Source of the DNA: an uncultured Holophagaceae bacterium
GTDB lineage: Bacteria; Acidobacteriota; Holophagae; Holophagales; Holophagaceae
Assembly: GCA_963717275.1 (NCBI GenBank)
Contig: CAVQVX010000001.1
Location: 2,131,686-2,195,685 of the forward strand
Direction of reading: 5' to 3'
Length of the DNA: 64,000 nt
Numbering within the stretch: the first letter of the stretch is position 1; each line of letters starts with the position of its first letter. Positions 1-64,000 of the stretch are shown here, in pieces. The notes beneath the pieces were generated by a model. That model worked only from the letters and a program-made list of their open reading frames with translations. It had not been told where the DNA came from and did no database searches. A program made the translations under genes and the position numbers.

Positions 1-69
1 GAAGGGATGGGCCAGGACGGTTATTCCAATGCGATCGACCAGATTCGCTGGTCCCGCGCCGGTGGTTGT

Positions 70-1324
70 TCAGGTCACCACCCCGCGCCGGGCGAATTCG
101 GGCCGGTCCCACAGGGCGCCGTCCAGCACCTCGCGCAGGACCTCCACCGCGTCCCACACGTCCACATACCGGAGGTACAGCGGCGCCAGCCCGAAACGCA
201 TCAGTTCCGGCTCCCGGTAGTCGCCGATCACGCCGCGGTCGATCATGGCCTGGATCACCGCGTGGCCGTGGGGATGCCGGAAGCTGACGTGGCTGCCGCG
301 CCGGGCGTGCTCGCTGGGGGTGACCAGCGCCAGCGGATGCCCCGGGCACCGCGCCCGCGCCAGTTCGATGAACAGATCCCCCAGGGCGAGCGATTTGGCC
401 CGCACTTCACGCATGTCCGCCCGCAGCGCCAGGTCCAGGCCGCACTCCACGAGCGCCATGGAAAGCACCGGCTGGGTGCCGCACTGGAAATGCCGGATCC
501 CCGCCGCCGGCTCGTACCCGGGCGCCATGGCGAACGGGCTCCGGTGCCCCCACCATCCGGAAAGGGGCTGGCGGCAGCGGTCCTGCAGGGTCTTGGCCAC
601 CCAGATGAACGCCGTGGAACCGGGGCCGCCGTTGAGGTACTTGTAGGTGCAGCCCACGGCGAAATCGGCGCCGGCGGCGCGCAGGTCGATCGGCACCGCC
701 CCGGCGCTGTGGGCCAGGTCCCAGATGACCCGCGCGCCCACGCGGTGCGCGCGCGCGGTGAGGTCCGCCAGGTCGTGCATGGCCCCGGTGCGGTAGTCGA
801 CGTGGGACAGCAGCGCCACCGCCACGTCGCCGTCCAGGGCCCGCTCCAGGGGCAGATCGCCGTCGGCCAGGCGCAGTTCGTACCTGTCCCAGGAAATCGA
901 TCATCCCCTCGACCATGTACAGGTCGGTGGGGAACGTGCCGCGCTCGGACAGGATCACCCGGCGGCCGGGGGCCTCCTCCCGCTGGAGGCGCAGGGCCGC
1001 GGCCAGCGCCTTGAAGACGTTGAGCGAAATGGAATCCGTGACGACCACTTCATCCGCCCCGGCGCCGACCAGGGCCGCGAGCTTCCCGCCCAGCCGGGCA
1101 GGCAGTTCGAACCAGCCGGCCGTGTTCCAGCTGCGCACCAGGCCCTCGCCCCACTCCTGCTCCAGGATCCGCGCCGCGCGCGCCGGCGCCGTCCGCGGCA
1201 TGGGGCCAAGGGAGTTGCCGTCCAGGTAGATCACCCCGCCGGGCAGAACGAAGGCCTGGCGCAAGGCCGCCAGCGGGTCCACCCGGTCCGCATCCTGACA
1301 CTGCGCGCGCGTTTGCATGCCCAT
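70..1324 (-). CDS. kynU: Kynureninase (PLP); frameshift near 880, probably an indel error
   Basis: N-part [19 protein letters not shown] (ORF 407..1324) joins C-part [27 protein letters not shown] (ORF 70..825). Confidence 0.93.
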
Positions 1325-1402
1325 TCCCTTCGGGTCGGTGGAAGATCCCCATCATATCCTGGTTGCCGGTATGCTATTTCCCCTTCAGCGGTGAGGTGAG
1401 CC

Positions 1403-2454
1403 ATGAAATTCAAACAGCTTGGAAACACCGGCCTGTTCGTGTCCGAGATCTGCCTCGGGGCCATGACCTTCGGCGGCAACGACGACGCGGGCATGTGGAA
1501 GGCCATCGGCCGGCTGGGCCAGGCCGAGGTGGACACCATCGTGGGCCGGGCCCTGGCGGCCGGGGTGAACTTCTTCGACACCGCCGACGTCTATTCCTTC
1601 GGCCAATCCGAGCGGCTGCTGGGCCAGGCCTTCAGGAACCTGGGCGTGGCGCGCAAGGACGTGGTGATCGCCACCAAGGTCTTCGGCGAGATGGGGCCCG
1701 GCCCCAACGACCGCGGCGCCTCCCGCGGCCACATCATGGACTCGGTGCACGGCAGCCTGGAGCGGCTGCAGACCGACCACATCGACCTCTACCAGATCCA
1801 CGGCAACGACAGCGTCACCCCGGTCGAGGAGACCCTGCGCGCCCTGGACGACCTGGTGCGCCAGGGCCTGGTGCGCTACGTGGGGGTGTCCAACTGGACC
1901 GCCTGGAAGATCGCCAAGGCGCTGGGGCATCAGCGAAGCCAAGGGGCTAGCCCGGTTCGAGACCCTGCAGGCCTACTATTCCATCGCCGGGCGCGACCTG
2001 GAGCGCGAACTGGCGCCCCTGGCTCATGGAGGAGAAGCTGGGCCTGATGGTCTGGTCGCCGCTGGCGGGAGGCCTCCTGTCCGGCAAGTTCGGGCCTGGC
2101 GCCAAGGCCGAGGAAGGGCGCCCGGCGGGCGAACTTCGACTTCCCGCCGGTGAACCAGGACCGGGCCTGGGCCTGCGTCGCGGCCATGCGCGAAATCGGC
2201 GCGGCGCACGGAGTCTCGGTCGCCCGGGTGGCCCTGGCCTGGCTGCTGGCCAAGCCCCACGTGATGAGCGTGATCATCGGCGCCAAGACCGCCTGGCCCA
2301 GCTGGACGACAACCTGGCGGCGGCCGAACTGGCCCTGCGGCCCGAAGAGATCGCCCGTCTGGACGAGGTCAGCGCCCTGCCCGCCGAATACCCGGGCTGG
2401 ATGCTCGAGCGCCAGGGCGGCCTGCGCCGGCCCAAGCCGGTGGCGCCGAAGTGA
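1403..2454 (+). CDS. Aldo/keto reductase (Tas/YajO-like), several frameshifts
   Basis: LGNTGLFVSEICLGAMTFG, FFDTADVYS, SLERLQTDHIDLYQIH, WSPLAGGLLSGK spread over three frames. Confidence 0.9.
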
Positions 2455-2500
2455 TTTCCCCTTGACGGCTGCATGAACTGGACCCAGCATTATCGGTCTG

Positions 2501-2566
2501 ATGCCTAACCGCTCCCTTTCCTTCCTGCTCCTGAGCCTGCGCCTTGGCGGCGCGGGAGAGGATTGA
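2501..2566 (+). CDS. Putative leucine attenuation leader peptide MPNRSLSFLLLSLRLGGAGED
   Basis: 21-codon ORF with 6 Leu codons in a 10-codon stretch, ending 112 nt upstream of leuA; TTGACG -35-like hexamer at 2462. Confidence 0.75.
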   Translation: MPNRSLSFLLLSLRLGGAGED

Positions 2567-2678
2567 GAGCCGAAGCGAACTGAAGCGCACCGAATCTCAC
2601 CCCCTCGACCGCATTCCGGGGGGAGTCGGCGCCATGATCCGAACGCTTCCCCGGAGCCCAACAGCCCCGGAGGCATTC

Positions 2679-4367
2679 ATGAACCCCCATCGCTACCGAC
2701 CCGTACCCGGCATCGCGCTCAGGGACCGCACCTGGCCCGACCGCGTGCTCACCCGCAGCCCCCAATGGTGCAGCGTCGACCTGCGCGACGGCAACCAGGC
2801 CCTGGTGGAACCCATGGGCTGGACGCGCAAGCTGCGCCTGTTCGAGAACCTGGTGCGGATCGGCTTCCGGGAGATCGAAGTGGGCTTCCCGTCGGCCTCC
2901 CAGACCGATTTCGACTTCCTGCGCCGGCTCATCGAGGAGGGCCGCATCCCGGACGACGTCACCATCCAGGTGCTCACCCAGGCCCGGGAGGGGCTGATCG
3001 AGCGCACCGTGGAGTCCCTGGCGGGGGCGCGCAGGGCCATCATCCACCTCTACAACTCCACCTCCACCCTGCAGCGCCGGGTGGTGTTCGGCCTGGGCCG
3101 GGACGCCATCCGCGACCTGGCCGTGCAGGGCACCCGCTGGGTGAAGCAGGCCTCCTCCGCCCTCGCCTCCACCGAACTCACCTTCCAGTATTCGCCGGAA
3201 AGCTTCACCGGCACCGAACTGGACTTCGCGGCGGAAGTCTCGGACGCCGTGATCGAGGCCTGGCAGCCCCTGCCCCATGAAAAAGTCATCCTCAACCTTC
3301 CCGCCACCGTGGAGATGACCAGCCCCAACCTGTTCGCGGACCAGATCGAATGGATGCACCGCAGCCTGAAGCGGCGCGACCAGGCGGTGCTGAGCGTGCA
3401 CACCCACAACGACCGCGGCTGCGCCGTGGCGGCGACGGAACTGGCCATGCTGGCCGGGGCCGAGCGGGTGGAGGGGACACTCTTCGGCAACGGCGAGCGC
3501 ACCGGCAACGTGGACCTGGTGACGGTCGCCCTGAACCTCTTCACCCAGGGCATCGATCCGGGGCTGGACCTCAGCGACCTGCCCGCCCTGGTGGAGGTGT
3601 TCGAGTACTGCAACAGCCTCCCCGTGCCCGCCCGCCACCCCTACGCCGGCGAACTGGTGTTCACGGCCTTCAGCGGCAGCCACCAGGACGCCATCAAGAA
3701 GGGCCTGCAGGCCATGGAGGCAGGCGGCGGCGAGGTCTGGGAAGTGCCGTACCTGCCCATCGACCCGGCCGACGTGGGCCGGCAGTACGACCCGATCATC
3801 CGCATCAACAGCCAGTCCGGCAAGGGCGGCGTCGCCTTCGTGCTGGAGCACTACCACGGCTACATCCTGCCCAAGGGGCTCGCCGCCGAGTTCGCCCTGG
3901 TGGTGCAGGACATCACCGACAGCACCGGCACCGAACTCCAGCCCGACGAGATCCACCGGGCCTTCCAGCGCGAGTACCTGGAGCCCGGGCGGTTCGAGCT
4001 GGCCGATTTCGACGTGCACCACGAGGGCCGGGACCGCTGCAGCCTCAAGGCGAGCCTCAGCGACCGCGGAATGCAGGTGTCCTTCGAGGCCAACGGCAAC
4101 GGCCCCATCGACGCCTTCGTGCGCGGGCTGCGCGAAGGCCCGGGCATCGACATCCACGTCCTGGACTACAGCGAGCACGCCCTGGGCGACGGCGCCAGCG
4201 CCACCGCCGTGGCCTACGTGCAGCTGCGGGCCAGGGACGGCGCGACCCGGTTCGGCGTGGGCCAGGACGAGGACATCGTGGCCGCCACCCTGGAGGCGGT
4301 GCTCAGCGCCGTGAACGGCCTGCAGCCGAAGACCCGCCGAGACGCCGGCGCCCGCCGCGCATCCTGA
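2679..4367 (+). CDS. leuA: 2-isopropylmalate synthase (LeuA type 2)
   Basis: WCSVDLRDGNQAL, HTHNDRG, GNGERTGN, YLPIDPAD and C-terminal regulatory domain; GGAGG SD at 2669 supports ATG 2679. Confidence 0.95.
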   Translation: MNPHRYRPVPGIALRDRTWPDRVLTRSPQWCSVDLRDGNQALVEPMGWTRKLRLFENLVRIGFREIEVGFPSASQTDFDFLRRLIEEGRIPDDVTIQVLTQAREGLIERTVESLAGARRAIIHLYNSTSTLQRRVVFGLGRDAIRDLAVQGTRWVKQASSALASTELTFQYSPESFTGTELDFAAEVSDAVIEAWQPLPHEKVILNLPATVEMTSPNLFADQIEWMHRSLKRRDQAVLSVHTHNDRGCAVAATELAMLAGAERVEGTLFGNGERTGNVDLVTVALNLFTQGIDPGLDLSDLPALVEVFEYCNSLPVPARHPYAGELVFTAFSGSHQDAIKKGLQAMEAGGGEVWEVPYLPIDPADVGRQYDPIIRINSQSGKGGVAFVLEHYHGYILPKGLAAEFALVVQDITDSTGTELQPDEIHRAFQREYLEPGRFELADFDVHHEGRDRCSLKASLSDRGMQVSFEANGNGPIDAFVRGLREGPGIDIHVLDYSEHALGDGASATAVAYVQLRARDGATRFGVGQDEDIVAATLEAVLSAVNGLQPKTRRDAGARRAS

Positions 4368-4375
4368 CGCCACGG

Positions 4376-4416
4376 GACGAGGACCCGCGAACCTGGGCGG
4401 TTCGCGGGTCCTCGTC
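4376..4416. terminator. Perfect 18-bp hairpin between convergent genes
   Basis: GACGAGGACCCGCGAACC-tgggc-GGTTCGCGGGTCCTCGTC; no clear U-tract. Confidence 0.6.
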
Positions 4417-4429
4417 GCGCGCAATGGGC

Positions 4430-4954
4430 TCAGATCGTGATGTTGATGGTCCCGGTGTTGCCCGTGATGTCGATGGTGCCGGTGCCGGCGGAAGCATTCG
4501 AAGTGGTCGAGCCGGTCGAGGCGCTCCCCTGGCTTCCCTCGATGATATTGATGGTGCCGGTGTTGCCCGTGATGTTGATGGTGTCGCCCTGGGTCCCGCT
4601 GGTGGCGCTCTGGCCCCCGTGGTGGTGGTGGTGGTGATGCCCCCCCGCCGCCTGCTGGAGCTGTGAGAAGGCCTGCTGGGCGGCCGACAGGTTGCCCGAC
4701 GAAAGGGCCTGGCCCAGCGCCGCGAACGCGCTCTGCACACTGTTCTGGGAAGTGCTGGTCGTGGAGGTGCTGCTCGTGGAGGTGGAGGCCGCCTGGGGTG
4801 CGTTCTGCTGGAGAGCGGCGAAGGCAGTCTTGGCAGCCTGGAGATTGCCGGAGGACAAGGCCTGGCTCAGCTGCTGGAACGGATTGTTGCCCTGGCCCCA
4901 GCTGGTCTGCTGGGTTGAACTGGTGGTGGTATTCAGGTTAAGGCTGCTGGACAT
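4430..4954 (-). CDS. Low-complexity S/T/Q/G-rich protein with His7 tract and internal repeats
   Basis: AGGAGGAG SD; two ALSSGNLxAAxxAF repeats, HHHHHHH, two TI(N/D)ITGNTGTINI repeats. Confidence 0.8.
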   Translation of the reverse strand: MSSSLNLNTTTSSTQQTSWGQGNNPFQQLSQALSSGNLQAAKTAFAALQQNAPQAASTSTSSTSTTSTSQNSVQSAFAALGQALSSGNLSAAQQAFSQLQQAAGGHHHHHHHGGQSATSGTQGDTINITGNTGTINIIEGSQGSASTGSTTSNASAGTGTIDITGNTGTINITI

Positions 4955-5081
4955 GTCTCCTCCTTGAGGTCCGTTGATTCAGGGGGTCCTTCCCCGCATC
5001 CATGCGTTCCCCTGAGTTATCGGACAACCTGAGCTTTTCAAATAGCCCTTGGCGGAAAAGAAATCGAGCCGCCTCCCCGCT

Positions 5082-5774
5082 TCACTCCGCTTCCAGTTTC
5101 GGGAAGATCCAGCCGGCGATCACCGCGCCCAGCAGCGGGGCCACCCAGAACAGCCAGAGCTGACCCAGCGCCCATCCGCCATCGGCATAGAACGCCACGC
5201 CCGTGCTGCGCGCGGGATTCACGCTGGTGTTGGTGACCGGGATGCTCACCAGGTGGATCAGGGTGAGGCAGAGCCCGATGGCGATGGGCGCGAAGGCAGC
5301 CGAGGCCTTCTTCGCGGTGGCGCCCAGGATCACCAGGAGGAAGAAGCAGGTCATCACGACCTCCGTGAGGAAGGCCGAACCCAGGCCGTAGCCTCCGGGG
5401 CTGTGCTCGCCGTAGCCGTTGCTGGCGAAACCGCCGGCGCTGAACCCCGGCTTCCCCGAGGCGATGCCATACAGGATGGCGCCGGCGGCGCAGGCGCCGA
5501 GCACCTGGGCGATCCAGTAGGGCAGCAGGTCCTTCCAGGGGAACCGGCCTCCGACCGCCAGGCCCAGGCTCACCGCCGGGTTCAGGTGGCAGCCCGAGAT
5601 CGGGCCGATGGCGAAGGCCATCGTCAGCACCGTCAGGCCGAAGGCGACGGCGACCCCGTGCAGGCCGATGCCGACCCCGGGGAAGGCCGCCGCCAGGACG
5701 GCGCTGCCGCACCCGCCGAGCACCAGCCAGAGCGTGCCGAGAAATTCCGCGGATAGCCGCTTGGGTAGACTCAT
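5082..5774 (-). CDS. aqpZ: Aquaporin Z
   Basis: [36 protein letters not shown] (two NPA motifs). Confidence 0.97.
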
Positions 5775-5842
5775 GGTCGCCTCCTTTTGAAGGTCTGGAT
5801 TCCGCCAAGAGTTTACCGATCGCGCTGAAGAATTCGATTATT

Positions 5843-7456
5843 TTATAAATCAACGTTGGGATTGTCCTCAGGCTGGCGGGCGCGGTAAAGCTCCGCCAGG
5901 TACTGGGTGACCGATTCGCTCCACAGGAAGCGTTCCTTCGCGGCCTGGTCGGCGAGCTTGCGCCAGAGGCCCGGATGCTGCTTCTTCAGGGTGATCGCCC
6001 GGCGGCAGGCGTCCACCAGGCCATCCACCTGCTCGTTCATGAACCAGCCTTCGAAGACGAAGCCGTTCCGCCCCTCCCGCACGGTATCCTTCAGGCCGCC
6101 GACGTTGTGGGCGATGACCGGCTGGCCTTCGCGCAGGGCGAGCATCTGGCTGATTCCGCAGGGCTCGTATGAGCTTGGCATGAGGAAAGCATCGCCATGG
6201 CGGTAGAGCATGTCGGCGCAGGCGTTGGAATAGCCGTTCAGGAAAATGAAGTTGCTGTGCCGGCCGGCCATATCCAGGAAAAACGCCTCATAGGTCGGAT
6301 CCCCGGTGCCGAGCAGGAACAGCACGCCGTCCTCGCCCAGGCTTTCCAGCACCGACTGCAGGCCGGAAGCGCCCGAACTGCCCTTGGCCAGCAGCAGCAT
6401 CGATTTCTGCTCCACCACCCGGGTCACCCCGGTCAGCACCAGGTCCGGCCGCCGGCGCCGGGCCAGGTCGCTCATCCGTTCCAGGGCGAGGAAGTGCACC
6501 AGCGCGACCTGCTTGTCCCGGACGACCCAGGTCAGCACTTCGCTCCGGAGGCGGGTGAGCAGGTCCGGCCAGGACAGCTCCCGGGAGGCGCGCTCGGGGT
6601 ACTCGCAGCCGTTCAGGATCCCGACCAGCCGGTCCGCCGCCGCCTGCAGGACGCCCTGGAGCCGCTCCCCGCCGAAGAAGTCCGGCGTCCGGCTGGGCAG
6701 CAGGATCTCCTGTGCGTAGCTGGGCGAGACGGCATGCACCGCATCGGCCCAGCGGATGCCCACCGCCATCGGGTTGACGCATTCCGGCCAGTCCGGATCC
6801 TCGATGGCCGGATGGGCGCCCGCGAGGGCCGGGGCCAGCTGGGGAAACCAGGCCTCCAGCGAGGACACGTCGCCGCGCAGCGGGCGCACGCCCTGAAGCC
6901 CCAGGTTGTGGATCGTGAAGACCGTGCGCAACGGGCGCAGGAATCCGTACGCCGGGTCCAGTTCGCGCAGCACCAGCAGGAACGCGGTGTGCCAGTCGTG
7001 CAGGTGGAGGCAGTCGAGCGGTCCGAACAGCCCCTGGCGGATGGCTTCGGCCGCCGCCAGGCAGAAGGCGGCGAAGCGCGTGGCGTCGGTGGCGAAGGGC
7101 CGCCCGGGCTGGTCGTCCTGGTACATGGTGATGCGCCCGGTGGCCGGGTGGCGCGCTTCGAACAGGGGGCAGTCCAGGACCAGGTGGCGCACCTTGGGGT
7201 CGGGTTTACGGCCCGGCACCTCATAGGCGGTCACCCAGTGCCGCGCGCCGGCGAAATCCATCACCAGCGAGCCGATCACCCAGGTGCCCGGGCGGGCGTG
7301 CAGGAATCCATAGGAAGGCACCACCACCGTGACCCGCACGTCTTCATCGGGCAGCGCCGCCAAGGCCGGCGGCACGTCGCGGACCACGTCCCCGATCCCG
7401 CCGACCTTCGCATCCGGTATCCCATCGTTTTCCGCCGCCAGCATCAGGATGTGCAT
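5843..7456 (-). CDS. glgA: Glycogen synthase (GT5)
   Basis: KVGGIGDV, HLHDWHT, VFTIHNL, MPSSYEPCGISQM. Confidence 0.9.
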   Translation of the reverse strand: MHILMLAAENDGIPDAKVGGIGDVVRDVPPALAALPDEDVRVTVVVPSYGFLHARPGTWVIGSLVMDFAGARHWVTAYEVPGRKPDPKVRHLVLDCPLFEARHPATGRITMYQDDQPGRPFATDATRFAAFCLAAAEAIRQGLFGPLDCLHLHDWHTAFLLVLRELDPAYGFLRPLRTVFTIHNLGLQGVRPLRGDVSSLEAWFPQLAPALAGAHPAIEDPDWPECVNPMAVGIRWADAVHAVSPSYAQEILLPSRTPDFFGGERLQGVLQAAADRLVGILNGCEYPERASRELSWPDLLTRLRSEVLTWVVRDKQVALVHFLALERMSDLARRRRPDLVLTGVTRVVEQKSMLLLAKGSSGASGLQSVLESLGEDGVLFLLGTGDPTYEAFFLDMAGRHSNFIFLNGYSNACADMLYRHGDAFLMPSSYEPCGISQMLALREGQPVIAHNVGGLKDTVREGRNGFVFEGWFMNEQVDGLVDACRRAITLKKQHPGLWRKLADQAAKERFLWSESVTQYLAELYRARQPEDNPNVDL

Positions 7457-7541
7457 GAACGACTCCTCATCCGGGGAAATCCCGGAGACTTGCGATGTGC
7501 ATCATACCGTCCTCGGGCGTGCCCGGTGATTCCAATCAGGA

Positions 7542-8375
7542 TCAGTATTTGATCCTTGCAACCGAGCGGAGCTCGTCCGGGGTGGAGGTCCCGAAGCCGA
7601 AGAACTCCAGGTAGGCGGGGATCATCTCGAACAGCATGTCCGTGCCGACCGAATACCGGCAGCCCAGTTCCCGGGCGCAGCGGAGCAGCGGCGTGATCTC
7701 GGTCTTCATGACCACCTCGCCGACGAAGGTCGAGGGCGACAGCCTCGAAACGTCGAAGGGGAGCGGATCCTCGGGGTTCATGCCCATGGGCGTCGCGTTG
7801 ACGACCAGGTCGTAGCCCGCGGGGTCCGAGGAGGCGATCTTCACTTCGAGCTTCGGGTAGTTCGCGGTCAACCGGCCGGCGAGGCCCGTGGCGGCGGCTT
7901 CACGGGTGTCGAACAGCGCGATCGATCCGACCTGGTCCGCGGCGAGGGAAGCGGCGATGGCGCAGCCGACGCCGCCGGATCCGACCACCAGACAGCGGGC
8001 GCCCTTCAGGTTGAAGCCCTGACGCTGGACCGTGCGCGTGAAACCCGTGCCGTCGAACATGTCGGCCAGCAGCGTGCCGTCCGGGCGCTTGAGGAGGGCG
8101 TTGGCCGATCCGGCGATCCTGGCGGTGACGGTGCACTCGTCCGCGAGGCCCACCGTGGTCACCTTGTGCGGCATCGTGATGAGCGCGCCGTGGATGTTGG
8201 TGAACCGGAAAATGGTCCGCAGCGCGTTGGGGTAGTCCTCGGCCTTCACCCCCATCGGCACGACCACCGCGTCGACCTCGTGCTTCTCGAACCACGGGTT
8301 GTAGATCATCGGGGCCTTGAACGACTCCGTTGGATAACCGATGTGTGCCACGACCTTCGTCTTCCCGCTGATCAC
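7542..8375 (-). CDS. Shikimate/quinate dehydrogenase family protein
   Basis: ITMPHK, GSGGVG, VVNATPMGM, GTDMLFEM. Confidence 0.9.
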   Translation of the reverse strand: MISGKTKVVAHIGYPTESFKAPMIYNPWFEKHEVDAVVVPMGVKAEDYPNALRTIFRFTNIHGALITMPHKVTTVGLADECTVTARIAGSANALLKRPDGTLLADMFDGTGFTRTVQRQGFNLKGARCLVVGSGGVGCAIAASLAADQVGSIALFDTREAAATGLAGRLTANYPKLEVKIASSDPAGYDLVVNATPMGMNPEDPLPFDVSRLSPSTFVGEVVMKTEITPLLRCARELGCRYSVGTDMLFEMIPAYLEFFGFGTSTPDELRSVARIKY

Positions 8376-8463
8376 TGGAGCCCCCTTTTTTTCAGGTTTG
8401 TCTTTGCAGGATGCGACATGGCGCAGCCTGCCGCCGTACTTCGACTGTCGACCCGCCGGGCCC

Positions 8464-9309
8464 TTACCGGACCAGCGCGGGCTTGCGATTGATGACCTCC
8501 GCGTGCGCCTTCACGTAGGCCCGGGCCGTTTCCAGGCAGCGGAAGGCATGTTCCGCGTAGCCCGTTTCGAGCACCCGGGCCATGTTGGGCAGTTCGATCG
8601 AATAGACCACCTCGGGGATGTGCTGCAGGATGCTCGCCACGTCGATCCCGCCGTCGCCGAGGTAGAGCCGACCCTCGCGCATGATGCGGATCAGTTCCTC
8701 CCGTTCGGCCGGAATCTCCGCGGGCGCGTCGCACAGGTGCGCGAAGTGGAACCATTTGCGCGGCAGTGCGTCGAGTTCCTCGACCCGGTCGCCCGCGCGC
8801 TGGAAGTGGTGGGTGTCGACCATCAGCCCGGCATTCTCCCGGTTCACGGCCTTGAGGACCTGGACCGCGTCCGCCAGGGTGCGCACGCCGGCGATGGGCA
8901 CGTACTCGAGGTCGACGGTCAGGCCGAAGGGCTTGGCCAGGTCGCACACCTGCCCGAACTTCTCGATGGCGTATTCCCGGTTATCCGTCCAGATGCTCGA
9001 GAGCACCGCGCGGCCGCCCAGTTCGGCCGCGACTTCCATGGCGGGCAGGTACTTGGTGGGGTGCATGTTGTCGTAGATGCGCGCCAGCTCGATGTCATGC
9101 AGCCGGACCCCGGTTTCGGCGAGCGCCCGCTTGGTCTGCTTCATCATCGCCGGGTTGTCGGCCAGCGCGTAGTTCGGCTCGCCCTGCAGCCCCATGAGGA
9201 TGGGGCGGATGCTTACGAAGTCGTAACCCGCCCGGGCCGCGATGTAGGTCATCTCCGGAGGAGGGCAGCCGAGCACTGTCAGATGGGCAAGTGAATACTG
9301 GGTAGCCAT
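8464..9309 (-). CDS. Xylose-isomerase-like TIM-barrel protein (IolE/AsbF superfamily)
   Basis: Metal-ligand pattern DLE..VDTHH..HLCD..R..GDG.ID..SIE. Confidence 0.82.
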   Translation of the reverse strand: MATQYSLAHLTVLGCPPPEMTYIAARAGYDFVSIRPILMGLQGEPNYALADNPAMMKQTKRALAETGVRLHDIELARIYDNMHPTKYLPAMEVAAELGGRAVLSSIWTDNREYAIEKFGQVCDLAKPFGLTVDLEYVPIAGVRTLADAVQVLKAVNRENAGLMVDTHHFQRAGDRVEELDALPRKWFHFAHLCDAPAEIPAEREELIRIMREGRLYLGDGGIDVASILQHIPEVVYSIELPNMARVLETGYAEHAFRCLETARAYVKAHAEVINRKPALVR

Positions 9310-9402
9310 GTCCGTACCCTCCCGAAGATTGAGTTGTGAACCTGCATTTTCCGGCTCCAGCGCGTGCTGGGCCGCATCGATGACTGGCAGAGAGCTTGTT
9401 CG

Positions 9403-11167
9403 TCAGCTGGTGGCCACGTGGTGGACCTTCTTGCCGGGCGAATAGATGTCCATGATGTTCCAGTGCCCGGCGGTGGGGGTCGGGACGTTCTTCATGTACA
9501 CGTCGATTACCACCGGACGCTTGGCCTGGATCGCCTTCTCGATCGCGGGCCTGAGCTCCGCGGCCGACTCGATCCGGACCCCTTCGACGCCGTAGGCCCG
9601 GGCGATGGCGGCGAAATCGGGCGAGCTGCTTTCGCCGTCCTTTTCGAACACGGTCCCGAAGGTCGTCCCGTAGTGGGCGAGTTCCAGCCCGGCGATGGTG
9701 CCGAAGGCGTGGTTGTTCATGATGACCCAGATGACCGGGATGTTGTCGATGAAGGCGGTGGCCAGGGCGGCCGGGTTCTGGCCGAAGCCCCCGTCCCCGA
9801 CCAGGGCGACCACGACGCGGTCGGGCAGGGCCAGCTTGGCGCCCAGCGCGGCCGGCGAGCCGAAGCCCATGGTCGCGAAGCCGCCCGGGGTGAAGATGGT
9901 GCCGGGCTCATAGACCGGGTACTGCTGGGCGAGCCCGTTCTTGTTCCAGCCCACGTCCGTGCAGATGATGGAGTTCCCGGGCAGCGCCTGGCGCAGGTCG
10001 GCCAGGATGCGCTCGGGGTTCATCGGCCAGGCGGCGCTGGTCTGGGCCTCCCGGTGCTCCGCGACGAAGGCCGCGCGGTTGGCGGCCATCTCGGCCAGGA
10101 GCTCCGGCCGCTTGACCCCGTTCGGGGCGAGCCTGCTGCGCGGCCCGCAGCAGGGCTCCGAGCGCGGACTTCAGGTCCGCGACGGCGCCGATGGCGACGG
10201 GATAGTTCCTGCCGATCTCCGAGGGATCGATATCGATGTGCATCAGCTGGGTCGGCGGGAAGTTGAAGGTGTACTCGGCCTCCCAGGAACTGCAGTCGGC
10301 CTCGGAGAAGCGGGTCCCCAGCGCCAGGATCCAATCGGCCCCCTTGCACTTGTCGTTGATGAACTTGGTGCCCCAGAAGCCGGTCATGCCGAGGATCAGC
10401 GGGTGGTCGTCCGGCAGGGCCCCCTTCCCCATCAGCGTGTGGGCGATGGGGAGCTGCAGATGCTCGGCGAACGCGCGCAGTTCGGTCATGGCGTCGGCGA
10501 GCATGATCCCGCCGCCGACGTAGAGCAGCGGGGTCTTGGCCGCCAGGAGCGTCTTGACCATCCGCTCGGCGGTCGCCTCGTCCAGGCACGGCTTGGCGAC
10601 CTGGCGCTGGTTCGCCAGCACCCGCTGGAACAGCGAGGTGTCGATCTTCTTGGAGAAGATGTCCATGGGCACGTCGATCAGCACCGGGCCGGGGCGTCCG
10701 CTTTCGGCCAGGATGAACGCCTTTTCCAGGATCTCCGGGAAGAGATGCGCCGAGTCCACGCGCCAGGCGCGCTTGACGAAGGGCCGATAGATCTCCAGCT
10801 GCGAGGCGTCCGCATGCAGGTTGACCTCCTGGTGCGGGTGCTTGCCGAAGTAGTGGGTCGGCACATCGCCGGCGATCACCACCATGGGGACGGAGTCCAG
10901 CGAAGCGTTGGCCACGCCGGTGGCGGCGTTGGTCAGGCCGGGGCTCAGGTGCGTCAGCAGCACCGACGCCTTGCGGGTCGCGCGGGCGTAGCCGTCGGCC
11001 GCATGGGCCGCAATCTGCTCATGCCGGGTGTTGACGAACTTGATCTTCTTGCTCTTGGCAAGCTCGGCGAGCACCGCGATGTTGGTGTGCCCGCAAAGCC
11101 CGAACACGTGTTCCACCCCGCGCGCTTCGAGGTATTTGACCAACTGGCTGGAGATGAGTTCTTCCAT
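9403..11167 (-). CDS. ThDP-dependent enzyme (AHAS/IolD/cyclohexanedione hydrolase-like); frameshift near 10120
   Basis: VFGLCGHTN, TRHEQIAAHAADGYAR, GRPGPVLIDVP, ThDP motif GDGGF..NN. Confidence 0.9.
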
Positions 11168-11209
11168 ATCGTCGCTCCTTCGAATGATCAACGCTCGCTC
11201 AACGGCCCG

Positions 11210-12670
11210 TCACACTTCGGCGGTCGGGGCTTCCACGGTGTCGTACAGCTCCATGGCGGGATCGTAGAAGGCGCCGAACAGTTCCTTGTCCGACGGCTTG
11301 TCCTCCTTGATCGGCACGGAGACCCAGGTGGTGTTCATGTAGTGCTTGAGATGGACGTTCTCGGAGATGATGTTGCCGCCCCAGGTCCCGCAGCCCAGGC
11401 TGGAGGTCATGGGCATGCCGTTGTTGAAGGCGCCCGCGTTGGCCTTGGACTGCGGCTGGCGCACCATGATCCGGGACACCGGCGCGGCCATGCGCCAGGC
11501 GGTGGATGTGGTCGGCGTCGAAGGAGTAGATGCCGCAGGAGTGGCCCTTGCCGCCCACTTCGTAGATGCTGCCTGCATCATCTGCAGCGCCTGGTCGAAG
11601 CCCTTGTACCGGTAGAGCGCCAGCAGGGTGGTGAGCTTCTCGCTGGAGAACAGGTGCTGTTTGCCGATGCCGTCGCCGTGGACCATGATGAACTTGCGGT
11701 CGGCGGGAATGGAGAACCCGGCGAACTTGGCCAGCGCCTGCGGGGCGATCGCCACGGTGTCGGGGGTGCGGTGCCCCTCCGCGTCCCACATGGCCTTGCG
11801 CAGCAGTTCCTTCTCCTTGGGCGAGGCGAGGTATCCGCCTTCGGCCTGCAGCTGGGCGACCAACTGGTCGAAGATGGTTTCCTCGATGATCAGGTTGCCG
11901 TCGGCGGAGCAGCCGGAACCGAAATCAGAGGTCTTGGAGAGCCGCGTGTTGCGCGCCGCTTCTTCGACGTTGGCGGTTTCGTCGATGATCATGGTCGAAT
12001 TGCCCGAGCCCACGCCGTAGGCCGGGGTGCCGGAGCTGTAGGCGGCCCGGACCATCGGCTGCCCGCCGGTGGCGATGATCACGTCCGCGCGCGCCATCAG
12101 CGCCTGCGACATGGGGATGTTGACCTTGGTCAGGCACTGCAGGATGTCCGCCGGGGCGCCTTCGCGCTCCAGGGCTTCGCGCATCAGGCGCACGGTCTCG
12201 AAGGAGGTCTTCTTGGAGCGGGGGTGGGGCGAGAAGACCACCACGTCGCGCGCCTTGATGCCGTAGATGGCGTTGCCGGCGGGGGTCAGGTCGGGGTTGG
12301 TGGTCGGCACGATGCAGGCCACGATCCCGGCCGGCTTGCCGTACTTGACGATGCCCTTCTCCGGGAGTTCCTCGATGACGCCCACGCTCTTCTGGCGCAG
12401 CGCGTCGCGCAGGACGCCGCGGATCTTCATGCGCTTGCCCATCCGGCTTTCGGGATCGCCCAGCCGGCTCTCCTCGATGCCCATCGCCACCAGGCGCGTG
12501 AAGGTCTTCTTGTTGGCCACGGCCCAGGCCACGGCCTGGCAGAGACGGTCCACCCTGGCCTGGTCATAGGTCTCGATGATTGCCAGCGCCTTCGCTGCGC
12601 GTTCAAACACCTCGTCCAGTTCCTGCTGCTGCTCGGCAGTGAGCGGTTTCTGCGTTTCAGTTGCGGCCAT
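11210..12670 (-). CDS. CoA-acylating aldehyde dehydrogenase (SauS/AdhE-N-like); compensated double frameshift about 11490-11570
   Basis: PTTNP, ATGGQPMVRAAYSSGTPAYGVGSGN, SKTSDFGSGCS, LGCGTWGGN..SEN; alternative frame gives GKGHSCGIYS. Confidence 0.88.
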   Translation of the reverse strand: MAATETQKPLTAEQQQELDEVFERAAKALAIIETYDQARVDRLCQAVAWAVANKKTFTRLVAMGIEESRLGDPESRMGKRMKIRGVLRDALRQKSVGVIEELPEKGIVKYGKPAGIVACIVPTTNPDLTPAGNAIYGIKARDVVVFSPHPRSKKTSFETVRLMREALEREGAPADILQCLTKVNIPMSQALMARADVIIATGGQPMVRAAYSSGTPAYGVGSGNSTMIIDETANVEEAARNTRLSKTSDFGSGCSADGNLIIEETIFDQLVAQLQAEGGYLASPKEKELLRKAMWDAEGHRTPDTVAIAPQALAKFAGFSIPADRKFIMVHGDGIGKQHLFSSEKLTTLLALYRYKGFDQALQMMQAASTKWAARATPAASTPSTPTTSTAWRMAAPVSRIMVRQPQSKANAGAFNNGMPMTSSLGCGTWGGNIISENVHLKHYMNTTWVSVPIKEDKPSDKELFGAFYDPAMELYDTVEAPTAEV

Positions 12671-12797
12671 GTTGATCACTCCTTCGGTTGTGGTGGTGCG
12701 TCCAGGACCTGCTTGAGCGGCTATCCACGGATGTGCGCGCGGCTCCCGGGGCAGCCCGCAGGTCTCTGATCGAAGCCTGCCCCGGTGCCGTGTGGCT

Positions 12798-12836
12798 CCC
12801 TCCAATGGCGATTGCCAGCGCGGTGCCATTGGAGGG
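12798..12836. promoter_or_regulatory. 12-bp inverted repeat in the leader of the catabolic operon
   Basis: CCCTCCAATGGC...GCCATTGGAGGG. Confidence 0.45.
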
Positions 12837-12899
12837 ATATCAGTTTCATCTTTGAACCCTGACGCCTATCAGTTTACCGTTGCGCCCAAAGCCCAAAAA

Positions 12900-12936
12900 G
12901 TACCGTTTTTATATGCATCGCATATCGGCCCGGTAT
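12900..12936 (-). promoter_or_regulatory. Double LysR-type operator (unit A)
   Basis: GTAC-N7-ATAT then ATAT-N7-GTAT, starts 22 nt apart; aligns with units at 14510, 27533, 30299, 33652. Confidence 0.75.
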
Positions 12937-12937
12937 A

Positions 12938-14278
12938 TCAGGCGCCCTTCTTCCTCCCGAGTTCCGCCATCGGCACGTTGTAGGTTTCGCGGAAGGTCAG
13001 CGCGGCGGTCGCCGAGATGAGCGCGGTCACGCACGTGAAGATGGCGACCGCGGTCCAGCCGCCCGACTTGAACAGGGACGCCGCGATGGCCGGCGCGAAC
13101 CCGCCCAGCGCGAAGCCGATCTGGGTCCCGATCGCCGTCCCGGAGAGCCGGTAGCGGGTGTCGAACTGCTCGTTGAACATCGCCGGCCAGATGCCGTTGT
13201 TGGCGCTGTAGACGACCCCCGACAGGAGCAGGCCGAGCACGAAGATGAGCGGGATGTTCGTGGTCTGGATGGCCCAGAGGAAGGGCCAGATCAGGATCGC
13301 GCACCCGATCGTGCCGAAGATGAAGATCGGCTTGCGCCCGACGCGGTCGGCGATCGCCGCCCAGGCCGGGATCGCGCCGAGCGCGATGACGTTCGCCAGG
13401 ACCACCATGGTCAGCATCGTCGCCTTGGCGATATGCATCACGTTCACGCCGTAGGACAGGGTGTAGACCGCGAAAACGGTGCTCACCACGGAGTAGAAGC
13501 AGGCGAAGATGATCTTGACCACGCCGCCGGGGTTTTCCCGGAACAGCACGGCGACGGGCAGCTTGACCTTGACGGCCTGGGGCGCCTTCTGCGCCGCCTT
13601 GAACGCGGGGGTCTCCTCGAGCGAGCGCCGGATCCAGATGCCGACGCCGACGACCAGGGCGCTGAAGTAGAAGGGGATGCGCCAGCCCCAGCTGAGCAGC
13701 GAAGCCTCCGGCATCGCGCCGATGGGCAGGAACACCAGGGTCGCAAGGATCAGGCCGCCCTGGGTGCCGCTGAGGGTCCAGCTGGTGAAGAAGGCCCGGC
13801 GGTGCGCGGGGGCGTGCTCGAGCGACATGGAGTTCGCGCCGGCCTGCTCACCGGCGGCGGAGAGCCCCTGCAGCAGTCGGCAGACGACCAGGAGGATCGG
13901 AGCCAGAATGCCCACCTGCTGGTAGGTCGGGAGGCAGCCCACCAGGAAGGTGGAGATGCCCATCAGGATGAGGGTCAGGATGAGCACCTTCTTGCGCCCG
14001 TACTTGTCGCCCAGGTGGCCGAGGAAGAATGATCCGATCGGGCGGGCGACGTAGCCGACCCCGAAGGTGGCGAGCGCGGCGATCGTGCCCACCATGGGAT
14101 CCTTCGACGGGAAGAACAGCTTGCCGAAGATCAGCGCCGCGGCGGTGCCGTATACGAAGAAATCGTAGTATTCGAGCGCGCTGCCGATCCATGCGGCGAT
14201 GGCGGCCTTCTTCGGAGTCCTGATACCTTCGGGCTCCTGCGAACCTTCGGCTGGAGACGTGGTTGGCTCGGTAAGCAT
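12938..14278 (-). CDS. MFS metabolite:H+ symporter, ShiA-like (copy 1)
   Basis: GSALEYYDF, RPIG..GHLGDKYGRK, RLLQGLSAAGE, WGWRIPF. Confidence 0.93.
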   Translation of the reverse strand: MLTEPTTSPAEGSQEPEGIRTPKKAAIAAWIGSALEYYDFFVYGTAAALIFGKLFFPSKDPMVGTIAALATFGVGYVARPIGSFFLGHLGDKYGRKKVLILTLILMGISTFLVGCLPTYQQVGILAPILLVVCRLLQGLSAAGEQAGANSMSLEHAPAHRRAFFTSWTLSGTQGGLILATLVFLPIGAMPEASLLSWGWRIPFYFSALVVGVGIWIRRSLEETPAFKAAQKAPQAVKVKLPVAVLFRENPGGVVKIIFACFYSVVSTVFAVYTLSYGVNVMHIAKATMLTMVVLANVIALGAIPAWAAIADRVGRKPIFIFGTIGCAILIWPFLWAIQTTNIPLIFVLGLLLSGVVYSANNGIWPAMFNEQFDTRYRLSGTAIGTQIGFALGGFAPAIAASLFKSGGWTAVAIFTCVTALISATAALTFRETYNVPMAELGRKKGA

Positions 14279-14509
14279 TTGTCCTCCCTATGTGGTCGCG
14301 ACGGACCTGGTTTGTTCTGCTGCGTGATGGGACTGCCTTCGGGCGGCTGCGAGCGTGGCACGGCAAGCCCACGCTGGGTCCCGGGGGACCGGCATGGACC
14401 GATGGACGGGTTGGGTCGGTAGGAACATTCCTGGAAGCAGCACTGCACGATCCAGGATTCAGGCAAAAAGGATTGCTAGAGGTATACCCTTTTGGTCAAG
14501 GCCCATAAA

Positions 14510-14546
14510 ATACCGTTTATATATGTGTGGTATACCACACCGATAT
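14510..14546 (-). promoter_or_regulatory. Double LysR-type operator (unit B) with adjacent TTGACC -35
   Basis: ATAC-cgtttat-ATAT and ATAC-cacaccg-ATAT. Confidence 0.75.
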
Positions 14547-14560
14547 ACTTAATAATTATT

Positions 14561-15487
14561 TCATGTTTTTATATTGACCTCAGTATGCTTGCCGGCCTTG
14601 CCCTTTCCATGCAGGATCTCCCGCATCACCTCCTGGGCCGCGGGCGTCAGGTAGCGGTCCGGAAGGTGGATGATGGCCGGCTGGATGCCGTCCAGGATGC
14701 CTTCGAGGTTGCGCACCTCGAACCGTTCAAAGAAATTCTTCGGTATCAGGTTCAGCGGGAGGATGGCCGCGGCGCGCACCCCGGCGTCCAGGATCCCCAG
14801 GATCACGCTGACGTTCGGGCTGTCCAGCAGGATGCGCGGCGTGATCCCGTGCCTCTGGAATTCCCGGCGCAGCTGGTCGTAGGTCCTCCCGCCGTGCCAG
14901 AGCCTCTGGAGCATCAGCGGGATGTCCTGCAGGACCTTGACGCCGAAGGTCCCGTCGGCCGGCGACGGGATCAGGCCGGTCGGGTACACGACGCAGAAAT
15001 GGTCCACCGGAAGCGGCTGGACATCGAATATCTCCTTTTTCGTGGGCAGCAGGACGAGCGCGAAATCGAGGTTCCGGGTCTCCACATGCTCCTCGAGGGT
15101 CGTGCTGTCGGCCACCAGGACGCGGAACTGCAGCAGGGGAAACCTGGAGGAGAGCTTCGGCACCACTTCCGTGAAGTAGCGCAGGAAGGAGATCGACAGG
15201 CCGATGAAGATCCGGCCCGTGACCCCGACCGCGGCGTTCCGGACCTCCGTGGGGATCTCCGTGAGCTGGTTGAGCGCCTGGCGCGCCCGGTCGTATAGCA
15301 CCTTTCCGGCTTCCGTCACCTGCCAGATGTGGCCCTTCCGGACGATGAGCTCCACGCCCAGTTCGTCCTCCAGCTCCTTGAGGCGCAGGCTCAGGGGCGG
15401 CTGGGAGATGTTCAGGATCTTCGCGGCCCGGCTGATCTGCCCCTGCTCGACGATCGTGCAGAAATACGTTAGCCGTTTCGAGTCCAA
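14561..15487 (-). CDS. LysR-family regulator (copy 1), TTG start
   Basis: LTYFCTIVEQGQISRAAKILNISQPPLS HTH; start inferred from paralog at 25941. Confidence 0.92.
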   Translation of the reverse strand: MDSKRLTYFCTIVEQGQISRAAKILNISQPPLSLRLKELEDELGVELIVRKGHIWQVTEAGKVLYDRARQALNQLTEIPTEVRNAAVGVTGRIFIGLSISFLRYFTEVVPKLSSRFPLLQFRVLVADSTTLEEHVETRNLDFALVLLPTKKEIFDVQPLPVDHFCVVYPTGLIPSPADGTFGVKVLQDIPLMLQRLWHGGRTYDQLRREFQRHGITPRILLDSPNVSVILGILDAGVRAAAILPLNLIPKNFFERFEVRNLEGILDGIQPAIIHLPDRYLTPAAQEVMREILHGKGKAGKHTEVNIKT

Positions 15488-15596
15488 ATGATCCCCCTGA
15501 TTGACGGAAAGATAATACCTAATGCGGCCGGATTCGGCATGGAGTTTCCTTATGATGATCCTTGGTGGGCCGATAAGTCCAGGAAGGGAGTGGGGG

Positions 15597-16286
15597 ATGC
15601 CAGACGCCAGCGAAAACCGGAGTTCCGGACGGGTGGAGGACGCCCCGGTGGCGGCGCCTCCGGAACTCATCGTCCAGTGCTACTCGCGGGTGGAATACTA
15701 CCAGCCTCTCTACGGCGTCACGGGCCTCGACGAGCCGCTGCGCGGCTGCCGCGACCGGGCCCTGGCCATCGAAGCCGCCCTGGCGCACCTGGCCAAACCC
15801 TTCAGCCTGGTGGACTTCGGCTCCTCGCTGGGCTACTTCCCGTTCTTTTTCGCGGATCGCGGCGCCATCGCCACCGGCATCGACATCAATCCGGAGAATA
15901 CCGCCATGGCCCTGGCCGTGCAGAAGGTCAACGGCCTGCCCGCCCAGTTCGGGACCGCGCCCCTGGACCTGGAGACGGTTTCCGTCATCCGTCCCGGCAA
16001 ATTCGACGTGGCGCTGATCCTGAGCGTGCTGCACCACATCAACCGCAAGCGCGGCCTCGGGTACGTGCAGCAGCTGCTCGCCGAGCTGCTGGCGCGCATC
16101 CCGAACCTGGTATTGGAACTGGCGCACCGGGAGGAGAAGGTCGATTTTGCCTGGAGGGACGCCCTGCCCGAGGATCCGCTGGCGGTGCTGGCCGCCTGCG
16201 GCCAGGTCCGGGTCCGGATGCTCGCCCAATCCCGGAGCCACCTCTCCGACAGCAGCCGTCCGCTCTACCTGGTATCGGCGGCCTGA
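15597..16286 (+). CDS. Class I SAM methyltransferase resembling the WbdD methyltransferase domain
   Basis: DFGSSLGYF SAM motif; LSVLHH, LELA..EE..W..P.DP and HLS...RPLYLVS recall WbdD (from memory). Confidence 0.8.
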   Translation: MPDASENRSSGRVEDAPVAAPPELIVQCYSRVEYYQPLYGVTGLDEPLRGCRDRALAIEAALAHLAKPFSLVDFGSSLGYFPFFFADRGAIATGIDINPENTAMALAVQKVNGLPAQFGTAPLDLETVSVIRPGKFDVALILSVLHHINRKRGLGYVQQLLAELLARIPNLVLELAHREEKVDFAWRDALPEDPLAVLAACGQVRVRMLAQSRSHLSDSSRPLYLVSAA

Positions 16287-17230
16287 TGCCAGGCGCCGCG
16301 CCGCCGGAACCCTGGCTGGGCGACCCGCAGGCCGCGGCCCTGGTGCAGGGCGCGCTCGGGGTCCAGCCCGCGGCGGTCCAGCGCCAGCACCTGACCGAAA
16401 GCGGCAACGCCGTCTTCCGGGCCGACCTCGCCGACGGGCGCGCGGTGGTGCTCCGGGCGAGTCCCCGGGCCGGCACCTTCGCCTGGACCGCGGCCAACCT
16501 CGACATCCTGAGGGGGCTCGGGCTGCCGGTCCAGACCGTCCTGGCCCTCGGCCCCACGCCCGAGGGCGGGTCCTTCATCGTCCTGGACTGGCTGCCGGGG
16601 CGGGACCTGCTGTTCGAACTGGCCCGGATGACCCGCCCGCAGATGACCCGGATGGCCGAGACCATCACCGGATTCCAGCGGCGGATCGGCACCCTGCCCC
16701 GCGGCGCGGGGTTCGGCTGGGCCCCCGTCGGCAGGAAGCCCGCCCACGCCCGCTGGACCGACATCTTCGGACCGCCGGCCGCGGAGCCCCTGGACCCGGA
16801 GGCCTCCCCGCTCAACCCCATGCGCAACCGCCTGCTCCCCCTGCGCCGGGCCCTGGAGCCGGTCTTCGCCGCCCAGCAGCCGGTGTGCTTCGTGGACGAA
16901 TTCGTCCTCAAGAACATCCTCGTGGAGGACGGCGCCCTGCGCGGCCTCATCGACCTGGACTACGTCTGCTACGGGGACCCGCTCTTCTCGGTGGGCGTGA
17001 CCCTGGCGGCGATCGCGGCGGAGGTGGGCGAAGCCGGCCGGTTCTATGGCGAGGAACTGGTCCGCTGCTGGGCCCCCGGCGCCGACGGGCTGCGCTCGAT
17101 CCGCTTCTACAGCGCGCTGTGGGTCATGGGCCTGCTCAGCGCCGCGGTCGCGGTCGAGGACCTGGACCGGATCCGGCACCTGGTGCCCATCGCCCGGAAC
17201 CTCCTGGATGCCGCGGAGGCCCAGGCCTGA
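16286..17230 (+). CDS. APH/choline-kinase-like phosphotransferase, translationally coupled to the methyltransferase
   Basis: TGATG overlap; VVLR, FIVLDWLPG, DEFVLKNILV..GLIDLD..GDP. Confidence 0.75.
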   Translation: MPGAAPPEPWLGDPQAAALVQGALGVQPAAVQRQHLTESGNAVFRADLADGRAVVLRASPRAGTFAWTAANLDILRGLGLPVQTVLALGPTPEGGSFIVLDWLPGRDLLFELARMTRPQMTRMAETITGFQRRIGTLPRGAGFGWAPVGRKPAHARWTDIFGPPAAEPLDPEASPLNPMRNRLLPLRRALEPVFAAQQPVCFVDEFVLKNILVEDGALRGLIDLDYVCYGDPLFSVGVTLAAIAAEVGEAGRFYGEELVRCWAPGADGLRSIRFYSALWVMGLLSAAVAVEDLDRIRHLVPIARNLLDAAEAQA

Positions 17231-17242
17231 CCGCCGGTGCGA

Positions 17243-18580
17243 TCACTTGCCGGCGGCCAGCCTGGCCGCGGCATGGAGATCCAGGCGCGAATAGACACCG
17301 AACGCCGACCCGTCATCCAGGAAGCCGCCGCCGGGGCCTTCCGTCTCGGTGAGGATCCGGTCCGCCGATTCGAGCGTCAACTGCGGAAAAGCCACCGTCA
17401 GCAGGTAGCCCGCTTCGGGGATCAGCTTGCCCACGTCTTCCAGCACGCCCGCGTTCCGGCTGAAGACGACCGGCAGGTTGTAGGTCTGGGTCGAAGCGTA
17501 GAAGGCCTCGTTCGCGGCGGGGTTGCTGAAACGCCCCGTGTCCTCCCGCGCGCAGGCTTCGACCGTGTTGCCGCAGGCCGCCTGCAAGGCCGGAACCAGC
17601 TCGGCCCGGGCCTTCAGCACTGCGGCCCGGAAATCCGGAATGACCGGGGCCCCCTTCAGGGACTGGCCGACATAGGCGGGGTCGTTTGCCAGGAGATGGG
17701 CCATGTCATGAAGCACCAGCGTCCGCCCGGCGAGGACATCCATCGTGTAGTGAGCGCCCATGATGATGCGGTCGTTCCCGTACTCCGCGCCCCGGGTGAT
17801 CATCTGCGGATACCGTTCCGGCACCAGGATGGCGAGCAGCAGCGCGCCGGTGTAACCGTAGGTGGTATGGCCGCTCGGGAATGAAGGGCTCGCGACCAGG
17901 TTCATGATCGGGCCGCGGTTGTAGTCGAGGTTGTCGGCCGGAGCGTTGAAGTAGTCCAGGCCGGAAATGCGCGAAACGTTCGGCTCCGTCTGGAAGGGGC
18001 GGGAATTCCCGAACGGATCGGCGCCGGGAGAGCCCGCCGGAAGGCCGTAGCTCCTGCCGAAGACGTCCGTGGTGCCGCGCAGGGCCGCCAGGACCGCCTG
18101 CGCCTGGGGCGAGACCGGTGTTTTCCCGTCGGTCGTCGCGTTCGCGAAAAAGAACTTGCCGGAAGCCGCATGGGCCGAAGTGGTCTCATGGGCATAGGCG
18201 ATGACCTCGGCGACGGCCTTGGACACGTTCGTGCAGTGCTCCCGGTCGATGTAGTGGGCGCGCGCGAGGTAGGCGGAGCCCAGGGTGGTGCCGAGTCCGT
18301 CGGCGAGATCGGCGAGATCGCCCGAGGTGATGAAGGCGTCCCGCAGCGCCTGCTGCTGCTGTTCCGGGAAGGGCAGCAGGGTGGGCTGGGCGACGACTCC
18401 CGCCTGGATCCCCCCGGTGACAGTGTAGTTCGAACCGAGGGCGGCCCGCCCCGCCACCGTGTTCGGCAGGGCGGCCGTCGGCGCGAGCCCCTTCAGGGTT
18501 GCCATGTCGGTGGGCGTCTGGGCCGCGGCCTGGAGCGAAAGCAGGGCGCAAAGGGCCGAAAGGTGCAGGACGTCACGCAT
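17243..18580 (-). CDS. Secreted PAP2-family acid phosphatase
   Basis: Signal peptide; SRPF, PSFPSGHT, RIIMGAHYTMDV. Confidence 0.85.
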   Translation of the reverse strand: MRDVLHLSALCALLSLQAAAQTPTDMATLKGLAPTAALPNTVAGRAALGSNYTVTGGIQAGVVAQPTLLPFPEQQQQALRDAFITSGDLADLADGLGTTLGSAYLARAHYIDREHCTNVSKAVAEVIAYAHETTSAHAASGKFFFANATTDGKTPVSPQAQAVLAALRGTTDVFGRSYGLPAGSPGADPFGNSRPFQTEPNVSRISGLDYFNAPADNLDYNRGPIMNLVASPSFPSGHTTYGYTGALLLAILVPERYPQMITRGAEYGNDRIIMGAHYTMDVLAGRTLVLHDMAHLLANDPAYVGQSLKGAPVIPDFRAAVLKARAELVPALQAACGNTVEACAREDTGRFSNPAANEAFYASTQTYNLPVVFSRNAGVLEDVGKLIPEAGYLLTVAFPQLTLESADRILTETEGPGGGFLDDGSAFGVYSRLDLHAAARLAAGK

Positions 18581-19034
18581 GTGCTGTCTCCTTTTCCAGG
18601 TCGTTGAAACCCATGGTCCTCCGGCATGACCGCGAGCGGGTGGACAAAGGGCTTTGGAGGGCTGCGGTCAGTCGCTCGATCGCCGGGGCCTGTGTTGGAG
18701 CATAAGGTAAATCCTTGTAAAATTAGTGTTAATTCATTCTCAATAAACGGCTTCAAAAGACAATCTGGACGGATCAATCGTGAATCCGATTGGACGGGCA
18801 TCCGATGGCGATGGGCTTCCCCCAACCCTTCAGGGCATGGATGGATATCTTGACAGATTGTAAAATAATTTAAAAATATCCAGTGACGGGATTCGTTTCG
18901 TCACATTGGCAAGGTCTTATTTTTTACAGTTTATATTGATTCATTCCGGAACGATTCGAATGCTTATGCACTCATTCAATTTTTTGCCACCATTCAAGGC
19001 GGTTTGCCGGTTTGTGCCACAATAATAAAAATGC

Positions 19035-19265
19035 ATGGTGGAATCGATGTTCAGCTATCCCGAAGCGTTCCTCAGGACCCTGGCCTTCCGGAGAGCGATC
19101 CGAGCCATCAAAGACGCCCAGAAGGACTCATGGTACGTTGCGGATCTGCTCCGGATCAGGCTGGAAGGCGGACTGAGCACGCCCGGCGAAGTCCTGGCCG
19201 CCCTCAAGGCCCGGAAAACCCATTCCGATCCGGAGAGCAGGTTTGGGGAGCAGCCGGATCTGTAG
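19035..19265 (+). CDS. Small hypothetical protein
   Basis: 76-aa ORF after an AT-rich promoter-like tract; no recognisable motif. Confidence 0.35.
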   Translation: MVESMFSYPEAFLRTLAFRRAIRAIKDAQKDSWYVADLLRIRLEGGLSTPGEVLAALKARKTHSDPESRFGEQPDL

Positions 19266-19729
19266 GCACAGGAGGGGCACGGCAGGCTGGTTGCGCCGGT
19301 GCTGCTGGAACAGGGATGAACGCCGATGTTTGGGATGAAGGGGGATCTGCTCGCCCTGAAACTGACCCCTTCATCATTTCCTGCAGTCGCGCTGGGCTTG
19401 CCGACAGTCCCTAGTCAAGCATTGGCCATTCACTGCAATAATTAATCTTAATCATATCACGGCAAGCAAATCCCGGAATCGGACCCGACGCGCCAGGAGA
19501 ATCGGGTGAAAAGTCTGTAGCTTTAGGCAATCATCCCGGCCCCCTGCTTTCTAAACTTCAGGATGTCCCCGGGATCCGAACGGGGATTTAAAGTGGAGAG
19601 GCCATGGACATGGCCGGGCCGATGACCGGAACCGGTCGCGTCAATAGAGGTCTGCCTGGCCGGCAGCCACCCTGAACCCCCTGGCCGTTGCCCATGAACC
19701 ACCAACCATTGCCAGCCATGGAGAAACCG

Positions 19730-20806
19730 ATGACAACGAACGTGCTTGGTTACGCCGCGAAGTCCGCCAAGGAGGATCTGGCCCCCTTCCGCTTTGAGCG
19801 TCGGGACGCGCGCCCCGACGATGTGGTGATCGAGATCCTGTACTGCGGAGTCTGCCACTCCGATCTGCACACGGCTCGGAACGATTGGGGCTGGACCACC
19901 TATCCGATCGTCCCCGGCCACGAGGTCATCGGCCGGGTGGTCGCGGTCGGGAAGGACGTCACCCGGTTCAAGCCCGGCGACCAGGTGGGCGTCGGATGCA
20001 TGGTGGATTCCTGCCGCCACTGCGAAACCTGCGAATCCGGCGAGGAGCAGGACCGCGACGGCGCCGTCTACACCTACGGCGGGCAGGACCGCCACGACCA
20101 CTCGAAAACCCAGGGCGGGTATTCCGAGAAGATCGTCGTTTCCGACGCCTTCGTCCTGCGCATCCCCGATGGACTGGACCTGAAGGGGGCCGCGCCGCTC
20201 CTGTGCGCCGGCATCACCACCTGGTCGCCCCTGCGCCACTGGAAGGCGGGCAAGGGCAGCGAGGTCGCCGTCGTGGGCCTGGGCGGCCTGGGCCACATGG
20301 GCCTGAAGCTGGCCAAGGCGCTGGGCGCGGAGGTCACCCTGTTCACCCGCTCCAGGGGCAAGGAGGAGGACGCCCGGCGTCTGGGCGCCGACCACATCGT
20401 GATCTCCGCCGACCCCACCCAGATGGCCGCCGTCAGCGGCCGGTTCGACCTGATCATCGACACCGTGCCCTACATCCATGACCTGAATCCCTACATGCCG
20501 ACCCTGGCCAAGGACGGCACCCTGGTCCTGGTGGGCTACCTGGGCGCCCTGGACCCGTTCCTCAACACGACCCCCATGGTGCTGCGGCGCAAATCCGTGG
20601 CGGGCTCGCTCATCGGCGGCATCAAGGAGACCCAGGAGCTCCTGGATTTCTGCGGCCAGCACGGCATCACATCGGAGGTCGAGGTGATCCGCATGCAGGA
20701 CATCAACGCGGCCTATGAACGGATGCTCAAGAGCGATGTGAAGTACCGCTTCGTCATCGACATGGCCACCCTGAAGGCCAGGGATGAGCAGTACGTCGGC
20801 AACTGA
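19730..20806 (+). CDS. Zn-dependent NAD(P) alcohol dehydrogenase (CAD/YahK-like)
   Basis: CGVCHSD, PGHEVIG, LLCAGITT, GLGGLGH, DVKYRFVID. Confidence 0.93.
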   Translation: MTTNVLGYAAKSAKEDLAPFRFERRDARPDDVVIEILYCGVCHSDLHTARNDWGWTTYPIVPGHEVIGRVVAVGKDVTRFKPGDQVGVGCMVDSCRHCETCESGEEQDRDGAVYTYGGQDRHDHSKTQGGYSEKIVVSDAFVLRIPDGLDLKGAAPLLCAGITTWSPLRHWKAGKGSEVAVVGLGGLGHMGLKLAKALGAEVTLFTRSRGKEEDARRLGADHIVISADPTQMAAVSGRFDLIIDTVPYIHDLNPYMPTLAKDGTLVLVGYLGALDPFLNTTPMVLRRKSVAGSLIGGIKETQELLDFCGQHGITSEVEVIRMQDINAAYERMLKSDVKYRFVIDMATLKARDEQYVGN

Positions 20807-20818
20807 ACCGGAGGCCCC

Positions 20819-21349
20819 GTGAAAGAGACCCGAACCCTGATCGCCTACTTCTCGCGAAAGGGCAACAACTACCTGGACGGCAGCATCGTCGACCTGCCGG
20901 TCGGCAACACCGAAGTGGCCGCGAAGATGATCCAGGCCCTGGCCGGCGGCGACCTGTTCCACATCGACACCGTCAAGCCCTACCCCTCGGACTACACCAA
21001 GGCCACCGAGGTCGCCCAGTGGGAACTGAGCCAGAACGCCCGGCCGGCCCTGGCCGGCCAGGTGGACAGCCTCGAGGGCTACGACGTGGTCATCCTCGGC
21101 TACCCCAACTGGTGGGGCACCATGCCGATGGCGGTCTTCACCTTCCTGGAAGCGCACGACTTCGCCGGAAAGACCATCCTTCCGTTCTGCACCCACGAAG
21201 GCAGCGGCCTGGGCCAGAGCGAGCGGGACATCGGGAAGCTTTGCCCCGGCGCCCGCGTCCTGCGGGGGCTTGCGATCCGGGGCGGGAGCGTGCGCAAGGC
21301 GGACAAGGCCATCGCCTCGTGGCTCAAGGAAACCAGAGTGACCGTTTGA
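20819..21349 (+). CDS. Flavodoxin
   Basis: AYFSR..GNT, GYPNWWGTMP, PFCTHEGSG. Confidence 0.9.
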   Translation: MKETRTLIAYFSRKGNNYLDGSIVDLPVGNTEVAAKMIQALAGGDLFHIDTVKPYPSDYTKATEVAQWELSQNARPALAGQVDSLEGYDVVILGYPNWWGTMPMAVFTFLEAHDFAGKTILPFCTHEGSGLGQSERDIGKLCPGARVLRGLAIRGGSVRKADKAIASWLKETRVTV

Positions 21350-21563
21350 CGGGGCCTATCCAGGGCAATCTCGCGGTCGGCAACGGCCGTGCGACCCTGG
21401 TGGACTGGCCCGCCTGGCCGACGTATGACGGGAAGGGGAAAACACGCAGGGCGCAAACCCGGGACCCGCTGGCAACTTTTTGAATCACGCTACACTTGGG
21501 CCAAGCCGGATGCGTTCGGCCCAACCATGGCACCAGCCATGGGTCCCCTCCCGGGAGATGTGC

Positions 21564-22724
21564 ATGTCCCTGCATTTGAACCATCGAGCAGATTTCATCA
21601 CCCAGGCGGAGATCCGGGCCATGTCCATCGAATGCAGCCGGGTTGGCGGCGTCAATCTGGCGCAGGGAGTCTGCGACACGCCTCCCCCGCCGCTGGTGAT
21701 CGAAGCCGCCGCCAAGGCCATGCGGGACGGCTTCAACATCTATACCCGCTTCGACGGCCTGGCTGAACTCCGGCAGGCCATCGCCTACAAGTTCCACCGG
21801 GACATGGGCCTGACGGTGGACCCGGAAAGCCAGATCACGGTCAGCGCAGGGTCCACCGGCGCCTTCTACTGCGCCTGCCTGGCGCTTCTGGAGCCCGGGG
21901 ATGAGGTCATCCTTTTCCAGCCTTACTATGGCTACCACGTGAACACCCTGGCGTCGGTGGAGGCGGTGCCGGTTTATGTGCCGATGCAGGCCCCCGACTG
22001 GACCTTCACCCGGGAAGATCTGGAACGGGTCGTTACCCCACGCACCCGGGGAATCATGGTCTGCACTCCCGGCAACCCGTCCGGCAAAGTGTTCACTCAG
22101 CAGGAACTTGAGATCATCGCCGAATTTGCCACCGTGCATGACATTTTCGTGTTTACCGATGAGATATATGAGTATTTCCTTTTTAATGATCACAAGCACA
22201 TCTCCCCAGCCAATCTTCCCGGCATGGCCGAGCGGACCCTTGTCATCGGCGGATATTCCAAAACTTTCAGCATCACCGGTTGGCGGATCGGCTATTGCAT
22301 CTGCTCGCCGAAGTGGGCGCAGATGATCGGATACATGAACGACCTGGTGTACGTCTGCGCTCCCGCACCCCTGCAGATCGGCGTCGCCCAGGGCATCATG
22401 GATCTGCCCCTTTCCTTCTACTCCGACCTTGGCAAGGAGTACCAAGGCAAGCGGGACCGCATATGCTCCACCCTGGCGAAGGTCGGGCTGACCCCCTCCA
22501 TTCCCGACGGCGCCTATTACGTCCTGGCTGATATTTCCCGCCTGGGCGCTTCCAGTTCAAAGGACGGGGCCATGCAGATCCTGAAGCGGACCGGGGTCGC
22601 ATCCGTGCCGGGCAATTCATTCTTCGCCGATGTCTCCGAACGCAATTTCGTGCGCTTCTGTTTCGGAAAAACCATGAAGGACCTCGACCGTGCCTGCGAA
22701 GCCCTGCTTCGCCTGAACGACTGA
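21564..22724 (+). CDS. Class I/II PLP aminotransferase
   Basis: NLAQG, PGNPSGKV, DEIYE, SKTFSITGWRIG. Confidence 0.92.
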   Translation: MSLHLNHRADFITQAEIRAMSIECSRVGGVNLAQGVCDTPPPPLVIEAAAKAMRDGFNIYTRFDGLAELRQAIAYKFHRDMGLTVDPESQITVSAGSTGAFYCACLALLEPGDEVILFQPYYGYHVNTLASVEAVPVYVPMQAPDWTFTREDLERVVTPRTRGIMVCTPGNPSGKVFTQQELEIIAEFATVHDIFVFTDEIYEYFLFNDHKHISPANLPGMAERTLVIGGYSKTFSITGWRIGYCICSPKWAQMIGYMNDLVYVCAPAPLQIGVAQGIMDLPLSFYSDLGKEYQGKRDRICSTLAKVGLTPSIPDGAYYVLADISRLGASSSKDGAMQILKRTGVASVPGNSFFADVSERNFVRFCFGKTMKDLDRACEALLRLND

Positions 22725-22901
22725 AAACAATCCATAACCCGGTTCGGCCTGCGACTGGAAATGCCGCGACCCGGATCTAGGGAATTTCGCCCTTCGAATT
22801 CATTGGCTTTGCGCGGGAAGCTTGCGTCATGTCATGCTTGGGTCCACCTGGCAAGAGACCTCTAGACAATTCCGTCTAGCGGCAACGCAGAAGGAGGAAT
22901 C

Positions 22902-23709
22902 ATGAGCTTAGGTATTTCTTTTCGTTCCGTCGCGATTGCCGTCACGATTATCGCCGCGGGCCTGATCGCTGGACAATCCGTCGCATATGCGGGCGCTGTC
23001 GAGGACATCCAGAAGGCCGGCTCGTTGAAAGTCGGCGTCTTCGGCGATTTCCCGCCGTTCGCGTCGGTGAGTTCGGACATGAGCCTCCATGGCTACGATG
23101 TCGATGTGGCCCAGATCCTGGCCAAGGACCTGAAGGTCAAGCTCGAACTGGTCACGGTGACCGGCCAGAATCGAATTCCGTACCTTACCGAGCATCGCGT
23201 CAATATCCTGCTGAGCGTCGGCTACAGCGATGAACGCGCGAAAGTGATCGATTACACGGCTGCCTACGCCCCGGACCATATCGCCGTCATCGGCCCCAAG
23301 GCGATCAAGGTTGCAGGCAATGCGGACCTTGCCGACAAGAGCATCGCCGTCAACCGTGGCACGCTTGAAGACACCTCGCTCACCAAGGTCGCGCCTCCGA
23401 GCGCAAAGATCGATCGCTTCGACAATTACAATTCGGTGATCCAGGCCTTCCTTTCCGGCCAGGCGCAGCTCATGGTCGTCGGGAATGACGTCGGATCCGA
23501 GGTGCTGGCCAAGCACGTCGCCCTGGCGCCGGAGCAGAAATACCAGCTCGATGACTTCTCCGGACCACATCGCGCTCAACAAGAACGAACCCGACCTGAA
23601 AAAGCGCCTCGATGCCGCGATCACGAAAATGATCGCTGACGGATCGCTGAACAAGATCTCGATGAAGTGGCTGAGCCGCCCGCTGGATACAAAAGACCTG
23701 AAGGACTAA
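22902..23709 (+). CDS. Polar amino-acid ABC substrate-binding protein; frameshift near 23550
   Basis: Signal peptide, DFPPF..GYDVD..RIPYL; C-terminus DGSLNKISMKWL in shifted frame. Confidence 0.88.
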
Positions 23710-23715
23710 GGGATA

Positions 23716-24384
23716 GTGGGGTACGCACTGGATTTCAGCTGGCTCCGCGGCGCGCTGGGGGTGCTGGCCCAGGGTGCGCTCATGTCGGTCCTCCTGACCG
23801 CCGTGGCCGCCTTCATCGGCCTTTTTCTCAGCATCCTTGGCGCATCGGCCAGGAAAAGCAGATTTCTCCCCGTTCGTTTCCTGGTATCGACCTACGTCGA
23901 ACTGATCCGCAATACGCCGTTCCTGGTGCAACTGTTCTTCATCTACTTCGGGCTGCCGAGCATCGGGATCATGCTGAATCCCATTGTTTCGGCCATCCTC
24001 GCGCTGACGATCAATCTCGCCGCATACGGGATCATGATCGTCGGCGCGGGCCTCGACGCTGTCCCGGTGGGGCAACGTGAGGCGGGCCGCGCCCTCGGCC
24101 TGGGCCCGGTGCATATCTTCGTGAAAATCATCCTGCCTCAGGCCATGAAAGTGATTTTCCCCGCGCTGACCAGCCAGATGGTGATCTCCCTCCTCGACTC
24201 CGCGGTGGTTTCACAGATCGCTGTCCGCGATCTCACCTACGAGGGCGACATGTTGCAGGCGCGAACCTTTCGCGCCTTTGAAACCTATTTTGTCGTGACC
24301 CTGATCTACCTGGCTTTGACGGTATTGCTGAGGCGCACGATGCTCTTCGTCCAGGCGCGCTCGCGGACGGCAGGGGCGCGCTGA
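23716..24384 (+). CDS. Amino-acid ABC permease (HisM/GlnP-like)
   Basis: YVELIRNTPFLVQLFFIYFGLP, GQREAGRALG. Confidence 0.92.
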   Translation: MGYALDFSWLRGALGVLAQGALMSVLLTAVAAFIGLFLSILGASARKSRFLPVRFLVSTYVELIRNTPFLVQLFFIYFGLPSIGIMLNPIVSAILALTINLAAYGIMIVGAGLDAVPVGQREAGRALGLGPVHIFVKIILPQAMKVIFPALTSQMVISLLDSAVVSQIAVRDLTYEGDMLQARTFRAFETYFVVTLIYLALTVLLRRTMLFVQARSRTAGAR

Positions 24385-25031
24385 TGGACTTCACGGTCTG
24401 GGACATCGTCCGCAACCTGCTTCTCGCCGCGCGCTGGACGGCCCTGCTGTCCCTGGCCGCGTTCGTGAACGGCGGGATCGCGGGTCTGATCATCCTGCAA
24501 TTGAGGATCGCCAAAAGACCATGGCTGAACCGGCCGGCGAGGATCTACATCGCCCTGTTCCAGGGGACTCCGTTGCTCATGCAGCTTTTCCTGGTGTTCT
24601 TCGGCCTGCCGCTCCTTGGCATCCAGGTCGAAGCCTGGACCGCCGCGATGATCGGCCTGACGCTGTGCGCCAGCGCGTTTCTCGCCGAGATATGGCGGAG
24701 CGGTGTCGAGGCCGTCCCGAAAGGGCAATGGGAAGCTGGCAGGAGCCTGGGCCTTCAATACATTCAGCTCATGCGGCACGTGATTCTGCCCCAAGCCTTC
24801 CGCATCATCCAGGCTCCCACGGTCGGGTTTCTGGTCCAGATGATCAAGAGCACGGCGGTGACTTCGATCATCGGCTTTGGCGAACTGATGCGCGCGGCAA
24901 ACGCCATCAACAACGCAACCTTCGAACCCTTCCTGGTCTATGGCGTCGGCGCGTTGATCTACTTTGGATTGTGTTTTCCGCTGACGCGTTACTCAAAGTA
25001 CCTGGAGGGCAGGCGCGCAGTGCATTCATAA
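24384..25031 (+). CDS. Amino-acid ABC permease
   Basis: FQGTPLLMQLF, AEIWRSG..GQWEAG..LPQA. Confidence 0.92.
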   Translation: MDFTVWDIVRNLLLAARWTALLSLAAFVNGGIAGLIILQLRIAKRPWLNRPARIYIALFQGTPLLMQLFLVFFGLPLLGIQVEAWTAAMIGLTLCASAFLAEIWRSGVEAVPKGQWEAGRSLGLQYIQLMRHVILPQAFRIIQAPTVGFLVQMIKSTAVTSIIGFGELMRAANAINNATFEPFLVYGVGALIYFGLCFPLTRYSKYLEGRRAVHS

Positions 25032-25035
25032 CGGG

Positions 25036-25941
25036 TTATGGATGCGGCTGATCTCTTCCGTGCAGGATCTCCCGCATGACCTCCCTGGCCGCAGTCGTCA
25101 GATAACGGTCCGGAAGATTGATGATTCCTGGCTTGACGCCGTGCAGGATCCCTTCAAGGTCACGGACCTCAAACCGCTCACGGATGCTCTTGGGGATGAG
25201 ATTCATAGGGAGGATGGCCGCAGCGCGCACCCCGGTGTCCAGGGATCCCAGGATCACACTGATGTCCGGGCTATCCAGAAGGACGTTCGGCGTGATTCCT
25301 TGCCTCCGCAATTCCCGCCAAAGCTGGTCGTGAATACCCTTCCCACCGTGCCAGAGCCTCTGGAGCATCAGCGGGATGCCCTGCAGGACCTTGAGTCCGA
25401 AGGTTCCATCCGGCGACGAAGGGATCAGACCGGTCGGATACACGACGCCGAAATGGACCATCGGGAGCGACTGGACCTCGAATATTTCTTTTGTCGTGGG
25501 GAGCAGAACGATCGCGAAATCAAGGTTCCTGGACTCGACTTGCTCTTCAAGGGTCGCACTGTCCTCCACCAAAATCCGGAACTGCAGCATGGGAAACCGG
25601 GAGGAAATCCTGGGCACCATTTCTGTGAAGTAGGACATGAAGGAAATCGACAGGCCGACGGAGATGCGTCCCTTGACACCGTCCGCTGCGTTCCGGACCT
25701 CCATGGGGATCTCCGTGATCTGGTTAAGCGCCTGCCGCGCCAGATCGTAAAGCACCTTCCCGGCTTCTGTCACCTGCCAGGTGCTCCCCTTCCGGACGAT
25801 GAGATCCACTCCCAGTTCTTCTTCCAACTCATTGAGGCGCGCGCTCAAGGCCGGCTGGGCGACCCCCAGAAATTTCGCGGCCCGGCTGATCTGTCCGCTT
25901 TCGACGATCGTGCAGAAATATGTCAGCCGTTTCGTATCCAA
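25036..25941 (-). CDS. LysR-family regulator (copy 2)
   Basis: Colinear paralog of 14561..15487. Confidence 0.92.
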   Translation of the reverse strand: MDTKRLTYFCTIVESGQISRAAKFLGVAQPALSARLNELEEELGVDLIVRKGSTWQVTEAGKVLYDLARQALNQITEIPMEVRNAADGVKGRISVGLSISFMSYFTEMVPRISSRFPMLQFRILVEDSATLEEQVESRNLDFAIVLLPTTKEIFEVQSLPMVHFGVVYPTGLIPSSPDGTFGLKVLQGIPLMLQRLWHGGKGIHDQLWRELRRQGITPNVLLDSPDISVILGSLDTGVRAAAILPMNLIPKSIRERFEVRDLEGILHGVKPGIINLPDRYLTTAAREVMREILHGRDQPHP

Positions 25942-25982
25942 ATGCCCACCTCCGCCTCAGCAAAGGCGTGCCAAGCCTGCAG

Positions 25983-27323
25983 CTACGCGCCCTTCTTCCT
26001 TCCGAGCTCAGCCATCGGCACGTTGTAGGTTTCGCGGAAGGTCAGCGCGGCGGTCGCCGAGATGAGCGCGGTCACGCACGTGAAGATGGCGACCGCGGTC
26101 CAGCCGCCCGACTTGAACAGGGACGCCGCGATGGCCGGCGCGAACCCGCCCAGCGCGAAGCCGATCTGGGTCCCGATCGCCGTCCCGGAAAGCCGGTAGC
26201 GGGTGTCGAACTGCTCGTTGAACATCGCCGGCCAGATGCCGTTGTTGGCGCTGTAGACGACGCCCGACAGGAGCAGGCCGAGCACGAAGATGAGCGGGAT
26301 GTTCGTGGTCTGGATGGCCCAGAGGAAGGGCCAGATCAGGATCGCGCAGCCGATCGTGCCGAAGATGAAGATCGGCTTGCGCCCGACGCGGTCGGCGATC
26401 GCCGCCCAGGCCGGGATCGCGCCGAGCGCGATGACGTTCGCCAGGACGACCATGGTCAGCATCGTCGCCTTGGCGATGTGCATCACGTTCACGCCGTAGG
26501 ACAGGGTGTAGACCGCGAAAACGGTGCTCACCACGGAGTAGAAGCAGGCGAAGATGATCTTGACCACGCCGCCGGGGTTTTCGCGGAACAGCACGGCGAC
26601 GGGCAGCTTGACCTTGACGGCCTGGGGCGCCTTCTGCGCCGCCTTGAACGCGGGGGTCTCCTCGAGCGAGCGCCGGATCCAGATGCCGACGCCGACGACC
26701 AGGGCGCTGAAGTAGAAGGGGATGCGCCAGCCCCAGCTGAGCAGCGAAGCCTCCGGCATCGCGCCGATGGGCAGGAACACCAGGGTCGCCAGGATCAGGC
26801 CGCCCTGGGTGCCGCTGAGGGTCCAGCTGGTGAAGAAGGCCCGGCGGTGCGCGGGGGCGTGCTCGAGCGACATGGAGTTCGCGCCGGCCTGCTCACCGGC
26901 GGCGGAGAGCCCCTGCAGGAGGCGGCAGACGACCAGGAGGATCGGTGCCAGGATGCCCACCTGCTGGTAGGTCGGGAGGCAGCCCACCAGGAAGGTGGAG
27001 ATGCCCATCAGGATGAGGGTCAGGATGAGCACCTTCTTGCGCCCGTACTTGTCGCCCAGGTGGCCGAGGAAGAATGATCCGATCGGGCGGGCGACGTAGC
27101 CGACCCCGAAGGTGGCGAGCGCGGCGATCGTGCCCACCATGGGATCCTTCGACGGGAAGAACAGCTTGCCGAAGATCAGCGCCGCGGCGGTGCCGTATAC
27201 GAAGAAATCGTAGTATTCGAGCGCGCTGCCGATCCATGCGGCGATGGCGGCCTTCTTCGGAGTCCGGATACCTTCGGGCTCCTGCGAACTTCCGGCCGGA
27301 GGCGTGGCTGGTTCGGCAAGCAT
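25983..27323 (-). CDS. MFS ShiA-like transporter (copy 2)
   Basis: Protein identical to 12938..14278 apart from the first about 12 residues. Confidence 0.93.
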   Translation of the reverse strand: MLAEPATPPAGSSQEPEGIRTPKKAAIAAWIGSALEYYDFFVYGTAAALIFGKLFFPSKDPMVGTIAALATFGVGYVARPIGSFFLGHLGDKYGRKKVLILTLILMGISTFLVGCLPTYQQVGILAPILLVVCRLLQGLSAAGEQAGANSMSLEHAPAHRRAFFTSWTLSGTQGGLILATLVFLPIGAMPEASLLSWGWRIPFYFSALVVGVGIWIRRSLEETPAFKAAQKAPQAVKVKLPVAVLFRENPGGVVKIIFACFYSVVSTVFAVYTLSYGVNVMHIAKATMLTMVVLANVIALGAIPAWAAIADRVGRKPIFIFGTIGCAILIWPFLWAIQTTNIPLIFVLGLLLSGVVYSANNGIWPAMFNEQFDTRYRLSGTAIGTQIGFALGGFAPAIAASLFKSGGWTAVAIFTCVTALISATAALTFRETYNVPMAELGRKKGA

Positions 27324-27532
27324 AGGTCATCCCTTCACGGCCTCGACGGACCGATTGTCATGAGTGGAAACGTTGTTGCAAAGATACAGAGCATCTGCGA
27401 TTCGTCTTGCAGGACACCCCATGGACGGAGAGCAAGGGTATGGCGGTATGAGCAGTTTTGGGAGAACAGGGGTTAGGACTGCAAAGGTAATGGAGTGCTA
27501 GTTTTATAGCACATCAGCTCAAGGCACATGGA

Positions 27533-27569
27533 ATACCGTTATTCTATGCTTTGCATACTCTACCGGTAT
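27533..27569 (-). promoter_or_regulatory. Double LysR-type operator (unit C)
   Basis: ATAC-cgttatt-CTAT and perfect ATAC-tctaccg-GTAT. Confidence 0.75.
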
Positions 27570-27685
27570 ATTCCAAAACACCCGGCGGGCTGTTCGGGGT
27601 GGCGCAATGCCCCGCCCCTTATGGCAGCATGGCATCGGGATTGTCCAGATCACGAAGGGTGGCCTGGAGCGTGTCTCCCATCGCC

Positions 27686-27734
27686 AAAAAGACCTCCCAA
27701 CCACCGGTCCCTCAGAGGGCCGGGGGTTGGGAGG
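27686..27734 (-). terminator. Rho-independent terminator of the SLH/MBL gene
   Basis: CCTCCCAACC..GGTTGGGAGG stem with A5 on the + strand (U-tract on -). Confidence 0.7.
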
Positions 27735-27748
27735 ACCAGGGGAAGCAA

Positions 27749-30107
27749 CTAGATGAGTGCGACTGTCAGGACGTAGGTCTCGACCGTCTTGCCGTCAGCA
27801 GCCGTCACCTTGATGGTGATCGTCTGCCCGTTGGTGACCGCGCTGAACGGGACCGCCGTCTGGGGCAGAACCACATTGCCGTTGACGGTGACCTGCGTCA
27901 CCTTGCTCGACAGCGGCACGGGGGTCAGCGAGAAGGAAGGCGTAGCCGTGGGCACGTTGATGGTGTAGGCGAAAACCCACGGGTTGAACATGTTCGAGTA
28001 GCTGTTCGGGACGGGGGTGGCCGGATACTGCGTAACGCCATCGGACAAGGTCACCTGCGCGTTGGGAGCTGCCCAGGTCACGGTCGTGCCGACCAGGGTG
28101 GCGCCGGTGAGCTCGATGTTGCCGAGAACACCGTACTTGAGGAAGCCGTTGGTCACCGTGTAGTCCTGGGTGGTGGGCGAAGTGTAGTATCCGTTGATCC
28201 CGGCTGCCGCGATGTTGGCAGCATTGCCGCCGCTCAGGTAGGCATAGGGATAGGTTCCGAAGGTGCCGCCGCCGACGCCGACCGCCGCCCAATTGTAGAG
28301 GTCGGTATACATGTCGCCGATGCTGACGATCCGGGTGCCCGGTGCGTCGCTGCCGCGGTTGGTCGGCTGGCAAGCCGCTTCACCCATGTCCACGACGTTC
28401 TGGAAAACCTGCCGAAACAGGACTTCGCGGGTAGCGGGGAGCGGAGACTCGTCGTGGCCGGTGAAGACCATGGTGACCTTGCCGCCGTTCTGGCTGTACT
28501 GGTAGGCGGTCTGCTGCATGATGGACTGGAGGATGTCCATCCGGGCGCCGGTCAGGGCGACGTTGTCAGCCGTGCCACAGCGGGTGCAGCCGTAGAAATC
28601 GGTGGAGAACAGGTAGCCGCTCACCTTGTCGTGGAGCATCACCAGGGAGTTCTCGTGCCCGGGGACCGCGTAGACATTGAAGTTGAGCGGCACGGCGGCG
28701 GTCCCGATGCTGATCACGTTGCCGGTATCAATGTTGTTCACCTGCTTGATGTTGTCAGGCGTCGCGAGCTGGGGGGCGAGGGCGGCCCAGCTGCGGGAGT
28801 TTGCGTAGACCGTGCAGCCCGCGGTGAGGAAGTTCTGGGTCTGCGCGTAGTGATCCACGTGCGCGTGCCCGACGACGAGCGCGATCGGCTTGCTGGCAGG
28901 CACCAGCGACCTGGCCATGTCGTAGAGTGTGCCGTTCGTCTGGTTGGGGTCGTTCCATACGGTCTGCAGGGCGTCCATGACGACCGCGGAGCCCGGGCCC
29001 TCGATGACCCAGCTGCATGCGCGGACCGACTCATAGTCGCTGTTGATGCGGGTGACCTTCGGGGTGATCGGACCCTTGGTCGGGTCGAAGTTGCCCGGGA
29101 AGATGGCGGCGGGCTTGTAGACCGAGGTCCAGGGGCGGTAGAGGTTCCAGTGGAAGGTGCGCACCGGGCTGATCGCGAGGCCGTCCTTCACGGCCACGGT
29201 CTTCCAGGTCACCTCGCGGTAGGGCTGGGGGCCCCAGGCGCCGGAACGCTGGCCGACCAGTTCCTGGGGGCGTCCGGTGGCGGCGAGATTGTAGACCTGC
29301 CGGGTGGGAGAGGTGGTCGGATCGGTAAGGTCGGTCGTGTAATAGATGGTGGCACCCGGTGTCGTCGTGGCCAGGTAGATGAAACGGCGCGGAGAGTAGT
29401 TCCCGTCGGCCAGCATCGCGTTGATGGTGGCGGCGGGCACGGTGGGCGAGGTGGTCGTCGCGCCGGCGCCTTCGGGCAGCATCGTGAGGTACGACGCGGA
29501 CTGCTTCGGCATCGCCTGGACGACCACCGCCGAGTTCGCCTCGATGTTGCTGATGACCGCCTGGGTCTCGGCGATGGTGATGGCCGCGGTGGGCGCGAAG
29601 GTGGTGGCGGTGCGGCCGGGCATGTAGCCGGCCTTGACCAGCGCGGCGACGCTGAGCTGGTCGGCGGTGGCGATCGAGCTGAGGTCGGTGAAGCCGCTGA
29701 GGGCGCTGGTGTCTGCGGGCAGCGGGAGGAAGAAGGCCTTGGCGAAGATGACCGCGGCGTCCTGGCGGGTCATGGCCTGGGCGGGATTGAAGTTGCCGCT
29801 CGCGTCCGGGGCGATGATGTTTTCCTCGGTACGCGTTCTCGATCTCCTTGCCGTAAGGGTCGGTCAACGCCACGTCGGCGAAGGTCCGGTCGGGCACCTT
29901 CCAGATGTCGTTGTACTGGGACTGGTGGGGCCAGTTGAAGTAGTCCGAGACCGCCCCGACGAACGCGGCTCGGGATTCCTCGCCCGCCGCCGGCATGAGG
30001 GGCCCAGCTGAGGATCCACCTGACGAAGTGCACCCGAGTGTGAACAGGGTTGTGGCAACCATCGCGGCAGCCATGGCCGTGTATTTCAAGTAGCAGTTTC
30101 TCTTCAC
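27749..30107 (-). CDS. Lipoprotein: SLH repeats, chitobiase/Fn3-like domain, metallo-beta-lactamase-fold hydrolase, cadherin-like domain; frameshift near 29830
   Basis: Lipobox TLGC; FADV..FNPAQAMTRQDAA and FTD..GYMPG..FAP..IT (SLH); GATIYYTTD; HAHVDH, PGH, STD, GHD; ITIKVTAADG..ETY. Confidence 0.8.
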
Positions 30108-30291
30108 TGAACCCTCCTTGGCCGCATCAACGGACCGGATGTTGTCCTGCTCTCACCTGGCAACAGAACAGAGTGGGACCGACTGCTGGCCGCAAAGGCA
30201 GCAGAACGCTATTGCATCCCTAGAGGCACAGCCCCCGAGACTCGGAACTCAAGGAATTGGATTGACTGAAATGTATCCTCTGAGTTCAAGA

Positions 30292-30496
30292 AGCAAAAAT
30301 ACCAAATTCGTATGCTGCTTATAACAAAATGATATATACAGATTCATTAGCCAGGTCGGTATCATTTCAACGGTAAAATACCAAATACCAAATTTATATA
30401 TTTCTTATAACAAAATGAAATACCAAAAACCTTCTGGAATAACCAATCCAAGCAAAATACCAAAATATTATGCCATCCATAACAAAACAATATATA
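30292..30496. repeat. Three tandem copies of a roughly 45-bp AT-rich double LysR operator unit
   Basis: ATACCAAA..TAT-N7-ATAACAAAA..A(T/A)AT at 30299, 30385, 30457. Confidence 0.75.
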
Positions 30497-30558
30497 TCGT
30501 GAAAATAGACAACAATTTTGATGGTCACGGTCGGCGCTGACCTATTACCATCGATGCC

Positions 30559-31059
30559 ATGATCCCTCCCAGCCCCCGATTCCATTCTCGCCTTCGCCTT
30601 CTCATGCTGGCTGGTTGCCTGGCCATGGGGCATGTGTCGGCCGCCACTCCGGCAGCCGGGCCGAGCTGCCTGCCCACCTCGTTCAAGGTCCTGTCGGGGT
30701 TCGAAATCTCCCAAGCCTTCCTCAAGGCCAAGCAGGGGCATGTGCTGGAGAACGTCCCGGCATCGATCCGCCAGATGGATGGCAAGGAAGTGTCCGTCAC
30801 CGGGTTCATGCTGCCCGTCCAGATCAAGGACAAGCTGACCACCCAGTTCATGCTGATGCGCAACCAGAACACCTGCTGCTTCGGCATTCCTCCGGAACTG
30901 CACGAGGTGGTGGAGGTGGTCAAACTCAAAACCCCCGCCAAGGTGACCATGGATACCCCCGTGACCGTCGTCGGCCGCCTGCATGTGAAGGATCGCTGGG
31001 AAGGCGATTTCCTCTGCTCCATCTATCAGATGGAAGCCGAATCCGTCACGGCGGAGTGA
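30559..31059 (+). CDS. DUF3299-like secreted protein
   Basis: Signal peptide; DGKEVSVTGFMLP..FML..CCFG.PP..VTVVGRL..IYQM. Confidence 0.75.
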   Translation: MIPPSPRFHSRLRLLMLAGCLAMGHVSAATPAAGPSCLPTSFKVLSGFEISQAFLKAKQGHVLENVPASIRQMDGKEVSVTGFMLPVQIKDKLTTQFMLMRNQNTCCFGIPPELHEVVEVVKLKTPAKVTMDTPVTVVGRLHVKDRWEGDFLCSIYQMEAESVTAE

Positions 31060-31065
31060 AGCGGG

Positions 31066-31575
31066 TCAGTCCTTGGCGTTCCCCTCGGGGAAACTGAACG
31101 CGACGGATTTGAACGTCTGGTCCTGGATCTTGAGGTTCCGGAAGGTCCCCTTGAAGGTGTCCGCGGACTTCAGCCAATCGCAACGGGCCTCGAACAGGGA
31201 CGTATCCCCAACGGTTTCTCCGGTAGCCAGATCCGCCACCGGTTTGAGGCTCAAGCTCTCCTTGCGGTCCTGCAACTGGACCTGCAAGTCCAGCTGCCTG
31301 GCCGCGATCCGGATGAAATCCTCCATCTCCCCGTCGAGCACGTAGGCGCGCAGGGTGCCCGACGCGGGTTCGCGGACCAGTTCGATGGTGAACTGCTCGT
31401 CTCCCAGGACGACGGGTGTCCCACGGTGGGGTGGCGCCGCCTGGTGGGGTTTCGGCCGGTCAGCGGCGGATCCCGCCAGGGCGGTGGCGCGGATGTGCGA
31501 GCGGACCAGGCCCCAGGCGCCGCCGGCGACCGCCAGCGCGGCAAGGAGGGCAATCGAAAGCTTGACGGGTCGCAT
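31066..31575 (-). CDS. Membrane-anchored periplasmic hypothetical protein in the ABC operon
   Basis: N-terminal hydrophobic segment, PHRG..IELV..AYVLD. Confidence 0.65.
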   Translation of the reverse strand: MRPVKLSIALLAALAVAGGAWGLVRSHIRATALAGSAADRPKPHQAAPPHRGTPVVLGDEQFTIELVREPASGTLRAYVLDGEMEDFIRIAARQLDLQVQLQDRKESLSLKPVADLATGETVGDTSLFEARCDWLKSADTFKGTFRNLKIQDQTFKSVAFSFPEGNAKD

Positions 31576-31582
31576 GGAATCC

Positions 31583-32791
31583 TCAGCTGAGCGGGGAAAG
31601 GCCTTCGGCCACGGACAGACGGTAGGCGCGCCAGGCCGGGATGAGGCCGGCCACGATGCTGAGGCCCAGCATCACCACCGGCCCCCAGACCAGCACCGGG
31701 TTCCAGGCCCAGGGCTCGAGCAGGACGCCGATGCGGGTGCGCAGGATCTCCTGCACGGTGGAGGCGATGGCGGCATAGAGGCCGAAGCCCAGGGCGCAGC
31801 CCAGGATCCCGATGCACGCGGATTCGCCCAGCACGGCGGCGATCAGGAAGCCCCGGTGCGCGCCCAGGGCGCGCAGGATGGCCAGGTCGCGCTTGCGCGC
31901 GCTCATGGAGGAGTAGACCGCGGAGAACACCGAGGCCCCCGCCACCACCGCCACCATGTAGGCCAGCGCCTGCAGGGCCTGCTCGAACCAGGAGAACTTG
32001 GCGAACAGGTCCGACAGGATGGCCGCCACCGGCCAGGCCAGGGTCAGGCGCTTGCCCTGGCGGTTGTAGCGGGTGTCCAGCATCATCCCGGCGGCCTTCG
32101 CTTCGGGCTTGAAACGGATGAGCACGGCGCTGAGGTCGGTGAAGGCGGCGGGGTCATGGCCCGCCCAGCTTCTGCACGCCCTCCAGGGGCACCCAGATGA
32201 CCCGGTCGGCCGGGGAGTTGGTCGGCGCGAGCACCCCCACCACGGTGAAGATCTCGCTGTGCTGGGCGTTGGGGTTGTAGTCCAGGCCGTGGAAGGGGTG
32301 GAAGGTGGTGCCGATGGACCAGCCCAGCTGGTGCGCCGCCAGGCTGCCCACCACGGCCTCCTTTTCGCCCACCTTGAACGGCCGTCCCCCGGCCTCCACC
32401 GCATAGGCATGGCCCGGGGCGTACTCCAGGTTCTGGAAGAAGTCGTCGCTCACGCCCACCAGCCGGACCCCGCGGAAGTTGTCGCCCACCACGATGGGGA
32501 TGGCCCGGTCCACGAAGGACAGGCTCTTGACCTGCTGGTAGTCCTCCGCCGTGATGTTGCCCGGGGACGCCTCCTGGTGGAACAGCCCGTTCAGCACCAG
32601 CTGCAGCTTGGAGCCCCGGGCGCCGAGCACGGCATCGAACCCCGATGCGGACCGGTTGAACGACTGTTCCGCTTCGGCCCGCACCACCCAGACCGAGATC
32701 ACCAGGCCCATGCCCAAAGCGACCAGGAGGACGGCCACCGCCGTGGAGACCAGATGCTGGCGGAGACCCCGCCGGATCAGCATGAACAGCA

Positions 32792-32792
<1 letters not shown>
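31583..32792 (-). CDS. MacB/FtsX-type ABC permease; frameshift near 32155
   Basis: GARGSKLQLVLNGLFH, GDNFRG, RKRDLAILRALGA, GLIPAWRAYR. Confidence 0.88.
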
Positions 32793-33493
<701 letters not shown>

Positions 33494-33651
33494 CTACTCC
33501 TCATCGCTGCAGACCTTGGGCGTCGGTTTGATTGACCGGGCGGAATCCATTCCAGGCTCTCTGAAATTCGGAAACGATTCCCCGGACGAAACAGCGATGG
33601 GCCCAAACCATGCAATGTCGAAACTTTACCTATGAACCCAAGTTGCTGAAA

Positions 33652-33688
33652 ATACCAATAATGTATGCGTCGCATAACGATCCGATAT
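33652..33688 (-). promoter_or_regulatory. Double LysR-type operator (unit E) upstream of the ABC operon
   Basis: Perfect ATAC-caataat-GTAT then ATAA-cgatccg-ATAT, starts 22 nt apart. Confidence 0.72.
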
Positions 33689-33742
33689 AGGCGCTGAGCC
33701 TTTCATGGCTGGGGCACCGGGGGCGCGGCATGAGTGGCAACC

Positions 33743-34010
33743 TCAGGTGTCCCACAAGCTCAAAACCGATCCATCGGACGCCGGGGCCTGCTGAGTCGCA
33801 TCAGGGTAGATGAGGGTCAGACCGCTCGTGCCCAGGCTTTCGGTCACCTTGCCGTCTGGGGTGTCGAGGGTGGTGAAGCTGCCCTTGATTTCGCCGGCCC
33901 CCTGGGCGTCCTGGAGGGTGAGGGAGCCGCTGCCGGCGAACGGCCGGTTGCCGGCGGTGATCTGGGCGGCCACCGGCGGGATGACGTCGCCAAACATCCA
34001 GCCGTTTGGA
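33743..34010 (-). pseudogene. Possible fragment of a secreted beta-rich protein
   Basis: Protein-like stretch (GSGSLTLQDAQG..SGLTLIYPD) with no credible start. Confidence 0.3.
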
Positions 34011-34212
34011 GGACGGCAAACGCTACGGAATTTGCGCCCGCAGCTTGCGAGGACGCAAAGTCCGAAGCGAAAGCGTGGGTCGGCGCCGCGCCGGGGGACC
34101 CGGCATGGGCCGGCGCGAGCAGCCTGGGAAGGGCAACGCCACAGGGCCCGTCGGCAGACACAGCCGGCTCGGGACCCGGGCATCCCAGAGTGTGAAACGT
34201 CCCAACAGCAAA

Positions 34213-34242
34213 CGAAGAGCTCGGCAATGGCCGAACTCTTCG
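34213..34242 (-). terminator. Hairpin downstream of tRNA-fMet
   Basis: CGAAGAGCTCGGC-aatg-GCCGAACTCTTCG followed by T-rich sequence on the - strand. Confidence 0.55.
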
Positions 34243-34245
34243 AAT

Positions 34246-34322
<77 letters not shown>

Positions 34323-34410
34323 CCGGAAATTGAATGCTACCAGGATCGCCGCGCTTTGCAAAGCCCGAATGCGGCATTCGCGCTAATCTCGAAGGCGGTT
34401 TGGGGTGGGC

Positions 34411-36357
34411 ATGAGGCTCTGGTTGATGATCATCGTGATTGTTGCTGGGACCGGCCCGGCTGGGCGCCTGGACCCCGGAACGATGGTTCGAGCGGCCGCG
34501 CTCGCCCCGCATCGCCAACTACAAGGTCGAGGCGTCCCTGGACTGGAAGGAGAAGCTGCTGACCGGGCAGGAGACGCTCACCTGGCGCAATGCCGGGACG
34601 GCGGCCACGGCCGAACTGCCGCTGCACCTCTACCTCAACGCCTTCAAGGGCCCCCAGAGCCTGTTCTTCAAGGAGAAGGGGGGCGTGGCCGGGCCCGGGC
34701 CCGGCGGCTGGGACGCCGCCGACGCGCGCAACTGGGGCTACTGCCGGCTGCTCTCGGTCCGCCTGGAGAACCGCCCGCTGGACGGGCACTTCGGCGAGGA
34801 CGAGACGGTCTACTGGGTCCGGCTGCCGCGCGAGGTGGCGCCGGGCGAGACCATCCGGCTGGAGGTGGCCTGGGAGAGCCGCTTCCCCATGGTCCACGCC
34901 CGCACCGGCTGGAGCCGGGACTTCCTCATGGCGGCCCAGTGGTTCCCCAAGGCCGGGGTCTTCGACGGCGACAGGTGGAACTGCCGCGCCTACCATGCCG
35001 GCGCGGGCTTCTTCGCCGACTTCGGCACCTATGACGTGGATCTCTCCCTGCCCAACGGGCTGCTGCTGGCCCACACCGGCACCCTTGTCAACTTCAAGAC
35101 TCCCGAGGACATCACCCCCGACCCCAAGCGCCCGGACCACGTCATCTGGAAACTGCACGCCGAGGACGTGCACGACTTCGCCTGGGCCGTGATGCCCAGG
35201 CAGAGCTGGGGCTACGAGGCTTTCACCTACCGGGGCGTGCAGGTGTTCTGCTTCTGCCAGCCGGAGCGCGCCGGAGGCTTCCTGCGCCAGCGGCACGCCG
35301 TGGAAGCGGCCCTGAGGCTGGCCGGCGAATGGTTCTTCCCCTACCCCTACCCGGTGCTCACCCTGGTCGACGTGCCCGAAGGCGCCGAAGGGGCTGACCA
35401 CATGGAATACCCCACCCTGGTCACCGCCTCCTCCCGGGCGTTCGACCCGCTGCGCATGCGCACGCGGCCCGAGCTGGCCATCATGCGCGAAGTGGGCCAG
35501 CAGTGGTTCAAAGGCATGCTGGGCACCGACGCCGGGGAGGAGCCCTGGCTCGGACGAGGGCCTCTCCTCCTGGTTCGCCGCCAAGGCTACGGAACGCTCC
35601 TTCCAGGGCCTGTTCAGCAGCCGCCGGTTCCAGGTGGGCACCGACGCCCCGGCCGTGCTCGGCTACTGGCGGGAGCCTTCGGTGGACCCGCTCACCCGCT
35701 CCGGCTACCAGACCCGGGACCTGCGCTCCGGCATCACCGCCGCCCGCTGCAAGGCGCCCCTGGTGCTGGACCAGATGGAGGCCATGCTGGGCCGGCCCGG
35801 TCATGGAGCAGGTGATGCAGCGAATACGCCCGGGAAATGGCCTTCCGGCATCCCACCGGGCGCGATTTCCAGCGCATCGCCGAGCAGGTCACCGGCCGGG
35901 ACCTCGGCGCTTTCTGGCGCGACTTCATGACCGGCACCGACACCCTGGACGTGGTGATCCAGCGCGTCGGGCGTGCGGGAAGTCCTGGAAGGCGGATGGA
36001 TGGAAGGGCCCGGGGGGCCGGTGTTCGCAGCGCCCCAGCCGGCCTCGCCGGGCCGGCGCGGCTCGGTCACCCTGCTGCGCCGGGGCGGGCTGCGGCTGCC
36101 CATCACCCTCTGGGTGCGGCTGGAGAACCGCACGGAGCAGCGGGTCACCTGGGACGGCCAGGACCGCTGGGTCACCTACGAGTTCGACAGCCCGGTCACC
36201 GTCGCCATCCTCGATCCGGACGGCAACTACCCCATGCTGAAGGACCGCCTGCATGCCAACTATTCCGTGAAACCGGTGCGCCGCGGGCCTGCACTACTGG
36301 TCCCAGCTGGTCTGGGGCGCCATCACCGGCCTGCTCCAGGGCGCCGGGATCGGGTGA
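34411..36357 (+). CDS. M1-family aminopeptidase-like protein with degenerate Zn motif; several frameshifts
   Basis: LHLYLNAF, QWFPK, FFADFGTYDV, AEDVHDFAW, MEYPTL, EPWL(DEG). Confidence 0.8.
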
Positions 36358-36422
36358 TCCAAGGAGCCGCAGGATCTGGCAGAATGACTCTGCAGGATCT
36401 GTCCATCCGCGGGAGAGCAGCC

Positions 36423-37141
36423 ATGACCACGCCAAGTCCATCGTTGACCGGCTCGTCGTCGCCCTGGACGTGCCCACGGCCGAGGAGGCCCTGGCCCTGG
36501 CCCGCCGGCTCCAGGGCCGGGTGGGCATGCTCAAGGTCGGCCTCGAGCTGTTCTGCGCCCAGGGCCCGGCCTTCATCCGGGAGATCCAGGGCTTCGCCCC
36601 GGTCTTCCTGGACCTCAAGCTGCACGACATCCCCACCACGGTGCACCGGGCCATGGAGGCCCTGCTGCCGCTGGACCCCGCCCTGATCGACATCCACACC
36701 CAGGGCGGGCCCGCCATGATCGAGGCGGCCGCCGAGGCGGTGCGCGCCCACCGCCAGCGCGGCGGCCGGACCCGGCTGCTGGGCGTCACCGTGCTCACCA
36801 GCCTCGACCGGGAGGCCCTGACCCGCCTGGGCCTGGCCACCGACCCCGGCGACATGGCCCTGCACCTGGCCCGGCTGGCCAAGGAATGCGGCTGCGACGG
36901 GGTGGTCTGCTCGGCCCAGGAGGCCGCCAGCGTGCGCGACGCCTGCGGCGCGGACTTCCACCGGCTGACCCCGGGCATCCGCCCGCGCGGCGGGGCCGTC
37001 CAGGACCAGGCCCGGGTGGTGACCCCGGCCCAGGCCCTGCGGGACGGCTCGACCTGGCTGGTGGTGGGGCGCCCCATCACCCGCGCCGAGGACCCGGCCG
37101 CCGCCGCCGATGCGATCCTGGCGGAAATGGCCGAAGCCTGA
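36423..37141 (+). CDS. pyrF: Orotidine-5'-phosphate decarboxylase
   Basis: VALD, LKVGLEL, FLDLKLHDIPTTV, TPGIRP..DQARV, VVGRPI. Confidence 0.95.
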
Positions 37142-37143
37142 CC

Positions 37144-37703
37144 ATGACCGCAACCTCCCCCCTGGTCTTCCGGCCCAGCGTCGCCCAGCGCACCCTGTCC
37201 GCGCTGCTCTGCGCGGGGTCCTGGCTGGTGGGGGTCCGGGGCCTGTACCTGCTGATCAACAACCTGCCCAGGCTCATGGCCGCCGAACGCCTGGCCAGCG
37301 TGGCCGGGGGAGCCCACCTTCTCATCTGGGCTGCATCGTGGCCTCGGTGGCCGTGTGCCTGCTGGCCGGGATCCTGCTGCTGTTCTCGGCCCTGGGACTG
37401 ATCCTCATCGAAGGCACCCAGATCATGGTGGACGAGATCCGGGATCACGGTGGAGCACGCCGGGCTGCCCCGGCCCCTGGCGCAGCCGCCTGGGGGCCGG
37501 GCACCTGCCCTGGAAGCACGTGCTCGGGCTGGAGAAGGGGAAGATCTTCTTCATCCTGAAGGGCGGGCTGCCCCAGGGCGAGCCGAGCAACCTGCTCGGC
37601 CGAACGCTACGCCCGGTCCACCCTGAAGTTCCTGCTGGTGGACCAGCTGGAGCGGCTGATCCTGATCATCCTGGAACGCAGCTCCAACCTGACTTTCTCC
37701 TGA
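37144..37703 (+). CDS. Hypothetical membrane protein, frameshifted
   Basis: Two hydrophobic segments; follows pyrF directly. Confidence 0.55.
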
Positions 37704-37808
37704 ACGCGCATTGCGGGGTTGATGGCCGGGCGCCGGATCGGATACCCTGTGAGCAAACCCCGCACCTTCCATGCGCGTTCCCTGCCATCAACCAAGGACT
37801 GCCGGACC

Positions 37809-38675
37809 ATGAAGACACTCCTTTCCGTTCTCCTCACCCTGGCCCTCCCGGTCGCCGCCCAGGGCCTGCCCGACCGCCTCAAGGAGAACCGCGCCGCCTG
37901 GGAGGAAAGCCTGGACAAGGGCGTGGGCGGGCCGGTGCGCAAGGCGGCCGAGGACCTGCTCCGGCAGGAGGGGGTCACGGTGAACCCCTCGGACTACAAC
38001 GCCATGCACGCCATGGTGGCCGTGCGCAACCTGGCCGCCCGGGCCTGCGTGCTGGAAGGCGACTGGGAGAGCGCCGTCGCGCACCTGGAAAAGGCCAGCC
38101 AGGCCGCCACCGACAACGCCGCGACCGCGGAAGCCACCTTCGCCAAGCTCACGGCGGAGCACCAGGAGAAGCTCAGGCAATGGCGCGACGAGACGGCCCA
38201 GCAGGAGAAGCGGCTGCAGGACCTGGACGCCCTGCCGGGGCTCAACGCGGACCAGATCAAGCTGAGGGGGCAGATCCGGAGCTTCCTCGACGAGCACCGC
38301 AAGGCCATCGCCCAGAGCGAAAAGTCCCTGAAGGAGATCGACGCCCTGCTCACCCTGCTCAGGCAGGAGCAGGCCACCTATGCCGCCTCCCTGGCGGCGT
38401 GGCAGGGGTTCCTGGCCAAGGAACGCGCCGACATCGCCCGCCTGGGCAGCGTCGGCGCCTACGTGGCCGAAAAGCTCGAGCAGGTCAAGGCGGATGACGC
38501 CAGGCCCCGCACCGAACGGCTCGCGTACGGCAACAGGCTGCTGCGCCTGGATCCCGCCAGCAAGGAGTGCCGTCGCTTCGTGGATGGCCTGGAGGGCAAG
38601 GAGGACGCGGATCCGGCCCCCGCGCCGGCCAGGAAGGCCAAACCTTTGAAACAGGCCAAGCCGGATCCGGCATAG
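37809..38675 (+). CDS. Secreted coiled-coil hypothetical protein
   Basis: Signal peptide MKTLLSVLLTLALPVAAQ; long E/K/Q/L helical region. Confidence 0.75.
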   Translation: MKTLLSVLLTLALPVAAQGLPDRLKENRAAWEESLDKGVGGPVRKAAEDLLRQEGVTVNPSDYNAMHAMVAVRNLAARACVLEGDWESAVAHLEKASQAATDNAATAEATFAKLTAEHQEKLRQWRDETAQQEKRLQDLDALPGLNADQIKLRGQIRSFLDEHRKAIAQSEKSLKEIDALLTLLRQEQATYAASLAAWQGFLAKERADIARLGSVGAYVAEKLEQVKADDARPRTERLAYGNRLLRLDPASKECRRFVDGLEGKEDADPAPAPARKAKPLKQAKPDPA

Positions 38676-38769
38676 ACGCCCTGCCCGGGCTGCGCCCGGT
38701 CATGCCGATCAGGCAAGGGTGGCACCGCCGGGGCAGGACGGGCTAACCTAGTTCCAACCGGAGTGGATC

Positions 38770-39597
38770 ATGGCTTGGAAAAAGGATCTCGCCAAACTTA
38801 AACAGGAACTGGGAAAAGAGGAGGTCTCGCCGGGCAAGGCCGCGCCGCCCCCCAAGGCCAGGCCGGTCCACCCGGTCTCCGGCTCCATCGAGGAAGAGGA
38901 CAACATCTTCCTCAGCGCGATGGGACTGCGGCCCAAGTCCGTCGCGGAACCCGCCCCGGCCCCCGGCCAGGAGCCGGCGCCCGCGGCCATCCGGCCCAAG
39001 GCGGCGCCGTCCGCCGCCAAGGCCGAATTCAATTCGGCCATGGGCGATCTGAAAGGGCTGAAGCCCATGCCCAAGTCCCTCCCCATCGAACCGCCGAAGC
39101 CCGCCGCGCCGGGATCGGCCGCGGCCGAAACCAAGGCGCCCGCGGCCGGGGCCGAGGTGCCCGCAGACGGTCCAGCCGCACTTGAACCGGCCGCGCCCGA
39201 GCCGGCCGCGCCTGGGCCGGCCGCGCCTATGCCGGCCGCACCCGAAACGCCGGCCAGGGCCATGGAACCCGCTCCCGCCGCACCGCCCCAGGCGCAGATC
39301 CAGCTGGCCGCGGGCATGGCCATCGTCGTGGACGGCAGCCTCGACCTCAAGGGCCACGCCCGGAGCGACGCCGAGGAGCGCCTCAAGGAGCGCATCCTGG
39401 ACGGCTACGCGCTGGGCTGGCGGACGCTCCACGTGGTGGTGGGGCCGTCGCCGGAGCTGCGCCAGATGGTCCTGGATCTGCTGGTGACCCCCGCCGGGAG
39501 GCTGCGTCGCGCGCTTCGCCCAGGCTCCCATCCCCATGGGCGGAGCCCAGGCCTGGATCCTGTATTTCCGCGGTCCCAGATAACGAACGAAAACTAG
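38770..39597 (+). CDS. Smr-domain protein with Pro/Ala linker
   Basis: F..AM repeats, SLDLKGH..DAEERL..TLHVVVG. Confidence 0.7.
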   Translation: MAWKKDLAKLKQELGKEEVSPGKAAPPPKARPVHPVSGSIEEEDNIFLSAMGLRPKSVAEPAPAPGQEPAPAAIRPKAAPSAAKAEFNSAMGDLKGLKPMPKSLPIEPPKPAAPGSAAAETKAPAAGAEVPADGPAALEPAAPEPAAPGPAAPMPAAPETPARAMEPAPAAPPQAQIQLAAGMAIVVDGSLDLKGHARSDAEERLKERILDGYALGWRTLHVVVGPSPELRQMVLDLLVTPAGRLRRALRPGSHPHGRSPGLDPVFPRSQITNEN

Positions 39598-39656
39598 AAG
39601 CGAACCAAATCTCCAGTTGGCACTATAATTTCCCCAACCTTCCCGGGGAGAACCTC

Positions 39657-40843
39657 ATGTATCAGAGGAATAGGCTTCTGCGCTTTTGCGGTGATCCCGT
39701 TCCTGGCCCTCGGGCTCTGCGCCCAGACCGCCGACAACGCGGCTCCGGCGGACACGGGCGCGGCCGTCGCGGGCCAGCCGGTCAAGACGTGGCCCACTGG
39801 TCCCGCTGGGACTACCGCACGGAGACCACTCCGGGCGAGGGCCAGGCCGTCCACATCGTGGAGAAGGGCGACACGCTCTGGGACCTGGGCGCCAAGTACC
39901 TGGGCAACCCCTTCGCCTGGCCGCAGATCTGGGAACTCAACAAGTGGGTCAAGGATCCCCACTGGATCTACCCTGGCGACCCGATCGTGGTGGAAGCCTC
40001 CCGCGGCACGGTCACCCAGCCCGGGGACGGCAGCCAGAACCTGGCGCCCCAGGGGTGGCGAACCTGGCGCCCGACGTGCAGGCGGGTCCCCAAGCCCACC
40101 CTGGATGAATACGCGCTTCACCTTCCAGGACTTCATCCAGATGCCCTTCCTCGTGCCCCAGGGCGCGGAGGCCTATTTCAAGCAGATCGGCGCGCTCAAG
40201 ATCGTGGGCCAGGAGGACAGGACCAAGGACATGCTGGCGGACGGCGACTACCGTCTACCTCGCCGGCGGTTCGGACCAGGGCGTGAAGGTCGGCGACCGC
40301 CTGGTGGTCACCGGCGTGGCCGTCCGGAAGTTCCATCACCCCGACGACACCCGCGCCGCAGAAGGTCCTGGGCGACATCCTGCGAGCAGTACGGCATCGT
40401 CCGGGTCACCACACGTCTACCCCGAATCAGTCCGTGGCCATCATCGAGCAGTCCCTGGACGGGATCACCAGCGCGGCCTACGCGGCGCCCTATCCCGAGC
40501 CGGCCGCCATCGTCAACCGGCTGCGCACCGACATCGCCAGCCCGATCCCGCTCAAGCAGCCGATCTCCAAGGTCATCTTCATCCGCATGAACAAGGCCGT
40601 GGCCGCCGGCGGCGACATGGTGATCATCGACCACGGCACCAGGGACGGCTTCAAGGTGGGCGACGTCCTGCTCACCGCCCGTCCCATCGCCGCTGGACGT
40701 CCGCACGAGGGCGCCTACCAAGCGAGATCGACCAACGCCTACCTGGGCCAGCTGTGGTCATCAAGGCGATGGAGGACTTCCGCCACCTGCCGCATCCTGC
40801 GCAGCACAGCGAAGTCATGGTGGGCGACATCCTCAGCCACTGA
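39657..40843 (+). CDS. LysM peptidoglycan-binding protein, many frameshifts
   Basis: HIVEKGDTLWDLGAKYLGNPFAWPQIWELN..DPHWIYPGD. Confidence 0.85.
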
Positions 40844-41414
40844 CCCGCAGTTCCACCACCGTCGCGCTGCCCCCTGCTGGGCAGCCGGTAGGGGTGGGCC
40901 CGCACCGTGCACCCGGCGGGCGCCTCCCAGGGCCCCTGGGGCCCTTTGAGGGCCAGGAAGGGCGCCCCCGGCAGGCCGTGCCGGCGCCACCAGCCGCCCG
41001 AGCAGTTCCAGGGTGCCCACCGCCTTCGCCACCCCCGCCTGGGCCTCCGAGGGGCGGGAGCGCCTCGGCCCGGCCGGCCAGCGGCGCGAGGTTGCCGATG
41101 CCCAGTTCCAGGGCAGCCTGCCGCACAAAGGCAATTTTCTTGTTGGACTTGTCCAGGGCGACCACGTCCAGGTCCGGTCGGGCCAGGGCGATCAGGACAG
41201 CCGGAATCCCCATGCCCGTGCCGAAATCCACCACCCTCGAATGGGCGGGGAGGGGCAGCAGGAAAGGCAGCAGGGCCGCTGAATCCAGGATCAGTTCTTC
41301 GAAACGTTGTTCTTTTTCCAGGGAGGTCAGCGCATGGGTCCGGCTCCAGCGATCCAGCAGATCCAGGTAGCGGGCGACGGGTTCCAGGGTCCAGTCAGGC
41401 AGTGCCGGTTCCAT
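40833..41414 (-). CDS. rsmG: 16S rRNA m7G527 methyltransferase; C-terminus frameshifted
   Basis: YLDLLDRW..LTS, DFGTGMGIP, LDK..KKIAF..GRAE. Confidence 0.85.
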   Translation of the reverse strand: MEPALPDWTLEPVARYLDLLDRWSRTHALTSLEKEQRFEELILDSAALLPFLLPLPAHSRVVDFGTGMGIPAVLIALARPDLDVVALDKSNKKIAFVRQAALELGIGNLAPLAGRAEALPPLGGPGGGGEGGGHPGTARAAGGAGTACRGRPSWPSKGPRGPGRRPPGARCGPTPTGCPAGGSATVVELRVSG

Positions 41415-41653
41415 CTCTCCAAAATACCCGCCATCTTCCATTTGGCAGCAATAGAATCCGGCCCGGTCAAGGCTCGCGGAGGCTTGCTTTGCGCCTGGGC
41501 CCAAGTCCAAGATTAGATTCATCGTTTATCAAAAATCAGGAGCCCCTGCGGATTTTTTTTAAATAAGGATCAAATACTATTGTCGGTATTGACAAAAAGA
41601 ATTCCGCTTCAAATACTGAAGGATCTGGATGACTCTTTTTGAGCGAGGACCAA

Positions 41654-42390
41654 ATGAGCGAAAATGCAAAACCCTTTAAGATTGATTGGTCCAGCCGAAG
41701 CAAACTCAGGGGACCCGGCGAAAGGTCCCTCGGAGACCTGCTGTTAAAACTGCGGGACCAGTTGGCCCCTGAAGCGGAAGGAATTTCCATCACTTATCTC
41801 GATGATCGCGCCATGCGGAAGCTGAACCGGGAGCATCGCGGAATCAACCAGACCACCGATATCCTCAGCTTCCCCGCAAACCCCGAAAAAGGTGCGTTCC
41901 AGCACCTGGGCGACCTGGTCGTCAGCCTGCCCGTGGCTGAAAAGATGGCCAAGAAGCTTGGCGTCAGCCGGCGCCGGGAAGTGGAGACGCTGATCATCCA
42001 CGGTTTCCTGCACCTCTGCGGGCACGACCACGCGGCGGACAACGGCGAGATGATGGCCCTCCAGGCCAAGCTGGAGCGGGAGCTGCTGGAATCCGAGCCC
42101 CTGCTCATGGCGGTGAAGCGCGGGCCGCAAGCCCGGCAGCAAGGTCAAGCGGCTCAAGGACGGCAGCCGGGTGGTGGTGACCGGCCGGGCGGCCAACGCC
42201 ATCGTCCGCAAGGAGGCCTTGAAGAAGGCCAAGCCCGTGAAAAAGGTCGTCAAGGCGGCCAAGAAGGTCGTCGAGAAGCCCAAGCGCTCCCCGGGCCGGC
42301 CGCGCAAGGTCGTCGAAGCCCCGGCCGGCCCCCCGCCGCACGGTCCGCCGCAAGCGCGCCCCCCGGCTGCGCACCGGCGTCCTCGGTTAA
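41654..42390 (+). CDS. ybeY: rRNA maturation endoribonuclease YbeY with basic C-terminal tail (frameshifts)
   Basis: LNREHRG..TDILSF, LGDLVVS, IHGFLHLCGHDH. Confidence 0.88.
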
Positions 42391-42400
42391 ATATTCCTGT

Positions 42401-42487
42401 GGGGGGACCGCGCGCTCGCGCTGCTCGCTCTCCGTCCCCCCACACCCCCACTCCATGCCCAGGCGAAGCCCGGTCATGGAGTCCACC
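42401..42487. repeat. Dispersed two-hairpin REP-like element, copy 1
   Basis: Homologous to 54229..54312. Confidence 0.75.
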
Positions 42488-42597
42488 GGTCCCACCCCAC
42501 CCCTTCCCCTCCCCGGCGAGTTCTGAACTGGCCTGGGAGGGAAAGTGTCGGTAAGATAGGCGTTCGGCCCTTTTTGCGGCCTACCCCGGGAGTCCCT

Positions 42598-43317
42598 GTG
42601 TTGAATCTTCTTTCGGGCCTTGGCGTTGCCATCGTCGTGGCCCTGCTGCTCCTCCTGCTGAAGATCAATTTCTGGATCGCGCTGCCCCTCGGCCTCGCTG
42701 GCCGGCGTCGGGCTGTTCATCTACCTGGGCCGCAGGGTCCAGGGCCAGCTGGAGCAGGTCTTCAACCGGGCCGGCGAAGCCATGAAGAAGCAGCAGTTCG
42801 ACCCGGCCATCGAGATCATGAAGGAAGGCTACCGCTTCAACAAGTGGCAGTTCCTGGTCAAGGGCTCCATCGACGGCCAGATCGGCGTGGTGCAGTACCT
42901 GCGCAAGAAGAACGAGGAGGCCGAGCCCCTGCTGCGCTCCGCCAGCTACCAGCACTACATCGCCAAGGCGATGCTGGGGATCCTCCAGTGGAAGCGGGGC
43001 GAGAAGAAGCAGGCCAGGATGACCTTCCAGCTGGCCCTGAAGTCGGGCAAGAAGGAAAGCCTGCTCTACGCGGTCTACGCCTACGTCCTCAACGAGATGA
43101 AGGACCGGGAAAGGCCGTGGAGATCCTCAACCAGGGCCTCGCGGTCTGCAAGGACGACGAGCGGCTGCTCGTCAACCGCAACAACCTGCAGAACAACAAG
43201 CCCATGAAGATGAAGGTCTACGGGGACCAGTGGTACCAGTTCATGCTGGAACGGCCGATGGTCCGGCAGGAGCCTCCCCCCTTCGCCCGCATTTCCAAGC
43301 GCGCCCTGCGCGGTTGA
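42598..43317 (+). CDS. Membrane-anchored TPR-like protein, frameshifted
   Basis: N-terminal TM helices, then helical repeats ([20 protein letters not shown]). Confidence 0.65.
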
Positions 43318-43344
43318 TATTAATATCGTTTCTCGGAGTTCCCC

Positions 43345-44078
43345 ATGTCCGGCCACAGCAAATGGTCAACGATCAAGCACAAGAAGGGCGCCCTGGACGC
43401 CAAGCGGGGGAAGGTCTTCACCCGGGTGCTCAAGGAAATCACCGTGGCGGCCCGGCTGGGCGGCGGCGACGTGGCCGCCAACCCCCGGCTCCGGCTGGCG
43501 GTGGACCTGGCCAAGTCCAGCAACATGCCCAAGGAGAACTGGGAGCGCGCCATCAAGAAGGGCACCGGCGAGCTGGAAGGGCGTCTCCTACGAGGAGGTG
43601 CTCTACGAGGGCTACGGCCCCGGCGGCGCGGCCATCATCGTCGAGGCGGTCACCGACAACAAGAACCGCACCACCCCCGAGATCCGCAGCTTCTTCACCA
43701 AGTTCGGCAACGAGCTGGGCGCCTCCAATTCGGTCGCCTACATGTTCGTCAAGCGGGGCCAGATCGTGGTGGACGCCGGAGGTGCCCGAGGACAAGGTCA
43801 TGGAAGTGGCCCTGGAAGCCGGCGCCGACGACGTCAAGGACGAGGACGGCGCCTGGGTGATCACCACCGACCCGAACGACTACCAGGTGGTCAAGGACGC
43901 CGTGGACGCCGCCAAGCTCCCGGTGATCGAAGCCGGCATCGTCCGCCCCGCCTCCACCCGGGTCGCCATGGCCGGGGACAAGCTGAAGTCCTTCCTGAAG
44001 CTCGTCGATCTCCTCGAAGACAACGACGACGTCCAGAACGTCTGCCACAACGCCGACTACGACGAACCGGAGGACTAG
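43345..44078 (+). CDS. yebC: YebC/PmpR family protein, frameshifted
   Basis: [40 protein letters not shown]. Confidence 0.95.
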
Positions 44079-44487
44079 GCGTCCGCAGTTCCGGCCGTCG
44101 TGCCTTGCGGTCGGTTTCGGGTTCCGGGTGCTTGCGCCGACCCACCGGTGCGTGGTCCGCTTGCATCGTCCTCGCTGCGCTGCGGGCGATGCAAGCGGCC
44201 ACGCTGCCCCTTCCCCCCATGGACGAGTCGATCCGTCTTCGTTCCAATGAACAAAATTCAATAAAACGATCCTGGGACCCCGGGCATTCCAGGGAGCGGT
44301 CAACTCGCCCCCATGCCGCCAACCGAAGGAACCCCAAACCGAGGCGGGGAAGGGCCAGCGTGAGACCTTGGCGCACGCGCAGGAGGCGAAGCCGACGAGC
44401 ATGCGGCAAGGCTCTCACGCACCGGTGGGTCGGCGCACCGCCCCGGAACCCGGAGCCACCCGCAAGCGACGGGCGGAACCACGGACG
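44079..44487. mobile_element. About 410-bp non-coding element with about 75-bp imperfect terminal inverted repeats (MITE-like), flanked by CTAG
   Basis: Arms 44079-44154 and 44416-44487 with a perfect 22-bp core TGCGCCGACCCACCGGTGCGTG; CTAG at 44075 and 44488. Confidence 0.6.
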
Positions 44488-44491
44488 CTAG

Positions 44492-46562
44492 CCCAAGTTC
44501 CGTACGCACGTCCCCAATTGGGCCTACCGGAGCACGGTAGGCCCAATGTTTTCAGTAGAGCATTTTTCAAAGTGCCGTTTTAGGCACTAAATTATTTTCT
44601 ATAGTTATTGACACCGCTTCGTTGTGACCGATATTAGTATCACGATGTTCATCAAGCGTACGGTCGCCAAGTATGGGGAAAAGACCTACGTCAACCACCT
44701 GCTGGTTGAATCGGTGAACACGCCGGTCGGACCCCGGCACAAGGTGATCTGCAACCTCGGCCACATGGACCCGGGCCCCAAGGAAGAGTGGCTCGATCTC
44801 GCTGATCGGATCCAAGCTGCGCTGGGCGGCCAGCCCTCGCTGTTCCCGGATCCCCGGGTCGAGGATGCGGTGCGCCGAGTCCGTACCCGGCAGGCCAAGC
44901 AAAGCCAAGTGGAAGTGGCAGCCGAGGAGCCGCTGGTAGGCGAGACCGCCGTGCCCGAGGTCGTGCCGGTGAAGACCTCCGGCGTGCAGATCCAGGACAT
45001 CCGGGAGGTGGGGCCGCTCCATGTGGGCCATCAGATTTGGGAACGGCTGGAACTGGATGCCGTGCTGAAGGCCGTGGGGCTGTCGATCCAGGCGCGGCAG
45101 TTGACTGAGGTGATGACCTTGAACCGGCTGATCCAGCCGGCCTCGGAGTTGGCCATGGTGGACTGGGCGGGCCGAGTGGCCATCGCCGACGTGCTTGCGA
45201 CCGATCCATCGAAGCTCAACGAGGATAAGTTCTATCGGAATCTGGACACGCTGCACGACAAGCGGGTCGAGATCGAGCGGGAACTCCACGCCCGGGAGAA
45301 ATCGCTGTTCAATCTGCAAGGTCAATTGCTGCTCTACGATCTGACCAACACCCACTTCGAAGGCCAGATGGAGGCAACGCCCAAGGCCAAGCGTGGGCAC
45401 AACAAACAGATGCGCACCGACTGCAAGCAGGTGGCGATGAGCCTGATGCTGGACGGCGATGGTTTCCCCATCGGCCATGAGATCTACGATGGAGCCACCA
45501 TCGATGGAACCACTGTGGGAGCCATGCTGGATGCCCTGGAACAGCGCACAGGCATTGAAGGTGGGCTGACGGTGGTCATGGACCGCGGCTTTGCCAGCCG
45601 GAAGAACCTGGACCTGGTCCGCTCCCGGAAGTATCACTACCTGGTGGCCGGGTTCCAGAACCAGCGCGGGCCGCTGCTCGGCGAGTTCGAGCAGTTGGAA
45701 GGCTGGTGCGAGTTGGAGCCGAGCGCCATGAAGTTGCCGATCCAGATCAAGCGGATCGAGCAGGACGGGCTGGCCTACCTGTTGTGCCTGAGCCCGGCCC
45801 GGGCCGAGAAGGATCGGGCCATCCGGGAACGGCAGGAGAAGCGGCTGCTGAAAGACCTGGAGAAACTGGGTGAGCGGGTGCGCCAGGGCCTGGAGAAAGA
45901 GCATCCCCTGACCGATGCGGACCTGTTCGAACGTGTTGGCAGGCTGCGTGAACGCTATCCACGGGCGGCCCGCTACTACGCCATGGAGCGCCAGGACGGC
46001 CTCCTGGTCTGGCCGGTGAAAGAGGCCCTGCGGACCAGGGCGCAGGAATTGGACGGCGCCTATTTTCTGAAGACCTCGCGCACGGATCTGGAGGCGGAGG
46101 AGATCTGGAGAACCTACATGGTGCTCTCCCGGGTGGAGGCGGCCTTCCGCGACCTCAAGGGGACGCTGGACCTGCGGCCGGTCTACCACCGCAAGGAGAC
46201 CCGGGTGGAGACCCACATTTTTCTATGCGTCCTGGCCTACCACCTCCAGGCCGCCATCGAACATCTCCTCCAGGGCGCGGGGGACCACACGAGTTGGGAA
46301 ACCCTGCGCCAGGAACTCAGTACCCATCACATCGCGACCGTGGTCATGCCCACGGCAGATGGCCGGAAAATCGCCATCCGCCGCGGCAGCATCCCCGAGC
46401 AGCGGCCCAGGGAGATCTACCGACTCCTGGGCATCCCGGGCGACCCTATGAAGCCGATTAGGACCTGGGTCTGACCCACCTCGAATCCCGCCCGATAGGG
46501 ACTAATTTCGGCCATCGGGATTGGAAACAAAGCTGGTTAGTGACTTTCGTGCGGAACCCGGG
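44492..46562 (+). mobile_element. IS1634-family insertion sequence
   Basis: IRs CCCAAGTTCCGTACG / CGTGCGGAACCCGGG (12/15); CTAG on both sides. Confidence 0.85.
44645..46474 (+). CDS. IS1634-family DDE transposase
   Basis: MFIKR..LVES..NLG, YDLTNTHFEG, RGHNK..R.D, VMDRG, VEAAFRDLK..LRPVYH..HIFLCVLAY. Confidence 0.9.
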   Translation: MFIKRTVAKYGEKTYVNHLLVESVNTPVGPRHKVICNLGHMDPGPKEEWLDLADRIQAALGGQPSLFPDPRVEDAVRRVRTRQAKQSQVEVAAEEPLVGETAVPEVVPVKTSGVQIQDIREVGPLHVGHQIWERLELDAVLKAVGLSIQARQLTEVMTLNRLIQPASELAMVDWAGRVAIADVLATDPSKLNEDKFYRNLDTLHDKRVEIERELHAREKSLFNLQGQLLLYDLTNTHFEGQMEATPKAKRGHNKQMRTDCKQVAMSLMLDGDGFPIGHEIYDGATIDGTTVGAMLDALEQRTGIEGGLTVVMDRGFASRKNLDLVRSRKYHYLVAGFQNQRGPLLGEFEQLEGWCELEPSAMKLPIQIKRIEQDGLAYLLCLSPARAEKDRAIRERQEKRLLKDLEKLGERVRQGLEKEHPLTDADLFERVGRLRERYPRAARYYAMERQDGLLVWPVKEALRTRAQELDGAYFLKTSRTDLEAEEIWRTYMVLSRVEAAFRDLKGTLDLRPVYHRKETRVETHIFLCVLAYHLQAAIEHLLQGAGDHTSWETLRQELSTHHIATVVMPTADGRKIAIRRGSIPEQRPREIYRLLGIPGDPMKPIRTWV

Positions 46563-47235
46563 CTAGCGTTCGGCCACTCTCTGGTAGCGGAACTTGACGC
46601 GGCGCTGGAGGGCGCGGCCCTCGGGGCTGGTGGGGTCGCCGTCAACCTGGGAGTCGCCGTGGGCCTCGGCGGCCATGGTGCTGGAGTCCATGCCCTGGCT
46701 CTCCAGGACGCGCAGCACGGCCTCGGCCCGCAGGCCGCTCAGGGCCAGGGCGTCCACGCCCAGGCCCAGGCCCCGCCCGCGCTCGCCGGGGGCGGCGTGG
46801 CCTTCGCAGATGAGGGTGAAGCCGGGGTATTCCAGGGCCATGTCGCTGATGCGGGTGAGCAGGGGCTGGAATTCCGGGAGGACCGCGGCCGAGCCCTCCT
46901 CGAACAGCACCGAGCCGCGGAAGCTGACGATGCGCATGCTGCACGCCCACGTCCTCGCCCGGCACCGGCTTCAGGTCGCTCAGGTGCTTTTCCAGGTCGG
47001 CGGCCCGGTTCGGGTCGATGCCCAGGTTGCCGGGCAGGATGCCGACGCCCTTGACGCCCAGCTCATGCTGGAACGATTGCAGCACATCCTGGAGCTTCTG
47101 CTGGTCCTGGGCGGAAAAGGAGTAGATCACGGCGAAAAAGGCCATGAGCTGGACCATGAGGTCGGCGAAGGTGATCAGCCAGAGGCCCTCGAAGTCGTCC
47201 TTGCGGCGCGACGGGCGCAGCGGCACCCTAGCCAC
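46563..47235 (-). CDS. motB: MotB/PomB-like stator subunit with OmpA-like domain, frameshifted
   Basis: WLITFADLM (conserved Asp), VLF..GSA, EGH, LSGLRA..V, QRRV. Confidence 0.82.
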
Positions 47236-47999
47236 GGACAGCCTCGGCCCGGCGGGTCTTGTTGCGGGGCGCCAGGGAGGCGTTGAGCTGCTCCTCCAGC
47301 TGGCCCGGGTTCATCTCCGCCGCGATGCCCAGGATCCCTTCCAGCACCAGCCGCTTGTTCTGCAGCTCCTCCCGGGAGCGGAACTCCAGCTTGCCGGAGA
47401 TCGGAACCGCGAACAGGTAGGCGATCACCGCGCCGTAGAAGGTGGACAGCAGGCTGAGCGCCATGCCCTGGCCGATCCCGGCCGGGTCCTTGATGCTCAC
47501 GAACAGCTGCACCATGCCGATGAGGGTGCCCACCATGCCGAAGCTGGGGGCGGCGGTGGCGATGAAGCGGAAGATCTCCTGGCCCAGGGTGTGCCGTTCC
47601 TGGGTGGCGTGGATCTCCTGGGTGAGCACGTCGTTCAGGTAGTCCCGGCTCGACCCCGTCCACCACCAGCCGGATGCCCTGGCGCATGAAGGGATCCTCG
47701 GGCAGGTGCTTCTCCAGGCCCAGCTTGCCTTCCCGCCGGGCCCGCTGGCTCAGCGCCACCAGGTTGGTCACCAGGGCCTGGGGCGTGGCGGCCTGGGTGA
47801 AGAAGGCGCGGGAGGCGACCGCCAGGGCCGAACGCACGCTGCTCAGGGGGAAGCGGATCAGGGTGGAGGCCATGATGCCGCCGAACACCACCACCAGGCT
47901 GGCGGGGTGCAGGAAGATCCGCGGGTTCGGACCCATGGCGATGACCAGGACCAGGAGGCCCAGGCCCAGCAGAAAGCCGATCAGCGTGCCTCGATCCAT
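47228..47999 (-). CDS. motA: MotA/PomA-like stator subunit, frameshifted
   Basis: ARREGKLGLE..DPF..GIRLVVDG, APSFGMVGTLIGMV, STFYG. Confidence 0.85.
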
Positions 48000-48061
48000 G
48001 GGGAGCCTCTGGCCAATATATCGACAATAAGGTTTATCAAGGAAGTTTCGAGCCAGAAAGG

Positions 48062-48904
48062 CTACAGGCCGGGTGGGAATCCCATGGCCAGGCGCACCAG
48101 GGCGATGCCCGGGTCCACCCGGCCGTCGCGCCGGCGGATGGTGATGGGGGCGGCCACTGCCGGCAGTTCGCGCCGCCACCTCGAACCCCTCGGGCAGATC
48201 GCCCTTCCGGCCGCCGGCGAACAGGGCGATGCCGTACGGCTCGCCCTCCTTGAAGACCACGTCCTGGCGGTGCAGCAGCAGCAGCCCGGCCGCCCGGTAG
48301 GCCTGCTTCGGCCCGGGCCACCTGGTCCAGGGGGAACACGCAGGCGAACACCCCGCCCGGGGCCAGGATTCCGGCCGCGGCCAGGGCATAGTCGCCGATG
48401 TCGCCGCGCACCTCCAGGCGGGCCGGGACGGCCTGGGGGTGGGCGGCCGCCACCCGGGTGCCCACCGGCCAGTACCGGCGGCGAGCCCAGCACCAGGTCG
48501 AACGGGGCCTCGTCCCGGAACAGCCCGGGATCGCGCAGGTCCCCTTCGCGGATGTGGTAGCGGTCCAGCAGGCCGTTGTAGGCGGCGCTCTTGCGGGCCA
48601 GGCGCGCGGAGATGCCCTGGGCCTCCACGGTATGCACCACGGCACCCGGGCAGCGCCAGGCGGCGGCCATGCCCACCGAGCCGATGCCCGAGCCCAGGTC
48701 GGCGATGCGCGCGGGCCGGGGGCACCAGGTGGTGCCGTACCAGGCCGCGAGCAGGTCGTCGGTGGAGCAGCGGTGTCCCTTCCGGTACTGGAAGATGCGG
48801 AAGTGGCCGCACAGTGGTCCAGGGTCTCCTCCGGCTCCGGCTCGAGCCCCGCCGGGCGGCAGCGGGCCGGGACGGGTCCAGCCCTTGAAGCTCGCCTCAT
48901 TCAT
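48062..48904 (-). CDS. SAM methyltransferase, tRNA1(Val) m6A37 (YfiC/TrmN6)-like, frameshifted
   Basis: IFQYRKGHRCSTDDLL, DLGSGIGSVG, FDLVLGSPP(Y). Confidence 0.75.
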   Translation of the reverse strand: MNEASFKGWTRPGPLPPGGARAGAGGDPGPLCGHFRIFQYRKGHRCSTDDLLAAWYGTTWCPRPARIADLGSGIGSVGMAAAWRCPGAVVHTVEAQGISARLARKSAAYNGLLDRYHIREGDLRDPGLFRDEAPFDLVLGSPPVLAGGHPGGGRPPPGRPGPPGGARRHRRLCPGRGRNPGPGRGVRLRVPPGPGGPGRSRPTGRPGCCCCTARTWSSRRASRTASPCSPAAGRAICPRGSRWRRELPAVAAPITIRRRDGRVDPGIALVRLAMGFPPGL

Positions 48905-49577
48905 GGGCGTCTCTCGGGTCGAGCCCGTCGAACAGGCCGCCCCGCCCTCGGGCGGCAGCTCCGGCGGCACCAGCCGGGCCAGGGCCAGGGCCTCCAGGTT
49001 GCCTTCGCCGAAGTCCGCCAGGCGAGGCAGGTCGGCCAGGCTCCTGAGCCCGAAATGGAGCAGGAACTTCAGGCTGGTGGCGTACATCATGGGCCGGCCC
49101 ACCACCGCCTTGCGCCCCACCGGAAGCACCAGCTCGCGCTCCAGCAGGACCTTCACCTGGTTGGCGCAGCTGGTGACGCCGCGCAGCTCGTTGATCTCGG
49201 GCATGGTCACCGGCTGCCGGTAGGCGATGATGGCCAGGGTCTCGATCTGGGCCGGGGTGAGCTTGCCGCTGCGGATGGTGGTGACCAGTTTGGCCACCAG
49301 GGTCTGGTATTCGGGCGCCGCGGCCAGGCGCCAGCCGCCGCCCACCTCGAGCAGGCGCAGGCCCCGGGGCGGCCGCAGCCGCTCCTGGAGCTTCTCCAGG
49401 CCCTGCAGCAGCACGCCTTCGCCCAGCCCGGTCAGCTCGCGCAGCCGGGCCATGGTCCAACACCTCGCCGCTGGACACCAGCAGCGCCTCCAGGGCGCCG
49501 GCCAGATCGCCGCCGGCTTCCCAGAGGGGCTCATAGAATTCCAGGGTCGCATCGTCCAAGGTGGCGGCCTCGTTCAT
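48897..49577 (-). CDS. scpB: SMC-ScpAB subunit ScpB, frameshifted
   Basis: LEALL, ETLAIIAYRQPVT..I..LRGV, GRP.MYAT..FL.HFGLRSL.DLP. Confidence 0.9.
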   Translation of the reverse strand: MNEAATLDDATLEFYEPLWEAGGDLAGALEALLVSSGEVLDHGPAARADRAGRRRAAAGPGEAPGAAAAAPGPAPARGGRRLAPGRGARIPDPGGQTGHHHPQRQAHPGPDRDPGHHRLPAAGDHARDQRAARRHQLRQPGEGPAGARAGASGGAQGGGGPAHDVRHQPEVPAPFRAQEPGRPASPGGLRRRQPGGPGPGPAGAAGAAARGRGGLFDGLDPRDAHE

Positions 49578-50444
49578 GAAAGGAAATGGCCAAGGCGCTG
49601 CCCCACCCGTACCGGGCCGCGCGGGCGGCACGGCCTGCCACTGGCCGGCCCGGGGCCCGCCGATGAGCAGCACCACGGTGGAGCCGAACTGGAAGGTGCC
49701 CAGGTCCTCCCCGGGCTGGCAGGGCAGGCCGTCCACGGCCAGGGCCCCGTCCGCGGGCAGCGGCGCGGCCCTCCAGCCAGCGCGGGTCGATCAGCACGCC
49801 CGCCCACATGGGTGGCCCCCACCAGCACCGCGGCCACTTCCAGGCCTTCGTCCGGGCCCGGTGCCCGCGGCCACCCAGGTGGCCCGGCGGTTCCGCTCGT
49901 AGAGGCGCGGCACGTGGGTGGTGCTGGCCTCGTTCACCGGCCAGAGCTCGCCCTCCACCCGGCCCACGGCGCTCACCCGGCCCGGCCACGGGCACATGGA
50001 TGCGGTGGTAGTCCTTGGGGCGAAAGGTAGAGGGTCAGGTAGTGACCGCCCTCGAAGCGGCGCGGCCTGCGGGGTCGTGCTTGAGCAGTTCGCCGATGCG
50101 GTAGGGCAGGCCCTTGGCCTGGATGGCCTGGCCGGCCTCGATGCGGCCGCAGGCCGACCAGCCTGCCCGTCCACCGGGCTGTTGACGCAGCCGGGCGCCG
50201 GCGCCTCCTGGGGCCGGATGCCGGGCTTGAGCCGCCGGGTGAACAGGGCCTGCAGGCTGGGGTAGGCTTCCAGGGGCCGCTCGGCCTCGCCCATGTCCAG
50301 CCCGTAGGCCCGGACGAAGCGGCCCAGCAGGGGCGCCCGCAGGGCCACCGGCAGGGGCCGGGACGCGGCCCACCCCGCCGCGGCGGAGCCCAGGCGCTTG
50401 GGGTAGAGGCGCAGCAGGTTCAGGGAAAGGGGCCATGATTCCAT
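49574..50444 (-). CDS. psd: Phosphatidylserine decarboxylase, many frameshifts
   Basis: FTRRLKPG.RP, SPVDG, QAKG..Y, FQFGSTVVLL self-cleavage motif. Confidence 0.85.
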
Positions 50445-50597
50445 CGTCTCCCAAGTTAACACGGCCGGGGCGTGGCGCCGGAAAATGCGGAGAATTCGAC
50501 CGCTTGATCGCGGATAAGGTACCGATCCGGGCGGCGGCCTGAGAAAAAAGCGCCAAAAGCCCAGCAAAGCGGTCATATTAAAGATCTTAATTTTCCA

Positions 50598-50613
50598 TTT
50601 GATATCGATCACA
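50598..50613. promoter_or_regulatory. CRP/FNR-type box upstream of hdr-flx
   Basis: TTTGAtatcgaTCACA, one mismatch from both TGTGA-N6-TCACA and TTGAT-N4-ATCAA. Confidence 0.5.
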
Positions 50614-50765
50614 AATACTCGGTAAGCTTACCGGACGCCAGGAAAGAAGCGGCATAATCCCTTATAGATAGAGCAAACAGCAGCCCCATCGGTCCTTCCC
50701 CAGGACAAGAACTTAATCAGAGCCTGGGAGGAGAATGAATCAAGCTCAGCTGCCAGGAGAGTCCA

Positions 50766-51335
50766 ATGACCAGTGCGCCCCACCATTCCAGCCATGGGGA
50801 AACGCTGAAGGCCCGGGTCGAACAGGCCACCGGGGTCAAACTGAACCACTGCTACCAGTGCGGCAAGTGCGCCGCGGGCTGCCCGGTGGCCGAGGACATG
50901 GACCTGACCTCGTGCCAGATCCTGCGCCTGGTCCAGTTCGGCGACCCCGCCTGGGACCGGCAGGCCCTGCCAGAGCGAAGGCATCTGGCTTTGCCTGGCC
51001 TGCGAGACCTGCTCCACCCGCTGCCCCCAGGAGGTGGAGGTGCCCAAGGTGATGGACTTCCTGCGCACCGAGGCGGTGCGCCAGGACCTGGCCCACCCCA
51101 GGAGCAGGGACATCCTGGCGTTCCACCGCGCCTTCATGGATTCGGTGCGCGAGACCGGGCGGCTCTACGAGATCGGCCTGGTGGCCGACTACAAGCTGCG
51201 GAGCCGGCACTTCCTCAAGGACGTGATGCTCGCCCCCAAGATGTTCACCCGCGGCAAGCTTCCCCTCGTTCCGCACCTGATCCAGGGCCGGGACGCCATC
51301 AAGCGCATCTTCAAGCGCACGCTCGGGGCCCATGA
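50766..51335 (+). CDS. hdrC: Heterodisulfide reductase subunit C (frameshift near 50970)
   Basis: CYQCGKCAAGCP and IWLCLACETCSTRCP. Confidence 0.88.
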   Translation: MTSAPHHSSHGETLKARVEQATGVKLNHCYQCGKCAAGCPVAEDMDLTSCQILRLVQFGDPAWDRQALPERRHLALPGLRDLLHPLPPGGGGAQGDGLPAHRGGAPGPGPPQEQGHPGVPPRLHGFGARDRAALRDRPGGRLQAAEPALPQGRDARPQDVHPRQASPRSAPDPGPGRHQAHLQAHARGP

Positions 51336-51352
51336 CGCGAAAAGGAGCAGCC

Positions 51353-52214
51353 ATGAGGATCGGCTACTATCCCGGTTGTTCCCTGCTGGGTTCCAGCAGG
51401 GAATTCGACGAATCCGTCCGGGCCGTCGCCCAGGCCATCGGCCTGGAACTGGTCGAAGTGCCCGACTGGAACTGCTGCGGCGCCAGCAGCGCCCACGTGC
51501 TGGACCACCGGCTGTCGCTGTCGCTGCCGGCGCGGATCCTGGCCCAGGCCGAAGCCGCGGGCCTCGCCGAGGTGCTGGCCCCCTGCGCCGCCTGCTACAA
51601 CCGCCTGACCTCGGCCCGGGCCGCGCTGGAGGCGGACCCCGCCCTGGCCGCGGAGATCGCCGCCGTCATCGAGATGCCGGTCACCGGCCAGGTGAAGGTG
51701 GTGAACGTGCTGGAGGTGCTGGACCGGTTCAAGGAGGTCATCCAGGAGAAGACGGTGGCCCCCTTCGCCCGCAAGGTGGCCTGCTACTACGGCTGCCTCC
51801 TGGTGCGGCCGCCCAAGGTGGTGGCCTTCGACCGGCCCGAGGATCCCATGTCCATGGACCGCATGATGGCCGCGGCGGGCGCCGAGGCGATCGAATGGAA
51901 CTTCAAGACCGAGTGCTGCGGCGCGGCCTTCTCGGTCACCCGCACCGACCTGGTGGCCCGGATGTCGGGCCGGATCGTGGCCGACGCGGCCCGCCGCGGC
52001 GCCGAAGCGATCGTCGTGGCCTGCCCCATGTGCCAGTCCAACCTGGACATGCGCCGGCCCGAGATCAACGCCCGGCTGGGCGCAGGACCACCAGGTGCCG
52101 GTCATCTTCATCACCCAGGCCCTCGGGCTGGCCCTCGGCCTCGCCCCCACGGCCCTGGGCCTGCAGCGGCACATGGTGCCCGCCCTGGCCCTGCAACCTT
52201 CCGCCACCGTCTGA
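51353..52214 (+). CDS. hdrB: Heterodisulfide reductase subunit B (frameshift near 52085)
   Basis: YYPGC, DWNCCG, YYGC, ECCG, ACPMCQSNLD (CCG domains). Confidence 0.9.
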
Positions 52215-52226
52215 GAGAGGCCGACC

Positions 52227-54219
52227 ATGTCACGAATCGGCGTATTCACCTGCCACTGCGGCGAAAACATCGGCGGGACCGTGGATTGCGGCAAGGTTGC
52301 CGAATGCACCCGCACCATCCCCGGCGTGGTCCACAGCGTGGACTACAAGTACATGTGCTCGGACCCCGGCCAGAGCATGATCAAGGACGCCATCAAGGAG
52401 CACGGCCTCACCGGCGTGGTGGTGGCGGCCTGCTCCCCGCGCATGCACGAGCCCACCTTCCGCAACGCCGTGGCCGAGGCCGGGCTGAACCCGTACCTGT
52501 GCGAGATGGCCAACCTGCGCGAGCACTGTTCCTGGGTGCACGAAAAGGGCGAGGTCACCACCGCGAAGGCCGCCGACCTGGTGCGGGTGATGGTGGAGAA
52601 GGTCAAGCGCAACCAGCCGCTGCAGCCCATCCACGTGCCGGTCACCAAGCGGGCCCTGGTGCTGGGCGGCGGCATCGCCGGCATCCAGGCCGCGCTGGAC
52701 ATCGCCAACAGCCGGCCACAAGGTGGTGCTGGTGGAGAAGTCGCCCTCCATCGGCGGGCACATGAGCCAGCTTTCGGAGACCTTCCCCACCCTGGACTGC
52801 TCCCAGTGCATCCTCACCCCGCGCATGGTGGAGGCGGCCCGGCACCCCAACATCACCCTCATGACCTACGCCGAGCTGGAGAAGCCTTCGGGCTTCATCG
52901 GCAACTTCAAGGCCACCATCCGCAAGAAGGCGCGCCAGGTGGACGAGAAGCTCTGCACCGGCTGCGGCCTGTGCACCACCAAGTGCCCCAACAAGAAGAT
53001 CCCCGACGAGTTCAACGAGGGGCTGTCGACCCGCGGCGCGATCTACGTGCCGTTCCCCCAGGCGGTGCCCAACAAGCCGGTGATCGACAAGCTCAACTGC
53101 ACCTTCTACAAGACCGGCAAGTGCAAGGTCTGCGAGAAGATGTGCCCGACCAAGGCGATCCGCTTCGACCAGGAGGACGAGCTGGTCACCCTGGACATCG
53201 GCGCCATCGTGCTGGCCACCGGCTTCAAGGTGATGCGCACCGACCAGTTCCCCGAGTACGGCTACGGCAGGTACAAGGACGTGCTGGACGGCCTGCAGTT
53301 CGAGCGCCTCGCCTCGGCCTCCGGCCCCACCGCCGGCGCCATGAAGCGCCCCAGCGACGGCAAGGAGCCCGAGACGGTGGTCTTCGTGGCCTGCTCCGGA
53401 TCGCGCGACCGCTCCAAGGGCGTGCCGTACTGCTCCAAGGTCTGCTGCATGTACACCGCCAAGCACGCCATGCTCTACAAGCACAAGATGCACCACGGCA
53501 AGGCCTACGTCTTCTACATGGACATCCGCTCCTCGGGCAAGGACTACGACGAGTTCGTGCGCCGGGCCATCGAGGAGGACGACGTCAGCTACATCCGCGG
53601 CCGGGTCTCGCGCATCTACGAGGAGGACGGCAAGCTGGTGGTGATGGGCGCCGACACCCTGCAGAACGGCCGGCCGGTGGAGATCAGGGCCGACATGGTG
53701 GTGCTGGCCACCGCCGTGCAGGCCCAGGACGGCAGCGAGCAGCTGGCCCAGAAGCTGCACGTGAGCTACGACCCCTACCACTTCTTCGCCGAGGCCCACC
53801 CCAAGCTCAAGCCGGTGGAGACCAACACCGCCGGGATCTTCCTGGCCGGCGCCTGCCAGGCGCCCCGGGACATCCCCGAGACCGTGGCCCAGGCCAGCGG
53901 CGCGGCCGCCAAGGTGGCCGCGCTGTTCAGCCAGGACGAGCTGACCCGGGAGCCGCAGATCGCCGTGGTCAACCGCCTCCCGCCCCCGGCCTTCTCCTAC
54001 TGCGTGGGCTGCTTCCTGTGCCAGAGCGCCTGCCCCTACCAGGCCATCGAGCAGGAGGAGATCAAGGGCCGGGACGGCAGCGTGCTCAAGACCGTCGCCA
54101 AGGTCAACCCGGGCCTGTGCCAGGGCTGCGGCACCTGCGTCGCCACCTGCCGCACCAAGGCCATCGACATCCAGGGCTTCAGCAACGAACAGATCTTCGC
54201 CGAAATCATGACGCTATGA
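52227..54219 (+). CDS. hdrA: Heterodisulfide reductase subunit A (frameshift near 52712)
   Basis: RIGVFTCHCG, ACSPRMHE, NLREHCSWVH, GGGIAG, TFPTLDCSQC, CSKVCCMY, ferredoxin motifs. Confidence 0.95.
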
Positions 54220-54228
54220 AATTTCCAT

Positions 54229-54312
54229 GGGGGACCGCGCGCTCGTTCCACTCGCTCTCCGTCCCCCACACCCCACTTCAAGCCCGGGCGAAGCCCGGAC
54301 CTGAAGTCCACC
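54229..54312. repeat. Dispersed two-hairpin REP-like element, copy 2 (between hdrA and flxD)
   Basis: Homologous to 42401..42487. Confidence 0.75.
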
Positions 54313-54325
54313 CGGGACCCCTGCC

Positions 54326-54763
54326 ATGACAGAACCCTTCGAACCGAAAATCACCGCCTTCGTCTGCAACTGGTGCACCTACGCCGGCGCCGACCTGACC
54401 GGCACCAGCCGCATCAAGTACCAGTCCAACGTCCGGGTGCTGCGCCTGCCCTGCACCGGCCGCATCGACTTCATGCTGCTGGCCAAGGCCTTCGCCCGGG
54501 GCGCGGACGGCATCATCATCTCCGGCTGCCACCCCAACGACTGCCACTACACCTCGGGCAACTACCACGCCCGGCGGCGCTGGATGGTCTACCGCAACCT
54601 GATGGACTTCATGGGCATCGACACGCAGCGGATCACCTTCTCCTGGGTGTCGGCGGCCGAGGGCGCCAAGTGGGCGGAGCTGGTGAACGAAGTCACCACC
54701 AGCATCCGGGCCATGGGCCCCTACGCCGAGTACAAGGAACTGGCCGCAGCGGGCGTCGAGTGA
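54326..54763 (+). CDS. flxD: MvhD-like [2Fe-2S] subunit (FlxD)
   Basis: FVCNWCTYAGAD, PCTGR, GCHPNDCHY..GN, WVSAAEG. Confidence 0.88.
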   Translation: MTEPFEPKITAFVCNWCTYAGADLTGTSRIKYQSNVRVLRLPCTGRIDFMLLAKAFARGADGIIISGCHPNDCHYTSGNYHARRRWMVYRNLMDFMGIDTQRITFSWVSAAEGAKWAELVNEVTTSIRAMGPYAEYKELAAAGVE

Positions 54764-54770
54764 GGCGAGC

Positions 54771-55565
54771 ATGGAACTGAGAGAGAAAGCCAAACAGCTT
54801 CTGGAATCCGGCGACGTCAAGGCGGTGCTCGGCTTCGAGCCCGGCACCCACGGCGCCCGCCGGCCGGCCTTCGCCCGCTCCGCCGCGCGCGCCGAGCGCC
54901 TGGTCCATGACGGCGAGCAGAACCTCGCCAGCTACGTCACCCGCAAGGAAGTGAAGCGCATGGGCCGGGTGGCCGTGGCCGCCAAGGCCCCGGTGCTGCG
55001 CGCCCTGCTCCAGCTCATGGCCGAGCGCCAGATCAAGGAGCAGGACGTCCTGCCCCTGGCGGTGGACGCCGCCGGCCAGGTGAAGGAACTGGCCACGGCC
55101 CAGGCCATGGAGGAACACCTGGCCCTGGAGGCCCAGGCCATCCCGCCGGCGGACCGGGAGCTCATGGACCGGCTGAACGGGATGACCCGGCAGGAGCGCT
55201 GGGCGTTCTGGCAGAAGGAGCTCTCCCGCTGCATCAAGTGCTACGCCTGCCGCAACAGCTGCCCCATGTGCTACTGCGACCACTGCACCATGGACTGCAA
55301 CCGGCCCCAGTGGGTGCCGGTGCCCAGCCACGCCCTGGGCAACCTGGAGTACCACATGGTCCGCGCCATGCACCTGGCGGGCCGCTGCGTGGAGTGCGGG
55401 GACTGCGGACGGGCCTGCCCCGTGGGCATCCCCATCCACCTGCTCACCTTCAACGCCGAAGAGAGCGTGCACGCGCAGTTCGGCCAGAAGGCCGGCGCCT
55501 CATCGAAGCTGGACTACGCCTTGTCCACCTTCCGCCCCGACGACAAAGAGACTTTCATCCGGTAG
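54771..55565 (+). CDS. flxC: 4Fe-4S dicluster protein (FlxC)
   Basis: CIKCYACRNSCPMCYC, RCVECGDCGRACP; position in the operon. Confidence 0.8.
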   Translation: MELREKAKQLLESGDVKAVLGFEPGTHGARRPAFARSAARAERLVHDGEQNLASYVTRKEVKRMGRVAVAAKAPVLRALLQLMAERQIKEQDVLPLAVDAAGQVKELATAQAMEEHLALEAQAIPPADRELMDRLNGMTRQERWAFWQKELSRCIKCYACRNSCPMCYCDHCTMDCNRPQWVPVPSHALGNLEYHMVRAMHLAGRCVECGDCGRACPVGIPIHLLTFNAEESVHAQFGQKAGASSKLDYALSTFRPDDKETFIR

Positions 55566-55573
55566 GGTGCTCC

Positions 55574-56578
55574 ATGGCAGACATGTACCAGCTCTCTTCA
55601 GCATCCCTGGACGCCCTGTTCGCGGCCATCTCGGCCTCCGGCCGGCGCATCCTCGCCCCCACCGACCGGGACGGCCGGTCCGAACTGAACCCGGTCACCA
55701 GCCCGGCCCAGGTGGCCAAGGACTACGTCCAGACCGCCCTGTCGGCCAAGGATACCGTGTTCCCCAAGGTGGAGCGGCTGCTCAGCTACACCCTGGCCCC
55801 GGGCCAGGTGGACCTGGCGGACGCCGAACCCCAGGCCGTCCCCACGGTGGTGTTCGGCATCCGCCCCTGCGAGGCGGGCGGCTTCCAGGCCCTGGACGCG
55901 GTGTTCAACTGGGACACCCGGGACAGGTTCTTCAACGCCCGGATGGAGCAGCTCACCGTCATCGGCATGGGCTGCACCCGCAGGGACGACGCCTGCTTCT
56001 GCACCTCCGTGGGCGGCGGCCCCGGCTCCGCCAAGGGCAGCGACATCCTGCTGACCCCCACGGCGGGCGGCTACCTGGCCGAAGTGCTCACGCCCAAGGG
56101 CGAAGCCATCAGGGCCCTGGCGCCTGAGGCGTTCAAGCCCGCGGCCGGAGCCGACCGGTCCATGCTGGTGGAGGTGCCGGCACGCTTCGACCAGCCGGCC
56201 CTCACGGCCAAGCTGCCGGCCCTGTTCGACAGCCCCCTGTGGGCCGAGCAGTCCCTGCGCTGCGTGGGCTGCGGCGCCTGCGCCTTCGTGTGCCCCACCT
56301 GCGTCTGCTTCGACATCCAGGAGGAGGCCGACGCCAAGTCCGGGCGGCGCCTGCGCGCCTGGGACTCCTGCGGCTACCACATGTTCACCCTGCACGCCTC
56401 CGGCCACAACCCGCGCGAAACCCAGGGGCAGCGCTGGCGCCAGCGGGTCTACCACAAGTTCTCGTACTATCCGGAGCGCTACGGGATGCTCGGCTGCGTC
56501 GGCTGCGGCAAATGCACCCGCGCCTGCCCGGTGGACATGAACCTGCAAGAGCACCTCGTCGAAGCGACCCAGGCCTAG
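55574..56578 (+). CDS. flxB: AsrA-like 4Fe-4S protein (FlxB)
   Basis: GIRPCE, CFC, CVGCGACAFVCPTCVCF, WDSC, HKF, CVGCGKCTRACP. Confidence 0.82.
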   Translation: MADMYQLSSASLDALFAAISASGRRILAPTDRDGRSELNPVTSPAQVAKDYVQTALSAKDTVFPKVERLLSYTLAPGQVDLADAEPQAVPTVVFGIRPCEAGGFQALDAVFNWDTRDRFFNARMEQLTVIGMGCTRRDDACFCTSVGGGPGSAKGSDILLTPTAGGYLAEVLTPKGEAIRALAPEAFKPAAGADRSMLVEVPARFDQPALTAKLPALFDSPLWAEQSLRCVGCGACAFVCPTCVCFDIQEEADAKSGRRLRAWDSCGYHMFTLHASGHNPRETQGQRWRQRVYHKFSYYPERYGMLGCVGCGKCTRACPVDMNLQEHLVEATQA

Positions 56579-56586
56579 GTGAAGAC

Positions 56587-57426
56587 ATGAGCGAAAAGAA
56601 CATCTACCTGCCCACCCTCATGCGGATCGCCAGGATCACCGAGGAGGCCCCCAGCGTGCGCACCTTCCGCCTGGAGTTCATGGACGAGGCCGCGGCCGCC
56701 GCCTTCGACTTCAGGACCGGCCAGTTCGGCCTCTACAGCGCCTTCGGCGAAGGCGAAAGCACCTTCTGCATCGCCTCCAGCCCCACCCGCAAGGGCTACA
56801 TCGAGTGCACCTTCCGCGAAGTGGGGCGGGTGACGGCGGGGCTGGCCGACAAGGAGGTGGGTGACGTCGTGGGCTTCCGGGGGCCCTACGGCAACGTCTT
56901 CCCGATCGAGGACTGGAAGGGCAGGAACCTCCTCTTCATCGCCGGCGGCATCGCCCTGCCGCCCCTGCGCAGCGTCATCTGGAACTGCCTGGACCTGCGC
57001 GACTGGTTCAAGGACATCACCATCGTCTACGGCGCCCGGTCCGTGGCCGACCTGGTCTACAAGCACGAACTCAAGGAGTGGGCGGAGCGGCCGGACGTGA
57101 ACCTGCTGTGCACCGTCGACCCCGGCGGCGAGACGCCGGACTGGACCGGCAAGGTGGGCTTCGTCCCGCTCATCGTCGAGCAGGCCAATCCCAGCCCCGA
57201 AAACACCGTCGCGCTGGTGTGCGGGCCGCCGATCATGATCAAGCTGACCCTGCCCGTGCTGCAGAAGCTGGGCTTCACCCCCGGCAGCATCTACACGACG
57301 CTGGAGAACCGCATGAAGTGCGGCGTGGGCAAGTGCGGGCGCTGCAACACGGGCAAGAGCTATGTCTGCAAGGACGGGCCGGTGTACACCCTTGAGCAGT
57401 TGAGCCAGCTGCCGGCGGAATATTAG
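56587..57426 (+). CDS. flxA: FAD/NAD-binding [2Fe-2S] subunit, AsrB/PyrK-like (FlxA)
   Basis: RGPYGN, IAGGIALPPLR, CGPPIMI, LENRMKCGVGKCGRC..CKDGPV. Confidence 0.85.
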   Translation: MSEKNIYLPTLMRIARITEEAPSVRTFRLEFMDEAAAAAFDFRTGQFGLYSAFGEGESTFCIASSPTRKGYIECTFREVGRVTAGLADKEVGDVVGFRGPYGNVFPIEDWKGRNLLFIAGGIALPPLRSVIWNCLDLRDWFKDITIVYGARSVADLVYKHELKEWAERPDVNLLCTVDPGGETPDWTGKVGFVPLIVEQANPSPENTVALVCGPPIMIKLTLPVLQKLGFTPGSIYTTLENRMKCGVGKCGRCNTGKSYVCKDGPVYTLEQLSQLPAEY

Positions 57427-57715
57427 GAGAGCGTTTAGAAAGTTGCCATTTGCAAAGCGGGCGATGAGGATGCGGACGAGAATCATCCGGATCATGCACG
57501 CTGCCGTCACAACCAGGATGATGCGCGGCGATTAGCGGCGAAGCCCTGGGCATCAGAGACCCCCACCCAGGAAGCCTGGGCAGATCATGGCACCCACGAC
57601 TATCGAGGGCCTGTAACCCAAGTTCTATGCGAGGTGAGGTTGTCTCTGATGCCTCTGATTGAGGTGCTCCGCTTGCAGTTGAGAATGAACAAACTATTGA
57701 ATAAAATGATATGAG

Positions 57716-58516
57716 TTAATTTATATTAACCACGGCCAGTAGGGTTTGCCCCGATCCATCTTGAGCCGTCCCGGTGAGGAACGCCACTGGCGTCCCAGAG
57801 ACAGGCTTGGTTATTATCGCGCGCCACGCCGTGAGGGTGGAATCTTGCATCGGTGCAACCTGGCCTTCATTCGAATAATTAGGCCAGGACCATTGCGTCG
57901 GGATGTTTGTTTCAATCTCGACAATATCGCCAGAAGCAATCCCTATTGTTTGGCCGCCAAACGTTTGCGGAGTAAAAGCTGAACCTGCTTGAATGCCATT
58001 ATCAAAGATACTGCCACTCAACATAGGGGTGATCGTGACTGCGAATGGCAAGGTACCGCCAACAACCGTGTATGCCTGGGTCAATGCGGCATCTTTATAT
58101 AAAGCAAGAGTTATTGTGCCGGGATAGGTTCCAGGTTGCAGACTCGTATCCGGCTTGAAGACGGCATTGTAACTCCCATCACCATTTACGGTAACGGTCG
58201 TGTTTGCAGCTACAAACCCTTGACCATTCAGGGTGATTTCAGGATAGATCGAACCTGTAGGAACCGGGCTGACCGTTCCGCTCACCTCGGTCGATACAAC
58301 TGCGGCGGAATCTTGATAAGTCCCCTGGAGATAGGCCGCAGAACCGGTCAATGTTGACACCGACTTGGTGATCGTAATCACATTCGAATTAGCAGCACTT
58401 CCACCACCACCACCACCGCAGGCTTGAAGCAATGCCAGGGATGGCACAACCAGGAAGGCCGAGACCAGGGTTGAGAAGAAACTCCCCCTTGCCCAGCGGT
58501 TCAAGAGTCCACGCAT
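57716..58516 (-). CDS. Low-GC lipoprotein with beta-rich (Ig-like) body
   Basis: Lipobox LQAC followed by GGGGGGS; T/S/G-rich; visibly lower GC than neighbours. Confidence 0.7.
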   Translation of the reverse strand: MRGLLNRWARGSFFSTLVSAFLVVPSLALLQACGGGGGGSAANSNVITITKSVSTLTGSAAYLQGTYQDSAAVVSTEVSGTVSPVPTGSIYPEITLNGQGFVAANTTVTVNGDGSYNAVFKPDTSLQPGTYPGTITLALYKDAALTQAYTVVGGTLPFAVTITPMLSGSIFDNGIQAGSAFTPQTFGGQTIGIASGDIVEIETNIPTQWSWPNYSNEGQVAPMQDSTLTAWRAIITKPVSGTPVAFLTGTAQDGSGQTLLAVVNIN

Positions 58517-58699
58517 GATTTTCCTTTCACATCAAATGGTTGGGGTAACCACATGGTTGCACTATTAATAAAAAAAATAAAGAGATTTTATTTGTGTTCT
58601 TCAATAAAACCGCAAGGAAGCCAGTTCGGCCGCTGATTGAACCCCAGTGAACCAGACATTGCCCTCCGGCCGGAGTACGGAATGGGCCAGGGCTTGTGC

Positions 58700-58932
58700 G
58701 GACTTGGCCGTTATCCTTCGAGTCTGACTGACCTTGAGTGGGATGGCGGCCGTCTGGTCATCGCCGAAGCCAAACCACGGACCCCGGCGGTCAAGGTGCT
58801 TCCTTGGCGCTGGGTCGTTGAACGAACCTTTGGCTGGCTGCTCCAATTTCCCTTCTCAGCGACGCTCGGCGAGCCTTCAGCGCATTGCTGAATTTTGCCC
58901 TGGGACGAATCGGTTCATTTGCAGACACCCTC
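58700..58932 (+). pseudogene. Internally deleted IS5-family (IS1031/IS427-type) transposase with right end
   Basis: N-terminal RYPSSLTDLEW fused to C-terminal KVLPWRWVVERTFGWL; TTTGCAGACACCCTC right-IR-like end. Confidence 0.7.
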
Positions 58933-59583
58933 TTAATTCGGCTTGGACGGGTCCAGCTTGTCCAGGTCCGCGTTCAGCTTCTCCTCCGTGTCGCTCGCCT
59001 CCACGGCCTTGTCCACCTTGGGCAGGGCCGGCTGGAGGGTGGTCTCGCCGCGGGCGATCTCCTTCCGGATCTCCACCTTGGCGGTGCTGGCCAGGGCCGC
59101 GTTGACGTTGTCGCGGCCCATCACCAGGAACAGGTAGAGCGAGCCGTCGCTGGGGTCGGTCCAGGTGGCGCGGGTGCTGGCGCCCACCAGCTCCTGGTCC
59201 ACCAACTGGCGGGTGACGTTGTTGATGACCCGGTTCATGACGTCCTGGCGGATGGGCTTTTCGCCCGCGCCGGCGGCGGCGGTGGTCACCTGCTGGTTGA
59301 GCTGGGTGAACATGCTCTGCACCCGGACCTTGAGCTTCCCGGCCAGCTTGGCGCGGGCGTCGGCCACGGCGGTCGTGCGCTGGAAGGCCTTGTCGCCCAT
59401 GGGGTTGGGCTGGGCGATGCCCACGGCGGCGAGGCCGTCGGGGATCTCTTCATGGTCGACCCAAGCGGGGGCCTGGGACGCCGTTCCGGACCCGGCGGCG
59501 TAACCCGAAGCCACCCGGGGGGAGCCGCAGGCGAGACCCGCGAGAAGCAGGATTCCCAGGGTCAGGGTGGGCCACAAGCGCAT
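58933..59583 (-). CDS. LPP20-like lipoprotein
   Basis: Lipobox GLAC, PAWV, AVGIA..A.ADARAKLA. Confidence 0.75.
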   Translation of the reverse strand: MRLWPTLTLGILLLAGLACGSPRVASGYAAGSGTASQAPAWVDHEEIPDGLAAVGIAQPNPMGDKAFQRTTAVADARAKLAGKLKVRVQSMFTQLNQQVTTAAAGAGEKPIRQDVMNRVINNVTRQLVDQELVGASTRATWTDPSDGSLYLFLVMGRDNVNAALASTAKVEIRKEIARGETTLQPALPKVDKAVEASDTEEKLNADLDKLDPSKPN

Positions 59584-59622
59584 GCCGGCTCCTGTCGAGG
59601 GGCGAACAAGCCCCTGGGACCA

Positions 59623-60327
59623 TTATGCCTTCAAGGCGAGGATGCGGCGCTCGAAGACCTGGTGGATGTCCCGGCCGTTCCACCGGAAGGTGAGGTAGGT
59701 GTCGTGCCGGCAGGCGCGCAGGATGTTGGGATCGAAGACGGCCGCGCAGGCGCCGCCCTCCCGCCGCAGGCTGAGCCAGAGGACCCCGGCGGATCCGGCG
59801 GCCCGCAGGCTGGCGGCGAAGGCCTGGGAGGCGGCGTAGGAATGGGGATCGTGGATGGCCGCCCAGGGCGCCCGCGCCCGTGGGCAGCCGCGCAGGTCAT
59901 GCACGGTGCCGTGGAGGTGCACGCCCAGGGCGCGGTATTCCAGGTCCATGGATTCAAGGATGCCTTCCTTCCGGTAGTCCTGCTCCAGGTGGAACTTCAC
60001 CTCGGCGACGCTGGTCTCGATTTCCCGGGCCGCGTAGAAGGCCCCCTGGCGGTGGCTGGAAAAGCGGCCGGGCCGCGGGGCGATGAAGGCGGCGTTGATC
60101 CAGCCGGCGCCGGCGCCGAACAGGATCCTGCCGGGGTCCATGGAGGCGAAGTCTCCCGCGCCGGCCCCGGTGAGGTCCGCCAGTTGGACCAGGAGGTCCC
60201 CTTCTGCCGGGGTGTCGGAGATGCGCTCGAAGCACGCTTCCGGCCGGTAGCGGGCCGGAACCAGGCGGCAGGCCTGGGCCCAGTCCACCGGGCGTGAGGG
60301 GACCCGTTCCGGCCGCGGCAGCTTCAT
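59623..60327 (-). CDS. RES-domain toxin
   Basis: RLV, GRFS..GAFYAARE..TSVAE, Y.ASQ.FA..LR..G..GV...S.R..GG.C.AVF. Confidence 0.85.
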   Translation of the reverse strand: MKLPRPERVPSRPVDWAQACRLVPARYRPEACFERISDTPAEGDLLVQLADLTGAGAGDFASMDPGRILFGAGAGWINAAFIAPRPGRFSSHRQGAFYAAREIETSVAEVKFHLEQDYRKEGILESMDLEYRALGVHLHGTVHDLRGCPRARAPWAAIHDPHSYAASQAFAASLRAAGSAGVLWLSLRREGGACAAVFDPNILRACRHDTYLTFRWNGRDIHQVFERRILALKA

Positions 60328-60752
60328 CGGCCGAACCGCCAGGCTTCCAGGCAGCGCCGGACGTCCACCAGGGCGGCCACGGAGCCCTGGAGCATCCAGG
60401 CCAGGGGCGAATGATCGCCGAAGCGGTGGTCCGGGTGCGGTCGGCGCATCCAGCCCAGGGCCGCCTGCGGGTTGGGCAGGAGGATCTCCAGGTTGCCCCA
60501 GATGCCCATGATCAGGGACAGCCGTTCCAGGGTGTCGGTGGACACGGTCCGGGCGCTGCCGTTGAGGATGGCGTAGTAGGTGGTCCTGGGCAGGCCGCCG
60601 AGCAGGATCCGCTGCTGCTCCACCGTGAGGCCCCAGTGCTCCCCGATCCGGGCCAGGCCGTGGATGCCGGCCTTGGCCAGGTCCAGGGCCTGGCGGCCGG
60701 CGGGGAAGGGGCGGAAAGGCGAATTTGACCAAGGAGCAAGGGCGTTTTCCAT
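60324..60752 (-). CDS. Xre/MbcA/ParS-type antitoxin
   Basis: WGLT..QQ..LLG, DTLERLS..GIW..L..L, WMRRP..FG..PL; overlaps the toxin start. Confidence 0.85.
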   Translation of the reverse strand: MENALAPWSNSPFRPFPAGRQALDLAKAGIHGLARIGEHWGLTVEQQRILLGGLPRTTYYAILNGSARTVSTDTLERLSLIMGIWGNLEILLPNPQAALGWMRRPHPDHRFGDHSPLAWMLQGSVAALVDVRRCLEAWRFGR

Positions 60753-60881
60753 GATTCGGCCTCGGCCCCAGGGTAGTCCCAATCCGGATGATTTCAAGCT
60801 TGATGTACTTATAGGAACTGACTGGAATCCAGCCAGGATTTCTCCGCCTCCGACGTCAAGGCAAAGGCACCGGAAAACCTG

Positions 60882-61209
60882 GCCGGGGATGAACAGTGAT
60901 GAACGGGGATAAACGGGATGAGGACAAATCTGGATGCGCCAGGTTCCGACCCACTCACGCATGCACACCCTGGCCCCGCTGAAAGCGGGGTCCCGGGCTG
61001 CGCCCGGGAGTTCCGGAGGCGAGTGGCCGGTGGCACACGCCCTGGGAACGCACGACGGGATTGATCTGTCCGCCCTGGGCGCGTGCCACCGGCCACTCGC
61101 CTCCGGAACCCTTGGGTGCGCATGCTCGCGGCGCGAAAAACAAGCAGTTCATTGTCCCTTGGCTAGCGTTATCTTCGTTTATCCCCATTCATCACCGTTC
61201 ATCCCCGGC
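60882..61209. repeat. Nested long palindrome (three stacked inverted repeats plus two side hairpins)
   Basis: 32/34 (60882-60915 vs 61176-61209), 11/12 (60959-60970 vs 61114-61125), 32/33 (61010-61042 vs 61077-61109). Confidence 0.85.
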
Positions 61210-61283
61210 TAAAAGTCTTTCCAGTCATAACGAAGTGATCGCGGTCCTGGTCATCCCCCATGATCTGACCGACCCGTTCGATT

Positions 61284-62615
61284 GAGCCTGTCAGAAATTT
61301 TGTGTGTGGGCCACTTCCTGCAGGAGCATGGAGCATGGCTATCACACCCGAAATCCTAAAAGAGCTGTTGAAGGGCTACGAAAAGCCCGAGGACCTGATG
61401 GGCCCGGAAGGGATTCTGAAGCAGCTCACCAAGGCGTTGGTAGAAACGGCAATGGATGCAGAGCTTACGAATCACCTTGGCTATGAGAAGGGCGATCGTG
61501 CCGGCAAAAAGGCAAGCAACCACCGCAACGGATCGTCCAAAAAGACTCTGATAGGAGAAGACGGCCCTGTGGAGATCGAGGTGCCACGGGATCGTGAAGG
61601 CACCTTTGAGCCTCAGATCATTCCGAAGGGTCAGCGGCGTTTCGATGGGTTTGACCAGAAGATCGTGGCCATGTACGCCCGGGGAATGACCGTACGGGAG
61701 ATCCAGGCATTCCTGGAGGAGCAGTGACGGAGCCGAGGTCTCGCCAGACCTGATCAGCGAAGTGACCAGTGCCGTCATGGAGGAGGTGAAGGCTTGGCAA
61801 GTCAGGCCCTTGGACAAGCTGTATCCGGTCCTGTTCCTGGACGCGCTGCGGGTAAAGATCCGGGACGAGGGCACCGTGATGAACAAGGCCATCTACTTGG
61901 CCCTTGCCATAAGGCGCGATGGCACCCGGGAGGTCCTGGGGCTGTGGATCGAGCAGACGGAGGGGGCGAAGTTCTGGCGCGGGGTCGTTACGGAGCTCCA
62001 GAGCCGCGGTGTAGAGACCATCCTGCTGGCGGTGGTGGACGGGCTGAAGGGCTTCCCTGAGGCGATCCAGGCGGTGTTCCCGCAGACAGAGATCCAGAAC
62101 TGCATCGTCCACCTCCTTCGGAACAGCATGGAATACTGTAATTTCAAGGATCGGACACCGGTGGTCCACGAACTCAAGGGGATCTACAAGGCCATCAACG
62201 CCGAGGCGGCTATGCAGTGCCTGGATGCCTTCGAAGCCGGGCCTTTCGGGAAGAAATACCCGCCCATCGTCCGTCTCTGGCGCCGGGCCTGGGACCAGGT
62301 GATCCCATTCATGTCCTACCCGGAGCCAGTCCGGAAGCTGGTCTACACCACCAACGCGATCGAGAGTCTGAATGCCAGGCTGCGCAAGATCCTCAAGGCC
62401 AGGGGGCATTTCCCCAATGACCAGGCGGCCACGAAGCTGATCTACTTGGTGCTGAGGAACCAGACCAAGAACTGGCACAAGATAGTCCACGGCTGGAGGG
62501 AAGCCCTGAACCACTTCGCGATTCTCTACCCCCAGCACTTCGATCGGCCGCAGCCTTGAACCTGGAGATCAAGCCCCGATGAAACCCGCCCAAACACAAA
62601 ATTTCTGATACTCCC
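61284..62615 (+). mobile_element. IS256-family insertion sequence with 8-bp target duplication
   Basis: IR core TCAGAAATTTTGTGT / ACACAAAATTTCTGA; GTTCGATT at 61276 and 62616. Confidence 0.92.
61335..62559 (+). CDS. IS256 transposase; +1 frameshift near 61726 (error or pseudogene)
   Basis: NHRNG, VPRDREGTFEPQ, LFLDAL, VDGLKGFPEAI, YTTNAIESLN. Confidence 0.9.
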
Positions 62616-62654
62616 GTTCGATTCTGGGATAACCTTTCCGGGGATATTCCACCC

Positions 62655-63137
62655 ATGATCCGGTCAGCCACACCCTCCGACGCCGAAGCGATCATCGCCA
62701 TCTACAATCCGTACGTGGCCAGCACGGCCATCACGTTCGAGACCGTCCCGGTCACGGCGGATGAAATGGCCGGGCGCATCCGGAACGTGCTGGCCTCCTA
62801 CCCCTGGATCGTGCGCGAGGAGAAGGGCGAAATCCTGGGCTACGCCTACGCCGGCCGCTGGAAGGACCGGGAGGCCTACCGGTTCTCGGTGGAGACCACG
62901 GTGTACGTGGCCTCGGAGCATGCCCGCAAGGGCGTCGGCGCGAGCCTGTACCAGGCCCTGATCCCGGAGCTGCGCCGACGCGGGTTCCACACCGCGCTCG
63001 GCGTCATCGCCCTGCCCAACGACGCCAGCGTCGCCCTGCACGAGCGGTTCGGCTTCGTGCAGGTGGGCCGGCTGCCCCAGGTGGGCTGGAAGCTGGAGCG
63101 CTGGGTGGACGTGGGCACCTGGTCGCTGACGCTCTGA
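62655..63137 (+). CDS. GNAT N-acetyltransferase (phosphinothricin/MnaT-like)
   Basis: IYNPYV..TAITFE, RKGVGASLY, NDASVALHERFGF..VGWK..RWVDV. Confidence 0.9.
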   Translation: MIRSATPSDAEAIIAIYNPYVASTAITFETVPVTADEMAGRIRNVLASYPWIVREEKGEILGYAYAGRWKDREAYRFSVETTVYVASEHARKGVGASLYQALIPELRRRGFHTALGVIALPNDASVALHERFGFVQVGRLPQVGWKLERWVDVGTWSLTL

Positions 63138-63138
63138 A

Positions 63139-63649
63139 TCACATCCCGGGTTCGTCGGCGCTGGGGCCGTAGATCGCCGGCACAGGCACGTCCAGCATGC
63201 GCAGGTAGACGCCGAGCTGGGCCCGGTGGTGGATCAGGTGGCTCATGATGAAGCCCCGGTACACGGCGATCCGCGGCATGGACACGACCACCTTGCCGTC
63301 GTTCTTGCCGGTCCAGGTGGCGTGGAACGCGTCGTCCGGCACCCCGGCCAGGGCCTGCCGGCCCTGGGCGGCGCAGCGGTCGAACAGGGCCAGCAGGTCG
63401 TCCCGGGTGGCCACCGCTGCCGGCATGGAGGCCTTGACCTTGGGGTCGCTGAACTCGAACTCGGTCTCGTGCATGGTGGACACGAGCCAGCCCGGGATGG
63501 TCGCCAGGTGGTTGGCGAGCTGGCCCAGGGTCATGGACTTGACGTGGGGCACGTAGCCGAACTTGCCATCGGGGACGCGGGCCAGCGCCTTGCGGGTGCC
63601 GGCGATCTCGTGGTCGGTACTCGGGCAGTAGGGTCTGGGCGATGTTCAT
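63139..63649 (-). CDS. DinB-family protein (frameshift near 63615)
   Basis: PHVKSMTLGQLANHLA, HLIHHRAQLGVYLR..VPAIYGPSAD. Confidence 0.85.
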
Positions 63650-63718
63650 GGCCGCTCCTTGTGGGGAGCCCCATGATGGCGTAAATATCCGGCACCCGGA
63701 AAGGGGTTTACGGACATT

Positions 63719-64000
63719 TCACAGCAGCCGCTCCAGGTTCCGGAGGTAGTCCGGGTCCGGCCGGGCCCCGAGACCGGGCTCTTCGGGCAGGGAGATCATC
63801 CCGCCCCGGTAGCTCACGCCGCCCTCGACGGGGTTCTCCGCGTGCTCCAGGCAGGAATCCAGGTCGAAGAACCGGATCACCGGGTTGGCGCTGGCGAAAT
63901 GGGCGGCCGCGGTGACCCCCAGGCGCGACTCGGACATGCAGCCCATCATGCAGGCCCGGTGCCCGGCCTCGGCCACGGAGGCCAGTTTCTGGGCGTTGGC
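63719..64000 (-). CDS. Enolase-superfamily enzyme (dipeptide epimerase-like), C-terminal part only
   Basis: CMMGCMSES, FDLD, PGLG; runs off the window edge. Confidence 0.75.
   Translation of the reverse strand, partial: ANAQKLASVAEAGHRACMMGCMSESRLGVTAAAHFASANPVIRFFDLDSCLEHAENPVEGGVSYRGGMISLPEEPGLGARPDPDYLRNLERLL

Follow-up and report, generated by a model that had tools for sequence, protein, structure and literature searches.

Plants are rich in the acids quinate and shikimate. To our knowledge, the only genetically described route for their breakdown goes via protocatechuate and needs O2 for ring cleavage. Fermentation that bypasses aromatics has been recognized for decades; Propionivibrio limicola and Ilyobacter insuetus both ferment quinate and shikimate without aromatic intermediates. 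This is the physiology that the gene cluster described here would explain, and its genes are not described in the literature we searched. Nor did we find a genetic description of the route proposed below, in agreement with a preliminary description of the locus; the literature searched mostly excluded subscription papers and was judged from titles and the beginnings of abstracts. That description had also named Propionivibrio pelophilus as a quinate fermenter, which is wrong: going by a reference title in PMC2822220, the hydroaromatic fermenter is P. limicola.

The cluster shares features with several described systems. The aerobic protocatechuate pathway (QuiA/YdiB, AroD/AroQ, QuiC1/QuiC2/AsbF) and the Listeria qui operons resemble it in their entry enzymes, in control by LysR, in ShiA-like transport and in the structural subgroup of the TIM barrel; however, they are without the ThDP enzyme, aldehyde dehydrogenase (ALDH) and lyase, and the cluster is predicted to avoid aromatization. 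Myo-inositol catabolism likewise places a dehydrogenase (IolG), a metal TIM barrel (IolE, with IolI as an accessory) and a ThDP enzyme (IolD) in series without O2. It differs in that the ThDP enzyme of the cluster forms a separate clade among quinate/shikimate neighbors, and in that the pathway is predicted to finish with CoA activation and a citryl-type lyase rather than with IolB, IolC and IolJ. Citryl-CoA lyase and (R)-citramalyl-CoA lyase, the latter working with succinyl-CoA:citramalate CoA-transferase, resemble genes of related clusters in family (NF004864, NF004283 and CoA-transferase III) and in retro-Claisen chemistry, but the predicted substrate here is the C7 homolog, homocitryl-CoA, for which the literature searched gave no match. 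Lastly, cyclohexane-1,2-dione hydrolase (here CDH), whose product is an aldehyde-acid, is a ThDP enzyme of the same fold as ours; it differs in sequence (25-26% identity, with a Z score tied among many ThDP enzymes), predicted substrate and gene context. According to PMC12247030, CDH cleaves a cyclic 1,2-dione.

We analyzed a window of 64,000 nt, the whole stretch of DNA under study, from an uncultured Holophagaceae bacterium that we call wetland-type. Six co-oriented genes occupy 7542..15487 on the minus strand, with the order and span given in the preliminary description (Table 1). Three frameshifts in the ThDP enzyme and ALDH genes are assembly errors. One extra base at 10135 splits the ThDP gene as assembled and is absent from the short-read contigs of runs X1 and X2, and an intact 587-aa version of the protein exists (P0002; 99.6-99.7% identical). 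In the ALDH gene as assembled, indels at 11494 and 11570 enclose a short stretch that is out of frame; the extra bases are absent from the short-read contigs of runs X1, X2, X4 and X18 (11494) and of runs X1 and X4 (11570). The contigs of RNA run X18 were mostly 90-95% alike and thus represent DNA or RNA of relatives, which is no evidence of expression. A sigma-70 promoter scan returned 0 sites, and terminators were at chance level. The window also holds a kynureninase gene at 70-1324. As described before, it lacks a dioxygenase: no dioxygenase family was matched among the 64 further window ORFs scanned.

Table 1. Features of the cluster and of its paralogs in the window
Feature	Position	Strand	Remarks
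LysR-family regulator	14561..15487	-	TTG start at 15487; PF00126+PF03466; 81% to LysR of related loci
ShiA-like MFS metabolite/H+ symporter	12938..14278	-	TIGR00883 381 bits; NF007414 shikimate transporter 330 bits (cut-off 538)
CoA-acylating aldehyde dehydrogenase	11210..12670	-	assembly indels at 11494 and 11570
ThDP-dependent enzyme, own subfamily, GLCGHTN	9403..11167	-	assembly frameshift at 10135
Metal-dependent TIM barrel, PF01261	8464..9309	-	E135, D165, H168, H191, R214, E239
RifI2-like shikimate-dehydrogenase-family oxidoreductase	7542..8375	-	best PDB match 4k28, E 1e-44
LysR-type operator-like site, TATRC-N3-RCATA-N4-AACGGTA, before MFS gene	14499..14547	-	in matrix training set
Second operator-like site, before ALDH gene	12889..12937	-	in matrix training set
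Second MFS copy	25983..27323	-	97.7% DNA identity over 1366 bases; own operator-like site ~27522-27570
Second LysR paralog	25036..25941	-	82% DNA identity over 889 bases

Relatives of the ThDP enzyme are encoded in 398 genome stretches, and a related TIM barrel lies within 10 kb of the ThDP relative in 71 of the best 80 of these loci, arguing that the cluster did not arise by chance. The six genes likely serve the uptake and O2-independent, non-aromatic breakdown of quinate and shikimate. Their content and families, the neighborhoods conserved among relatives and a common operator-like site are observed, and the steps of the pathway are inferred. We propose a specific route, which we think has an even chance of being correct: quinate to 3-dehydroquinate (DHQ), a cyclic 3,4-dione, homocitrate semialdehyde, homocitryl-CoA, and finally acetyl-CoA and 2-oxoglutarate. 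The MFS protein would import quinate/shikimate under LysR control, and the shikimate-dehydrogenase (SDH)-family enzyme would oxidize quinate to DHQ; shikimate would enter via dehydroshikimate and dehydroquinase (in this genome, aroD at C1:4871494). The TIM barrel would then eliminate the C5 hydroxyl of DHQ to give 1-hydroxy-3,4-dioxocyclohexane-1-carboxylate, that is, IolE/QuiC chemistry on a ring that cannot aromatize yet. The ThDP enzyme would hydrolyze the C3-C4 bond, as IolD and CDH do, yielding homocitrate semialdehyde, which the acylating ALDH (in other species, a non-acylating ALDH and a family III CoA-transferase) would turn into homocitryl-CoA. An enzyme of the citryl-CoA-lyase or HMG-CoA-lyase (HMGL) family would split the latter into acetyl-CoA and 2-oxoglutarate. 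It counts against this route that the dione could lose water to form protocatechuate. The sequence of oxidation, TIM-barrel step, ThDP-dependent opening and conversion of aldehyde to acyl-CoA, acting on quinate/shikimate without O2, had been suggested previously and fits all the comparative evidence; the TIM-barrel step itself may be IolE-type dehydration, IolI-type isomerization or QuiC-type protocatechuate formation.

The neighborhoods of the relatives indicate the substrate class. Neighbors were counted from tblastn passes with identity thresholds that we set. A quinate/shikimate-type gene of any kind was present in 67 of the best 80 of the 398 genome loci (51 with dehydroquinase, 39 with the SDH type of the cluster, 16 with shikimate kinase, and 27 and 25 with QuiC-like halves), in 47 of 80 metagenome loci, and in 34 of the 42 metagenome loci of at least 12 kb. 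Three same-genus relatives are possibly among the best 80 and were not counted as independent. In Azoarcus sp. KH32C, genes for a CoA transferase, citryl-CoA lyase, ThDP enzyme, SDH and aroD form one run, and in Priestia megaterium the TIM barrel, CoA-transferase and HMGL genes are missing from the cluster and grouped ~22-26 kb away; Propionivibrio soli is another cultured host. The ThDP enzyme or a close paralog occurs in 23 of 54 genomes of the genus of G049. Inositols, raised earlier as possible substrates, are unlikely ones because the five relatives checked each carry a separate true IolD.

The best structural match of the SDH-family enzyme, PDB 4k28, is presumably RifI2; RifI2 has only trace quinate activity. 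The catalytic residues T67, K71, N92 and D108 are invariant in 23 rows, while the carboxylate-binding S-K-S motif of AroE is replaced by F19-K20-A21 and a conserved Gln by M251, and the enzyme scores 138 bits on the AroE/YdiB model (cut-off 252). We predict a quinate/shikimate dehydrogenase with a remodeled substrate pocket. Of 11 same-genus genomes, the 3 with the ThDP enzyme, and no others, have this SDH type. We considered whether an SDH paralog beside aroD-aroKB is the housekeeping aroE and rejected this, since only relatives with the cluster have it and another SDH is present in four relatives. The lost serines could also mean that ring opening and lyase are right but act on something else: another ring-shaped hydroxy acid, a dehydroshikimate route, or an intermediate that keeps its C5 hydroxyl and gives 4-hydroxy-2-oxoglutarate. 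Extra Gfo/Idh/MocA dehydrogenases recur among the neighbors, and the 51 dehydroquinase loci fit a flux to dehydroshikimate as well. However, a dehydroshikimate route needs an enoyl-CoA hydratase, a family that recurs in only three of the loci whose neighbors were clustered, no recurrent 2-oxo-acid aldolase was seen among the neighbors, and these are overwhelmingly quinate/shikimate genes; we regard a different substrate or intermediate as quite unlikely.

We then compared the ThDP enzyme with the families it might belong to. Its GLCGHTN motif is invariant in 44 of 44 aligned homologs, and CGHTN aligns with FGHGN in 6 of 6 IolD rows, such that a G-H-x-N active-site loop is common to both; a C-terminal W motif is also as in IolD, and H27 may correspond to CDH His28. 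The catalytic residues of acetolactate synthase (AHAS) are replaced: its PGG loop, FQE, GMHG, FDDR arginine and MVRQW tryptophan read CGH, HQE, GFWG, FSEA and TIAGL in our enzyme. GLCGHTN had earlier been placed nearer to the motif of ring hydrolases than to that of AHAS. In a 23-row quick tree, which carried long-branch warnings and from which three wrong-frame and six redundant rows were left out, the enzyme formed its own clade (SH-aLRT 99) apart from the IolD clade. Membership of AHAS or Xsc fails: an intact ortholog (P0004) scored 424.9 bits on the AHAS model TIGR00118 (cut-off 538.35), and the two halves of the split gene scored 197+114 bits on the Xsc model (cut-off 620). On the IolD model TIGR04377 the enzyme reached 249-265 bits (cut-off 715). 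We predict that it is a ring-opening hydrolase. Against this, overall sequence and fold place it no nearer to IolD/CDH than to AHAS or Gcl, and a fold search with its model does not discriminate among ThDP families. AHAS models and structures in fact score highest overall, the first and second ranks for the two ALDH types go to SauS and SafD, and seven loci contain a recurrent TauE-family gene, as might be expected of a plain acetolactate synthase or of a ThDP/ALDH pair handling sulfoacetaldehyde. Yet all model scores are below cut-offs, the PGG loop, Arg and Trp are replaced, ordinary AHAS-like genes are present elsewhere in the same genomes, and the annotated recurrent neighbor families include no taurine or sulfonate gene, making either assignment extremely improbable.

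The TIM barrel had been described as IolE/AsbF-type. By fold scores it is nearer to other members of this fold: Z was 30.9 for Lmo2234/QuiC2 (2g0w), 30.1 for IolI and 29.4 for QuiC1 (5hmq), and 23.4-23.7 for IolE entries and 23.6 for AsbF, all of the same fold. The E-D-H/Q-E metal site is present (E135, D165 and E239 are invariant; H168 is conserved in at least 90% of 46 rows), and ESM Atlas matches were only unnamed PF01261 clusters. We predict a 3-dehydroquinate dehydratase forming the cyclic dione, or an isomerase. Two observations count against the proposed route: the nearest structures are two dehydroshikimate dehydratases and one isomerase, and 15 of 42 metagenome loci of at least 12 kb have no TIM barrel. 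As an isomerase of the IolI type, or if the dehydrogenase oxidized C4 directly, the pathway would run through 4-dehydroquinate with the same substrate and end products; ThDP-dependent C3-C4 cleavage with phosphoketolase-like water loss would then give homocitrate semialdehyde without an aromatizable dione. IolI is the best sequence match (E 1e-11) and ties for best fold, the SDH pocket is remodeled, and several loci without the TIM barrel carry a PQQ dehydrogenase or ThuA-like gene. However, the G-H loop is common with IolD, a cyclic-dione hydrolase, QuiC1 and QuiC2, both elimination enzymes, tie with IolI in fold, and we know of no POX-family enzyme for the double reaction of cleavage and water loss. 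We consider this variant unlikely; counting it together with the dione route, the pathway has a good chance of being right.

The same structures raise the question of whether the SDH and TIM barrel simply produce protocatechuate in the manner of the Listeria qui2 or Pseudomonas QuiC route, while the ThDP enzyme and ALDH work separately, for example from 2-oxoglutarate via succinate semialdehyde to succinyl-CoA. Of the best 80 genome loci, 29 encode a PcaR-type regulator, and Listeria forms protocatechuate without using it, according to bioRxiv 10.1101/2025.04.08.647683. However, the TIM barrel is only 18-24% identical to QuiC1, QuiC2 and AsbF and scores 40 bits on the QuiC model versus 135-156 for separate QuiC-like genes beside the cluster. 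Such a gene accompanies the TIM barrel in about one-third of loci, arguing that the two are not redundant. No intradiol dioxygenase was found in the five genomes tested, although each has one LigB-family match, which counts the other way.

The best PDB match of the ALDH, the acylating succinate-semialdehyde dehydrogenase 8cei (E 2e-87), is in line with such a separate role. The catalytic Cys loop SGCSADG and histidine motif GHSCGI of the ALDH align to 8cei, and its four best NCBIfam models and 15 PDB matches are of AdhE/EutE/SucD/PduP types. On the SauS model NF047625 it scored 462 and 472 bits, both below 600 (462 for the intact ortholog L009, 90.5% identical). We predict an acylating homocitrate-semialdehyde dehydrogenase. 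Among the best 80 of the 398 genome loci, 57 carry an acylating and 16 a non-acylating ALDH, and none both; CoA-transferase III occurs in 9, none of them with the acylating type. Four of 80 metagenome loci are exceptions with both an acylating ALDH and the transferase. The CoA-transferase thus accompanies mainly the non-acylating dehydrogenase. Protocatechuate formation leaves unexplained why the transferase is absent from all 57 acylating loci, as well as the source of the lyase substrate, and we judge it very unlikely.

Lyase genes of relatives point to homocitryl-CoA as the acyl-CoA. The folds of citryl-CoA lyase and HMG-CoA lyase are unrelated, and each enzyme frees acetyl-CoA from a 3-hydroxyacyl-CoA. 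The tertiary hydroxyl needed for this chemistry is present in DHQ but not in dehydroshikimate. The citryl-CoA-lyase and HMGL families occur in 27 and 24 of the best 80 of the 398 genome loci and in 36 and 15 of 80 metagenome loci, never together. On the ThDP tree of 116 loci of at least 12 kb, the two labels have to change 15 and 14 times, with 11 and 10 of these changes forced by well-supported branches. Exclusive occurrence and repeated switches indicate that the two folds replace each other, with L139 and L154, which carry both, as exceptions. The citryl-CoA lyase of Azoarcus scored 461 bits on NF004864 (cut-off 261), the L025 protein of this family best matched PDB 6hxp, and HMGL-family genes of relatives scored 290-334 bits on NF004283 (cut-off 246). 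A third lyase, of the CitE/HpcH family, adjoins a 43% paralog.

Neither the window nor the eight rows of its clade contain a lyase, and each of the two sets of 80 loci has 29 that lack both families. Three of five genomes with lyase-less loci encode a citryl-CoA lyase (55-57%) elsewhere, with no cluster gene within ~8 kb; the Bacillus-type lyase was found in none of four others. The only HMGL-subfamily candidate in the present genome (C1:4439215-4440105; 273 bits on NF004283) has two points against it: its identity to cluster lyases is only 36-41%, and 11 of 11 same-genus genomes have a comparable homolog, with or without the cluster. Its operon is not cluster-specific, and the top 25 matrix matches include no operator-like site there. 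The CoA-transferase beside it is 58-63% identical to that of the Azoarcus cluster, and its neighbors are homoaconitase-like and homoisocitrate-dehydrogenase-like genes.

The LysR protein is a probable activator of a regulon, and the ShiA-like MFS protein likely takes up quinate/shikimate. We trained an operator matrix on three window sites and sites from relatives and scanned this genome. Further operator-like sites precede aroD-SDH2-aroKB (score 39.5), a third ShiA-like MFS gene (23.6) and two porins (60.4 and 27.2), compared with 20.0 for the best control. One putative LysR-type operator thus precedes both the cluster and the aroD-SDH-aroKB operon in this genome.

Overall, we think it fairly probable that the cluster underlies the O2-independent catabolism of quinate/shikimate without aromatic intermediates and represents a second, widespread pathway that reaches acetyl-CoA and 2-oxoglutarate in five steps. 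Three of its reactions would be undescribed: those of a TIM barrel modifying DHQ, of a new ThDP enzyme opening the ring, and of a homocitryl-CoA lyase for which up to three unrelated folds were recruited. If so, it would account for the physiology of the non-aromatic fermenters, add homocitryl-CoA as a catabolic intermediate, and call for new annotations of "acetolactate synthases," "HMG-CoA lyases" and "citryl-CoA lyases," several hundred in all. It would also name a carbon-loss route relevant to shikimate-producing Bacillaceae and provide markers for the turnover of plant litter in anoxic peat, wetland and sludge.

All six co-oriented genes of the preliminary description, encoding a LysR regulator, an MFS transporter, an aldehyde dehydrogenase (ALDH), a ThDP enzyme, a TIM barrel and a shikimate dehydrogenase (SDH)-family protein, were found on the minus strand. 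In the assembly, the ThDP gene is broken at position 10135, and the ALDH gene carries indels at 11494 and 11570. Because the extra bases are absent from short-read contigs (two to four runs per place) and a near-identical unbroken ThDP protein exists, these breaks are assembly errors. Single-base frameshifts were also frequent genome-wide and near the start of the window; together with a completeness of 68.7% for the 5.7 Mb, two-contig assembly, they point to long-read indel errors. No dioxygenase family matched any of the 64 other window ORFs, in line with the earlier description.

From gene content, protein families and co-occurrence, the level at which our observations were made, we infer every reaction of the following route, our best reading, to which we give an even chance. 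Quinate or shikimate would be imported and quinate oxidized to 3-dehydroquinate (DHQ), which would be dehydrated to 1-hydroxy-3,4-dioxocyclohexane-1-carboxylate; ThDP-dependent hydrolysis of this dione would give homocitrate semialdehyde, since loss of the C5 hydroxyl and C3-C4 opening of DHQ should yield exactly this compound. Acylation would then produce homocitryl-CoA, the one-carbon homologue of citryl-CoA, and a lyase would split it into acetyl-CoA and 2-oxoglutarate. Given the 1R configuration of DHQ, this dione route predicts the (R) form of homocitryl-CoA. The logic resembles the way myo-inositol catabolism begins, and the ThDP chemistry is proposed to work like that of cyclohexane-1,2-dione hydrolase. 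An unlikely alternative reaches the same products via 4-dehydroquinate and a phosphoketolase-like cleavage.

We then asked which family the ThDP enzyme belongs to, and it scored below the cut-off of every model tested (acetohydroxyacid synthase [AHAS], 425 versus 538; IolD, 249-265 versus 715; and Xsc). The PGG loop, FDDR arginine and MVRQW tryptophan of AHAS are all replaced. The GLCGHTN motif, invariant across 44 homologues, had been placed nearer to ring hydrolases than to acetolactate synthase, and its G-H-x-N loop indeed resembles that of IolD, as does a C-terminal tryptophan motif. In a quick tree of 23 rows, the enzyme formed its own clade (SH-aLRT 99), apart from IolD. A fold search did not tell ThDP families apart. 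We therefore rejected membership of AHAS, IolD and Xsc, and a role in AHAS or sulfonate metabolism is highly improbable.

The ALDH belongs with the acylating enzymes and lies closest to SauS and a clostridial succinate-semialdehyde dehydrogenase; its SauS score (462 versus a cut-off of 600) led us to reject that identity. Of the AroE hallmarks, the SDH retains the catalytic Lys and Asp, whereas the S-x-S motif and the Gln are gone. Its closest structure is 4k28, which we take to be RifI2, whose activity is weak on shikimate and no more than a trace on quinate. The predicted model of the TIM barrel (pLDDT 95) matched IolE and AsbF, as first proposed (Z about 24), but lay clearly closer to Lmo2234/QuiC2, IolI and QuiC1 (Z 29-31). 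The protein may instead form protocatechuate or act as an isomerase. The cluster shares its entry enzymes with the aerobic protocatechuate route, and protocatechuate formation plus unrelated chemistry would fit the QuiC-like folds; however, separate QuiC-like genes coexist with the TIM barrel in relatives, and intradiol dioxygenases were found in none of five genomes, although each carries one LigB-family gene. We consider this explanation distinctly unlikely.

To define the substrate class, we examined the neighbours of ThDP-enzyme relatives in two sets of the 80 best loci, one chosen from 398 genome loci and the other from 579 metagenome stretches. The genome set spans Betaproteobacteria, Bacillaceae, Holophagaceae and a small number of further groups. 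In this set, 71 loci have a related TIM barrel and 67 at least one quinate/shikimate gene; 51 have a dehydroquinase (type I or II), 39 the window-type SDH, 16 a shikimate kinase, and 27 and 25 the QuiC-like halves. At stricter thresholds, the SDH and a Zn-dehydrogenase alternated (37 and 20 loci; both in none). Quinate/shikimate genes occurred in 47/80 metagenome loci, and in 34 of the 42 of at least 12 kb, 15 of which lacked the TIM barrel. Another ring substrate or another product is a rather unlikely reading. In L013, L016, L025 and others (25-27/80), QuiC1 is split into an HPPD-like and a TIM-barrel gene, whose order is swapped so that the HPPD-like gene comes first. Both follow a PcaR-type IclR gene and diverge from the cluster. 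Eight loci without a TIM barrel (L139, L159, L198, L200, L206, L217, L221 and L231) combine ALDH, CoA-transferase, citryl-CoA lyase and ThDP enzyme with a PQQ dehydrogenase, a ThuA-like gene or both; ThuA-like proteins may stand in for the TIM-barrel step.

We also observed a T-N11-A operator-like palindrome ahead of three window genes, those for the MFS, ALDH and a duplicate MFS (27323). A matrix trained on these three window sites and those of relatives (control maximum 20.0) matched before aroD-SDH2-aroKB (39.5), a third ShiA-like MFS (23.6), two porins (60.4 and 27.2) and, within the window, two more genes (42.1 and 26.6). The aroD operon is convergent with the third MFS, with a site in both promoters. 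The duplicated pair runs MFS then LysR, opposite to the order in the cluster. A related porin adjoins the cluster at a comparison locus, L010, and the Porin_4 paralogues are candidate outer-membrane quinate channels.

Coordinates of the cluster and of associated features (C1, contig of the window's genome, G000)
Feature	Coordinates	Remark
Six-gene cluster	window 7542-15487	minus strand
Frameshifted kynureninase, aldo-keto reductase, citrate synthase, lysA	window 70-2476 and genome-wide	
174-aa Ser/Thr/Gln-rich low-complexity ORF	window 4430-4954	poly-His run, repeated ITGNTGTINI units
Duplicate MFS and LysR paralogue	window 25036-27570	MFS 97.7% DNA identity, LysR 82%; own operator-like site
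Operator-like site	window 30336, minus strand	before cadherin-like/CHB_HEX surface protein region
Operator-like site	window 33689, minus strand	before MacB/FtsX ABC transporter region
CCG-domain, Fe-S, FlpD/MvhD, NAD-binding genes	window 51332-57426	resemble Hdr-Flx electron-bifurcating cluster
RES-Xre toxin-antitoxin-like pair	window 59623-60968	adjoins Mutator transposase
aroD, second RifI2-like SDH (68%), fused shikimate kinase/DHQ synthase (L093)	G000:C1:4871494-4876516	operator-like site in promoter
Homoisocitrate-dehydrogenase-like, HMG-CoA lyase (HMGL) family, family III CoA-transferase, homoaconitase-like large and small subunits (L092)	G000:C1:4438052-4443151	adjoins LysR
Porin_4 paralogues, 497 aa, two genes	G000:C1:1445857-1447350 and 1278973-1280466	operator-like sites
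Related porin	L010:14082-15533	adjoins cluster

The window holds no lyase gene. Among the genome loci, an HMGL-family gene occurred in 24/80 and a citryl-CoA-lyase-family gene in 27/80, never together; the metagenome set, examined only after this exclusivity had been noticed, gave 15/80, 36/80 and none with both. Two hand-picked loci (L139 and L154) had both, and 29/80 loci of each set, including all eight rows of the window's clade, had neither. On a ThDP tree of 116 loci of at least 12 kb, the lyase labels change 14 and 15 times, and well-supported branches force 10 and 11 of these changes, indicating repeated replacement rather than one ancestral split. A CitE-type lyase adjoins a distant ThDP paralogue: L146 and L147 combine such a paralogue (43%; GQCGHTN in L146) with an acylating ALDH, a CitE/HpcH-family lyase and a TRAP binding protein, and may represent a sister pathway that handles a different ring acid. 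The HMGL, citryl-CoA-lyase and CitE folds are unrelated, and all cleave a 3-hydroxyacyl-CoA to acetyl-CoA and a ketone.

Acylating and non-acylating ALDHs occurred in 57 and 16 genome loci, never both, and none of the nine loci with a family III CoA-transferase had an acylating ALDH. This is the pattern predicted for a pathway in which the ALDH product has to be turned into a CoA ester prior to cleavage. In 4/80 metagenome loci, a CoA-transferase did accompany an acylating ALDH. An annotated run in Azoarcus sp. KH32C comprises CoA transferase, citryl-CoA lyase, ThDP enzyme, SDH and aroD. In Priestia megaterium, the ThDP locus lacks a TIM barrel and lyase, and a TIM barrel, CoA-transferase and HMGL lie together about 22-26 kb off.

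A search for displaced lyases returned only 36-45% HMGL homologues in four of five genomes, citryl-CoA lyases (55-57%) away from cluster genes in three of five, and none in four further genomes. The sole HMGL-subfamily gene found in the window's genome lies in the L092 operon, whose CoA-transferase is 58-63% identical to that of the Azoarcus cluster. Its role in the pathway is a guess, since a similar HMGL occurs in 11/11 same-genus genomes, which also carry citrate synthase and LysA-like genes; the operon may be an undescribed homocitrate/2-oxoadipate route.

Among named records, Holophagaceae MAGs carry the closest matches to the ThDP enzyme. Orthologues (93-94%) occurred in 3/11 same-genus genomes, the enzyme was present in 1/150 other genomes of the phylum, and it branches beside Rhodocyclaceae copies in the 23-row tree; its distribution in this group is patchy. 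The enzyme or a paralogue was present in 23/54 genomes of the genus of G049, a comparison genome, and five relatives each carry a true IolD elsewhere. The Hdr-Flx-like genes of the window are consistent with an anaerobic lifestyle. The known fermenter of the non-aromatic type is Propionivibrio limicola (reference title in PMC2822220), rather than P. pelophilus as previously given. No genetic description of a non-aromatic ring-opening route for quinate or shikimate was known to the preliminary description, and our literature search, with subscription papers mostly outside its scope, likewise found none. Overall, we take the cluster to represent a genuine pathway that is widespread and, it appears, has not been described.
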